In this document: one piece after another, positions 1 through 64,000 of the stretch | Layout: the number at the start of each line of letters is the position of its first letter | Position numbering within the stretch: the stretch's first letter is position 1 | Source of the DNA: Vicugna vicugna | Taxonomy: Eukaryota | DNA: 64,000 nt | Reading direction: 5' to 3' | Assembly (NCBI GenBank): GCA_013265495.1 | Contig: MU057989.1 | Location: forward strand, 1,691,513 to 1,755,512 | Translations under genes and position numbers: made by a program | Notes under the pieces: model-generated | Told to the model about the DNA's origin: nothing | Seen by the model: only the letters and a program-made list of their open reading frames with translations | Database searches by the model: none

Positions 1-50
1 CCTGAGGCTGAGATGGGGGGTCTAGGTAGTGGGGCCAGCCCACGCTGTAC

Positions 51-202
51 CTGTCGGCCAGAGCCAGGGCCTCGGGGTCAGTGGGGGGGATCATGAAGCA
101 GACGGCTGGGGCAGTCAGCTCGTTCCCTGCGCTGTCCGTGAGGTCCCAGCTCTCCCCGTTGTTCCTCTGCAGGGTGTAGCTGTAGCCCCGAGAGATCAGG
201 CC
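51..202 (-). CDS. PPL: Periplakin coding exon 12 (SH3-like part of plakin domain); gene continues beyond left edge
   Basis: Minus strand cag|GGC CTG ATC... translates GLISRGYSYTLQRNNGESWDLTDSAGNELTAPAVCFMIPPTDPEALALAD, ends AG|gtac; matches periplakin as I recall it; 152 nt. Confidence 0.95.
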
Positions 203-748
203 CTGGCAAGGGGACAGGCCAGTCAGATCGCACAGAGAAACCTGCCCCGGTCGGTGGCCAGGGGCCCAGTACAGCCTCATCCCTGCCTGTCACTCTGAGA
301 CCTGGGGAGTCTTAGCCTGTCTCCTAGACCCTCCCCAAGATGGGCCAACACCAACGGAACATGTGTTGGGGCTGCCGGCCCAGCACCCGCCTGGATTTCC
401 CTTTGGGTGCACCCCCACACCCTGCAGTCCCGTGTGCTCTTATCCCTTCCTTCCCTGACTTCTTGGGATGGACATGTGACTCAGAGTGGGCCAATGAGAA
501 CCTCCACTGGGAGTTCTGCTGGAATGACTGGGGCTGCTAAACTGGCAGAACAGGCCAGGGTCGCAGTTGGGGTGGTATGGGGGGTTGGCAGAGAGTGACC
601 CCAATGACAGAGATGAACACAGGTTCCTGAAAACATTCAAGGCCCTGCATATAGCCATGCCACCCCTAAAGCCTTTCAGTGACATGAGAAGAGGCAGACC
701 TGGGCTCAGCCTGCCTGGGGCACCTGGGGCACCTGGGCAGTGGCTCAC

Positions 749-895
749 CTGGTCACCCTCAAAGTCACAGAGGGCCTCCACGGGGATGGGTTGCAGTGGC
801 GTCTCCCGGCGGTACTTGAGGGGCACCACCTGCTGCCCTCGCTTCTGCAGGCCCCGTACCACGTGCTCGTACTTGTCCAGAGCCTTCTCCTGGTC
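749..895 (-). CDS. PPL: Periplakin coding exon 11
   Basis: ttcag|GAC CAG GAG... DQEKALDKYEHVVRGLQKRGQQVVPLKYRRETPLQPIPVEALCDFEGDQ|gtgag; 147 nt. Confidence 0.96.
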
Positions 896-999
896 CTGAA
901 CGCAGAGAGGAGCGCCTAGGTGAGACCTTCCTGGGGCAGGAGGCAGTGCCCGGTCGGCAGGTAGGGAGCTGGGCAGGACCCTGTCTGGGCACCACTCAC

Positions 1000-1122
1000 A
1001 TCCAGCTCCCGCAGCAGCAACTCAATCTGGTATCGGTCTTTGAAGTCAGGGCTGTACTTCTGGTTCAGGTCCGAGTCCACCTTGCACAGCAGCTCCTGGG
1101 CGTCCTTCACGTCTTTGTGGAA
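1000..1122 (-). CDS. PPL: Periplakin coding exon 10
   Basis: tag|TTC CAC... FHKDVKDAQELLCKVDSDLNQKYSPDFKDRYQIELLLRELD|gtgagt; 123 nt. Confidence 0.96.
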
Positions 1123-1289
1123 CTAGGGGAGACCAGGTGGCCTTATTACAGACAGGAAACCACTAGGATGCCTGGCTATGGCTTTAAGCCAGCTCCCCAG
1201 TGGGGCTGAGACACCCAAACAGGAGTTAGTTCCATTAGTGTCATCTGAGTTCAGGTGCCCCCACACCACATACTCATAAGACTAATGTG

Positions 1290-1790
1290 CGGACCTCTTG
1301 TTAAAAACACACATTCTGGTGGAAACAACGCGGTATCCATCAACAGGGGAAGGTATAAACAGTATGGTCCATGTGCATGATGGAATATTATTCAGCCAAG
1401 AAAAGGAATGAAGTTTTTGTTCATGCTACAAAACGATGAACCTCAAAAACATCATGTTCAGTGAAAGAGCCAGACACAAAAGGCCATGTACCATGTGACT
1501 GCACATCTATGAAATATCTAGAAGAGGCAAATCCAAAGAAATAGAAAGTAGAGGGGAGGGTAGAGCTCCTGGGTTCAAATCCCCAGTATGTTAGAGGTTA
1601 CCAGGGGTTGGAATGAGGAGCCATTGTTTAGTGGATACAGTGTTTCTATTTGGGGTGATGAAAAAGTTTTGGAAAGACAGTGGTGATGGTTGCACAACAC
1701 TGTGAATGTAATGAATACCATTGGATTGAACACTTAAAAATGGATAAAATGGTAAATTATATATATTTTTTACCAAAATTAAAACCCCAC
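1290..1790 (+). mobile_element. Old L1 (L1MB-like) 3' end fragment
   Basis: tggaatattattcagcc...gaaagagccagacacaaaaggcc...ggtgatgaaaaagttttggaa...gtggtgatggttgcacaac. Confidence 0.8.
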
Positions 1791-2029
1791 ACACCTATTC
1801 CTGGGCCTGTGCTATCCTGGTGAGTCAGACTCTCTAGCTCCAGCCCCTAGGGAAGGCAGACAAGGGCTCAGCAAGCTTGGGGTGCCCATGTACACTACTC
1901 GAAACATAGACACTGCAAGGCCTGGGGATGCAGCCCTGCAAGGCTCCTGGAGGAAGTGGCACCGAGGCCACAAATGAGCCAGATAGACACTGAGTGCTCC
2001 CACAAGTGGCGCTCTGGACTAACAGTTAC

Positions 2030-2125
2030 CTGGTGGTAGTCTTCCATATACTTCAGGTGGCTCTCCTCACAGATAAGCAGGTTCAGATACTCCTTCCAGT
2101 CTGCGTGCACTGCCTCCATGTGAGC
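2030..2125 (-). CDS. PPL: Periplakin coding exon 9
   Basis: gtcag|AHMEAVHADWKEYLNLLICEESHLKYMEDYHQ|gtaac; 96 nt. Confidence 0.96.
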
Positions 2126-2439
2126 CTGACAGGACAAAGGGGGCAGATTGCTGCTGGCCAGGTACCTGGGACACCAGGGGAGAGATGACAGGATTCCAGA
2201 CCAAAAAAGGGTAGAGGAGAGGGGCAGCTGGCTTCTGCCTGGGTGTGGCTACCACAGAGGCAGTCAGCTCCTGCTCACAAGTGGGAGGAGGAGAGAGGAG
2301 AACGTGCTGAGGAGCCAAGAAGTGCTGCTGTGTACGGGTGCTCAGGTTGTGCACTGCACAAGGGATAAGTAGGGGCTGTGTCTGCCCAAAGTGGTGTTTT
2401 AAAAAAATTCTCACAAAGGCACTCCCCAAATTCATGGCC

Positions 2440-2835
2440 ACCAGAACGCAGACTTTATTTGGACATAGGGTCTTTGCCGATGTAATTGGTTAAGGATCTC
2501 TAGATGAAATCATCCTGGATTTAGGGTGGACCCTAAATCCAACGTTTGGTATTCTTCAAAGAAGAAGAGATGACACCCAGGTAAGAAGATCACGTGAAAA
2601 CACAGGCAGATATAGGAATGATGCAGCTCCAAACCAGGGAATGCCAAGGCTTGCCAGCAAGAAGCAAAGAGAAGGACAAGGAAGGATTCTCCCCTGGAGC
2701 CTTCGGAGGAAGCAAGCCTGCCAACACCTTGGTTTACAACTTCTGGCCTCCAGAATCAAGAGAGAATAACTTCTTGTTGTTTAAAGCCACCCTGTTTGTG
2801 GTCACTTGTTACAGCAACAATAGCAAACTAATACG
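2440..2835 (+). mobile_element. MaLR LTR (MLT1-like)
   Basis: ttatttggacatagggtctttgccgatgtaatt...catcctggatttagggtggaccctaaatcc...ggattctcccctggagccttc...acagcaacaatagcaaactaatac. Confidence 0.8.
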
Positions 2836-3064
2836 GGCACCACATGGGCTTCAGAAGTCTGGGGGCCGAGGGCAGGACATGGCAAAAGATCAAGGTAATG
2901 AGAGGAGGCACAGCAAGAGGAGATGGCAAGATGGAAAGACGGACAAACAGACACAGAATGAAGGACCCCCACCTTGGTGGGGGGCTGCCCAGGTGCAAGC
3001 AGCCCACAGTAGAGGCTACCCTGAGGCCAGCCTGGAGGAGGCAGCCCCTCCCAGGCTCACGCAC

Positions 3065-3172
3065 CTCAATGGAGTTCCTCCCGGGATGCTCGGCTGCGAG
3101 CAGCTGGTCACCCTCGCTGTGCAGCTTGTTGATTCTCTCCTCTTTGGCCTCCAGGTTCCGGTTGATGAAATT
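3065..3172 (-). CDS. PPL: Periplakin coding exon 8
   Basis: cag|NFINRNLEAKEERINKLHSEGDQLLAAEHPGRNSIE|gtgcgt; 108 nt. Confidence 0.96.
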
Positions 3173-3269
3173 CTGCAGGGTTGGGGTGGTGGAGAGGCTC
3201 AGAGCCCAGCCTGGCAGCCCCAGGATTCCCACCGGACCCCGGCCTGGGCCCGCAGAGCCCAGCGCCTAC

Positions 3270-3431
3270 CTCGTACTGCCGCCGGCGACTGGGGTAGTCG
3301 AGGTTGTGGTCACTCCAGTCGTACTGCATGCGGCCCCGGGCCTGCTGGTCCAGCCAGTACAGCTCGTTGGTGCAGCGCTGCATGTAGTCCTGCAGCGAGC
3401 TCAGGTGCCCCTGCCGCGCCTGGGACGCCGC
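3270..3431 (-). CDS. PPL: Periplakin coding exon 7
   Basis: cgcag|AASQARQGHLSSLQDYMQRCTNELYWLDQQARGRMQYDWSDHNLDYPSRRRQYE|gtagg; 162 nt. Confidence 0.96.
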
Positions 3432-4385
3432 CTGCGGGCGGGGTGAGGACAGGGCTGCAGCCTCCTGCTCAGCTGGACTCCCCTGGATGAGTCGGCTGAC
3501 CGCCCTGAACCCCTCCATTCACTCAGCAAACATTTATTGAGCACCTACTAAGTGCTGGGCGTGGCTCCAGGCACTGCAAATACAGCAGTGAGCGGCACAG
3601 ACAAAACCCTCACAGAACTGAAACATTTTTTATGGAGCCTCAGTTTACCCATCTGCAAAAGGGGGCTAACGACAGCACTAATCTCACAGGGCACAAGCCT
3701 GGTGTTCCATAAACGCCAGCAGCTATGCCTCCACTTCTGTCTTTAACATGTCATTGCACAGCCGGCTGGGAGGACGGTAGCAAACTACTGCTTTACATAT
3801 GAGAAGAAGCCAGGCAGGGAGAGGTGGGAGGAGAGCTGTCTGTGTTTCACTCTGCAAATGAGAACAGCAGCTAACACATACATGGGCACCCACGTGCCAG
3901 GACTGTGCTGGGACTTCTCCAGTACTAACTCCTGCAGTCTTCAAAGCACTCCTATGAGCCAGGGAGTCGAACTAACTCCATTTTGTAGATGAGGAGCTTG
4001 CGTGCAAGGTCTCCCCACCAAAGAAGTGGAGGCAGCCTGGCTGCAGAGCCTCCTCACAATCCTACCGTTGGCACCCCTGACTCTCACGGCTGAGGTGTCT
4101 GCAAGGCCCACAAGGAGGCATCTGTGCATCCCTTGTGCAGTTTTAAAAAGAAGATCTTCTTGGAAGGTTTTGAAAAGGGAAACAGAAAACTTTTGCCTGT
4201 TAAGCACATGCATCATACTCAACACACAGTAGGTGCTCAATAAAGAATTAGGAAGCAAACTATAGGATGAGCTGTGTCCTTTGGGTCTTTTGGGGTTTTC
4301 CATGAGCACAGGGCAATCGGGGACCCCTCTCAGGCAGGGGCTCGGGGTACCACCTCTTCCCACTTCACCTCCCTCCGTCCTGTTT

Positions 4386-4520
4386 GTTTGCTTATTTTTG
4401 TTTTCTGGGGGGAGCTAATTAGATTTATTTAGTTAGTTATTTTAATGGAGGTGCTGGGGATTGAACCCAGGGCTTCCTGCATACCTAGCGGGTACTCTAC
4501 CACTGAGCTGGACCCTCCCT
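4386..4520 (-). mobile_element. tRNA-derived SINE (camelid vic-1-like)
   Basis: tggaggtgctggggattgaacccaggg...tctaccactgagct; flanked by cctccctccgt(c/g)ctgttt duplication. Confidence 0.8.
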
Positions 4521-4616
4521 CCTCCCTCCGTGCTGTTTGAAATGTTTACAGCACATGCTTCCTGTCCCCCCTGCCGGACTCCCCATCCCCCCATCCCATT
4601 CCCAGGGGCGTCTCAC

Positions 4617-4658
4617 CAGCAGCTTCTGGTACTTGGCCTGGAGTTCGCTGTTCTGCTC
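4617..4658 (-). CDS. PPL: Periplakin coding exon 6 (42 nt)
   Basis: ctcag|EQNSELQAKYQKLL|gtgaga. Confidence 0.94.
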
Positions 4659-4749
4659 CTGAGGGTGGAGCGGGGGACATGGGTTAGGGCGGGGGCTGCA
4701 GGTGGAAGGCCCTCCTCCCAGGGATCCCCTCCACCTGCCACGCACACAC

Positions 4750-4875
4750 CTTGCCTCCATCCTTGGCCAGGTGGGGCCCGATGGCCTTGACCTCATTGTG
4801 GAAGATGTTGTGCTGCTCCACCTGGTGGTCCACCAGCGGCAGGTCCGTCCCAAAGCCCTGGCTGCTCAGCTTGTC
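4750..4875 (-). CDS. PPL: Periplakin coding exon 5
   Basis: ccag|DKLSSQGFGTDLPLVDHQVEQHNIFHNEVKAIGPHLAKDGGK|gtgtgt; 126 nt. Confidence 0.95.
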
Positions 4876-5479
4876 CTGGCGGGGCGCGTGGAGAGACAAC
4901 ACACGCACAGGGTGGGCTGGGGGCTCAGGACTCACAGCCCACTGGTACCCCGTCCCCCGTGAGCCTTGGCTCCCCACCTCACAGCACCGGCCGAGGAGTG
5001 AGCGGAGTGGCCCTGGAGGGACTCGAGGACAGGCTGTCACCTCTCCTGCCACATCTCATCTTGTTTAATCCCACAGCCACCTCAGAGGCTCTCACAGTTG
5101 CCGTTTCCATTTCACAGTTGGGGAAGCAGAAACCAGCCAGGGGAGTCACTTGCTTAGGGTCACACTAGTAGCCAGGCTTCTCCATGGTGGAGACAGGCTA
5201 GTGAAGGCACAGGAAGGGCAGCAGCCAGCCAGAAATCTGGCCGCTCCCTCCACCCTGCTAGGACCTCAACGATCCCGGGAGGCTCCCAGTTGCCACCACT
5301 TCTGCTGTGTGACCCTGGGCTAGCTGCCGCACCTTTCTGAGTCTTGCTCATCTTATCGACACAAACATTGGTAAACACTGGGAACACGACTCCCTCCCCA
5401 GCAGGACTGTGGCACCTGTTAAATGGTGAGGGTCTCCCAGCCCACATGCAGCCCCCTCCCAGATGAACCTGGGCTGTAC

Positions 5480-5600
5480 CAGCTTTTCCTCCACCAGCGC
5501 CTCCCAGTTGACCTGTGGGTCCACCTCCTTCACTGCCAGGTTGTAGATCTGCTTGTGTTTCACATGGAGGTTGGTCACACGTTCCCTCAGCTGACGGATG
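5480..5600 (-). CDS. PPL: Periplakin coding exon 4
   Basis: ctcag|C ATC CGT... (D)IRQLRERVTNLHVKHKQIYNLAVKEVDPQVNWEALVEEKL|gtacag; 121 nt, phase fits exon 3. Confidence 0.95.
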
Positions 5601-6253
5601 CTGAGTGGGGAGAGCGGCCACCCTGGTTAGCGAGGCTGGATGATGGGGGCACTGCCTACAACCCAAGGAGGGGCCTTACACCCCAGCCCCCAGCCTCAGC
5701 TTTCTGCTCGGTGGTCTGGAAGGACAGGTTCACAGTGGCCTTGGGTTCCAGGCAGTCACTCCCACCTTGCTCCTGTCCACTTTCCTTCATCCTGCCTTCC
5801 CTATCAATGCTTCCTGAGGGCCTACTCTGTGCCCAGAACCATAGAAGGTTCCAGAAGAAACAGGCATATCTGCTGCTCTCTGAGCCCACTGTCCAGAAGG
5901 ACCATTGGGTGCTGTGGGCTGTGTCAGGGACAGCGGTTTCTGCACACCTGAGCTGAGGCGAGAGCCACAAGCTTGGGGAGTCAGGTGGGCAGCAGGCCAG
6001 GGGGCAGCATGTTCACAGGCCGGGAGGTTAGGCAGTGCGGCGGGCAGGGGCTGTGGCGGCCGCACTCTGACCAGAACAGTGGACACCAGGGCTCTGAGCC
6101 TCAGTTTCCTGGACTGCAGAATGGGTTGTGAGGATGATGGGAAGTGTTTAGTAGGTGCTGGAATTCAGTCAGCCCTCTCCCTGACTCGGTTTCTGACTGG
6201 TGAGTGGCTGCAGCCCTGCTGCCCTGGCCCCGCGCAGCTCCCTCTGGACCTAC

Positions 6254-6408
6254 TCTTCGGCGATCATGTCCCCCTGGGGGTGCTTCATGTGCTTGGCGAT
6301 GGCCGCGTCCGCCTCCAGCACATACAGCAGCTTCTCCGAGTCTGACACCTTCTGCAGGGCCACGTCCCGGTGTTCAGGCTGCTGGCCCTCCTGCAGCCGG
6401 GCCAGGTC
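6254..6408 (-). CDS. PPL: Periplakin coding exon 3
   Basis: cacag|DLARLQEGQQPEHRDVALQKVSDSEKLLYVLEADAAIAKHMKHPQGDMIAE GA|gtagg; 155 nt. Confidence 0.96.
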
Positions 6409-7399
6409 CTGTGAGAGTCACAAAGGGGAGGGGGACAGTAAGCAGGGACTCAGTGGGCACTGCTGGGATGGGAGGGGCAGGAGGATAGGGGTCAGAGAGG
6501 GGCTCCCTTGGCCAGGCCCAGCCTCTCCTTAAGGGCCTCCTTGTGGACAGAGAGACATGGCCCTGCCCCCTAGCCCAGTGGGGACCCCACAGAAAGGCAG
6601 GTTGACAGATAAACCTCACAAGGGTGACTGCAAGTTCGTACAAGCTGGTGTTTACAAGGAGACACAGCAGAGGGGGAATGAGGGGGACTGGCTTTAGCAC
6701 CAGGGCTCATCACCCTCTGAGGCCAAGAATAAAAGAAGAAAGGGAAGAGTGTTCTAGGCAGAGGGAACAGCCTGTGCAAAGGCCCTATGGCAGGAAAGGA
6801 CAGCTGAGACTTTGGCCAGTGATTGAGGCTAGAAGTGTTGGGGGAGGAAGTGGGAGAGAAAGCGGAGCAGGGCCAGAGCAAAGAATGGCTGGAGGGCAGA
6901 GACACGGCCCCACCTATCCTTAGAGGAGAATCCTCTAGGAGCTCTGCCGGCAAGAGGGTAGAGCTGGGAGGACAGTCAGTGGTTGTGACAGGGCCCTGGT
7001 GAAAGCTGAGGGTGGGCCAGGCTTGGGTGTCGCCAACGGAAATGGCGAGAATGAACAGAGTGGGGGTTGTCCGCAAGGTACCGTTGATAAGTCGCTGATG
7101 AGTCCAGGGTTTCTGCTTATTTAGGGAAAAGTGGTGAGTTGGCAGTGGAGACAGCCCATTAATTCACTTAGTCCACATTCAGGGAGCACGGCCGGACACC
7201 GTGCCGGGACTCCAGGCCCAGGGGGCACAAGTCAGAGACTGGACTGAGCACAGACCGAGGGTCACACGGGGGGCCTAGTGAGGCCAGTCCCCTGCCCTCA
7301 CTGGGTCTCAGCACCCCCATTTCTGCAATGGGAATAAGAGAAACCCCTGCTTTGAAGAGGCTTTCAGGTGACCTGAGGACTCTCCCTCGGCAGTGAGAA

Positions 7400-7730
7400 G
7401 AAGGCAGCAAAGACTTGGGCTCCGTCAGGGATAAGCCTCGAAACCACGCAAGTGAGAGGAGCCGGACGGGAAGGCCATGCCTTGTGGGATTCATTTATGG
7501 GAGCCAGTCCACAGACAGAAGGCGGATGGGTGGTTGCCAGGGGCTTGGCGGGGGTCGGGGGGGAATCTGCGGTAAATGGCCACAGGAGATCCTGCGAGGA
7601 AACGAAAACGTTCTGAAACCGACATGGACACGGATGTGCCACTCGTGAAGGTAGTAAAAATGCTGCGCTGCGCACTTAAGGGGGTGTTTCCTGATCCGTA
7701 GAACATGCCTCAATAAAGCTGTTAAAACAG
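7400..7730 (+). mobile_element. Old L1M 3' end, unusually GC/CpG-shifted
   Basis: gacagaaggcggatgggtggttgccaggggctt...gaaaacgttctgaaac...ctcaataaagctgttaaaa. Confidence 0.7.
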
Positions 7731-9370
7731 AGAAAGGAAGAAAGGAGGAAGAAGTAGCGAAAGAAAAAAAGTGAACGGAGGTATGCGGTGCCTGGTACTG
7801 TCTCTCAGGGGAAGAGAAGGCATCCAGCCCGACCTTCCTGGGCTCCCTCTGGGAGGGCTGCGCGGGGAGGGGGCCCAGCGCCCTGAGGGGCTTGGAGGCG
7901 AGGCCCACATGTCTGCAGGCCACCTGTGCTGGACCATTACCCCACTCCAGGTGGGTCTGGCCAGGGAGAAAAAGTACAACAAAATGTCATGGTTCTCGGC
8001 TTGGGTGGAATTTTATCGGCTCCATCAGCACCGGCTGATCTGAAGCTCTGCTGGGCAGTTATGGTGTCAAAGATTAATTCTGCAAAAGGAGGGAGTAAAT
8101 TAATCATCTCCTGACCCGTGCAGGTGCAGGTGCTGTGTGGGAGAGCGAGCGCTCTCCAGCCGAGACGAGAGAACAAGCAGCCGAGAGGGGCATGTAGGTG
8201 TTCCTGAGTCCAGCCCAGACGGACCGACGGGGACAGCACAGTGGTAGCTCTGGGGAATACGGATTGGAAATGTCCTCTGTCTTGACCCAAGTTGTGGTTC
8301 CATGGGTACCCACTGATGCAAAAACTCACAAGGTTGAACTCTTAAATCTGGATGCTTTCCATAGACCTTGTATAGAGAAGCTTTGTACTTTTTTCTTGCA
8401 GGAGGAGGTAATAAGGTTTGTTTGTTTGCTTATTTAATGGAGATACTGGGGATTGAACCCAGGACCTACCGAAGTTCATGTTATGTGAATCCCACTTCAG
8501 TTAAAAAAAATTGGAAAATTCAAGAGAACTTTTGGGTAATAAAATTAACAATGATGTTTTCTTCTGAAAAAAGGAAGGAAGGAAGGAAGAGAAAAGACAG
8601 AAAGATTAGCCCATGCAGGTTTCAAAGCCTGGTTTCTTTTGTCAAGTTTTGTTGATGTGAATTAGGAAAAAAAAAGTTCAAAATTATCTCCCAAAGACAT
8701 CTTTGTTACTTTGAGTCACTACTCTAAGCAAATAAAACGAGAGGGCTGAACCCTATTCACAGGCGTGCATGTGCACACACACACACACACGAGAAAAGGT
8801 CAGAAATGCACCGAATGTTCAGTGATGATAGTTCTGATGGTGGAATTAATACTCGATCTTAATTTGCTTCTTTATACTTGTTTTTTGGTCCCGAAATGTT
8901 TGTAAGGAACACATATTACTTTCATTAGGACACACCCCACCACAGTGAAAAGCTGTTTTCATTTAGGAAAGCACACGCCACCACTGAAGCCATGAGAGGG
9001 GACACAGAAAATCACCAGAGGAGCTGGCGGAGGGGGAGGGAAAGATGACACTGAATCTGGAAAGAAAGGTGGGAAGTGGGGGCAGGGGAGGGGCCCTTGC
9101 AGGGAGCAGGGTCCCCTCTTGCCTTTCCCCTCCCCACACCCCCACTTCTGACCTCCCCCCCAGCTGTGCCATCTGCAACCCACCCCCATCCCTCCAGCCT
9201 CCAGGCTGTCTTTGGACTGGCCCTCGGGTGGGTGGACCTGGGTGGTCAGAGGAGGGGCAGCCATGGCTGGGACCCCGGGACATCACTGGGTTCAGCTGGA
9301 TCTTGACCTCCCTTGTGACCTGTCCACCCTCAGCACCTGACTCCTCTGGACCTGCTTCTCTGTCACCCCA

Positions 9371-9566
9371 GGTAGGAATGCAGATGAAATACAGACCGCC
9401 CAGTCAAATTCAAATTTCAGGTAAACAACAGATAACACTGTAATATAAGTATAACCCAAATAGTACACGGGACATACTTCGACCAAAAAAAAAAAAAGTA
9501 TTTGTGTTCTGAAACTCAAATTTAACTGGATATTCTGTATTTTTATTTCCTAAATCTGGTACCCCC
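9371..9566. mobile_element. MER53-like palindromic hAT MITE
   Basis: aaatacagaccgcccagtcaaattcaaatttcagg...ctgaaactcaaatttaactggatattctgtatttttatttcctaaatctgg; arms are inverted repeats. Confidence 0.75.
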
Positions 9567-10239
9567 ACCTCTGGGATGGCTTGGGGACCAGCTCTATTCC
9601 TGACATGGTCACCCTGGCCCTCTCTAAACCTCAGTTTCTCCAGCTACAAAAAAGGTAAAAACTCAACTGCACTGGCTAGCGGAGGGTTTAAAGAGGAGGT
9701 GGTCATCTTAGCACCTCGCAGGTGTGAGCTCAGCTCCATTGTCGTGCATGGAGCAGAGTCCCCAGGGAACCTACGGGCTCAGAGCGGTTGTCATCCCCAT
9801 TTTACAGGAGGGGAAACTGAGGCACAGAGAGAGGAAAGTGTTGTGCCCAGCCCACATCCAAGCAGTGGCAGTGGTATGAGAAGTAAGGATGCTGGAATTT
9901 GACACAACATTATAAAATGATTATAAATCAATAAAAAATGTTAAAAAAAAAAAGTAAGGATGCTGATAATATTGAGACCTGTGCTGCATCTGCAAAATCT
10001 CATCCAATCTTTACGGCTGCCCAGGAGATAGGGACGATCACTCTTACCCTTTTAGAGGGAATCACCGGCACAGAAAGGTGTGGTGACTTGCTCAAGGTCA
10101 CACAGTCAGTGGCAAAGCTGGGATCCTAACCAGGGCCTGGCTCCTGAGACTGGCTCTCCTCCAGACAGGCCCATAAACTGCAGGAGCTTAGTGCCCGGGG
10201 TGGAGGAGCTGGTGTTAACGGCAATCATGAGGCTCCTCT

Positions 10240-10440
10240 CTTCAGTGCGTCTCTACCTCTACCTCTGACATTTGGGGCCAGGTCATTCCGTGTGTGGGGC
10301 CATTCTGTGCACTGGAGGGTGTGTAGCAGCCTCCCTGGCCTCCACCGTGGGATGCTCCTCTACTGCACTGTGATGGCTAAAAACGTCTCCAGATGTGACC
10401 ACAGGTCCCCTGGGGCAGAATCACACCCAGGAGAGATCCA
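10240..10440 (+). mobile_element. MER20 DNA transposon
   Basis: gacatttggggccagg...tgtagcagcctccctggcctccac...aaaacgtctccagatg...cccctggggcagaatcac. Confidence 0.75.
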
Positions 10441-10503
10441 GAGGGGGTCCTGAGTGGGGCTGGCAGCACAGGGAGCACAGGGGTGGGAGGTGGGGGCACT
10501 CAC

Positions 10504-10603
10504 GCTCTGCATCTTGGCCTCTGTGTCCACGATGTTTCTCTCCACCTGGTCGGCATTCTTCTGCAGCTGCTCGATCAGCTCTGACAACTCCTTGTTAGAG
10601 ATG
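10504..10603 (-). CDS. PPL: Periplakin coding exon 2
   Basis: ccagcag|C ATC TCT... (S)ISNKELSELIEQLQKNADQVERNIVDTEAKMQS|gtgagt; 100 nt. Confidence 0.95.
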
Positions 10604-10829
10604 CTGCTGGCAGAAGAAGGGAGGTGAGCCGAGGGCCTGGAGGGCAGGGGGGGCCAGCTTCCCAGGCTGTCCGCAGCCCCAGGCTCGGAGCAGGAGCTGC
10701 CCGGGGAGCCTCGGATGGAGCTTGGCTTCCCTCCAGGTGATGTAACTAAAGTCCCAGAAATGATGCCACACGTGGTAGGGAAATCAGCCCCTACTCTGGC
10801 CATCACCCTAATGCTTCTATTTTGCCATG

Positions 10830-11460
10830 TTGGCAGAGCTCACTTAATAAGATGTAACTCACATATCATAAAATTCACCCTTTTTTTCTTTTAGAATTTT
10901 TTTCTAATGGAGGCACTGGGGATTGAACCCAGGACCTTGTACATGCTAAGCACATGCTCTGTCACTGAGCTCTACACACTCCCCCAAACTCACTCTTTTA
11001 AAGTGTATAATTCAATGGTGTTTAGCATATTCACAAGGTTGTATAACCATCCTCACTATGTAACTCCAGAATATTTTCTTAACCTCAGGAAGAAACCTCG
11101 TATGTACCCTTTAGCACTCACTCCCCATTTACCCTCCCAGCAGCCCCAATAATCACAAATCTGCTTTCTGTCTCTATGGATTTGCCTGTTCTGGATGTTT
11201 CATGGAAACGGAATCATATAATACGAGGCCTTTTGTGTCTAACTTCTCTCACTTAACATAATATTTTTGATGGTCATCCATATTATAGCGAGTCTCAGTG
11301 CTTCATTCCTTTTTACGGCTGCGTAATATTCCATGGTGTGGCTATTCCACATTTTCTTTATCCAGTTATCCACTGACAGACAGCTAGGTTGTTTCCACCT
11401 TTGGGCCATTATGAATCAGGCTGCTATGAGCATTCAGGTACAAGGTTTTATGCAAACGCC
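10830..11460 (-). mobile_element. Old L1MB-like 3' end with nested vic-1-like SINE (~10881-10985)
   Basis: aaagtgtataattcaatggtgtttagcatattcacaaggttg...ctgctttctgtctctatggatttgcctgttctgga; SINE ggaggcactggggattgaacccaggacc. Confidence 0.8.
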
Positions 11461-14400
11461 CTTGTTATAAAATATCTGATACTTTTCTTTCAGTCTACTA
11501 CTCTTTATATTTAATTAATTTACTAAAAAGGGGAACTTGCTCTCCCCTTTGCAAACAGAAAACCAGAAGCCCTTGCCATCAGTGGAGGTAACTGTCAATA
11601 TAAATTCCATGGAAATAAAATGGCAGCATTAAGTTCTAGCTGGACACTCGGCCATCTGCACATGTTGAGCCGGAGCCCTGTCCTCTCCTGCTTAAAAGCA
11701 GAGCTTGGCACGTACTGCAGCCAACTTAGAGCGGAGCTAACACCAAGCTAAGACCTCCTGGGTGCTAAGACCTCTCTGAGAGAGACCTGAAATCAGAACA
11801 GCTTTCTCACTCGGTCTTTCCATGTTCTCTCCGGTCACATCTGTCAGCATCGCTCCTCCCTACCCATAGAAATCACATCACAGACCACTCTGGCAAATGC
11901 TACTGTGGGAGTGAAGACCTTGGCTCTGGAACCAGATGTGGGTTCTGGCTGTGAGACTTGGCCAAGCTGCTGTCCCTCTCTGTGCCTCAGCTTCCCGCTG
12001 TCAGACGGAATAACTGCACCTTTCCCAGTAGGGGGTTGGGAATGGGGGTGAGGTTATGCAGGCACAGAGCCAGGCACCTGGTAAATCTCACAAAAGTTCA
12101 TGATTAGAGTTGTTTAAGGAGACTTACTGATCATTGTCCAACTCTGACTTTGTTTTTTTTTTTCTTTAAACAAAGGAAGACACAAAGACCAGAGAGGGAA
12201 AGCAACTTGGCCAATGTCACACAGCCAGACAGCGATGGTCAAGATTAGCAGTCAGTAACCCCAGTCTCCATCAAAGATCCTTTTATACCTGATTCCACAG
12301 TGGGTCCTGAGCAGCTAAGCACCCAGAAGTATCATTCCACCCACACGCAAGCACTTACTGTGTGCCAGGCCCAGTACTGCACACAGACACGGCCTCGCCC
12401 TCTGAGAGTTCATCCCCAGACTGGGAGGAAAACAGCATTTACAGAAATAGTCATGAGACTGAGGCAGGCACGACCAGGGGAGCATCCTGACTGGCTGGGT
12501 GAGGATAAGGGTGGTCAACGAAGGCTTCCTGGAGGAGGTGGTGGTGCCTGGGTTCTGAAGGATGAAGAGGAGTCTGGGGTTTGTGGGCAGAAGGCTCCAA
12601 TGAAGAGAGGCCACAGAAGAGGCAGGTCCTATGCGTGTCCCTTGGGTGGGCCAGGGCAGGGCTCTTGACCCTTAAGCAGAAGAGGCCACCAGCTCTTCAG
12701 AGTGGAACTCCTCAAATCAAGGCCTGGGACCTATCTATTGTGATGTGAAGCATTCAGGTTCCCAAACCCTAACCCAGACCCTCTGAATCTGGATCTCCAG
12801 AGCATGACCCAAGAAGCTGTATTATTCCTGCTATAAATTTTATAATTGAACCCTCCAGGGTTTCAGGGCCAACACTGCAGATATACTGGTGTTGGGGGAG
12901 TTGGAGCGGGGTGCAGAAACAGGCCAGCAAACAGAAGCTATGAGTCTGTCCAACCATGTCCCAAAACTTGGCTGAGCATCTGCCATGTGCCAGGCCTGGA
13001 CACACAGGAACTGGGGGAGGGGACGTGGGAAGGAGGGGAGTCTTAGGGAACAAGACCCGGGCCACACTCTCTGCAAAGTCAACCAAAGAGGGAGTCTTTC
13101 TCAAAGTGGGGTCCCAGGAACCCCAGTCCTGTAAATTACTCCTGAAATGAAGGCTTTGTCAGTCAAGGGGGTTAGGAAAACCCAATCCCTCAATACATTC
13201 ATGAGCCAGTAAAGGCTCTGAGAAGTCCTGCAGTGGAGAAAGCTGTTATTTAGTGGAGTGTCCAGGAAAGCTCAGAAAAGGAGACTGTTGATGGAGGATC
13301 TGGGTGAGAAGGGGGAAGGCTGCCAGGTCATGGGCCGACCCCCATCGCCCACATCCCAGGCTGGGCAGACCCCATGGGGACTGTGAGCACTTCTGCCCCT
13401 CAGCCCTACCCCAGCCACTCACCCTCAGCCTGGCCTCACCAGTCAAACGTGGTGAGTCTCTGCCCAAATATTTAACCCATGACGGTTTGGGCCACGACTG
13501 GGAACCTGCGGGGTGGGTCAGGTGGGGGACTTTGTTCCCTTGGGGCTCAGCCCGGCCCCACCTCAGGGCAAGGCCAGCTCCCAAACCAGCCCCCTCACTG
13601 GCTGGGTGGGGCAGGTTCAAGGAAAGTGACTTCTGGACTCCTCCCTGGCCCGCCCATTATTCCAGCTGAAGCCCAGCACCAGAAGGGACCCGGGGTGAGG
13701 GGACAGCCAGCCCCAGGGACCTGGCAGTCCTGCTGGAGATCAAAGGACAGCTCAGCAGGAGCTTATGGTCAGACAGGCGTGGGTTCCAAGTCCTGTTAGG
13801 CCACTTACTGCTTGGACCATCCCAGGCAAGCACCTCACCCTTAAGACGCCTCAGTCTCTCCACCTGTCACCTGGGGGTGACAGCTGAGTCATCATGGTAA
13901 TTTGACACTTACTGAACACATCTCACCAGACAGCAGACACGTTCATGGGCACTACCTTGACAGCATCCTCACACTAACCCCTGGGGAAGGTTTGTCTGCC
14001 CTTTTAGAGATGAGGCAACCAAGGCTCAGAGATGTCAAGGCACCTGCCCAGGGTCACACAGCTTATGAATGGGAGCCAGGATCGTCTCCTCAGACAGTCT
14101 TGCTCTAGCGGCCACATGATCAAACACTGGGTTACAGCTAGCTACTCACAGAGGTGCAGAGAAAATTACGTGAGCCAACGTATAGCAACCACCACCATCA
14201 CCACAGTAGTATGAGCTCACATTTACTTTCTATAGCCAGGCTCCCTTCTCACTTCTTAATCTTCATTACAACCTCAGGTAGGTGGTGGCCAAGTGGGTAA
14301 TCAATCATATAATTATCTCCACTTTACTGATGTGAAAATCGAGGACCAGAGAGGTTCAGTAACTTTCCCAAAGTCACACAGTAGTTAAATGTCAGAGCCA

Positions 14401-14519
14401 GAATTCTAACCCAGGCAGGCCCCAGAGACCAGGCTGGTTAACAACACCACGTGACAGTCCTGCTGGGCTGCCACCCCACCACAGGTGCTCAACAGATTCA
14501 CTTAAAGGCCACATGCCCC

Positions 14520-15245
14520 AAACCCCAATGGGATACCATTGCTCACCCACTAGGATGGCAATAATCAAATACACAGTAACAACTGTTGGCAAGGATGTGG
14601 AGAAATCAGAACCCACACACACTGCTGGCCGGACTGTAAAACGGTACAGCCACTTTGGAAAACAGTCTTAAAGTTTCTCAAAAAGTTACACATCAAGGTG
14701 CCTGCGACCCAGCAATTCTACCTGACATCTGCCCAAGAGAGATGAAAACACAGGTCCACACAAAGACTTGTACACAAATGTTCACAGCAGCGCTACTTAC
14801 AAGAGACAGAAAGTGGAAACAACATGGTCAACTAACGAATAGATACAATGTGGACCATGCACAGAATGGGATAAAATTCTGCCAAAAATGAATGCAATGC
14901 TGATACACACTACAGTACGGGGAAACCCTGAAACCACAATGCTAAGTGAAAGAAGCCAGACACAAAAGCTCACATATGGAATGATTCCACTTACATAAAA
15001 TGCCTAGAATAGCAAATTCATAGAAGCAGAAAGTAGATTCATGGTGGCCAGGGGCTGGGGTAGGGTTGGGGATTAGGTGGGGAGTGAGTGCTAAAGGGTG
15101 TGGGTTTCTTTCTAAGGCGATGAAATGCTCTAAAATTGATTATAGTGATGGATGATAATTCAGTGACTATACTAAAAACCACTGAATTGTACACTTTAAA
15201 TGAGTGAATTCTATGGTATGTGAGTTATATCTCAAAGCTGTTACC
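14520..15245 (+). mobile_element. Old L1MB-like 3' end
   Basis: tgttggcaaggatgtggagaaatcagaaccc...ctaagtgaaagaagccagacacaaaag...cactgaattgtacactttaaa. Confidence 0.85.
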
Positions 15246-16598
15246 AAAAACATTGGCAAGTGCCATTTAAAAGTGATAGGGGTTTCCTTCTTCCCCCACC
15301 CCCTTGAATGGGTCCCGCCTTTTATCCTGTTTTCCGTGGAGGCTGGGACAGCTCCAGGTTATGCCCAGCTGCCTGGAAGATGCTGGTTAACACTCAACAG
15401 AGGGCTGACCATGTGCCCGGCTGGTGCCAAGCAAATCACAGAGAGATTAGCTCATTTAATCCTAACACCCCTTGAAGTAGCACTGTTTTCCCACTTTACA
15501 GATGGGGAAACAGAGGCACGGAGCAACTAGATAACTTGGCCCCGGTCCCACTGCCAGAAAGCGGGGTGGAGCTGGGATTCCAATCCAGGCCTGTGGAGCA
15601 CAGTCTCAGCACTTCTGCCTTTTGGGTTTGGAGTCCTGAATGAGAGGCCCCAAAGGGTCCTGCATTCCCCACCCCCATCCAGCTGGCCACAGGAGCGGAC
15701 CTGTGTCCCCTTGAGAGCTGCAGAGCCCTGTGCCAGGAGCACAGGAATGCGGGCAGGTCGGGCACCAGCAGGGAGGGGGCGCAGATCCCAAGAGGGCCGG
15801 GAACTGGCTGGGCCGGTCCAGCTTTTCACCTCGCTAGTGAGCTGCACCAAGGCAGCCAGAAGAGGCCCCTGGGGACCGCCAGCCCGACAGATGGAGGCCC
15901 AGATCCAGCCCTTCCCTCTCAACCTCTTCTCAGTCCTGTCCCAGCCACGGACACGAAAGTCTCCTGGCTGAGCCAAGAAAGCTGAGATGCCCCTGCCCAC
16001 CTTAGAGAAGGGAAGGGACCAGGGAGGCAGATCAAAGTGACACGCTGGGAGAAGGACATATCCAGCCTCCCTCCATTTACTCAGGAGTTTAACACAGACA
16101 TAGGTGCTGAGGGCAGTGGCCAAGGGCACTAGAAGGTGCCCCTGAAGTCATCCAGCCCCACCTGCTCATTACACAGATGGGCAGACAGAGGCCCTCTGAA
16201 GTGAAGGCACCCGCCCAAGGTCACACAGGGGGCAGCTGGTGTCTGGAGCCAGACAGGGTTCAAATCCTGACTGCACCAAACATCGGTGTAAACTTGGAGG
16301 AGCTACTTTATATTTCTGGGCCTCAGTTTTATCATCTGTCAAATGGGCGAGATGCATCTTATGTAGGTAAGTGAAGTGGGCAGGGAAAGGGAAGGGTCAG
16401 AGTCAGTTCCGGAAACACTAGAATCAGGTTTCAAAGACCAGTCTGGGACTCGAGGACTGAATTGGAGGTTCAGAGCAGCCTCTGGGGACCCAAAAGCAGA
16501 TTAGACATCATGTAACTTCACGAGAGGGGTGGCCCTGGTTTCACCAGTGCCTAAAACAGTGCATGGCACTCCAGACACACTCCACAAATACTCATTCT

Positions 16599-16728
16599 TT
16601 TTTTTATAAGTGTTTTGGGGGGGTGGTAATTAGGTTTATTTATTTTTAGAGGAGGTACTGGGGATTGAACCTAGGACCTCCTGCATGCTAAGCATGTGCT
16701 CTACCACTCTGAGCTATACCCTCCCCCA
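16599..16728 (-). mobile_element. tRNA-derived SINE (vic-1-like)
   Basis: ggaggtactggggattgaacctaggacctcctgcatgctaagcatgtgctctaccactctgagctataccctcccc; TSD caaata(c/t)tcattct. Confidence 0.85.
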
Positions 16729-19700
16729 ACAAATATTCATTCTAATCACCTAGCACACTGTAGGGGCCCCATAAATGGTGACATTGACCATTCATTCACA
16801 AAACATATGTTCACTGCGCTTTTACTCCCCACAGGGCTTGCCATTCACAACAAAGCTGACCCCTTATGTTGCCTTCTGGTCTGTGCATGGGGTTCCGCTT
16901 TGGACCGCCTTTCTCTCCTGGGGACCCCTGCTTGCCAGTGGCGCCTGGTCTTGTAAAATAGGTTCCTTCTAAAAAACAGTAACTTCACAGCACCAAGGAC
17001 AGCAAGGTGAACACTTCCAGGGAGGAGGCACATCCATGCAGTGGAATCCTGCATGGAGGACATGTCCCTCCTGCAAAACCCTCCCCAGTGTCGCACAACC
17101 TCCGCCTCCTGGCTGGAAGCCAGCAGACAAACCCAAGCTGGGGGTGTTGTACAAAACACTTAACCAGACTTCACCAAGTGTCCAGGTCACAAAAGACAAG
17201 ACTGAGGAACTGGCAGGCAGGAAGAGACAAGGGAGACATGACGGGGGACAGAAGACAACCTGGGGTCCTGAACAGAAAGAGGACATTGCGGGGACTGAGG
17301 AGACAGAATAAAGTTCATAGTTTAGTGTTTTTTTTTTTTAAAGGTTCCATCTAGATTTTCAGGATTCCCAGTAAACCCCTGTAGGAGTGGATGCTTCTTG
17401 GTGATGATGGGGTGTCCAGGATGCCCACCTGTGTACAGGTGGGGTGGTGGGGAGCTGTGGCCCGAGAGCCCACCTGGTAAAAGCTGATGGGGACCCAGGA
17501 TTCATCCCCAGAAATGGCCCTCTCACCCCAGCCCAGGCTGTGGTCACGGGACGCGAATGGGTTTCACAAGTCAGGTAGAGTCACACCCAGAAGACTAGGG
17601 CTATTTCTCTTGAGAATCCACCCTTGTTTTCTTTTCCGGGCCTGAGGAAGCTGGAGCCTGGGGAGGGTCCAGGAAGGTCCAGGAGGGCCCAGGTCCCACC
17701 CGAGGCACAAAAAGGGCCCCTGTTTACTAAACCTGGTACAAGAAGGGAAAAGGGGGTGCAGACTGGCCGAGGGGCTGCCTGGGGCCACCTCGGAGCCCCA
17801 GGCTGGGTTTGAGGACACACAGGGACAAACAATGGCTTTCTGGGTCTGAGCCCACAGGCATCAGCCTGGAACAGACGTCTCTTTGTGTCTCAGGATGTAC
17901 TCCGAGTGTTGGAAATTTGAGGAGATGGCTCGGGAGCCTCAAGTGGTATCAGGTACCCTCACTGGGTCACCAGGAGTTAGAAACTCAACACACAGCCCGA
18001 CCTGCCTTGCAGGTGGCCACTCACAGCCCAGGAGGTCAGCTACAAAGTGGGGATCTGGGACTGGAACCCAGTGCTGTGATGTCGGGCGCAAGGGGCTGGC
18101 CCAGGACAGCCTGTGGTCTGGTCAGTGACCAGAGAGGCAGGGACAGACATCGCTCCCGGGTCACCCAGACTCTGAGGATGCTCCACACGGTAAAGAAGGA
18201 GCATACAGGCGTCTCGGGGGACCCTCACCCCACCCGCTGCTAGTCACCTCTTCTTGCTTTGGTTTTGTGTGTGGAGTCCCTTGCCCTTTCCCATGGTGTA
18301 GCTGTGTTGCAGCATAACCAGGGGTTAAGTATCCAGACCAAAGGCAGGCAGCCCGGATGCGCAACCTGAATCAGTCCTTATTAAGCTGTCAATGATTGAG
18401 CCTTTCTGAGCCTCAGGTTCCCCATGTGTCACTGGGGGTCATGGCCACCTGCACCCCACAGGGCTAGGGCGTGGTTAATTGAGAAAGCAGACACAAAGTG
18501 TTGCCCCTGGGGAGCCCAGTCTCTCTCTTTCCACCTGGAGTCACCATGCAGGGATTTGGACTCCTTTTAAGGAACTGATGAAGGCCAGAAGCCACAGCCG
18601 CATGTCAGAACCCACGAGCACCAGGAAGCTAAAAAAGGACCCCAGGCTGCCCACACCATCCACACTGATCCTCGTGCAAGCCCAGACACACGCTGCTTCC
18701 GCCTTGCAGATGTCACCTCGCCCGGGAGTGGGGAATTCACAAGCAGCCTCAGTATTTGGAAATGTCTCCTCCAACTCCTGCAGGGAGAGGCCATGACCGG
18801 ATACAGGTGATGAGGCTGCAGGGAGGACCCGGATCCCAGGCCTGGGTTTGGGCTAAGGATCAGGTCACTAAGATTGGGGATTTGAGGGGTTCAAGGTGTT
18901 TCTACCATGGGGTTTGCTGCTTTGAGAACTCTCTGCTATCTGCAGCAGAGAAACCACAGAGGGGGAGGGGAGGGAGGGCCCATCTACCTGGTTGTTCATG
19001 CAGAGCCTCGAAAACCACCCCAGATCCCCACCTCTACCCTTCCCTGGTTCCACCGGGGAACAGAGCCCTGTGCTTCCCTCCACCCTCTGGCCTTAAGGTC
19101 TTCACCTTGATCAAGGTCACCACCTCTCACTTGGACCAATGCAACAGCCACTCCCAACCATCTCCCTGCACCCCAGCTCTCACTGCCCCCAGCCAGCTTC
19201 TGAACATTTGTCAGAGATCTTTCAATGATGCAGCCAAGTTCTTCAAAGCCTGGCACGTGGTTTACACTCACAGGACATCTCGGTTCGTTCTAAGCACATC
19301 TCATGTGGCTAGTGATGGACAAATAGGGCGGCATGGTTCTGGGTGATTCCGGGGCCTCTGGACCGCTCTGCTCCAAGTCCACAGGGACTGCAGCCCACTG
19401 TGATGAACCTGATGGATGCCTGGGGTATCTACCTGCCTTGTTCAGTGCCCAGTACCTAGGGACACTTAATAAATGGTCATTTCTTTTGCTGCCTACCACT
19501 TTCCCACCAGACCCACACAGGCTGGCCAGACACCAGCCCCAGGCTGGGTCTCATCTATGGGTCTCTGGCTGCCTGACTTGAAAACAATCCAGGGCTCCCA
19601 CCTGTGCCTGACAGAGCATGGTACCTGGGTGTGCAGTGCCAGGGCATGCAGACCACAGCCCCACACCCTTTCCCCCTGCCCCTGGAGCTGCACCATCCTT

Positions 19701-21659
19701 GCCCGTGGCCATGGGGCAGAGCCAGGGGTAATGGCTCCAGCCATCCCTCCCTCCTGCCTGGAAGAACGGCCTCTTTCCTGACCACAAAGGGGCCGCAGAC
19801 CCACCATAAGCCCCACCCCAGCTGTCGCTGCCTGCCCAGACCTGTCCTGTGCCCTGTTGGTCACAGCCCAACCTGCTCTCTTTCGTGTGTAGAGATGGGA
19901 ACTGGCAGGGACAAGGTGTGTCTGATGGGGACGGCCCTTCCTCCCTGGCTAGGGCCACCTCACCTTCCAGGCCTGAGTCAATCGTCGTGTTCTGGCCCTT
20001 GATCACGTCTACACGTCCTCCCTTTTGGGGTTAGTTCGGTTTCTAAGGGTTCGAGCAGGAGAGCAGAAGGATCAGCCTTGGAATGCCTGGAATGCACAGG
20101 AGCCCACACCTCTGCCCTGGAACCAGCAGACAGCCTCGCCCCTCCTGGAGCCCGGGAGGGGCCTGGCCTTCTCCCTGCTATGGTCATCCTCTTGTGGGCC
20201 CTGCCTGCCTCCACGGCCAGCCAGGGCCTAAGCAGCTCCCTGGGGACCTCCAAGCCTGGGGGACGCTCATCCTGGGTGCTAGGTGGCCCCCAGCCCCCAC
20301 CTTCTGGACTGGGCTGAAAAAGCAAAGGCTGTCACTCCCAGACACCCGTTCTGTCCCTGACACAAAGGCACACACAGTACGTGCAGGAAGTGATAGCCGA
20401 ATATGAACAAATCACCCTGAGAGGACCCCTAGGTGCCCGTCGCCCGCTCAGCCTTTTCCTGCATCATCCACTGAAACCTCGCAGCCCTGGGAGAAAGGCA
20501 GCCTGAGTCATCGGGGTACTTTTCTTAATCCTGCCTATTACGCTATAAACTTTTGGAGAATAAGGACTTACTCATCTTTTTGGGTGCCTTCTTTGGAGGC
20601 CTTAATTCCAGTCCTTGCACAGGCTTGGGGCTCAATAAGTAGGTGTGGAGTTGAGCAGACACTTAATAGCGCATAAACAAGTCCTGATTCCTGTCTCCCC
20701 ATTTTCCAGATGAAGATAACTGAGGCTCAAAGGGGTTAAGAAACCTACCCAAGGTCACGCATTGGGAAGTGGTCATGCCAAGATTTGAAAGGTGCCAGAG
20801 CCACTTCCTCAGAACAAGGCGGCTGCCAATACTATTCCACAAAGTGACAGGGAGACATCAGGGGACAGGACAGAGTGGCAAGGTGTTCACCACCCAGGGG
20901 AGGCACAGTGATTTACATCTTGTTGGCATCTTCATCAGTACAATTAATCCCAGTGGTTGGGTAACAATTGGTGGTGGAAACTGAGGGTGAGTCATTCTCC
21001 TAAGATGCCACCATGAGGGCCTCCTAGCCTGTCCCTCTGACCAGGCCATTGAGGGGAAGGAACTGGCAGGAGGGAGCTCCTCCCTGGGCCATGCCTGACA
21101 CACCTTCCGCTTTGATCTTAAACAGGCCATCATCAAGGTTGGTGTTATTACTGCTTCCTGTGAAGATAAAGAAACTGAGCCTGGGGAGGAGGGAGACTTG
21201 CCTGGGGCCAGAAGGTTAGTAAGTGTCTATGCTGGTGACTGCTGCCACCTCTGCCAGTTCTCCAGATCTTCAATATTTCTAGATATTCAATAATTGCTGA
21301 ATAAATTTTCCCCTCCACCCCCCACTCCTTGTCATCTCTCTGCCCATCTTACAGGGCCTGGGGACAAGCCCTTCTCCATTACCACGTCCCTGGAGACAGG
21401 AGTTGTCAACGTGCTTCAAAATGTCTGCTCAATTAACACCTATTTATTGAGCCCCAAGCCTGGGCAAGGGCTGCTATTAAGGGGTATGGAAGAGTCCCCC
21501 CAAAAGATGAGTAAGTCCTTATTGTCCAAAGGTTTATGGCTTAATAGGCAGGATTAAGAAAAGCACCCCGATGACTACAAAGATCCAGATCACCTGCATC
21601 ACAGTGTTTTCATCCAGTCTGCCCCATTCAAGTCTTGTATCCTAACTTAATTGTGAAAA

Positions 21660-21990
21660 TATAGCTTAGTCCAAGATAATGCAGCAAAAGAGAAAAAAGG
21701 AAACAAAGAGAAAGCATAATAAACAGAAAATACAAAATAATGTGGCAGGAGTTGGTCCAAACACATCAGTCATTACAATAAATGTAAATGAGTTAAACTC
21801 ACCTGCTAAAAGATGACTCTCAGGTGAGACCACAAAAGCAAAACAAAAACCAGCTCTATGCCATTTTATAAGGCATGTACCAAAACCAAAACAACACAGG
21901 AAAGTTGAGAATAAAGGAATAGAGTGTGACACACCAGGTGACTGCTGCTGGAAAGGAAAAGCAAAGTGCACATAACTCGGATGAAACAGA
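21660..21990 (+). mobile_element. Old L1 fragment around ORF2 start
   Basis: cagtcattacaataaatgtaaatgagttaaactcacctgctaaaaga...ccagctctatgcc. Confidence 0.65.
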
Positions 21991-24900
21991 GCAGGGCAAT
22001 CAGTGTAAACAAGGGATTCACATCCCTGGCTGCACATCAGAAGACTGAAGTCTGGACCTGCTCCAAGGTTCTGACTTGGTCTGCAGCAGGAACTGGACAT
22101 CACTTTTAAAGCTGAGATGTTCTAATGTGCAGGCAAGGCTGGGAACAAGGAAAGGAACCACAGTCTTGTGGTACGGGGTTAGGGGAACAGATTGAGGAAG
22201 AGTCTTCAGGTCCCTGCAGGAAGGAAGTCTTATAGGAAGCAGTACCCAGGAAGCACCCAGACTGACTGGTAAACTGGCTGAGAGGCTCCCTGCTGGGAAC
22301 TTCCGTGGTAATTAGACAGTAAACTCCTCCACGCCCAGCTGCTAATCCTGGGGAAGTAGATCCTAAACTGAGAGGGCTGCTGGTGTAGAAACTGAGGCTC
22401 TGTTTTATGGTCTACACCATTTCCGCCCAGGGAAGGCCACCCTGCCTCGGGGACCTTGTGTCAGGCATGCTTTTGGGCTTCCATTACAGACACTCACAGA
22501 AGTTCAAGCCACCTCAGGGAACGCCAAGGCATGTCTTGAAGATTTTTGCAAGGTTTAAGTGGGGCTCAAACCAATCTCGACACTCCGGTTATTAGGACAT
22601 TCTGGGTTCGAGACCAGTGGACCAAGAGCACTGGCCTCCATTTATGAAGCAACTTCTATGTGCCTGATGCTTTACACACATCATCTCCAATCCTCTCCAC
22701 AATCCTATGCGCCTCTAATTTGCAGATCAAAATGGACCTCCCACCACTGCTTACTGAGCCCCTGCTATGTGCTAGGCCCCGATCTGGGGGTGTGGGATTG
22801 GCCACCTGCAAGCCTGCAAGATCCCTGCCTTCATGAATTCCAAAGAGGAGCAGAAACGTGGCCGCAGCACAGCTGACAAGAGGCACAGCTGGGAGGCAGG
22901 TCCACAACTCCCACACCCAGGCTCTTTCTACTCTACCCACCAAGCCCTCCATCCCTGTCCGTGGCCTCAGCTTCCATCAGTAACATGGGGGTTTGGTTGC
23001 TCAGTTTATAATCGGGAAGAGTCAAGCTCCTTATCTGGGACAGCAGGGCTGGAGTCCTCTCTGCTCTTGGTGGCACCAACTCAGCATCCTTCCTCAAACT
23101 TCAACTAGAACCAAAAAGTCCCCATGCCCAGGACAGAGAAGTAAAACCCTAAAAGCCATGAGTTTGAAATCTGAGCCCAGGCTGCTGGGGCAGCAAAGAA
23201 TTCTGCACGTGACTGTTTTCCTGCAGCCGCGCAGCCTCCCAGCCTCCCAGCCTCCCAGGGGCAGCGGGCAGCGGGCAGCGGGCAGTGGGTGGGGTGGAGC
23301 TACTGGCCAGCAAGCAGCCTGGTCTGCAGTTTGTGTTTATCTTACGATAAACGAGACCTGACAAATCCTCTGCCCAGGGAAGGATGGGCCGGGCATCCAG
23401 CTGGGACACCCCACCAGCCTGCTCCCCTGCTCCCCACTCAGAGCAGCTGAGACTCAGACTCTGAGCCTCACCAGAACAGAGAGACGAGGTGAGGAGGGGC
23501 TTACAGGGTAGTATTATCTAAGAAAGACAACGCAGTCATAATGTAGGGTGGTTGTTAAGAGCTGGGACCCAACCTCCGAGCCTCCCAAGTGTTCACACCT
23601 TTCCCCATTCCCCGCCTGTTGCCCCCCTGCCCCCCTTCTGAGACTCCGCGTGCCTCCCCATCCAGAGCCCTCCTGCTGGCCCCGCATTCTTGTCCCCAGG
23701 CCTTGGGCACCTTCCTCTCCTGAGGCCAGCTCCTCTTCCTCCCTCAGACCCCTTCTGTCCCTGCTGACTGGACTCACATGCAGGACTGTGGGCTTCCCTC
23801 CATGCTGTTCCTGCTGCCAGCTCCCCCGTCCATCCCCCCCCTCACCGTAAAAAACTTGAAAACTCTTGACCTAGCTCAAACATGCAGGAAAGTACCGAAA
23901 ACATTGTACCACCTGGACTTAGATGATGTTCCCATATGGCCAAATGTGCTTCAGATTTTGTTAAAAAAAAAATACAATGTTACCCTTCATTATCCCTTGA
24001 GCCCCTCCCCAGGGTAGGGTAATTTTGGAACTGCTAGTTTCTTCCTAAGCCTGTTTTAAACTTTCAGTACACATCCGTGTCTGCATCCAGAAACACTATA
24101 TGGAATTCCTTTGTATGAATGCTTTTTAAATGCACACAAATGTGCTCTCTGTGTCCTTTGTCAGTCTGCTTTGTTCACGCAACATGATGCCTTTGCAGGC
24201 TTGTGCTTGGGGACGCCCACCTCGCCCATCTCGAGCCCCTCGGTGCTCCCTCTTCACCCACCCCCTCCTCCAGAAGCCCCATTGCCTCCACTATCTCAGC
24301 ACTTATCTCCCCCATTGTTGCTGCCTGTGTACCGAGCACACAGAAGATGGGGGATGGAGGCAGGGGGTGGTAGGCTCTCGGCTCAGGTCCTCGAATTTCT
24401 TTCCACTAGATAGAAGCCCCACCCACCCACCCCACTTCTTGGTGGGGGTGTGTGTGTCTGCACCAGCGTGTGCTCCCGTGACGTTTCGTGGGGGAGGGGG
24501 AGAATGTTAGCGGTCCTCCATGGCTCACCCTCATTCATTCATTAATTCACTCACTCATTCAGCACATGGGCCGCCCCAGCCAGTTTCTGGGGGAGACATA
24601 CCTTCATCCCCATCAGGTGGGCCACCACGCAGAGTCAAATGGCACTGAGATTAAAGTGACAACGGAGATGGATGAGACAATGGAGGAGGTGGATCTGTCC
24701 CAGCAGAGAAGTTAGGGAGTTCTTCACGAGGGACAGACACCAACTGAGGAAGAGACGTGAGCGAAGAGGGGTGGGAAGAGCACTGCAGGCAGAAGGAACA
24801 GCATGAGTAAAGGCCAAGGGGCTGGAAACAGTACGGAAAGGAGAGAGTGAGCGGAAAGCGTTCAAGTTGTGCGAGGTGGCTGCTCCCAGGACCTGAGAGC

Positions 24901-27900
24901 AAAGGGCAGCCTGGGACTGGATTAAGCAGCAGGAGACAGGACCAGATCTACATTTTACAAAGAGCTCCCTGGCTGCTATGGGGAGAAGGGACTGGGTGAT
25001 GGAGCAGAAGCAGGCACTGTGAACAGGCTACTGCAAGCGCTCAGACAGGACAGCCTGGTGGCCCAGCTGGGGCTGCTAGCTCTGGAGGCAGGGAAACGTG
25101 GAGGAAAGGGCTGGGCTCGCCTGCCTGGAGGCAGGAAGGGGCAACAGGGGTCTCCCTCCCCAGGCTCAGAAGGCTGGAAGACATTAGACCCACCAAATGC
25201 ACAGAGAACAAAGACCATGGGCCATTTCTGTCTTCTCTCTCCTGAGACAGGCCAGGGCAGGCAGCCGGCAGAGTGACAGGTAGCACTGGCACCACCCTGC
25301 ACAGCCCTGCCTGGGGCTGAGAGGAGCTCGGAATCCTGGCCTCACCCCTTGATGAGGAGCCTGGGAAAGAAATGCTCTCCAAGGCAGCTTCTCCCCCAGC
25401 CCCCAGGGCCCTTCTGATGCCTCTCACCCTCCTTAGAGTGTCACCTAAATGGTTTGAATCGAGCTAAGCCTCTCCTCTCAAACTTCCTGTCCCTGACAAT
25501 GCCTGAAATGCCACCATGGCAGCCATTGTTATAGGTTCAGCTCCGTTCTGTTCTGAATCTAATTTACCAGGTCTCACTCCCTCTGCCAAGAGGACTGGGA
25601 GAGTGAGGGCAAAACCAGAGAGAAGAGGCGGAGAGGGTTGCTGGGCGGAGTCAGGGATACCAACCCCAAGGACTCCACCATCTGGCCTGGGGAAGTCCCC
25701 AGAGACAGCTGCCACTAGCCCCAGATACAAGTGGGGAGACCTAGTTTCCCTCCGCAAGAGCCCCCAGGTCCCCAGCATCGGCTACTTGTGAGCTGTGAGC
25801 CCAAGGTGACTGCCTTTACTCCTGGCCTCACTGTTACCCTCTGTGAAACGGGACACCACCACCAGCCTGGCAGGCACGGGATCAGAACAAGATGCTCTAA
25901 CATCCATGGCCGTGCAAGGCGCACAGTAGGTGTTGAGAAATGGCTGAGTGGATCATGCTGGTCCTAGTCACCCACATGATGGGAGATGGGCTTTGCTTGC
26001 AGGGCCCTCCCCCAAATTGCTCAAGCGTTCCAGCTGTCACTGAGCAATGCGTGCATGTGTGTCTCTCCATGTGTCTTCTGAAAGAGGGGGCCCACATGAA
26101 TGCCGGGGTGCATGAATGTCCTGTCCCACTTGGGCCACAGCCTCCACAGCTGGAGGGAGACCAGCTGCCTGGGCTGCTCTGGTCTTAGCATCCTCCTTGC
26201 CCTTAACAGCAGGGTGTGGTTACCAGTATTGGCTGCTGTGACTTTCTGGGCACTCAGGGTGAGCCTGGTCTGCAGCTGGGCCCACTGCCTGCATTCCCTA
26301 GCGACCTCACCAGCTGGGGGTTGCCGCATCACTCCCATTTCACAGGTGAGGAAACTGGCTCAGAGGTGTGACATGACCTGCCTAAGGTCACACAGTTCCG
26401 GAGGCAGAGCTGGGGCTTGACCTCACACCTGGATGACATCAAACTCTAAGCTCTTAACCACCCAGGGTACCCCAGGCGGCTTCCAGGAGGACATGCGCCC
26501 CTTTCACCAGCCCTCAAAGCCTTGGGCCCTGCCTCCCCAACAGGGTCCCCTCACTGGGACTGGGCCATTCTTGCAGCACTTTGCCCGGGTGAGGTTGGGA
26601 ATTGAGGCCAGGTTGCTGGTGCTTACTGGGACCCAGGTCTGGGTGGAGGGGCAAAATTAGTCCCATTTTACAGATGGTGAAGCTGAGGTTCACAGCTAGG
26701 CCAAACTTCTTTGCCAAAATCAAATGCAGGCAGGATTCAATCTAACTTCAGAGATGGCTCTAACCACTTCACTCTCCCCATGCCAGGTCAAACACCTCCT
26801 CAGGAAGTCCTCCCTGACCTCCCAGGTCTCCACCCTAACCCTGACAGCCCTCACTTCAGACAGGGAGCACCAGAGCCGTCAGGCTGGAGACCTCGTCTGT
26901 CCAGCTCTACGTCCCCTCCCCACTACCCTCGCCGGGCTCGCACCACCACCACCACGACAGCCTGTAACCACACTCACAATTAAGCATAATTCCACCAAGT
27001 GCAGGGAGACTGTCAGTGTCTCCCCCACATCCACCCCCACCCCCCAGGAACGGCACCCCTGGAGTTGTGCAGTGCACCGCCTGTCCATCACGGCATCCAG
27101 CTCAATCCCAGACACACAGGAGGCTCCTATTCACATTTATTCGATAGTTATACTCATCGTAGCTGCCGTGGATCGACGCTTCCTGTAATTCTCAACCCTT
27201 TCCCTGAATTATTTCATTTAATCCTCATGCCAACAATATTACCAGGGAAGTACTATTCTTATGCCCATTCTACAGGTGAGAAAACAGAGGCTCAGAGAAG
27301 CCAAGCAGCTCCCCAGGTCACACAGCTGGGAAGCGGGGGCTGGCTGGGGCTGTACTCTCAGCCATGAGCAGGGTGGTAGGACCAAGGCCCCTCACGCCTC
27401 TCCCCGCTGAGCTGGACACTGCCCTCGGGGGCCTGCACCATCGGGCCTGACCCTGCCATTAGCTCAGGTGTGAACACCAGCTCCCACGCCTGTCATTAGG
27501 AAGCAGGGCGAGGGGAGCAGCGGGTTCACACCCAGTTTCAGCTGCTGGCAAACAGGGAGGGGTGGTGTTCTCCAAGGGGGGCTCTCCACTCGCCCATTTC
27601 TGTTTACTTGTACAGTCCAAGTCGGGACTGCCTGGGTGTGAAGGTCACAAGTCCTGGCTCCGAGCTCCCCTTCACTGGGGCGGGGGTGGGGGGATGCTGG
27701 CCCTGTGTGGGCACCTCCTATGTGGTAGGGGCATTCTCTCCGTTGTTACATTGGCTCCTCCCAGCCACCCCACACAGAAGATATTAGCACCATTCCTGCT
27801 TTGCAAATGAGAAAACGGGCTCAGAGAGGTTCCGTGATCTGCCCACAGCAGACGTAGCAAAGCTGGGACCAGAGGAGAGGAGCTCCTACCCACCTCAGTG

Positions 27901-29644
27901 CTCACTCTCAGTGGCAACCCTGCCCTCCTCCAGACAGAGGAGGAGGCCCCCAGAAAACTGAGGGTGACCAGCAACCACATCCTAGACTTGTAAGCACAGG
28001 GCTAGGCACTGGTAACACTCAAGAGAGTCTTGTTGAGAAAACTGGGTAAGAGGTTATCGCCCACCCCTGTCTGGTCCATGAACCTGTACCCATCAAGGGG
28101 AAGGGGCAGAGGGCTATGCTGGGCTGGCAAGACCACGCAGGGAAGCATCTGGCACCTACCCAGGGCTGTGACTGTGTGAGGCCACTAGGGTCCAAAGGAA
28201 GAGTCTCTCATCCCATCCTGGGGAGAGAATCAGGAAGGTTTCCTGGAGAAAGACACCTTTAAGAGATCTGGGATCATCCAGATCAGTCATTCAGTCAGGG
28301 GCAGGGGGTGGCAAGACTTGTGTCCTTGTCACCGTGGGTCCCCGAAACTTTAAAGGATGGGAAATTCCTTCCTTCCTATCCTCTGCTGGGAAGGCCAAGA
28401 CCCTCCTAGCTTGGCTTGATTCATCATAACCTTTTGTTAGGTCCAAGTCCAGGCCTTGGGGGACTGGACAGATGGAGAGCTAGAGGAAGGGCAGTTAGAG
28501 GGATGGAGAAGGCAGGGAGCAGGGCGAGGCTGGACCATCTCCTGGTGTGTGGGTGTGTGCATGTGTGAAGGGCCCAGGTCCAGGTGGGGGGAGAACAGAA
28601 CAGTCCCCCGTGGCTGGCGCAGAACATTCGGTTGTGCAATATCTGAGAGAACAGCTCGGGACTGGACGGGACCCCAGCTGGGTATGGGAGCCAGCTGGAC
28701 CCAGCCACAGAGGAACATTATGCAGGGCCCTGCCCAATCCCTGGGGTTGTGAAAGACCAGGCAGGCTGGGGTGAGGGGGGAGAATCTTGGGAGGGGACGG
28801 AAAGAAATGCCTCTGAGCTCGAAACAGTGCAAAGGAGAGATGGGGGGGGCGGATCACAGGACAGGGGAGTTCCTGAAAGGGCTGGAACTCAAAGGAATGG
28901 AGGGCCCACACTCCCCATGCCAGTGCCCAGGCCGCCTACACCTGTCGGACTGGTCTGCCTGGGCTAGACCACAGGGGCAGGGTGGGAGCCCTGGCCAGTC
29001 TTCTCACCTTCACCTGGGGCCTGGGAGGGAGCAAGGAACTGCTTCCAGGGAAGGGGGCGGGGTCTCAGGTGAGGGCACTTTGGAGTGGATACTCCCAGGT
29101 AGGTAGGCTGTGCAATTGCTGAATTCCCCACCTGCCTGAAGCCCCTTGTCGGGAATGGCTTGGTAAAGGCTCCCTCCCAGCCAGAAGCCTCTACTCCATT
29201 GTCCTTGGGGCGGAGACAAGGTAGGGTCCGAAGTCCTGTCCCCTCCCTCCATCTCAGCATCTCCACTGGGCTCCTCTAACCCGATTATTAAGTGAATACA
29301 TTAGGCTTATCAAAACGGACGTGGGCTGCCATCTCAATGCAAACATATCAAGACATGTCATTCCCTTCCCAGGCAGCCCTGGGAACCCGTGGCTCAGAGA
29401 CACCGCCAGTTTCAGGGCTGGAGGTGGATGGGGAGCCACGCCCCTGAGCAATCAAGCAGGGAGAAGGCGGCACCGACGCCGCCCAGCCGCAGCGCAGACC
29501 CCAGATGGAGGGTGGACTGGGGTTGCCTCAGCTGGGCTTCCCCGAACCCGACTCCACACCCACCGGTTCCTCTGGACCAGGCTCTGGAGCCCAGTGTGGC
29601 AGGTGCCGGGAAGTGCTGCTGCAGGTGGCACGCCCCTCCCCCCG

Positions 29645-29786
29645 NNNNNNNNNNNNNNNNNNNNNNNNNNNNNNNNNNNNNNNNNNNNNNNNNNNNNNNN
29701 NNNNNNNNNNNNNNNNNNNNNNNNNNNNNNNNNNNNNNNNNNNNNNNNNNNNNNNNNNNNNNNNNNNNNNNNNNNNNNNNNNNNNN
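29645..29786. other. Assembly gap (142 N)
   Basis: Run of n inside the CpG island. Confidence 1.
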
Positions 29787-30340
29787 GGTGAACGCCTCCC
29801 TCTTCCCCCGCCCCCCGCTCCCCGCTCCAGCTCAGTTTCACTGCCCGAGTGCACCCCTAGACGATGCTTCCTCGGTCCCTTGCGCTTCCCCCGCCCTCAC
29901 CCTGCCTGCGGTGTAGTGCCCTCCGGACACACCCCTCTCCACCCGGCGGTGCCTCCCGGCCCAGGAAGACCTCCGGTGCAAGGGCGACCCCAGAACACAG
30001 AGGTCCCCTGTACCTCCATCTCAGTTCCCCGTCCTGTAAGCGCCCAAGCCCGTGCTCTCTGGACTCCTAAAACTCTCCGGCGCCAAACAGCGTGCTTCTC
30101 CTCGGGCGCCACCAGCTCATCCCCACCTTGGCGGTGCTTGCCAGCTCAAGAGTGGCCCTTGGGTCCCGCATTCCCGCGCATCGCACACTCCTGGCTGGGT
30201 TTCTCGCCCTCTGGGACCCCCAGGGCAGTGCTTCTTGGGCCTCCTCGCAGCCCTCGCGGCCCGGCTGCTCCCCTACGCCCTGAACAGTGCTTCCCGGCCC
30301 AGTGCGTCCCTCAGCGCGCGACGTGCGGGCGCCTCCTCAC

Positions 30341-30402
30341 CTGCGGGTCCGAACCGTGGGGCTGTATTTGCCTTTGTTTCTCTTCCTGAAGAAGCGCGGG
30401 AG
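30341..30402 (-). CDS. PPL: Periplakin coding exon 1 (start codon not present in this assembly)
   Basis: Minus strand reads ...FRKRNKGKYSPTVRTR AG|gtgagg, matching PPL N-terminus MNSLFRKRNKGKYSPTVQTRS; first four codons read CTC CCG CGC TTC instead of ATG...; phase 2 fits exon 2. Confidence 0.88.
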
Positions 30403-32724
30403 CCCCTAGTGCGGCGCGGCGGCGGCGCCCCGTCTCTACTCGCGGGGGGCGGGGCGCCCGCAAGCCACTGGCTCTCCGGGCCGCTCCCGAGAAGGTGGCG
30501 CTTACCTTCCCGGAGGAGGGGCTCCGGGTGGGCGGGGCTTCCAGGCGCGTCTGGCGAGCGCCCTTGGCCGCGTGGAGTGAGTGGGGCGCCCGGCTGCGGC
30601 TAGGGGTGGGGACACCGGACACTCGAGAGGCTGGGCTGGCGGGCGGGGGCGCCCTGGCCGCTTTCCCGAGCACGCCCAGCACCCTCCTCACCCCCAACCC
30701 CTGGCCTGGCGCGCCCCCTGGCTGAGGGCTGTCACCTGGCTCTCTGCTGCCCCTCTTGGGCATCAGGGCTCCCCTCTCTCTGGCTGACCACCCCCAGGCA
30801 GGTGTGGCAGAGATTGGACGGGTCTCTGTGCTCCGGATAGCTAGTGAATTACACCCAGCTGGTAGCATCCGTCGAAGGCAATTGAAAAAAGGGAGCTCTG
30901 GAGCGCGCCTGCCTGAGTTCAAATCCTGCTGCCACGACGGTCAGCTGACTCCTTGGTAAGGCTTCTTGCAGCTCCCAGCCTCAGTTTCCTTATTTGTCAA
31001 TGATAACAACAGGCCCCATCCCATAGGGTATTGAGGTGATTCCTGCAAGTAATCACACAAAGCACTTAACACGTGTGGAATGTGCCAAGTTAGACTCTGC
31101 CAGCAGGAGGCCAGGTTAGACCGTGGCTCAGTGCGCCTGCAGAAAAGGCTGCAGTTGGAGAGAGTAAATAGAGTCTGGTGGTGAGCCCGAGTAGGGTCCT
31201 GACAACCGGGAGACTTCAGCGCCACTCTGGAGGGCACTGGGGGTTCTGAGCACGGCTGGGAAGGGGGAGCACACAGTCCCCAGGGAAGATGTTAGAAGGC
31301 ATCAGAGATAAGTTAAGCTGAAAGGGCTATATTAGGGCTCAGATGGGGAGTGATGAGGTCTGCGGAGGAGGGAGGCAAGGTCCCTCACTGGGCATCCAGA
31401 GTCCTCAGGCCAGTCCCTTCCCCAGCTGTTTTTTAAATTTATAAAATAAGGAGGTTGGGGGGGAGTGGATTCCTATAGACTTTTCCCACCCTAGACCCCA
31501 GAGCATCTGAAAACTGTCCTTTAGGCCATCTGTTGTCCCTGCCACCAAAGGATTTCAGTGTTAAAGGGTTACAGAGACTCTAGGAAAACCTTATTTTAAG
31601 AGGGCATCTGTGGGTGGGCTGTGCATCAGGCTCCCCAGGGGAGTTTGTAAAATGCAGGTTCCAGGGCTCTGACTGCCCCCACACACACCAAGCCCCTCCC
31701 CCTGCCAGTCCTTAGCTCCTGACTGGGGAGTGTAGGAAGGGTCCCAGAAATCTGAACTTTCCGCAAGTCCTAGTGGTGGTCCCTGGCCTCTCTGTGAGAA
31801 GCCAAGAGTTAGAGACCCTGCCTACAGCCCACCCCCCTGGCTGCTCAGGTGAGGAGCCCTGAGCAGACTTTCCAGCCAAACCTAACCCCTCTTTCCCCTC
31901 TGAACCTGATTCTGCCCAGCTCCTCAGGCACCCTGCCCGGGCGAGTGGGGAGGTCCCCATGAGGCAGCTGAGGGCTTGAGCAATTCCCTCCATCCTGAAG
32001 TGACTTCCCTTCCCAAGTCCGAGGTTAGGATGGGGCCTGGCGGCCACCTGGAGACTGCAAGTCCAGCTGGCCAACATCGGGAGCAGGTGTCAGGGAGGAG
32101 CCAAAGCTTCAGAACGCAGGTTGGGGGGTGGCACCTGGGGTCTGCAGAAGCCTGAACTCAGCACAGAGCTTGCTCACCCAGGACCCCTTCCTGCACCCCA
32201 AGTGGGTCACAGACAAGGGCTTGGGAGGGAACCTTGTCCACCCCCCACTTTATGGCACAACTCTGAGTGGAAACACTTTCCTTACTTTCTCCCTATTACC
32301 TTTCCTTTGGAGCCTAAACCTATCTTAGGAGATGGTCATGGCAGCACTGTTGCTGGGGAGGTGGCCCTGCAAACAACCTGATGGCTGCTGGGACTGGGTT
32401 CAGGTGGTTAAATAACTCAGGGCACATCTACACCAGGAAGACCATGCAGCTGGAAAAGAGCAAGATGTGGAAGGCAGCGTCAGGCACCAGAAGCAGAGTG
32501 CAAGGGAGAAGCAGGAAGCATGTGTGTGTATACGCACAGAAAACTTCTGGAAGGATCCACAAGAAACTGTTAGCCATGAGTCCCCTCAGGAGAGAAATCT
32601 GAATTTTCATTGTACACTCTTTTACAGTGTTTGGATTTTATTGTACTTTTAAATTTTTCCTTTGGACTTTTTTTTATATGTTCTTGGATTGCTTTTTTGA
32701 TGGCTTTTTCCAGTTACTTTTTTT

Positions 32725-32836
32725 TAAGAGTTTTTTCATGCTTTATTATTATTTTTTAAACACAAGTACCGAGGATTGAACATAGGACCTTAAGCATGCT
32801 AAGCATACACTCTACCACTGGGCTATAGCCACTGCC
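32725..32836 (-). mobile_element. tRNA-derived SINE (vic-1-like)
   Basis: ggattgaacataggaccttaagcatgctaagcatacactctaccactgggctata; TSD ttccagttacttttt. Confidence 0.75.
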
Positions 32837-33849
32837 TTCCAGTTACTTTTTAAAAATTTATTCCAAAATGACCCAAGCCTGGCTTTCCCTCTTACCCGAG
32901 CCTTCCCTGCTGCCTCCTCCTGTGGCCCCTCCCCACTTCGTGCCCCTCTGTCAGCACCACCATTTTCTATGGAACTAACCTCCTTCTTTGTCGGACTTTT
33001 TTTACTGGACTGAAAGATACTGGTTGTTAAGGATTATGGAAGCTATGACATGGGTAAAATAGAACCCATGCTGAACAAGGAAGTTGCTCTACCTTCAAGT
33101 TGCTGACAGTCTAAGAGCAGAGACGAAGATCCAACAACTACAAAGCCTACTGGGATTAGTCTGGGAAGTAGAGCCTTATCAGGGCTCCAAAGATGGGGAG
33201 GAGGGGGAGCACCCTGGGGGACCTGGGATGGAGTCTCACTCAATCCTTTTCAGCTGTATAAACAGCTTGTGGGCATGTCATTTTGCCTCTCTGAGCCTCA
33301 GTTTTCCTCATCTGTGAAATGGGCACAACAGCATTTGCCGCCCCCCCACACACAACCACCACTTAGTGAGAGCTCCACAAAAGGGAGGGGGTTACACCTG
33401 TAGCTGGAGGCTCGATGCCTGTGGAGCTGAGGGTTACAAGCAAGTACAGGAACTCCATACTGTGTCAGAATTCTGGACTTCTCCAATTTCCTAATCTACC
33501 TTCTCCACACCTCCCCAAAGTCTGGCTTGGGGAGACAGCCAAACTAGGGACCTCCAGGTTAGCAGGCTTATAGCGCAGCTGCTGAGTACCAGCTGTGACA
33601 CTGGTGATATTACTGCTATTTCTCATTTATTGAGGGTTGGCTCCATGCCAGGTAGCATGGCATGTGCCCAACATGCCTCAGATGATTGACTCTCCCTGAG
33701 GACCCCCAGCAGGTGAAGCGAGCCAGCCCTCCCCACCTGGGAGGAGGCTATCTTATCTCATGTTCCAGGGAAGGGCACTGAGGCTGGTTCCTGGGTTAGC
33801 CCGCTCCAGCCCCGGGCTCTCAGACCCCCCCACAACCCGCTCCAGGCTC

Positions 33850-35400
33850 CACCCTCCTGTGAGCTCTCGGGCAGTGGGGAGTCCTGCTGACTCAGCTGAG
33901 CCTGGCCCAGGCATGGGAAGAATTAGCAGATTTAGGGAGGAACTGAAGTTGTGCTTCACCAGCCCTCCTGCCTCCATTCTCTAAAATCTGGCTTCTGAGT
34001 TGGTGTGGCTGTGCGTGTGTGTGTGCGCGCGCACACGTGTGCATACATGTGTGTACGACACCCTGTGGGCAGGCTGGATGGGGTGGGAGCTGTGTTCTGG
34101 CTCCGCACATCCTCCTCTGGGCAGATGGGATTTGTTTGGTTCCGCGGAGCCCTCTTATGCCAAGTGACTCATCCGCCCTCCTTGTGACGTGGGCTGGGGG
34201 CTATGGGAGGGTATTTGCTTTCCTGGGGTTTACTTGATGGTTAACCCCTAGGAGATGGTACCTGCTGGGCCATCCAGTTCCCTGGCAACCAGGCCACCCT
34301 TGGCCCCTGAACCCTGTCCCCTCTCAGCAGCTGGGCCGGGCTGCCAGCTCCCAGGAGGCCAGCACCTTCCAAAGGGTCACCTACATCCTCCCTGTTTTCT
34401 GTCATTGTTTACCCAGCAGCTGGAGAGGCCCTCACCCACGCCCTCACTGGCTAGGGTGTTTCTGTGAACCAGTTTGAAACAAGAAGGGCGGCATTCCCCC
34501 AGCCCCAGAAAGAGGGGTGTGCAGGCCAGCAGCCTGCTCCTTACTGCAGAGCCTTCTCCTCCCAGGGCGGAGGCCAGGCCCAGCCTCCTGTGGACAGCAG
34601 CCATCTCCCATCTCCAGCTGTACCACCTCACCCCCACCTGGGGAGCAGATTCCAGGGTCCCTCCTCTGAGATTATGGTTGAGTGAGTCTGTGTAGGGCCC
34701 TGGAATCTGCATGTTAACAAACACATACCCCCTGGGATGCTGAAGCATATGGGTTTCTGGGCCATCCTGAGAAACACAGCTGGAACAGAAAGAGATGCAG
34801 AAAAGCTTAGGCCCTGGTCTACATCTATCTGCCTGGGAAGAACCCATAGGCTGTAGCTTGAGGCCAACCTAGGTTTGAATCGTGGCTCTGCCACATTCAG
34901 CTGTGTGGCCTTGGGTAGGTGGCTTAGCCTCTCTGAATCTTGGTTTCCCCATCTGTAAAATGGGGAAGAGCTAGGGTTCTGTGATGTGTGCAGAGCACCT
35001 GGCACGGAGGCCCTTCTACTCCCCACTCTCTGAGGGGAAAGGAGGGGGCTGGCCTGGTTTCACCCCATGTTTTGTAACATGTATTTACTTTTCTTGCAGA
35101 ACAATGCAAGGGATGGAAAATCATGCTGGCCCTCCAGCCCAGATGGGCTGACTCACACTCAGCCCTGGGCTGGGGGCCTAGTGAGCTCCCCACAGCCTCC
35201 CTGGGGCCAGAGGAGAGGCTGGGCCCTGGTAGCAGGGACAGGAGAGGGTCCATGGTGAGTCACCCACTCTGCCTACCCCTGAGTCATCCCCTGAGAATGT
35301 GCCTCAGGGCCCCACCCGCCCGGGGCCCCTGGCTGGCTGCCCCATCCTGGCCACCACCCTACTGCCTGCCAGGCAGCCCCAGCCCGCTGCCCACCCGCCA
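33850..35400. promoter_or_regulatory. Candidate epithelial enhancer: five perfect AP-1 heptamers, GRHL-like and KLF-like motifs
   Basis: TGACTCA 33888, 34165, 35149; TGAGTCA 35256, 35280; AACCAGTT 34467; CCCACCC motifs. Confidence 0.45.
34008..34057. repeat. Alternating purine-pyrimidine tract (TG/CG/CA)
   Basis: gtgcgtgtgtgtgtgcgcgcgcacacgtgtgcatacatgtgtgtacg. Confidence 0.85.
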
Positions 35401-38009
35401 GGGAGCTACTGCTGGAATAACCCCCCTGCCAGCCTCTCTGGATGCAGGTGTACACCTGTCCAGCTGTCTGCTGTCAAAATATTGAAACAGTTTCTGACCA
35501 GTGGTTGAAGAGCGGCTGCTCTGAGCACCCAGTGCCCTGGCCACCCTGGCCTTGCCCCAGGACCCAGTCACAGAGGGGTTAACCTTCTGCTCAGCAGGAG
35601 GCCCCTGGGACCTGGCCTCACCCACAGACTGGCATCTACTGTGGCCCAGCCCTACTGCCCCATCACCCCATCTTGCAGATCTGGGCCTCATCTTGAACCC
35701 TGGATGGCTTTCCAGCACAGCCTACTCCACGTCTCTGGACACCTCTTTTCAAGCCTGTCCCTGTGCCTCTCAGATCAGGCACTGAGGGCCACCCAGTGAG
35801 GAGGTCACACTGTCAGGGCAGAGAGAGGATCTGGGTGGGGCCCTGGGGCCAGACAGGCTCTGCCAGGCCTGGGATCCCCGCAGGACAGGCTGCTCAACCC
35901 AACCCCAAAACTCCCCTCCCCTTGACCAAGCCGACTTCCTCCCGCCCTGCCCCGCTTGCCAGGGCTCACAGTGCTGCCCAGACCGGTGGGGCTACATTTC
36001 TGGGGCCAGTGTGTGACAGCCCCTGGGGATGGCCCAGGTCAGGAGGTCAGGACCCCATTCCCTCCTGAGCCTGGGGGCCTGAGTGAGGGACAAGACAGGC
36101 CACAGGGACAGAATGCAGAATCAAATCACATTTTAGCTTGAAGCCAACCCGGATTGGAATCCTGGCTCTGCCATGCATCCAGCTGTGTGATCTTAGGCAG
36201 GTGGCTTAACCTCTCTGAACCTCAAATTCTCCATTTGTAAAGTGGGTAAGAGCCAGTGAGCTAAGATGTCAAATCCCAGCTCCCCCATTTCCTAGCTATG
36301 TGACCCTGGAGAAATGTCTTCAATTCTCTGAACCTCAGTCTCTCCACCTGCAAAATGGGGACACTCCAGCTGCTTAGGGTCTTAAAAGGATTCAGTGAAG
36401 TAAGATACATAATAATAATAGAAAATAACAACTTTTGTTGCATGTTTACTATACGCCAGGCCCTGGGCTAAGTGCTTGGCCTTGGGAGTCGGCACTGTGT
36501 CTTCTAGCCTCACTGAAGGGTGACAGAAATACAACAAAGTGCACATATTTAAAGTCTACTATCTGATGAGTTTTGACATAAGCGCCCAATGGTGAAATCA
36601 TAACCAGAACAAAGACAACAAACTTGCCCCCTTCTTCCCATTTTTCAGATGTGGAAGCAGAAGCTCCAAGACATTCAGTGCCTGCTCAAGGGGGTCAGGA
36701 GGGGCCTCAGGATTTAAACTCTGCGCTCTGAGCTGGCACGCTTGTCCCCACCTCCACCACCAGTGGATGGCACAGAGTAGGTGCCCAGGGTCATGTTGAG
36801 TGAATGAATGAATGAACAAGAGGGTCAAGGCACCGTGGTGGTCCCAGGGAAGGTCCCCAGAGGAGGACCAGCCATGGCCTAGCAGGTCCTGAGTCAGAAC
36901 CATGGTAGAAGAGAAGGGAATCGTTTGCTCATTCATCCAATATTTATTGAGCATCTACTATGTGACAAGTTCTGTTCTAGGCAAACAGGATACAAGGTGA
37001 GCACAATGGATACAGGTTCCTGCCCTCAGAGAGCTGGTGGCAGAGGACTGGGGTGAAGTTCCTGTGTGGGTGGTGGCATGGCTCCTATGACCCCAAGGAT
37101 GGAGCATCACAGGCAAAGTCACAGAGAGGGGGAACTGGGGACACTGTGAGGAAAGTGGCCAGACCCCAGTGGGACTGAGAGTGGCTGGAGTCCTGGCAAG
37201 TAAGAGGGGGGAGACCCTTGCTGGCAGGGACCCCGGGTTCCTTCATCATCTTCCTTCCCTCCCAAGAGTCACTGATATTTCCAAGGGAATCAGGCTCCCC
37301 TGGCCCCAAGGGGAGGATCATGACCTCTTGCCCCCACAGTGCCTCCCACACATTCACCATCCATTTATGGAGCACCTACTGTATGCCCCACCCTGTGGAC
37401 ACAGCAGCTAGCCAGATACGGCCTGCAGCCCCCAGTCTGGAAAGGGAAAGCGATAGAAAAGCAAGTGGACGACCACATATAAAGAAATGAAATGACCTAA
37501 ATGCTCATCAGTGGGGCAGCGGCTGATGAACGACGAAACGGCCTTGCTCTGGAAAGGTGGACCGGGGTCAGGAAGGCGAGGAGTGCACAGGCCTCACAGC
37601 GAGGAAAGCCCAGCGTGTAGTAAGAGAAGCAGTCGGTGCTGTATTCTTGCCATTTGTGATTTAAAGTAGAGCTGCCCCTAATTTGGCCAGTTTGCCCTTC
37701 TGCCGGTCTACCTGGGTCTGGGCCTGCCTGGGCCCTTTGTCCACTCTCTCTGCTGAGGTCAAACATTCCTGCCCTGGACCCAGGAGGCCAAGCCACGGCA
37801 GGCTGCCCTCCCAGGCCAACCTCCGGTCACTGGCTCTGGCTTAATCCCTCATCCGGGCCCAGGCCTTGGAACTGATGAGTCAACGCCAGTCAGCTCTGGA
37901 CAAACACCCCCGCCTCCTGGCCCTGGGGTCCCTGCTCCACTCCCTCCCAGCTCATCCTGTTCCCGAGACAGGGCCCAGCCTCTGCTGGTCCAAGGATGAC
38001 TCGAAACAG

Positions 38010-38235
38010 CCCTGTCCCACAGAACTTCCTGCAATGATAGACATGGTCCGTATTTCAAAGGAGGCACGAGCCACACATAGTCACTGAACACTTGAAATGT
38101 GGCTTGTGATGTGGGTTGTTTCATTTCGCTGTTTAGACTATATTTATTATTTATACAAATAGATGACATGTTCAGATCCATTTAATTAATTTAAACAGCC
38201 ATATGTGGCTGGTGGCTAGCACACTGGGTAGCTCC
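38010..38235. mobile_element. MER3/Charlie-like DNA transposon
   Basis: agaacttcctgcaatgat...cactgaacacttgaaatgtggct...taatttaaacagccatatgtggctggtggcta. Confidence 0.65.
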
Positions 38236-38851
38236 AGAGAGTCAGCCTGGGCCCAGGAATGGAGAAGTGGATGACCTAGAACCCTGGCCTCTCCCCAAGG
38301 CAGGGGAAGCTTGCGGATGGTGCTGGCTGGGCAGCCAGGGCCTCAGGGACTGAGATGGGGGGGGTCCCTGGGGGTCTGTTGAAGAGGCCAAGCTTAGCTT
38401 TTGGTGCCTGTGGCTGCCCCCGACTCAACCTGCCAGACTCCTTGGTCTGACCCCAGCTTGGTGGGCAGAGTCAGGACCCGAGGTGACCTCTGGATGTTGG
38501 AGTCCTGGCTGCAGCGCCATGGTCCAGCCTCCTTCATCCCTCCTGGACCTCTGACCACTGCATCGCAGTCCTGACTCTCCCTCTGCCTGTCCCTACTCCC
38601 CGGTACTATTTGGACTCACATGGGGGGCTGGCATCACAACTGATCTGCTGAAAGGCAATAGTGACACGTCCTGCCTTCAACCCAGAGGAGTTGGAGGCCA
38701 TAGCTGTCATGACCCAGGTCCCTCTGAATGCAGAGCTTGGGTGCAGGGTCTTTGCCTTTGGAAGTGACCTCAGGGCACAGGGGTGGGGGATGGGAAGGGT
38801 GCACCAGGGGAGGCAAACCAACCCAGGGTGCAGTCGCAAGCTGGGCCCCGT

Positions 38852-39350
38852 AGCAGGCTGATGGTGGCCCCCAAAGAAGACAAGTCCAAGAACTAACTCC
38901 CTGCAGCCTGGGAATGTGAACTTATTTGGAAAAGGAGTCTATAAGATATAATTAAGAGAAAGATCTCAAGATGAGGTCATCCTGGATTTAGGGTGGGCCC
39001 TATATCCAATGACAAGGGTCCTTAATAAGAGAAAGGCAGAGGGAGACTGGAGACAGGGATGCATCAGAAGGCCAAGGGATGCCCCAGTAAGGCAGAGATG
39101 GAGCGATGCAGTTTAAGGATGGAGGAAAGGGCCACAAGCCAAGGAACACAGGATCCGGAAGCTGGAAAAGGCAAGGAAATGGATTCTCCCTTTGGAGCCT
39201 CCAGAAGCAGCTAACTCTGCCGAAACCTTGACTGTAACCCAGCGAGACAGACCTCAGGTACTGACCTTAGGAATTGAAAGATAGTAAATCTGTGTTTTTT
39301 TTAAGCCACTAAGTGTATGGTAAGCTGTTAAGCAGTAGTGGGAAATTCAC
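38852..39350 (+). mobile_element. MaLR LTR (MLT1D-like)
   Basis: tggcccccaaaga...gtgaacttatttggaaaagg...gggccacaagccaaggaa...gaagctggaaaaggcaaggaaatggattctccc...ttaagccactaagt. Confidence 0.8.
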
Positions 39351-39559
39351 ACACGAGGGTCTCTTCTTACTGCCCCACAGGGGACCTCGTCTGAAGCCAT
39401 TAAGGTGACTTTGGGATGCAGGAAGGTCATGGGCGGAGGTGGGAGAGTAAGGGGCTGGGGAGTGGGTGTCTCCTTTCCTGCTCTGCCCTTTCCTCGCCCC
39501 AGCCCCTGGGAGCCTACCCAGCATGTCCACCCTGGACACCTTCCCACTTTAGTTACCAA

Positions 39560-39750
39560 AGGGTAGGGCAGCATGCTGGTGGTCCCCCAAAGGCCAATGA
39601 GATGCTGCTGCCCTGGGCGGGGGGAAGATCCTTACACCGTACTCCCTGGCCCTGTGTTTGTGGGGTGTGCACGAACTCCGGAGAGTTAGTGTCAGAACTG
39701 AGTTGAATTCTAGGACACATTTGGTGTCAGAAGTGTCATGAGTGAAAACA
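39560..39750 (+). mobile_element. MER21-like LTR fragment
   Basis: gagttagtgtcagaactgagttgaattctaggacacatttggtgtcagaagtg. Confidence 0.5.
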
Positions 39751-40012
39751 GTTCAGTCATAAAAAGGAGCAGAGCTCTGACGCCTGCTACCACGTGAACA
39801 CGCTTGAATACATGATGCGCAGTGAAAGCAGCCTGTCACAAAGGGCCACATAGTGTATGACTTAATTTATAGGAAACATCCATAATAGGTAAATCTATAG
39901 AGATGGAGAGTCAATTAGTGGTTGCCAGTGGGATGGGGGAAATGGGGAGTGACTGCTAAAGTTACAGGATTTCGTTTTACGGTGATGAATGTTCTAAAAC
40001 TGATGGTGGTGA

Positions 40013-40850
40013 TGAAAGGGAACAGGATCTTCTTGTTTACAGAAAAGCTGAAGTCATCCAGGCTTCCCTAAGTCCTGGAAGAGCAGTTGGTTAGGACAAG
40101 CCTGCAGGCATTAGGGGATGGCAAGAAGTCTGAGATTACTCCTCCACTTCCCTTTAGAACTTCCAGAGCTGAACAGAATCTTTGGAGATGTTTTTTTGGG
40201 GGGATGCTGGGTCTACCAGATTGCAGGCATTCTGGTTAAAAGCAACTTTCCTTATTGTTACCAAGGCTGTTGCCCCCAGGATCATACCCCTGCACCTCCC
40301 TCGACTAGAGACCTTTTCCTCGTATGGAAGTCCCAGGAGGCAGCTGCAGAGAAGAAAGAACTGGTTAGGACCAACAGGGTCCAAAAGGGTGGAGGATCTG
40401 CCTTCCAGTGGACCTTCAGCCTCATTACACGCTCATCGTAATGTATTAGCATGCTAAACGACACACCCACCAGTGTCATGACAGTTGACCATTGCCATGA
40501 CAGCACCCAGAAAAGTCCATACAAGGACTGAAAAACTCGGAACAAGGACTGACTGGCTCCATCACACCCAGAACGAGGGCATGATGGTGGGAGCCTCTCA
40601 TAAAAGTCTGCCTGGCCCGATCAGGGCCAGAGACATCTCTACTGGCCATCTTGGTAGACGGCTCCCCACTCGAGTGCTTTTTCTCCCCTTCTCCTTGTTC
40701 GAGCACCTGCCTTCCATTTCTCCTTCTGAGCAATAAACTGGCTGTTCACCTTGTCCCTCTGTCTCTGCTGTGCAAATTCTTTCGCAGCTGGCAGTGAGCA
40801 CCTACACTTTGGTGGGCTTCCTAATTTAGGGGTCCCTCCATCTGCTAACA
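40013..40850 (+). mobile_element. Solo ERV LTR (838 bp) inserted in an old L1
   Basis: Begins TG, ends CA, 4-bp TSD gtga (40009-40012, 40851-40854); cataaaa TATA-like ~40599, aataaa ~40732; host L1 continuous across it. Confidence 0.85.
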
Positions 40851-41039
40851 GTGATGACTGCATGATTCTGCAAGTAGGCTGAAAACCACTGTAAATGTGA
40901 GAATTACGTTTCAATAAATAAACAGTTATCATTTTCCTACTCTGCACCATCTCAATGCCACCCTCTCAACAGAGTCCCATGGGAGAGGGTCCCTCTCTCC
41001 AAGATGGCACTATTTACCACTATTTTGTTTATACTTTTC

Positions 41040-41370
41040 CAATGTGATTTTTTTATTATTATGGTCAAATATACATAAAATTGACCATTTTAACCCTTTT
41101 TAAGAGCACAGTTCAGTGGCATTACATATACTCACACTGTTGTGCAACCATCACCATCATCCATCTCCACAACTTTCTCCTCTTGCAAAACTGAAGCTCT
41201 GCACCCATTAAATATTAACTACCCCCGCCCCCCGCCACCGGCAGCCACCTTTCCACTTACTGTCTCTGTGAACTTGATGACTCTAGCTACTGCGTACGAG
41301 TGGGATATCACAACATTCGTCCTTTTGTGTCTGGCTTCCTTCGCTCAGAATACCTTCAAGGTTCAACCAC
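41040..41370 (-). mobile_element. Old L1MB-like 3' end
   Basis: aaaattgaccattttaacc...cagttcagtggcatta...tgtgcaaccatcaccatcatccatctcc. Confidence 0.8.
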
Positions 41371-41661
41371 GATGAATCTTGTTTAGGGCTTTAGAATTTC
41401 CACATTATCCCCATTTTAAAGGAGGAGACGCTACAGCCACATACACTGAAGGGACACTGGAAGGTGGCAGGGCCAGAACTCACATGCAGGCTGACCTGAC
41501 TCCAGCACCCACCACTCACCACTTGGCCACCCAGCCACTTCCCCAGGCATCCTACCTTTGCTCCGGCTCCCTCCCCTCCTTGCTGGGAGCTGCTGGGGCT
41601 TAGAGGCTTTAACTCACCTTTGAGCCCTGACTGCATGTATAGTGTCTAGTGGAATCACAAA

Positions 41662-41703
41662 GTGTGTGTGTGTGTGTGTGTGTGTGCGCGTGTGTGTGTG
41701 TGT
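41662..41703. repeat. (TG)n microsatellite
   Basis: gtgtgtgt...gcgcgtgtgtgt. Confidence 0.95.
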
Positions 41704-43909
41704 AAGTGACTGGACTTGGGAGTGGGCTGGGGGCTGAGGTGGGTGGGGCTTTCTCGGTCAGGCTGCCCCTGACTCAGCCTCCATCCAAGCTGCCCAATGA
41801 CCAGGACCACTGCATAGAGTTGTGCAGGCTACAGCATGCTCACCTGTACATGGCCACCTTCCCAGTGACCCTGTTGGCCCTTAAGGTTCCCAAATCTAGG
41901 AGGTCTCTGAGCTCTGCTCTTAGGAGGAGGAAGAAGGAGCACGATTAGAAGCAGGCCCTGGGACAAATGAGATGTGGTGCAGAAAGCAGACTGAGGGTTG
42001 CCGGGTCAGGGGGAGGGAGGAAGAAGTGACTCCTTGATGGGTACTAGTTTTCTTTCCGGGTGATGAAAATGTTCTGGAAGTAAGCAGTGGTGATGGATGC
42101 ACAACTTTGTGAATATATTAAAAGCTACTGAATTGTACACTTAAAAGTGGTTAAAACTGGTAACTTTTATGTGATGTGTATTTTATCACAATAAAAAATG
42201 CCCCACTCTCTCTAGCTTCAGCACCTTCCCAGGGCCTCAATGCACTCTAGGGCCCAGATCAAGGGCCATTTGTATCCCCACCAGGGTCTAGACCCCTGGA
42301 CCTTCTCACTCCCATCCCCCTCCTCACCTCAACAGTGTCACACTGAGCTTTCCAACTAAGGACATTTCCCTGCAGGCTGCCTTCCAGGGGCATCTGTGCT
42401 TGGATTGGGCCCAGTGTTTTACTCAAATAAATGCATTTCTAATGGCTGAATTTCCTGTGGTAGTGGTCCATCTGCAGGGGAGACATTCAAAGATGTGGGG
42501 TGGTTTCTGGAGTCTTCCAAACCCACTTACCAAAAGGCAGCTGTGGCTCAGTCATTCCTGCAGGGCAGGCAGGAAGCAGCAGATAGAGGCTGGAGGTCCT
42601 GCTCCTGAGACTGACTTCGTGCCCCTAGTGTTCCCATGGAGTCAGCCCATTTTTTTGGTACCTCAGTCCCGAGCCAGGATGCCTGCTTGGATATTTTTGC
42701 AGCTCAGGCTGGGAAATCACATCTTCCTGGTACTCCAGCCGCAGCCCTAGGGGAAGAAGTCCTGGGTTGGATTTCCTTAGTAGCTGCATAACCTAGGGCA
42801 AGTTACCCAACCTCTCTGTGCCTTAGTTTCTTTGTCTTTAAAATGAGGATTAACAGAGTTTTGACCTTAAAAGGTTTTTTGGTTTTGCTTTAATTTAGGT
42901 GTAGTCAGATAACACAAAATTAACCATTTTAATGTGTACAATTAAGTGGCATTTAGTGCATTCACAGGAGTGCCAAAACATTTTCATCACTACAGGGGTT
43001 ATTTTCGAGGATTAAATGTGTGAATGTTTGTAAAGCCTTAGACCTGTGCCTGGTACAGCCTGTGCCAAGTAAGGGCTCAATAAATGGCAGGAACGACTGG
43101 TAGTAGGACAGTGTTGGTCAGAAGCACCTGGCAGGTGGTGCTGTTACTAATTCTCTTTCCTTGGCTGGAGAAGGAGGGAGTTAGGCTCCCCCTCCCCTCC
43201 CAGCCCCATTTTCCACTTTGAGCTCTCTACCCCTGCAGTTGTCGCACCCCTTCCCCCAACTAGTAGTGTCCTCCCCGGTTGTGGGAGGGGCAGCGCTGAC
43301 TGTAGCCGGGAGACCTGAAGCCTCCCCACAGTCTCAGGGTCTCTCCTTTGCTCCTCTTGGCTTTTCTTGGACCCCTCTCCCTGCATTTCCCATGCCCGCT
43401 CCAGCTCCCCCAAGCTGTCACATTCTGCGGCAAAGGAGACCTGTGTAGGGGTGGCCAGGAAGATTCTGCCCAGGTGGGAGAGAGTAATGGGAGTGGGAGC
43501 ACAAGCACATCTGGGAGCAGCTCTTATGAGCAGACCTCCCCCACTTCTGAGCGCACCTCCTCCCTCCCAGGGCCGGCGTTTACTCAAGATTCTGGGACCT
43601 CCAAGCGCTGGGAGTGACCTGAGCTCTGCCAGCCAGCCCTGCCAGGTGTGTCCACTTAGAAGAACCGCTTGGGGAGCATGTTAAATAAGCACACTCCCAG
43701 GCTCTCCGAGAGGCGCCCAGGAACCTGCATTCCAACACGCACCCGCCAAGAGGGGCTCAGGAGCCCGAGAGCTTGGGGTAGACTGCCCCCTCCCATCCTT
43801 CCGGCCATAAACATCCTGCTCCGTGGCTGTTTTATGCCATCTCAAAGCCTTTCATGCTGTAACCGCAGCCCAAAGTGTGAATGCTCACTATAGCCCTGCA
43901 CTGACGCCC

Positions 43910-46339
43910 AGCAGGAACACGGGAGTTTCCTTGGTGAACCTCAGGTAGAGCAAAACATCCCCGGACTTCCATCCCCCCGATAATTCCCCTTCGTGGCAAC
44001 CCCTGGAAACACAGGAAAAACACCAGCCTTCCATACAGAGGCCAAGCCCCACCCAGATCGAGTTCACCCAAGTTCCACACGAAGTTTCGAGGCCCTGTGG
44101 AGAGATTATCTGAGGCATCACTGTCTTCCGTGTTGCGGATGACCTGGGTGTGGAAGGAAGAATGGTCTGTTTTTGAATTCCAATTTTCCACATCATCCCA
44201 CTGAAAAAAGTGCAAGAAACAATAAATGAATTCAGCAAAGTTACACAATCAATACACAGAAATCAATGGCATTTCTAAACACTAATAATGAACCGTCAAA
44301 AAAAAATTAGAAAGAAAACAACCTTATCTACAATTACATCCAAAGGAACAAAACACTTAGAAATCAATTTCAGCAAGGATGTGAAGGACTTGCACACTTC
44401 AAACCTGAAGACATTGATGAAGTAACTGAAAAAGACACAAAGGGTCAGAGATCACGTCCTCATGGAATGAAAGAAATACAATTGTTAAAATGTCCATTCT
44501 ACTTAAAGCACTGAGCACAGCGAGCTCAATCCTTACCTAACCTGCAGCGGATTCTTCACAGAAGGGGAGCAAAACATCCCAAGTTTTGTGTGGAACCAAA
44601 CCCCAGAGGGTCCTGCACAGACACAGCCATCCTGAGGAGGGAGGCCAGGCTGGAGGCATCTGGTTTCCAGATGTCACACTGCATTAGGAAGCTACAGATG
44701 TTACATGCAAAACTATATAAAAGTGCAGAAGGAAACAAGAAAATCAACATGAAGTCGGGTTTGGTCATGTAGAACCTGAACTTTGAATTTCAACACACAA
44801 CACAAAAAGGCAGTCCACAAAGAAAACAAAAAATATCGTGGAATTTATCAAATTAAATATTTGTACTCTGTGGGAGGCCTTATTCAGAAAAAAAGCCCCC
44901 CTCCCCAATCACCAGCAGTCAGTCACACACAGTGAGCTTCTCCTCATTTTCCAGCCTTCTCTTTACTTGTTCAGTTGAGTGGGTCCTAAGAAAAGTGAGC
45001 TCCTGTCAGCACAGACACAGCCCGGTGCTTTCCTAGAGCTGAATGCCTGCCAATCCTAAGGAGACTGAGCTCCGTTCAGCTGCGATGCTGAGACTCTGGG
45101 TTGCCAAAGCCCAAGCCCAGGCGGTGGGTGGGGACACAGAACTGCTTTTAGCTGCAAGCAGGGTTAGATCCCAGGTGGAACCCACATGTGATATGGGACA
45201 GAGAGGTGGGCTCAGCGTCCCCTTGTGGTCAGTTAGAAAAGTGCAGGTCAAGCTTGCTTAAACTGCACTGGAGACTCTGCTCCTTGCTAAGCACACCTGC
45301 TGAGTCCATTCATCTTTGGAAATTCAAGCTGAAATATAGCCAACTATTTCATAACTCCTCCGAAATATTTAAGGAACCATTTACGGGAGAGCATATGGAA
45401 TGCAAAGAATGAAGACGCAAACTTTGTCTTACACCAAATTCACTGAAAAATTTTGACAAATTTTACATGCAAAATTATATAAAGTATAGAAGGAAACATA
45501 AAAGAAAATCAATATAACCTCAGGTTTGGTTGTGTAGAACCTGACCTTTGAGTTTCCACACACAAACATAAAAAGGCAATCCACAAAGGAAAATAGGAAT
45601 ATTGTGGACTTAATCAAGTTAAATATTTCTACTCTGTGAAAGACCTAATTCAGAAAATCAAAAGACAAGTACAAACTAGGAGTAGAATATTTGCAAATAC
45701 ATGTCTCTGAAAGGTTTTTTTTTTCTCAAAATACACAAAGAACTCTAACACAAATATCCCCATTCAAAAAAGGAAAGACCTCAATGGACACCTGGCCAAG
45801 AAGATACACAGATACCGTAGCAAATTATGCCCAGGATGGAAAAGGGAGGGGCCAGAAACACAACGGTCCAGCTCCAGTCCAGGAGCTCTGTGTGACCCTA
45901 GTCTAGCTCAACATGGAAAACAGCAGCATACAAAGCCACAGCAAACATCGTGGTCGGTGTACAAGACTTTCAGACTCACTCCTGATTTCAAAAAAAGAAA
46001 AATCCAGAAAGCTGGTCTTGACTACTGGGACTCAGTAGTGGACTGGAATTCCCACCCAGAGTCTTGAGGGAAGACACAAGAGGCACCCATGTGCGAACCA
46101 AAAAATTAAAACCCTGTTTACAGAACATAGAAAATATCCCCTTATATGTGAAACCTTTAGTAATTACTCAAAAAAGTTATGTGAAGTAGTGAACAAATGT
46201 GGCAAAGATATAGGACAGAATACTCATTCAGGAAAATCTACCTTATTTGTATACATATGCAATAAATAACCTGTAAAAGAATTTATGAAAACAATTCATT
46301 TCCAATAACATCAACATTTCTATTCAGGAATATATTTCA
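43910..46339 (+). repeat. Segmental tandem unit A (scrambled L1 ORF2 pieces plus unidentified modules)
   Basis: Collinear with 46340-48910, e.g. gaggccctgtggagagattat at ~44089 and ~46696; aggagactgagctccgttcagctg at ~45059 and ~47667. Confidence 0.9.
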
Positions 46340-46430
46340 TCAAGATACAAGACTTGTTTTTATGTAGGTAAAGTTATCTGTATGTTTGAAGTGACTGGAC
46401 TGTAAATTCCTTTTCAAAACACTATGTCAA

Positions 46431-46599
46431 GGGAGGAGGGTACAGCGCAGTGGCAGAGCACACGCTTAGCATGAGGAGGTCCTGGGTTCAATCCCCTGCA
46501 CCTCCATCAAAGTAAATAAACAAGTACATATCTGATTACCCCCCCAAAAATTAAAAATAAAATAAATAAATAAAAATTAAAAAAATTAAAAACGCCAAC
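46431..46599 (+). mobile_element. tRNA-derived SINE (vic-1-like)
   Basis: gggaggagggtacagcgcagtggcagagc...ggtcctgggttcaatcccc; 15-bp TSD aaaacacta(t/c)gtcaa at 46416-46430 and 46600-46614. Confidence 0.9.
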
Positions 46600-48589
46600 A
46601 AAACACTACGTCAATACCATGCCAGAAAAGCAGAATTCCATATAGAGGCCAAGGCTCACCAAGAACCAGTTCGTCCAAGCTCCACACAAAATTTAGAGGC
46701 CCTGTGGAGAGATTATATGTGGAACCACTGCCTTCCGTGTTGTGGATGACCTGCATGTGGAAGGAAGAGTGGTATTTTTTGAATTCCAATTTTCCACATC
46801 ATCCCACCAAAAAAGTAGCAGAAAAAATAAATGAATTCAGTAAAATTACACAATCAATACAGAGAAGTCAACTGTATTTCTAAATACTAATAATGAGTCA
46901 TCAAAAATAAAGAAAGAATATAATCCTATCTACAATTTATCTAAAGGGACAAAATACCTAGGAATCAATATAAAAAAGAATGTGAAAGACTTGCACACTG
47001 AAAACTTGAAGACATTGATCAAGTAATTGAAAAAGGCACAAAGGGTCAGAGATCATATTCTCATGGAATGGAAGAACTACAAATTGTTAAAATGTCCATT
47101 CTGCTCAAAATGTACAGAATGCAAACCATATCAAATCTACAATGAATTCTTCACAGAAAGACAGCCAATCATATTAAGTTTTGTGTGGAACCAAACCATA
47201 GAGGTTCCCCTGAGGTTAGACACAGCTACCCTGAGGAAGGAGACCAGGCTGGAGGCCTCTGGCTTCCTGATGTCACACAATGGAAGCTACAAATGCTATA
47301 TGCAAAACTATATAAAAGTACAGAAGGAAACATAGAAGAAAATCAACATAACCTTCCATTTGTTCATGTAGAACCTGATCTTTGAGTTTCAACACATAAC
47401 ACAAAAATGCAATGAAGAAAGAAAACAAGGAATGTCGAGGACTTTATCAAATTAAATATTTCTACTCTGGTAAAGACCTCTTCAGAAAACAGACCGCCAC
47501 CCCTCAGCAGTCAGCCACACACAGTATACGCTTCTCCTCATTTTCCAGCCTCCTCCTCGCCTGTTCCTCCCAGCAGGGCATCCACAAGCGGGTCCTAGGA
47601 AAACAGATTCCTGACAGCACGGTCACAGAGCGGAGCTTTCCTGAAGCTGAAACCCCGCCCATCCTAAGGAGACTGAGCTCCGTTCAGCTGAGATGCTGAG
47701 ATTCTGGGTTGCCCAAGCCCAAGCCCAGGCGGTGAGTGAGAAGAAACCGCTTTCAGCTGCAGGCAGGGTTAGATCCCAGGTGGAACCCACAAGCGATGTG
47801 GTCAGAGGCAGCCCAGCGTCCCCCTGTGGCCAGTTGGAGAACTGCAGGTCAAGCCTTGGTCACACTTCATTGGGGACCATGCTCCCTGCTGGCACACCTG
47901 CTGAGTCCATTACACTTTGGAAATTCATACTGAAATAAAGCCAACTATCCCATAACTTCTCCAAAAGAGTTAAGAAACCATTCATTGGAGATCGTATGTA
48001 ATGCAATGAAGAAGCAAACTTTGTCTTACATCAAATTTGCTCAAAAAATTTTAGAGACAAATTTTACATGCAAAATTATATAAAAGTACAGAAGGAAACA
48101 TAGAAGAAAATCAACATAACCTCGGTTTTGGTCAAGTAGAACCAAAGCTTTAAATTTCAACACACGATACAAAAAGGCCACCCACAAAGAAACACAAGGA
48201 ATATTGTGGACTTAATTATTAAGTTTAATATTTCTACTCTGTGAAAGACCTTACTCAGAAAATCAAAAGACAAGTACAAACTAGGAGCAAAAATATTTCC
48301 AAACACATATCCCAGAAAGGTTTTGTCTCAAAATATACAAAGAACTCTAACACAAAAAGACCCATCCCAAACAGGGAAAGGTTTGAATAGACACCTGGCC
48401 AAAGAAGATACACAGATACCATATCAAATTATGTCCAGGACAGGGGAGGGAGGGCCAAAACCACAATGGTCTAGCTCAAGTCCCAGAGCTCTGTGTGACC
48501 CTGGTCTAGTTCAGTGTGGAAGGAAGCAGCATATAAAGCCACAGCAAACATCGTGGTTGGTGTATAAGACTTTTAGAGTCACTCCTGAT

Positions 48590-48629
48590 GAAAGAAAGAA
48601 AGAAAGGAAAGAAAGAAAGAAAGAAAGAA

Positions 48630-48709
<80 letters not shown>

Positions 48710-48711
48710 AA
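48590..48711. repeat. (GAAA)n microsatellite between 29-bp direct repeats
   Basis: tgtataagacttttagagtcactcctgat at 48561-48589 and 48712-48740. Confidence 0.95.
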
Positions 48712-49854
48712 TGTATAAGACTTTTAGAGTCACTCCTGATTTCAAAAAAAAAAGAAAGAAAGAAAGAAAGAAAAAGAAAAAGCCAAACAGCTGGCCTTAA
48801 CTACTGTGACTCAATAGTGAATTGGAATTCCTCTCCAGAGTCTTATGGAAAATCAGAAAGGGCATCCGCATGAGAACTGAAAATTAAAACTGTGTTTACA
48901 GAATACAAAAACCCATCATAAAGCAGGTGAACGTATAAGCTTCTTTTGGATCCCAAGTGAGGTCTCTTTAACAGACCAAGATTACAGATATAGTGGTTTC
49001 AGCATTCTTAGCTCCTAACCACCAGGGCAAGAACTTTATCAAATAGAGTCCACTGTTTCAGTACAGTCCACTTTTGCATTTAGTCTACAGATTCAATTTA
49101 TTTCCATATTTACTGAGGGCAGAACATTTTGTCCCACCACAAACCCTGAGTTTTATTCATACATTTCTAAATCAGTTTTTTAAAAGTTCTGTAATGCAAC
49201 TAAATTAGAATATATTATAATGTATTTGTCGGGCTGTAAAAATCTATGGGTTTAGACAAAATCATAGTTGCAGGTAATCATCACTAAAGTATCATATGGA
49301 ATATTTCAAACCCCACCCATAACCTGTTTACCATCTCTGTTTCACCTATTTCAGAATGTCATAAATGGGGTTCTATAGTATGTAGCCTCCTTAGAATGGA
49401 TTCTTTCATTAGCAATATATATATAAGTTTCATCCATGTTTTTTGCATGGGCTGATAGGGCAATTATGCTACATTTCTGAATACTACTCCATTGCATATG
49501 TATGGGAGAAAAAATAAATTTCCCTCTACCCTTCTTTGTCCTTTGGGATACCCTCTGTAATGAAAGGCAGGTGAACTGGAGAAAAACGTTTAACAACGTA
49601 TGTACCTCCTATATGCAAGGGAGATATCCAGAAAAACTGAGTTAACGCCCTGAAATGGCCCAACCCGGTGCCTTACATACCATCTTCATCTAAAAACAAA
49701 ACAAAGGAATGGGTAGGGTGTTGAGCAGATTTAAATCTTAGCTTTCTTCTCTGATAAGAGTTTTTTGAGATTTAGTCATCCTTCCATTCCTGGTATGGAG
49801 AGGGAGACATCTTTTCAAATGTAAATTTCCCACACAAAAGGACAATCTTTTAAA

Positions 49855-50849
49855 AAAGTTTTTTACATTTTTAAAATTGAACTATAGTCAATTACAATGT
49901 GTCAATTTCTGGTGTACAGCATAATGTCCTAGTCATGCATATATTTATATACAAATATTCATTTTCATATTCTTTTTCCTTAAAGATATTACAAGATACT
50001 GAATATAGTTCCCTGTGCTATATAGAAGAAATTTGTTTTTTAATCTATTTTATATATAGTTGTTAACATTTGCAAATCTCAAACTCCTAAATTTCTCCTT
50101 TACCGCCCCCTTTCCCCCAGTAACTATAAGATTGTTTACTATGTATGCGAGCCTGTTTCTGTTTTGTAGATGAGTTCATTAGTGTCCTCTTTTTTTTCTT
50201 TCTTTCTTTCCTTTTTAGATTCCTCTTATGAGTGACATCATATGGTATTTTTCTTCCTCTTTCTGGATTACTTCACTTAGACGATGATCTCCAGGTCCAT
50301 CCATGTTGCTGCCAATGGCATTATTTTATTCTTTTTATGGCTGAGTAGTATTCAGCCATATTGTATTGTATTGTATTGTAAGGTCAACTGTGCAACTGTG
50401 TATATATAGACCACAACTTCTTTATCCAGTCATCTGTCGATGGACATTTAGGTTGCTTCCACGTCTTGGCTATCGTAAATAGTGCTGCTGTGAACACTGG
50501 GGTGCATGTGTCTTTTCAAATTAGATTTCCCTCCAGATGTATGCTTAGGATTGAAATTGCTGGATCATATGGTAAGTCTAGTTCTAATTTTTTGAGGAGT
50601 CTCCATACTGTTTTCCAAAATCGCTGCATTAAACTACATTCCCACCAACATTGTAGGAGGGTTCCCTTTTCTCCACAGCCTCTCCAGCATTTATCATTTG
50701 TAGACTTTTTAATGATGGCCATTCTGACTGGTGTGAGGTGATATCTCATTGTAGTTTTGATTTGCATTTCTCTGATAATTAGTGATATTGAGTATTTTTT
50801 CTTGTGCCTCTTGGCCATTTGTATGTCTTTTTTGAGAACTGCTTCTTTA
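49855..50849 (-). mobile_element. Younger L1 3' end (ORF2 C-terminus and 3' UTR)
   Basis: ORF 50516-50890(-) [46 protein letters not shown] is L1 ORF2 cysteine-rich end. Confidence 0.92.
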
Positions 50850-52375
50850 GGGTTAAGGAAACATTTTAAAATGTAAAAGGAACTCAACAATCACAAACCC
50901 TGACTATCTATAGAAAAAGAAAAAGGACCTCCAGGACTTCTGTTATTAAAGGCACTGCCTGCCCAGGGACATCTGCTAAACTGTCTCGGGATCCTGCCTG
51001 CGGAAAGGTAGTGTTGTCATCTCTTCTTTAAATAAGGACTCATATGAATGCCCACGACAATTTGACTATCTGTTTTAATTAGTGAAATTAAAACTCCCTG
51101 GAGGTGTCAGGGATAAAAAAACAAGAAGACCTCATGGAGTTTTAATTAATTAATCAAAAAATAAACGATAACCAAACGTTAAGGGATAATACAGCTTTTA
51201 AAAGATTAACAATTTTAGCCCGGGTAACCTCATAGAATAAAAAAACCACCGAGTGGTTAAAATTTAGACAAACTATTCAGAATGCTTTATCATTTACTGA
51301 TCCAAAATACTGATCAGTGGAGCAGGTTACTCTAGGGACAACAGCACTGTTCTGGAGTTCATATTGACAATAGGGTTTATGACCTTGATGTTGGATCCAT
51401 CCACTCAAGTCATGTAACTACGATTACCGGTTTCTTCAATGATTGAAGCTCTGTGTTGTCTGAGTTCAGGCTGGAGTCAGTTTCTTTCAATTATACATTT
51501 CTCTCGGTATCAAAGGACAAGAGAAATAAGGTCAACTGTGCAAAACGACTTCAGCCTGACGGTATCATCACAATTCAATGAATTTATACATGCTCTACTG
51601 CAGAGCAGTGTTTGTTAAGGTGGTAGAGCCCGGAAATTGAGTAAATCTCAAAGCTTTATCTCCAGAAGTTCAAGCCCTCTTCTTTGCTAAAATGTTTACC
51701 GTCAGAATTCTTTCACTAATGATGCCAATTTTACTCAATATACCATTCCTCGCATGAAATCAAAGTCAAATTCTGGGCTATATACAAATCTGGAAAGATG
51801 GGAACACTCAGCCCCTATGGGTGACTACAACCCATTGCTGATGCAGTCAGATGATTGATTAATGAGCCACTATGATGATCGTCACTCTTATCAATTTATA
51901 TATTTACTATCGTGTCATTTCTAGCCTCCACCCTGGCCTTTGCAATATAAATTTCCCTTCTCATCCCTTTTCCGCTAGTTAATAGAAACCTACTGTTTAT
52001 GGGGAAAGGGTATAGTTTAAGTGGCAGAGCACATGCTCAGCACCCAAGAGGTCCCAGGTTCAATCCCTGGTACCTCCTCCAAGCAGAAATCAATGAAGAA
52101 ACCTAATTACCCCCCCAGCAAACAAACAACACAAGAAACCTACTGTTTATTATAGCTATATCAAGCCTAAGCTATTTATTCCATCCACTGATGGGGATGA
52201 GCTTCAGATCCAAGTACGCACTAATCAGAGCACAGACCATCTCTTATGAAGTAGCACTTATGAAGTAACGCTCTTATGAAGAGAAATTTTTCTCTTCTCA
52301 GTCCTCCTGATAAATGGATCATGTACAGTTTCAATAGGAATTATTACACAAGAACGCCTATAAATAATTTTCCCA
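50850..52375 (+). pseudogene. NUMT copy 1: 16S rRNA 3' half, tRNA-Leu(UUR) (~51614-51689), ND1 5' part (from ~51692)
   Basis: gtaaaaggaactc, ggcactgcctgcccag, tagggtttatgaccttgatgttggatc (16S); gttaaggtggtagagcccgg (Leu); ctacaacccattgctgatgcagtca, cagaccatctcttatgaagt (ND1); many indels. Confidence 0.92.
52001..52133 (+). mobile_element. vic-1-like SINE inside NUMT ND1
   Basis: 17-bp perfect TSD agaaacctactgtttat at 51984-52000 and 52134-52150. Confidence 0.9.
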
Positions 52376-52819
52376 TTTTTTTATTTTTCAGTTTTATAAG
52401 CTACAATTGTTATAGTCTGATTTGATTGCACATATACAATGGATTGCATGTGAAAACGTATACACAATATACTGCACATATTTAAAAAATTTACATGTAG
52501 GTGCTGTTCATTGCTTCTAAGAATTTTTAGAGCTTTAGCTTTTTAAACTTACATAATTATCAAAGGAATAAAGCCAACCACAAAATAAGAATTAATTCAC
52601 AAAGATACATACACTCTGCTATTAATAATTGCCAAGATATGGAAGCATCCTAAATGCACATCAATAGACGAATGGATAAAGAAGACACAGCATATATATG
52701 TAATGGAATACAAATCACCCATAAGAAAGAATGGTATTTTGCCATTTGCAGCCCTTCATTCACTTTTTTTTTCACTTCAAAACCCAGAATTTTATAACTG
52801 GGATAAACATTTCCATTGC

Positions 52820-53110
52820 ATCAAATAGAATAAAATACCTAGAAATAAGCTTAACCAAGGAGGTTACCTAGACTTTGAAAACTGTAAAACACTGATGAAG
52901 GAAATCGAAGATGATACAAAGAAATGGAAAGATATCTTGTGCTCTCGGGTTGGAAGAATCAATGTTATCAAAATGGCCACACTACCCAAAAGCAATCCAC
53001 AGATCCAACACAACCCCTGTTAAAATACTCAGGACATTTTTCACAGAACTAGAACAAACAATTCCAAAATTTATATAGAACCATAAGAGACTCTGAACTG
53101 CAAAAGCAAT
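52820..53110 (+). mobile_element. L1 ORF2 internal fragment
   Basis: agaataaaatacctagaaataagcttaaccaaggagg...gaaatggaaagatatc...ggaagaatcaatg. Confidence 0.85.
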
Positions 53111-54996
53111 CTTTTTTCTTTTTCTTTCTTCTTTTTGTTCTCTTTTCTTGTGGTTTGATGACTATAGAAGTTCCTTTAACATTTGTTGTAAAGCAGGTTT
53201 GGTGGTGCTGAATTCTTTTAGCTTTTGTTTCATATCTGTGAAGCTTGATTTCTCCATCAAGTCTGAACGAGAGCCTTGCTGGATAGATTGTTCTTGGTTG
53301 TAAGTTTCCTCCTTGCATCACTTTAAATACATCATGCCACTCTCTTCTGGCCTGTAGAGTTTCTGCTAAAAAATCAGCTAATAACCTTATGGGAGCTCCT
53401 TTGTATGTTCTTTGTTGCTTTTCTCTTGCTAATTTTAATATTTCTCCTTATCCTTAATTGTTGTCAATTTGATGACTGTGTGCTTTGGTGTGCTCCTCTT
53501 TGGGTTGATCCTGTGTGGAACTCCGTGCTTCCTGGACTCGGCTGACTGTTTTCTTTCCCAAGTTGGGGAAGTGTTTGGTTATTATTTCTCCAAAAACTTT
53601 CTCAGGTTCTTTCTCTTTCTGGGACCCCTATAATGTGAATATTAGTGCATTTCATGCTGTCCCAGAGTTCTCTTAAACTATCTTCATTTCTTTTCATTTT
53701 TTTTTCTTTTTTCTGTTCTGAAGTAGTGATTTCCACTAATCTGTCTTGTAGCTCACTGATCCGTTCTTCTGCCTCATTTAGTCTATTCTCGGTTCCTTCT
53801 AGTGTATTGTTCATTTCAGTGGTTTTATTCTTCAACTCTGTTTGGGTATTCTTTATGTTTTCCAACTCTTTGCTAAAAACATTGCTCTGTGCATCTGCAC
53901 TCCTCTTGAGGTCTCCGAACATCTTCACCATCATTACTTTAAACTCTTTCTCAGATAAAATTGCCTATCTCCTCATCACTTATTTCTTCTTCTCAGATTT
54001 TATCTTGTGCCTTGGCCTGGGAGATACTTCTTTGCCACCTCATATCCTCTATCTTTCAATGTGTTTGTGGATTCCTTCCACGGGCTTTGGGATTATTTTC
54101 TTATTTCCAGTATCTTCCCCTAGTGGATGGGGCTGGACTAGAGGCTTATGCAGTCTTCCTGGCAGGAGGAGTTGATGCCTGCCTACTGTTGGGTGAAGCT
54201 TGGTTCTGGACCTCTGGTGGGCAGGGCTGTGTCTAGAGGCAGTTGGTGGCTCAGGAAGTCTGCTGATGGGTGTGGCTGTGTTCCCACCCCATATGTTGTT
54301 TGGCCTGAAGCTTCCCTACAGGCTGTTGGGTGGGGCTAGGTCTTGGTGCTGATGATCCAATCAGGATGTCAGCCTCCGGGTAAGCTCATGTAGATTAACA
54401 TTCCCAGAATGTCCGCCACCAGCTTTTATGGCCCTTGAGTGAGCCACAGCCATCCCCTACCTCCCCAGGAGACCCTCCAAATCCAGCAGGAAGGTGTGGC
54501 CCAGGTTCCTATGTAATCGCTGCCTCTGCCCTTGGACCTGGAGCACGTGAGATTCTGTGTACATTTATCAAGAGACTGAAGTCTGTTTCCACCAGTCCTG
54601 TAGGGCTCCTGGAGTTAAGCCCCACTGGCCTTCAAAACCAGATTTCCTGGGGTCTCCTCCTCCTCTCAATGCTAGAATCCAGGGCTGGGGAGCCTGACAT
54701 GGGGCTTAGAACTGTCACTCCTGGGGGAGGGCCTCTGTGACTTAATTATTCTTCAGATTGTAGGTCGTCCACCCTGGGAGGTCAGGCGCCAAATTCTATC
54801 ACGAGTACGCCCCTCCTAACATCATGCTGTGTTCCCTCTTTATGTTCCCAGTTGAAGAGGATCTTTTTTGCTAGGTGCACAGTCTTTCTTTTTTTTTTTT
54901 TTTTTGGACAGTTGTTTAGCAGTCGGTTGTGGTTTTGCTGTAGTCAGGAGGGGAGGCAAGCTCGCAGTCCTTCCACTCTGCCATCTTGACTGGAGG
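53111..54996 (-). mobile_element. L1 5' UTR plus ORF1 segment
   Basis: ORF 53602-53934(-) ...EMNNTLEGTENRLNEAEERISELQDRLVEI...NIHIIGVPE and 53049-53321(-) LQPRTIYPARLSF are L1 ORF1p; 5' end cagtcaagatggcagag. Confidence 0.9.
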
Positions 54997-55759
54997 TACG
55001 TAGCTTTTTTAAACAATACCTCCTACCTTCCACTAAATCTCATAGTTCATAAGCCATTATTGCCCTGTTTAAACTCCCAAACAAGGCAAACTGTGTAACT
55101 ACATAAGACTCAACTAACTCATCTAATACACAGACTGCCGTTATTTAAGCAACACAAACTCAGGATGATTACAAACTAGCTGACTGATGATACCAATCAA
55201 TTACTTATATATGTAAGTATTACATAGAAAAATATTTTGCTAATTCAGCCACTTAGGTCTACCAAAATAAAAAATATACTGCATTTTAACAATCTCTCCA
55301 AAAAGGTTCAATACTAACTGTAACCTAACCCACACTGCAACACTGAATACCAATATGTCACTTGAATATATGTCTTACACATACAAAATCCTACTCACAT
55401 TTTTCATGTAACTTAATAAATTAAGTAAAGCACTGAGAATGCCTAGATGTGTTTACTAATTTCATAAAGACAGGTGTGGACCCAGCCTTTCTATTAGATT
55501 CCAATAAACTTACACATGCAAGTATCTGCATCTCATTGGGAATGCCCTCTCAATAATGAAAGACTGATCTTGGCAATTATAAATAATGTTCTTGTCAATG
55601 GCAGGGTGTATGTATCTGTTGAATTAATTCTTATTTTGTGGTTGGCTTTATTCCTTTGATAATGTAACCTTTAAAAAGCTAAAGCTCTAAACATTCTTAG
55701 AAACAATGAACAGTATATATTTTAAAATATATGTGCAGTTAAAAAAAAAAAGAAAAAGA

Positions 55760-56283
55760 AAAGACCTATCAAGCCACGAAAGACATGGAAGAAACTTAAA
55801 AGACATATTAGTAAATGAAAGAAGCCAGTCTGAAAAGGCTACAAACCATATGATTACAACCAAATGACATTCTGGAAAAGGCACAGCTACAGAAACAATA
55901 AAAAGATCATGGTTTCCAGGGGCTTGGGGAGAGAGAGGGAGGGAGGAATAAACAGATGGAGCACAAGGGATTTCCAGGGCAATGAAATTATTCTGTGTGA
56001 TACTATAGTGGTGGCTACATGTCATTATGCATTTGTCAAAACCCATAGAACGCACATCATCAAAAGTGAACCCTAGTGTAAACTACGGACTTTGGTTGAC
56101 AATAATGTGCCATGTTGGTTCATCTATTGTACCAAATATGCCACACTGATGAGGGAGGTTGAGGGTAGGGGAGTATATATGTGTGCATGGGGAGGGCTAT
56201 GTGCGAACTCTGTATTTTCTGCTCAATTCTGCTATGAACCTGAAACTTCTCTAAAAAAATTAAGGCTATTAATTAAAAAAAAG
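55760..56283 (+). mobile_element. L1MC1-like 3' end inserted in NUMT 12S
   Basis: ctatcaagccacgaaagacatggaagaaactt...gaaagaagccagtctgaaaaggctac...aaacccatagaa...gtgaaccctagtgtaaactacggactttgg. Confidence 0.8.
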
Positions 56284-56588
56284 TAATAAAAGATTGAAAG
56301 GAGCAAACTAAAGTAAACACACCAAAAAAGTAGCACACAACAGCTTAACTGTGTCCCCATGCGAAATGGCAGTGATAAAAACTGAGCCGTGAAGGGAAGT
56401 CTGACTAAGTTATATTAACATATTACAATTTGTAAATTCTGAAATAGCCACTGTGATCATAGATTAATTCATATTAATAGAAATCTAACAAAAAGCATGT
56501 TAAAGAATAGCCCAAAATACAGTCCTGGCTAAGCTGAAAAAAGCCATAGCTAAAGAAAACATGCTCTGAAAGTGATATTAATATTTCT

Positions 56589-56720
56589 TTTTTTGGTTTG
56601 TTTTAATTTTTTGTTTGTTTGGGGAATCTTTTTTTTTTTCTAGTGGAGGTGCTGGGGATTGAACCCAGGACCTTGTGCATGCTAGGCACTCACTCTACCA
56701 CTAAGCTATAACCTCCCTTC
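56589..56720 (-). mobile_element. vic-1-like SINE inside NUMT 12S
   Basis: ggaggtgctggggattgaacccaggacc; TSD a(t/c)attaatatttct at 56575-56588 and 56721-56734. Confidence 0.88.
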
Positions 56721-57422
56721 ACATTAATATTTCTGATTACACTACAGTGAGGGTCCAAACTGGGATTACATTTCCCACTATGCTTAGGCCTAAATTCAAA
56801 TAATCATAAGAATGAAATTATTTCACCAGAATACTGCAAGCAACAGCCTAAAAGTCAAAAATCATGGCAGTGGTTCACACTTCTCTGGAGGAGCCTGCTC
56901 TATAACCAATGAACTCTGATAAACATCACAAGCCCAATACACCAACATCCTCAGAAAATCCTGCTACAGAGCACTAGTGACCGTCATCATCAAACATGAA
57001 AACCTCAGGTCAGGTGCTGTCACATGGAAGAAATGACCTACATTTTCTAACTCTAGAACATAAAATAATTTCTATGAAATTTTTATGAAATAAAAAACCA
57101 AAGAGGAATTTAGTGGTAAATTAAGAATCGAAGGCTTAATTGAATCAGGCCATGAAGCACACACACACCGCCTGCCACACTCTTTAAATACTGACAACTT
57201 TGCAACCTATCAATACATTCCAAGCATACAGAAGGAAATAAGTCCTAATAAAGTAACCATCCTGGAAACTGTGCTTGGATGAATCAAAGTGTAGCTTACC
57301 CAAAAGCTCCAAGTTTCACTCAGATTTCATACCGTATGAACACTGTGAACTAAGTCTAGCCCAAACTTCCCACCAAATTCAACTTTCATAAGTAAATTAA
57401 ATAAACCACTAATTCAATATCT

Positions 57423-58215
57423 ACCAGAAAGGGACACATTGTAACTGACTGTACTTCAATTAAAAAAACAAACATCTAATGCCTGCATCAAAATTTTATG
57501 AACAAGAAAAGCTGGAGAGGGTGTGGAGAAAAGGGTACACTCCTACACTGCGGGTGGGAATATAAATTGGTGCAGTTACTATGAAGCTACTATTTGGTCT
57601 AGCAATCCCACTCCTGAGCATATATCCGGAGAACAGTCTAATTTAAAAATGATACATGTACCCTAATGTTCACAGCAGTCCTGCATGCAAGAGCCAAGAC
57701 ATGAAAGCAACCTAAATGTCCATCAAGAGATAACTGGATAAAATGGTTTGGGTCTCTGTATGCAATGGAATATTACTCAGCCTTACAACAAGAATGAAAT
57801 AATTCCATTTGCAGCAACATGGATGGGCCTGAAGACTAACACTAAAGTAACTAAGACAAAGACATACCATATGTGATTATCACTACTACGCGGGATCTAA
57901 CGAAGAGTACAAGTGAACTTATTTACAGAACAGAAGATGACCCAGAGAAATGGAGAACAAGCTCATGGCCACTAAAGGGGAAAGGTGGGAGGGATAATTT
58001 GGGAGTTGGAATTAGCAGATACAAACTATATATAAAATTGATGAAAACAAGGATGTACTGTCTAGCACAGGGAACTATATTCAATGACATCATAAACTCT
58101 AATGAAAGGGACCTGAAAAAGGATATAGGTAGGTAGAGAGATCTATATGGAATCACTCTGCTGTATACCAAAACCTAACACAACACACTAAATCAACTGT
58201 ACTTCAATTAAACAA
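57423..58215 (+). mobile_element. L1 3' end inserted at start of NUMT 16S
   Basis: gctggagagggtgtggagaaaaggg...aagcaacctaaatgtccatc...tagcacagggaactatattcaa...aatcaactgtacttcaatt; degenerate TSD attcaa(t/c)atct. Confidence 0.85.
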
Positions 58216-59311
58216 AAACTTTCATTCAACATCTTAAGTAGAGAAAGTTGAAATTTAAATGATATAGGGTATCATGAGGGAAAGATGAAAGAAACATTAA
58301 AAGCACCAAAGAGCAAAGCTTAATCCTTTAAAATTTTGCATAAGATTTAACTAGACAAGTAATGTAGAGGAATTAAGATAATTATCCTGAAACCAGATCA
58401 GCTTCTCAAGTAAAGTTTACAAGAACAAACTCATCAATATGGCAGAATAATGAGAAGATTATGAGTAAATGTGACCCTCCTCAGAAGCCAGGAACACATG
58501 GTTGTCCAAAAACAGATTTCAGTTCAACTTTAAATTTTACTTACAAAACGTATCTTTTCACATAATTTTAAATGTTCTTTTAAAAAGGTATAGTTTTTTG
58601 TTCAGGATACGCTTTTCCTAGAGAATAAGCGGAAACATCACCATTGTTGGATTAAAAGCAGCCATCAATTAAGAAAGTGTTCAAGGTCAAGAACACATTC
58701 ATCTCAATACCAATAGTCAGTAAAGAAACTCTTAATTTAATACTGGACTAATGTGTGATTTAATAGAAGCAAAACTGTTCTTGTGGGTAACAGGAAATAT
58801 TTCTCCTTGCATAAGCATATATTGCAACAGATAACCCACTGCTAGTTAACAGGAAAATAAACCTGAAGCAAATATCTAATTATTTATTAAAGCAATTGTT
58901 CACCCAAGACAGGTGAGCATTTAAAAAGAGGTTTTAAAATGTAAAAGGAACTTGGCAATCACAAATCCTTACTGTTTATTTAAAAAAATAAAAAGTAAAA
59001 AATACATATATATAGAGAGACCCTCCAGCTCTTCTAGTATTAAAGGCACTGCCTGGTCAGGGACATTTGTTCAATGGTCACAGTATCCTGACTGTGGAAA
59101 GGCAGCAGAGTCATTTTTTTTCCCTCTAACTAAGGACTTGTATAAATGGCCATACAAGGGTTTTACTATCTCTTAATCAGTGAAATTGGCCCTCCCGTGA
59201 AGAGGTGGACATAATCCAAGAAAAGAAGGACCTATGGAGATTTAATTAATCCAAAAAGTACATGATAACCAAAATCAAAGGGGTAATATAGCATTTAAAA
59301 GATTAACAATT

Positions 59312-59497
59312 GGGGGGAGGGTATAGCTCAGTGGTAGAGTGCATGCCTAGCATGCATGAGGTTAGGTCCTGGGTTCAATCCCCAGCACCTCCATTAAAAA
59401 AAAACGAAAACAAAACAAAAAAAAACCTAATAACCTCCCCTACAAACAAATAAACAAAAACAAAAAATTAAAATTAAAGAAATGTTATTCTAAAAAG
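59312..59497 (+). mobile_element. vic-1-like SINE inside NUMT 16S
   Basis: ggggggagggtatagctcagtggtagagtgcatgcctagcatgcatgagg...gggttcaatccccagcacctcc, A-rich tail; TSD aaagattaaca(a/g)tt. Confidence 0.92.
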
Positions 59498-61299
59498 AAA
59501 GATTAACAGTTTTGATTGGGGTGACCTCAAGAATAAAACAAACACAGAATGATTACAATTTAGACCAACTATTCAGAATGCTTTATCACTTACTGATTGG
59601 AAATATTGATCAGAGGAGGAGCTTACTTTAGAAACAACAGCACAATCCTACTCTGGAATTCCTGTCAACAGTAGGGTTCATGACATTGGTGCTGGATCAG
59701 TACATGCCAGTCCTGCTCTAACTGCAATGAATGGTTTGTCCAATGATTAAATTTCTGTGTTGTCTAAGTTCAGAATGGAGTAACCCCAGTCAGTTTCCAC
59801 CCAGTATACATTTCTCCCAGAAAGAAAGGACAGGAGAAATGAGGTCTATTTTACAAAACGACTTCAAATGGACACTGCAATTCAATTACTTCATACATCC
59901 TCTACTGTATGTTCCCCAGGGTTTGTTAGGGTGGCAGAGCCTGGTAATTGAGGAAAACTTAAAGCTTTATCCACAGAGGTTCAAGGCCTCTTCTTGACGT
60001 AAACGTTTACAATCAGAATTTTTTCACTGATGATTCCAATTTTATTCAATGCAGCATGCTTCCCATGAATTGAAGTCCTAGGCTACACACAAATCCGGAA
60101 AGGGCAGAAAACTGCCCACCCCCATGGGTGATTACAGCCCACTGAGGATTCAGTCAAACTACTGATTAAAGAACCACTGCGGTCATCAATCTAACCAATT
60201 TATTTATTTTTTATTGTATCAGTTTTAGCCTCCACCCTGGCTATCACAATATGAATTTCGCTTCTCATACCCTAGAAGAAATAGAAATCTAGGTGTACTA
60301 TTTATAATAGCTGTTATCAAGCCAAAGCTGTTTATACTACCCACCGATGTGGATGAGTTTCCAATTCAAATATGCACTAACCAGAGCTCTATGGGCAGAA
60401 GCACAGACCACCTTGTATGAAGCAACACTAAAATTTTTCTCTTCTCAGTCATACAAATAAGTGGATCCTGTACACTTTCAGCGAGAATCATTACACAAGA
60501 ACATCTATGACAAATTTTCCTATCTTGACGCCTACCCATAATTTGATTTCTCTCTATGCCAGCAGAAACTATTGGAGCCCCCATTTGATTTAACAGAAAA
60601 AGAATCAAAACTTGTCTTTGGCCTTGAGGAAGAAAACACTGCAGGCCCATTTGCCCTGTTCTTCCTAGCAAAGTATGTCAATATCATTATAATGAATATC
60701 TTCACAACCATCCCATTTTTAGGAGAATTTAACAACATATACATGCCAGAATTATAATCAGCCAATTTCACCATTAAAACACTCCTCTTAACAATCTCCT
60801 TTCTATGATTTTGAATATCCTGCCCACAATTTTGATAGGATCAACTTAGACAGCTCTTGTGAAAATTATTTACTAGTAGCATTAGCTCTACAAAAATGAC
60901 AAGTTTCACTGACCATCATCACAACAGAGTCACCTTGACAGGGTGGGTAAGAGATGTTTAAATACTCTTATTCCTTGAATTATAAAAACTGAAACTATTC
61001 TTAAGAATTTAAAATTCTTCATGCTACACCACATTACACCATCTACTCAATAGTAAGGTCCATTAAATAAGCTATCAGGCCCATGCCCCCAAAATGTTGT
61101 ATAATCTTTCTGTACCAGTAAACACTTTTGTTTTTACTATCATTCTACTGACCATTCTCTCAGAAATCATCATGGTAGTAACAAGCTCACACTGGTTACT
61201 GTTATCTTCATTCTAACAAAAAAATTTAACCTAAGAGCTACAGAAGCACCAAACAAATATTTCTAACAGAAAATACTGCATCAGTACTATTTCTAATAT

Positions 61300-62545
61300 C
61301 AAAAGACGTCTTGATGGACTCATGACTAATCACCTCATGCTCACACCTTAATATATTCTGGTATTTTTTAATTTGGGGGGCTGCTATGACTCAGCTATGG
61401 CCTTCAGAGGTCTTAACACAATCAAGCAACTTGTAGCTCAGCTTAAACTGAACACTATTTACCAACACCATCAACCATAATGTTACTGAGTCAATGCTCA
61501 CAGGACTTAGAACCGCATATCAGGTACACAGTCTGCTTAATCAAACCTACAACTTCCCACTAAATATCACAATACATAAGCCATCATTGCCCTGCCAAAC
61601 TCCCTAAACAAGGCAAAGCATGTAACTATACAGGATTCACATTACTCATCTAACAAACAGACTGCCCTTCATCAACGCAGTCAGGATAATTACCAACCAC
61701 CTGACTAATGTTACAAACCAACTGCTTAGATACTTAAGTTTTACATAGAAAGACAGTCCCCTAGTGTACCCCTTTAGGTCTAACAAAATTTAAAAACTAA
61801 AGTACATTTTAAGTCTTAAAAAATAATAGTTTAATACTACTTGGAACACAATACTATTTACTACAGAGAACACCAATATACCACTTAAATACGTGAGTCT
61901 CATACGTACAAAATACTTCTCAAATTGTTGATGTAACCTAATAATTTAAGCAAAGTGCTGGATGTGCCTAGATGACTTTATTAATTTCTGAAATACATAC
62001 GTGTGTCCCCAAGCTTTCTTTTAATTTCTGATTAAATTATAAATGCAAGTATCTCATCCCACTGAGAATATCCTCTAAACTATTAAAGATTAAAAGGCGC
62101 AACCCATATGGCACACTGAGAAGCACACACTTAACTACGTCTCCATTTGAAATGGCAGTGATAAAAATTATGCCATGAAAGACTGTTTTAGTAAGCTTTA
62201 TTAACACATTATGGTTGGTAAATTTTGAGCCAGCTACTGTGATCAAGAAATGAACCCATATTAATAGAAATCCAGCAGAAAGCATGTAAAGAATAGCCCA
62301 AAAGAATGTCATAACGAATCTGAAAAAAACCTAGCTAAAATAAAATAACCTATAAAAGTGACGTTAATATTTCTGGCTACACTACAGCAAAGATTTAAAC
62401 TGGGGTTATGTATCCCACTATACTTGGCCCTAAATTCAAATAATTGTAACAACAAAATTATCCTTGCATCAGCCTCAAAAACAAAGGACTTGGTGGTGAC
62501 TCATACTAATCCGGAGGACCTGTTCTGTAATCAGTAAACTCTGAA
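61300..62545 (+). pseudogene. NUMT copy 3: control region (central domain to CSBs), tRNA-Phe (~61927-61998), 12S 5' half
   Basis: tcttgatggactcatgactaatcacctcatgctcacac, gactcagctatggcc, agtcaatgctcacaggac, tgccaaactccctaaacaag; aaactggggttatgtatcccactat; aaaggacttggtggtg. Confidence 0.92.
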
Positions 62546-63310
62546 ATTATCTGTTTATAATTCTGGCATGAGAGCTTTTAAAATGCTTCTAAAAACGGAA
62601 TCATTGTGAAAATATTAATTACAACGATATTGATATATTCCGCTAGAAAGAACAGGAAAAATGGGCCTGCTTCAGTTTTCTAACTTCAAGCCAAATACAA
62701 GTTTTGATTCCCCTTCTGTTAAATCAAATGAGGCTCCACTGGCTTTTGCTAGTGTAGAGAGAAATCAAATTATGGGTAAGGGCCAAGATGGGAAAATCAG
62801 CCATAGGTGTTCCTGTGCAATAAATCCCCATTGAGAGTGCACATGACTCATCTGTCAGCAGGCCTGAGAAGAGAAAACTGTCAGTGTCACTTCATACGGC
62901 ACTGTCTGTGAGCCTGCCGGTAGCGCTCTGACAGGGTGTGTACTGAATCTGAGGCTCACCCAGGTGACAGGGTGGATAAATAGCTTGGGCTTGATAAAGC
63001 TATTCTGAATAGTATACACCTAGGTTTCTATTAATTAGTGGAAAAGTTACGAGAAGCAGAAATTATATTGTGAGAGGTGCCGGGGTGGATGCAGTAATAA
63101 ACATACAAACTGATAAGACTGATGATCATGGCGGTCCTTCGTCAATCATTTAACTGCATCAGTAACGGTTTACAATCACCCAAAGGGGCTGACACCGTTT
63201 CACCCTTTCTGCATTTGCATATAGCTTAGGACTTTCCATTCAATTCATGCGAGGATTGCTACATTTCAATTGGAATCATTATTGAAAGAATTCTGACTGA
63301 ATATATTTAA
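62546..63310 (-). pseudogene. NUMT ND1 copy in inverted orientation
   Basis: Reverse complement gives gagcctcatttgatttaacagaaggggaatcaaaacttgt, gcaggcccatttttcctgttctttctagcggaata, catgccagaattata, collinear with 60003-60770. Confidence 0.9.
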
Positions 63311-63863
63311 GCAAGATGCAAGACTTATTTTTATGTAGGTAAAAGTAGTCGGTAGGCTTGAAATGCCTGGAAAGTAAATTACTTTTCAGAATTCTTGCCA
63401 ATACCACGCCAGAAACACAGAGGAAACATCAAACTTCCAATTAGAGGCCAAGCCTTTCCCAGATTCAGTTCACCCATCCTCCAAAAGTCGTTTAGAGGCA
63501 CTGTAGAAAGTCCACATGAGGAGCCACTGTCTTCCCTATTGTGGATGACCTGGCTGTGGCAAAAAGTGTGGGATTTCTGAATTCCAATTTTCCGTATCTT
63601 TTCACCAGAAAGCTACAAGAAATAGTAAATGAATTCAGGCAAGTTACACAGTCAATACACAGAATCAATCGCATTTATAAACACTAATAATGAACTGTCA
63701 AGAAAAGAAAGAAAACCACCTTTATAGGATTGCACGCAAAAAAACAAAATAGCTAGGAATCAACAGAAGCAAGGGTGTGAAAGACTTACACACTGAAAAC
63801 TTAAAGACAGTGATGAAGAAATTGGAAAAGACAGAAATAAAGGGTACAAAATATCTCATTCTT
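63311..63863 (+). repeat. Third, more diverged copy (unit C) of the segmental unit
   Basis: caagatgcaagacttatttttatgtaggtaaa matches 46341; agaggccaagc, gtggatgacctg, gaattccaattttcc, then the same L1 ORF2 piece. Confidence 0.88.
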
Positions 63864-64000
63864 GGATGTGCGTGTGATCTGGCTGTGACACCTGTCATCC
63901 CATTGATCGCCAGGGTTGATTCGGCTGATCTGGCTGGCTAGATGGGTGTCCCCTTCCTCCCTCACGGCTCCATGTGTGTCTCTCCCAAAGCTGTGTGCTA
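63864..64000 (+). pseudogene. 7SK snRNA retropseudogene (5' part, runs off window)
   Basis: ggatgtg...gatctggctgtgacacctgtcatcccattgatcgccagggttgattcggctgatctggctggctag...gggtgtccccttcctccctcac matches the 7SK 5' hairpin; CpG>TpG decay; inserted into L1 with no upstream Pol III promoter. Confidence 0.93.

Follow-up and report, generated by a model that had tools for sequence, protein, structure and literature searches.

A very old NUMT upstream of the camelid periplakin gene, probably duplicated locally after a period of shared nuclear decay

The window (the whole stretch of 64,000 nucleotides that was analysed) contained ~7.9 kb of decayed mitochondrial DNA (mtDNA) between positions 50,856 and 63,308, arranged in four blocks: 16S-Leu-ND1' (A), CR'-Phe-12S-Val-16S-Leu-ND1-IQM-ND2' (B), CR-Phe-12S' (C), and ND1' in inverted orientation (D). 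We consider it quite probable that this is a non-functional, very old nuclear mitochondrial insertion (NUMT) of the ordinary kind, a judgement that covers the whole explanation: a single old NUMT, shared decay, and then local duplication. The window also held PPL exons, L1, SINE, and 7SK, which place the block in nuclear DNA, and periplakin (PPL), the nearest gene seen within the window, was located 20-33 kb downstream of the block. The features were as follows (Cfer_numt names are those of a published wild-camel catalogue, see below).

30343..30393, minus strand: first coding exon of PPL (exon match in the window)
50856..51992, plus strand: copy A part 1, 3' half of 16S, tRNA-Leu, ND1 nt 1-300 (alignment, nhmmer; Cfer_numt192 at ~50856-51388)
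52141..52379, plus strand: copy A part 2, ND1 up to ~nt 530, ended by L1 (alignment, nhmmer)
55005..55568, plus strand: start of copy B, right part of the control region, tRNA-Phe, 12S start (72% to C; Phe/12S matches; Cfer_numt193)
56291..57405, plus strand: copy B, 12S, tRNA-Val (inferred), 16S start (alignment, nhmmer; Cfer_numt194)
58168..59311, plus strand: copy B, middle of 16S (alignment, nhmmer; Cfer_numt195-196)
59503..61302, plus strand: end of copy B, 3' part of 16S, Leu, whole ND1 (8 indels), Ile, Gln, Met, first ~220 nt of ND2 (Cfer_numt197-199)
61295..61310, plus strand: the sole visible head-to-tail junction, ND2 (mt ~5086) to control region (mt ~561) (alignment, nhmmer)
61303..62544, plus strand: copy C, control region from the conserved block, tRNA-Phe, 12S to mt 1601 (Cfer_numt200-201)
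62542..63308, minus strand: copy D, inverted ND1 nt 1-780, with a few-base overlap with C at the join (alignment, nhmmer, Pfam)

When one complete mammalian mtDNA was used as the reference (L006, rotated; CR 1-955, ND1 3702-4657, ND2 4868-5908), the window aligned collinearly in 10 places, at 63-71% identity (E 3e-18 to 0): A 50856-52375 with mt 2839-4232, B 55398-61298 with mt 952-5082, C 61303-62544 with mt 564-1601, and D 62542-63308 with mt 4479-3700 on the minus strand. The top score of the reversed-reference control was 32.6 bits (E 0.17), and gene-by-gene nhmmer on the reversed window returned zero matches. The order proposed in an earlier note on this DNA, made by eye, was thereby confirmed, as were its gene counts: nhmmer found ND1 three times (four pieces), 16S/Leu and Phe/12S twice each, and Ile, Gln, Met, and ND2 once each. 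None of the genes from Trp to Pro was present (best nhmmer E only 0.44 in the window), and the copies were real rather than collapsing into one, so that its description of an ancient, multi-copy block confined to CR-ND2 also held. The proposed head-to-tail array of a ~5 kb unit was borne out in part: the unit measured ~4.5 kb (mt 561-5086) and one ND2-to-CR junction was found at ~61,300; only B was near complete, the A-B junction is now L1, and D is inverted. The incomplete copies A, C, and D spanned ~1.4, ~1.0, and ~0.8 kb of the reference, respectively.

On the protein level, tblastn on the window matched ND1 and ND2 alone, Pfam NADHdh was detected in 3 of 9 frames submitted, and a PDB search backed the identity of ND1 (E 3e-21); a protein search using one decayed ND1 frame gave no match. 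tRNA-Val gave no nhmmer match when searched alone, and its presence in B is suggested by the collinear 12S-16S alignment. The only direct mtDNA match within the control regions was that of block C at 61300-61509 (E 9e-16); the part at 55005-55400 in B was 72% identical to copy C and was unmatched by any control region compared. No match was found in the plasmid collection, and the viral contigs contained no mtDNA. An Rfam match to bacterial LSU at 59634-59791 corresponded to the 16S remnant.

The mitochondrial blocks were interrupted by six inserts.

51993..52140, plus strand: tRNA-derived SINE in ND1, copy A only, 17-20 bp target-site duplication (same site empty in B and D)
52380..55004, strand not assigned: L1 block with ORF1 pieces on the minus strand (Pfam Tnp_22)
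55569..56290, strand not assigned: old L1-derived insert in 12S, copy B only, 14 bp target-site duplication (copy comparison, TSD search)
~56589-56722, minus strand: SINE in the 12S-16S part of copy B, 16 bp TSD (TSD search)
57406..58167, plus strand: L1 3' pieces in 16S, copy B, edges approximate (alignment gap; 62% to the L1 at 49809-50709)
59312..59500, plus strand: tRNA-derived SINE in 16S, copy B only, 14 bp TSD (TSD search)

Every insert was confined to a single copy, and target-site duplications flanked 4 of the 6. The insert at 55569..56290 is presumably the 3' end of an L1MC type, and the L1 label at 57406..58167 is a reading of the sequence. The block at 52380..55004 (2.6 kb) had no clear target-site duplication and no nhmmer match to mtDNA, and replaced ~1.1 kb of the expected continuation from A to B. 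Three 'tRNA-Ala' calls by ARAGORN, considered as mitochondrial tRNAs, proved to be SINE heads. SINE pairs in the window differed by p 0.08-0.34 over only 72-80 sites, too short or too mixed to serve as a calibration, and the same applied to L1 pairs; the clock is accordingly loose.

The history of the block was read from ND1. Differences by codon position between the copies were even: 0.24/0.20/0.23 for A-B, 0.28/0.26/0.29 for B-D, and 0.27/0.20/0.33 for A-D, versus 0.08-0.11/0.02-0.04/0.33-0.43 for mtDNAs (no camelid mitogenome was recognised among the 9 loci consulted). This absence of codon-position bias, together with indels, is the pattern of neutral nuclear decay, which amounted in total to ~0.21-0.26 substitutions per site (JC), while the copies differed by 22-29% from one another. 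Among the 207 first and second codon positions belonging to ND1 residues that do not vary in 120/120 proteins (mammalian, among the matches listed, none camelid), 15 had an identical changed base in all three copies, versus 0.5 expected under independent decay. In a stricter count (independent pairwise alignments, sites at least 4 nt from gaps), 6-7 of 124-130 sites were shared, versus 1.2-1.3 triple changes of any kind expected. The stem branch at the invariant-residue sites was 0.095 (bootstrap 0.066-0.124) and the tips 0.06-0.16. Since differences were even among codon positions and lesions were shared at invariant residues, one nuclear copy appears to have decayed first and to have been duplicated later. 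A few of the shared changes may be states of the donor lineage, the reference set being without a camelid. A +1 indel at ND1 nt ~332 was common to A and B in every one of the three pairwise sets, and also to D in the multiple alignment; the share of D in the indels varied with the alignment. Tree support for the order of duplications was only 51-70%.

Duplication was not limited to mtDNA, as self-comparison revealed.

63299..63837, plus strand: start of a non-mitochondrial unit, adjoining D
44006-46000 and 46328-48911, plus strand: two direct copies of the non-mitochondrial unit flanking D

The latter two differed from each other by K2P 0.19, and each from the copy at 63.4 kb by 0.26-0.33; this range (0.19-0.33) overlaps the divergence between the NUMT copies (0.26-0.38). 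These two distant copies held at most ~20 nt of mitochondrial edge, and 0 of 4 open frames of the unit matched a Pfam family.

NUMTs usually enter the nucleus by capture at a double-strand break. Here, a single entry of mtDNA spanning at least the control region to ND2 was followed by ~0.07-0.12 substitutions per site and small indels in one nuclear lineage; ordinary local duplication then probably yielded A, B, and C in direct orientation and D inverted, in a region whose other nuclear DNA was duplicated as well; L1s and SINEs entered single copies later, and deletions removed most of A and C. The limit to CR-ND2 would thus reflect the duplicated segment and later losses, with no need for a circular sub-genomic mtDNA.

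The locus itself has been catalogued: Cfer_numt192-201 of Camelus ferus (CM020785.1:16,037,814-16,049,547; Uvizl et al. 2024, PMC10764098, Table S3) are the same locus, all 10 pieces mapping to A, B, and C at a single offset that holds to within 67 bp across 11.7 kb. In the 88 of 318 rows of this camel table that the comparison took in, there was no entry for the ND1 of A, for either control-region part, or for inverted D. What is new here is the duplication history. The expectation that default screens would probably miss the block was wrong, given the ten published pieces; with a bovid mtDNA query, dc-megablast and default blastn both detected it, and megablast alone missed all of it. Copy D was undetected by any of the three. 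The claim that the block was far more decayed than typical NUMTs gained little from the same rows: median identity was 73.8% for its published pieces versus 75.0% for the 78 other camel rows among the 88 compared, and 78.0% for the genome mean (PMC10764098). A literature search on NUMTs with periplakin, camel, or alpaca returned no title on this locus.

Adjacent overlapping copies produced by nuclear duplication, as proposed here, are described among post-insertion tandem or segmental NUMT duplications (PMC2820518; PMC10764098 Table S2, e.g., pig numt176-180/181-185). The paired pig rows have identical identity values, which suggests a recent duplication, whereas the camelid copies differ by 22-29% and include an inverted one, and shared decay before duplication is measurable. 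NUMT insertion-rate estimates treat tandem duplication after insertion as rare, and Table S2 of the catalogue containing this locus counts zero such events for C. ferus; this block shows that old duplications can escape notice, since their start and end coordinates have stopped matching.

At average mammalian rates, the copies would have split ~60-78 Myr ago and the insertion would date from ~85-120 Myr ago, or be younger if the local clock was fast. The decay (JC 0.21-0.26) is as deep as that of dated ancestral NUMTs, and since it equals that of a camel NUMT common to horse and carnivores, the insertion may predate the artiodactyl radiation. In the published lists for cow, pig, horse, dog, and cat, no matching block was found on the chromosomes taken to carry PPL. 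This absence fits badly with a pre-artiodactyl age at this place. We only tentatively propose, at somewhat less than even chances, a Cretaceous insertion (before the artiodactyl radiation, perhaps of Laurasiatheria or Boreoeutheria age) whose overlooked orthologs lie upstream of PPL in other orders, or which has there a parent locus such as candidate 6. If this is true, the four copies are an mtDNA fossil several kilobases long whose two-phase history can be measured, would serve in a disputed part of the mammal tree as a large presence/absence marker, and show that catalogues undercount old NUMT duplications.

Where the early decay took place is a sub-question compatible with the preferred explanation. 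The block may have been copied from an older NUMT elsewhere, such as Cfer_numt224-230, and brought next to PPL in early camelids, with local duplication afterwards, a reading we regard as rather doubtful. According to the consulted tables of PMC10764098, Cfer_numt224-230 ('candidate 6', Table S8) spans D-loop to ND2, including the interval of the block, with identities of 70-78%, and is common to cat, dog, ferret, hyena, sea lion, horse, and orca; such a parent would account for old decay without a listed ortholog near PPL. However, it was compared by published coordinates and identities rather than by sequence alignment, several other camel blocks in these tables also cover 12S-ND1, and rRNA genes are the easiest to detect. 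Candidate 6 and pre-eutherian NUMTs (10.1101/2025.03.14.643190) have the same gene span and decay level in camel (published identities: 70-78% for candidate 6 versus 71-84% for the block upstream of PPL); they have cross-order orthologs and are not described in the sources consulted as locally duplicated in camel. The block was absent from the seven cross-clade candidates of PMC10764098, and the consulted parts of the lists (cow, pig, horse, dog, cat, and cross-clade candidates) contained no cross-order ortholog of it.

The domestic cat Numt, a 7.9 kb tandem array (10.1101/2023.06.19.545568; PMC2820518), is the nearest model for a different history, in which a CR-ND2 segment was inserted as, or quickly amplified to, a head-to-tail array whose units were kept alike for a time by unequal crossing-over or gene conversion, and then diverged and eroded. 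Its unit likewise extends from the control region across the rRNA genes to ND1 and ND2 and forms a head-to-tail junction, and the array bears signs of conversion (10.1101/2023.06.19.545568); here, there is one clean ND2-to-CR junction, every block falls inside one 4.5 kb interval, and an array homogenised for a while by gene conversion would also give shared lesions, a case that the present tests cannot separate. Nevertheless, this history is unlikely: the cat Numt is recent, and two long-read assemblies show 9 complete repeats of it (38-76 in an older estimate), whereas the camelid block has one near-complete unit, three fragments, and an inversion, at 63-71% identity to non-camelid mtDNA; D carries the shared lesions in spite of its inversion; the non-mitochondrial flank is duplicated at similar divergence; and the consulted rows of the camel table list nothing more on that chromosome short of 35.57 Mb (PMC10764098). 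Without homogenisation it fails outright (15/207 shared versus 0.5 expected), and the likeness to the cat Numt drawn in the earlier note, taken as a fresh amplification, is unsupported because nuclear lesions are common to the copies.

Three or four independent insertions of mtDNA into one hotspot at different times would agree with the 22-29% divergence, but are very improbable because donors would differ mainly at third positions, without shared changes at invariant residues, and the opposite was seen. An assembly artefact (false duplication or mtDNA contamination) can practically be dismissed: although contiguity was not seen directly in reads, copies that far apart each have their own inserts, no N occurs in 43-64 kb, spacing is the same in the published wild-camel assembly, whether or not that assembly is independent of the source of the window, and 20 of 24 runs (7 studies, 3 organism labels) held 0.76-0.81 of the words of 55000-63400, the other four (0.00-0.03 of words) being set aside.

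As judged from the sequence, the block has no apparent function. A humanin-like nuclear gene (MTRNR2L type) was rejected as chance: the 22-codon frame was open in B and broken in A, the chance of its staying open was 16-33%, and the Pfam score was below the cut-off. With three ND1 copies that decayed independently, the phases of decay can be dated better than from a single one, and the block may serve as a phylogenetic marker if orthologs or a parent locus exist in other orders. Its identity of ~70% makes interference with camel mtDNA sequencing unlikely.

Reference mtDNAs were taken from a metagenome scan: L006 (complete, bovid-like), L005 (which we take to be cattle-like), and L009 (pig; ND1 99% identical to Sus scrofa). 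Since none of these is camelid, the block identities are those toward non-camelid mtDNA. Another metagenome mtDNA contig, L003:1-3109, was 92-93% identical to both cattle-like and pig loci; it looks chimeric and was excluded as a reference. Ten alignments (63-71% identity, E 3e-18 to 0) placed four decayed blocks (NUMT copies A-D) on L006; the best score in a reversed-sequence control was 32.6 bits. These blocks, a duplicated non-mitochondrial unit, and later inserts are as follows (mt, rotated L006 coordinates).

50,856-52,379: copy A, mt 2839-4232
55,005-61,302: copy B, control region through to mt 5086 in ND2
61,303-62,544: copy C, mt 561-1601
62,542-63,308: copy D, inverted, ND1
44006-46000: non-mitochondrial unit
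46328-48911: non-mitochondrial unit, in tandem with the preceding one
63299-63837: third start of the non-mitochondrial unit, right of D
52.0, 56.6, and 59.3 kb: SINE inserts, each in a single copy, with 14-20 bp target-site duplications
55.6-56.3 kb: L1-derived insert, in one copy only, with a target-site duplication in the same size range

Mitochondrial sequence made up ~7.9 of 12.45 kb. The gene map and copy counts of the earlier note were correct by alignment, gene-by-gene nhmmer, and tblastn, as was its restriction of the block to control region-ND2: no gene in the Trp-to-Pro interval was matched by these gene searches (best E 0.44), which also gave nothing in the reversed window. The identity of ND1 was backed by PDB and Pfam matches, while tRNA-Val (from collinearity) and the control-region part of B (from collinearity and copy C) are putative assignments rather than direct matches. 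The only visible head-to-tail junction was ND2 to control region (~61,300), and C and D overlapped by a few bases at their join. An L1 block (Pfam Tnp_22), with no clear duplication, stood in for the ~1.1 kb through which A would be expected to continue into B, so that the A-B junction was unreadable. The 55.6 kb insert is presumably L1MC, and we assume the SINEs to be camelid-specific. An L1-joined piece formed an inverted pair, one member in the A-B gap (52471-52628) and the other inside the 12S insert of B (55592-55739); at 84-88% identity, far closer than the NUMT copies, the pair could represent either a repeat of younger age or local copying at a later time. A 14-16 bp tandem duplication within ND1 (52241-52281) was found in copy A only.

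Of 207 sites at codon positions 1 and 2 of the 228 residues invariant in 120/120 ND1 proteins, 15 showed one identical base change in A, B, and D, versus 0.5 predicted by independent decay. Because joint alignment can inflate the shared count, each copy was realigned separately and sites within 4 nt of a gap were removed: 6-7 of 124-130 sites were shared, versus 1.2-1.3 expected triple changes of any kind. Branch lengths on the invariant-residue sites were 0.095 (0.066-0.124) for the stem and 0.06-0.16 for the tips. A +1 indel at ND1 nt ~332 was common to A and B in all alignments, and was found in D in the joint and one of three pairwise alignments; a -1 near nt 364-386, whose position was not sharp, occurred in all three. 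From these shared changes and indels among the ND1 copies, the sequence existed as a single nuclear lineage before the copies separated. The rRNA genes also had changes common to the copies (74/685 and 44/486 columns), which may be donor-lineage change.

We favor a history in which one nuclear copy would have decayed first and local duplication would then have made the copies. An early array, kept uniform by homogenization for a time and then diverged, is less favored because D, in spite of its inversion, carries the shared lesions, B alone is near complete, and the non-mitochondrial unit flanking D was also duplicated, with K2P values (0.19-0.33) overlapping those of the NUMT copies (0.26-0.38). 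Separate insertions from different donors were rejected, since the mutual differences of the ND1 copies were even across codon positions, unlike those of mtDNAs. The earlier interpretation was partly supported: an old, multi-copy control region-ND2 NUMT held up, a cat-type array did not, given the near completeness of B alone and the inversion of D. The non-mitochondrial unit (~2.6 kb), which recurs at 44.0 and 46.3-46.6 kb, comprised an old L1-ORF2-like piece together with unique sequence carrying a ~200 bp internal repeat, and its 46.3 kb copy started within ~20 nt of D's mitochondrial edge; the region was generally prone to local duplication. A (GAAA)30 microsatellite (48561-48780), with a 39 bp direct duplication on its flanks, lay at the end of the second unit.

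The window is camelid nuclear DNA: exons ~1-12 of periplakin (PPL; minus strand) occupied its left half; position 30,393 marks the first coding exon, and identity was highest to Camelus dromedarius. GC content shifted sharply from ~55% to ~37% at 43900-44100, between GC-rich PPL territory and AT-rich, L1-dense DNA where the duplicated region begins. The reading frames tested between 31 and 51 kb revealed no gene. A run of 142 N (29645-29786) lay in PPL intron 1 close to the first exon, with no N past 29.8 kb. A 7SK RNA copy, probably a retrocopy, was represented by its 5' part (63864-64000; Rfam E 4e-40), cut off at the window edge. PPL is presumably located on cow NC_037352, pig chromosome 3, and the horse, dog, and cat chromosomes compared below.

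Nuclear decay on constrained sites (total JC 0.21-0.26) corresponded to 86-106 Myr at 2.48e-9 and 97-120 Myr at another rate (both cited in the part of PMC11403998 consulted). As an independent yardstick, wild camel NUMT rows Cfer_numt224-230, of the same span with 70-78% identity and common to horse, orca, and five carnivores (PMC10764098, parts consulted), agreed in part with an old age. On the other hand, the portions of its lists consulted contained no row on cow NC_037352, none at 34.6-43.1 Mb of pig chromosome 3 (29 of 62 rows), a single, unrelated row for the horse chromosome, and no similar row in dog (14 rows) or cat (15 rows), which weighs against a pre-artiodactyl age at the PPL-adjacent place. 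Any one of three circumstances would reconcile these results: loss in other lineages, a fast local clock, or arrival of the block by copying from an older NUMT. Orthology calls for the block may be present in the human sheet or Tables S4-S6. Camel blocks spanning 12S-16S-ND1(-ND2) with similar identity (Cfer_numt183-186, 224-230, 244-249, and 261-262; Table S3, part consulted) are possible paralogs.

Pieces of the block were already catalogued as Cfer_numt192-201 on wild camel CM020785.1 (Uvizl et al. 2024, Table S3, PMC10764098; part consulted), all ten mapping into A, B, and C (offsets 15,986,942-15,987,009); the duplication history and inverted copy D are small additions. Their identity to camel mtDNA was 71-84% (median 73.8%), versus a median of 75.0% for the other 78 camel rows on the same page and a genome mean of 78.0%, and 53 of the 88 rows examined had ≤76%. 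Using a bovid mtDNA reference and a genome-scale database size, megablast recovered no pieces; five were recovered by dc-megablast and eight by default blastn, with D in neither set. From the identities and blastn results, the block falls toward the old end of the ordinary camel NUMT range, within reach of standard screens. The suggestion that it is far more decayed than typical was weakly supported, and the expectation that default screens would miss it did not hold. The following camel row on CM020785.1 is at 35.57 Mb, and therefore no more units were detected rightward at the published sensitivity; the part of PMC10764098 consulted counted no tandem duplications for camel. No paper on duplication of the locus was found in the literature searched, which covered few subscription journals.

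The block is an old, locally duplicated NUMT, and belongs with post-insertion NUMT duplications, which work alike (PMC2820518, part consulted). In the portion of 10.1101/2023.06.19.545568 consulted, the cat Numt (9 repeats in long-read assemblies) was alike in span and junction type; of three cat features tested, the block lacked two, several complete units and one orientation. A survey with camel among its species (10.1101/2025.03.14.643190, part consulted) had already described NUMTs of at least 100 Myr.

No function was found for the block, which is a dead NUMT. A humanin-like 22-codon frame in 16S of B (59146-59214) was rejected as functional: its openness was within chance (16-33%), its Pfam match (E 0.003) was under the cut-off, and it was broken in A. 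The copies differed by 22-29% from one another, each with different inserts, and 20 of 24 listed runs (7 studies, 3 organism labels) shared 0.76-0.81 of the 55,000-63,400 words, indicating that the block is real; the run with the highest word share may be the source sample.
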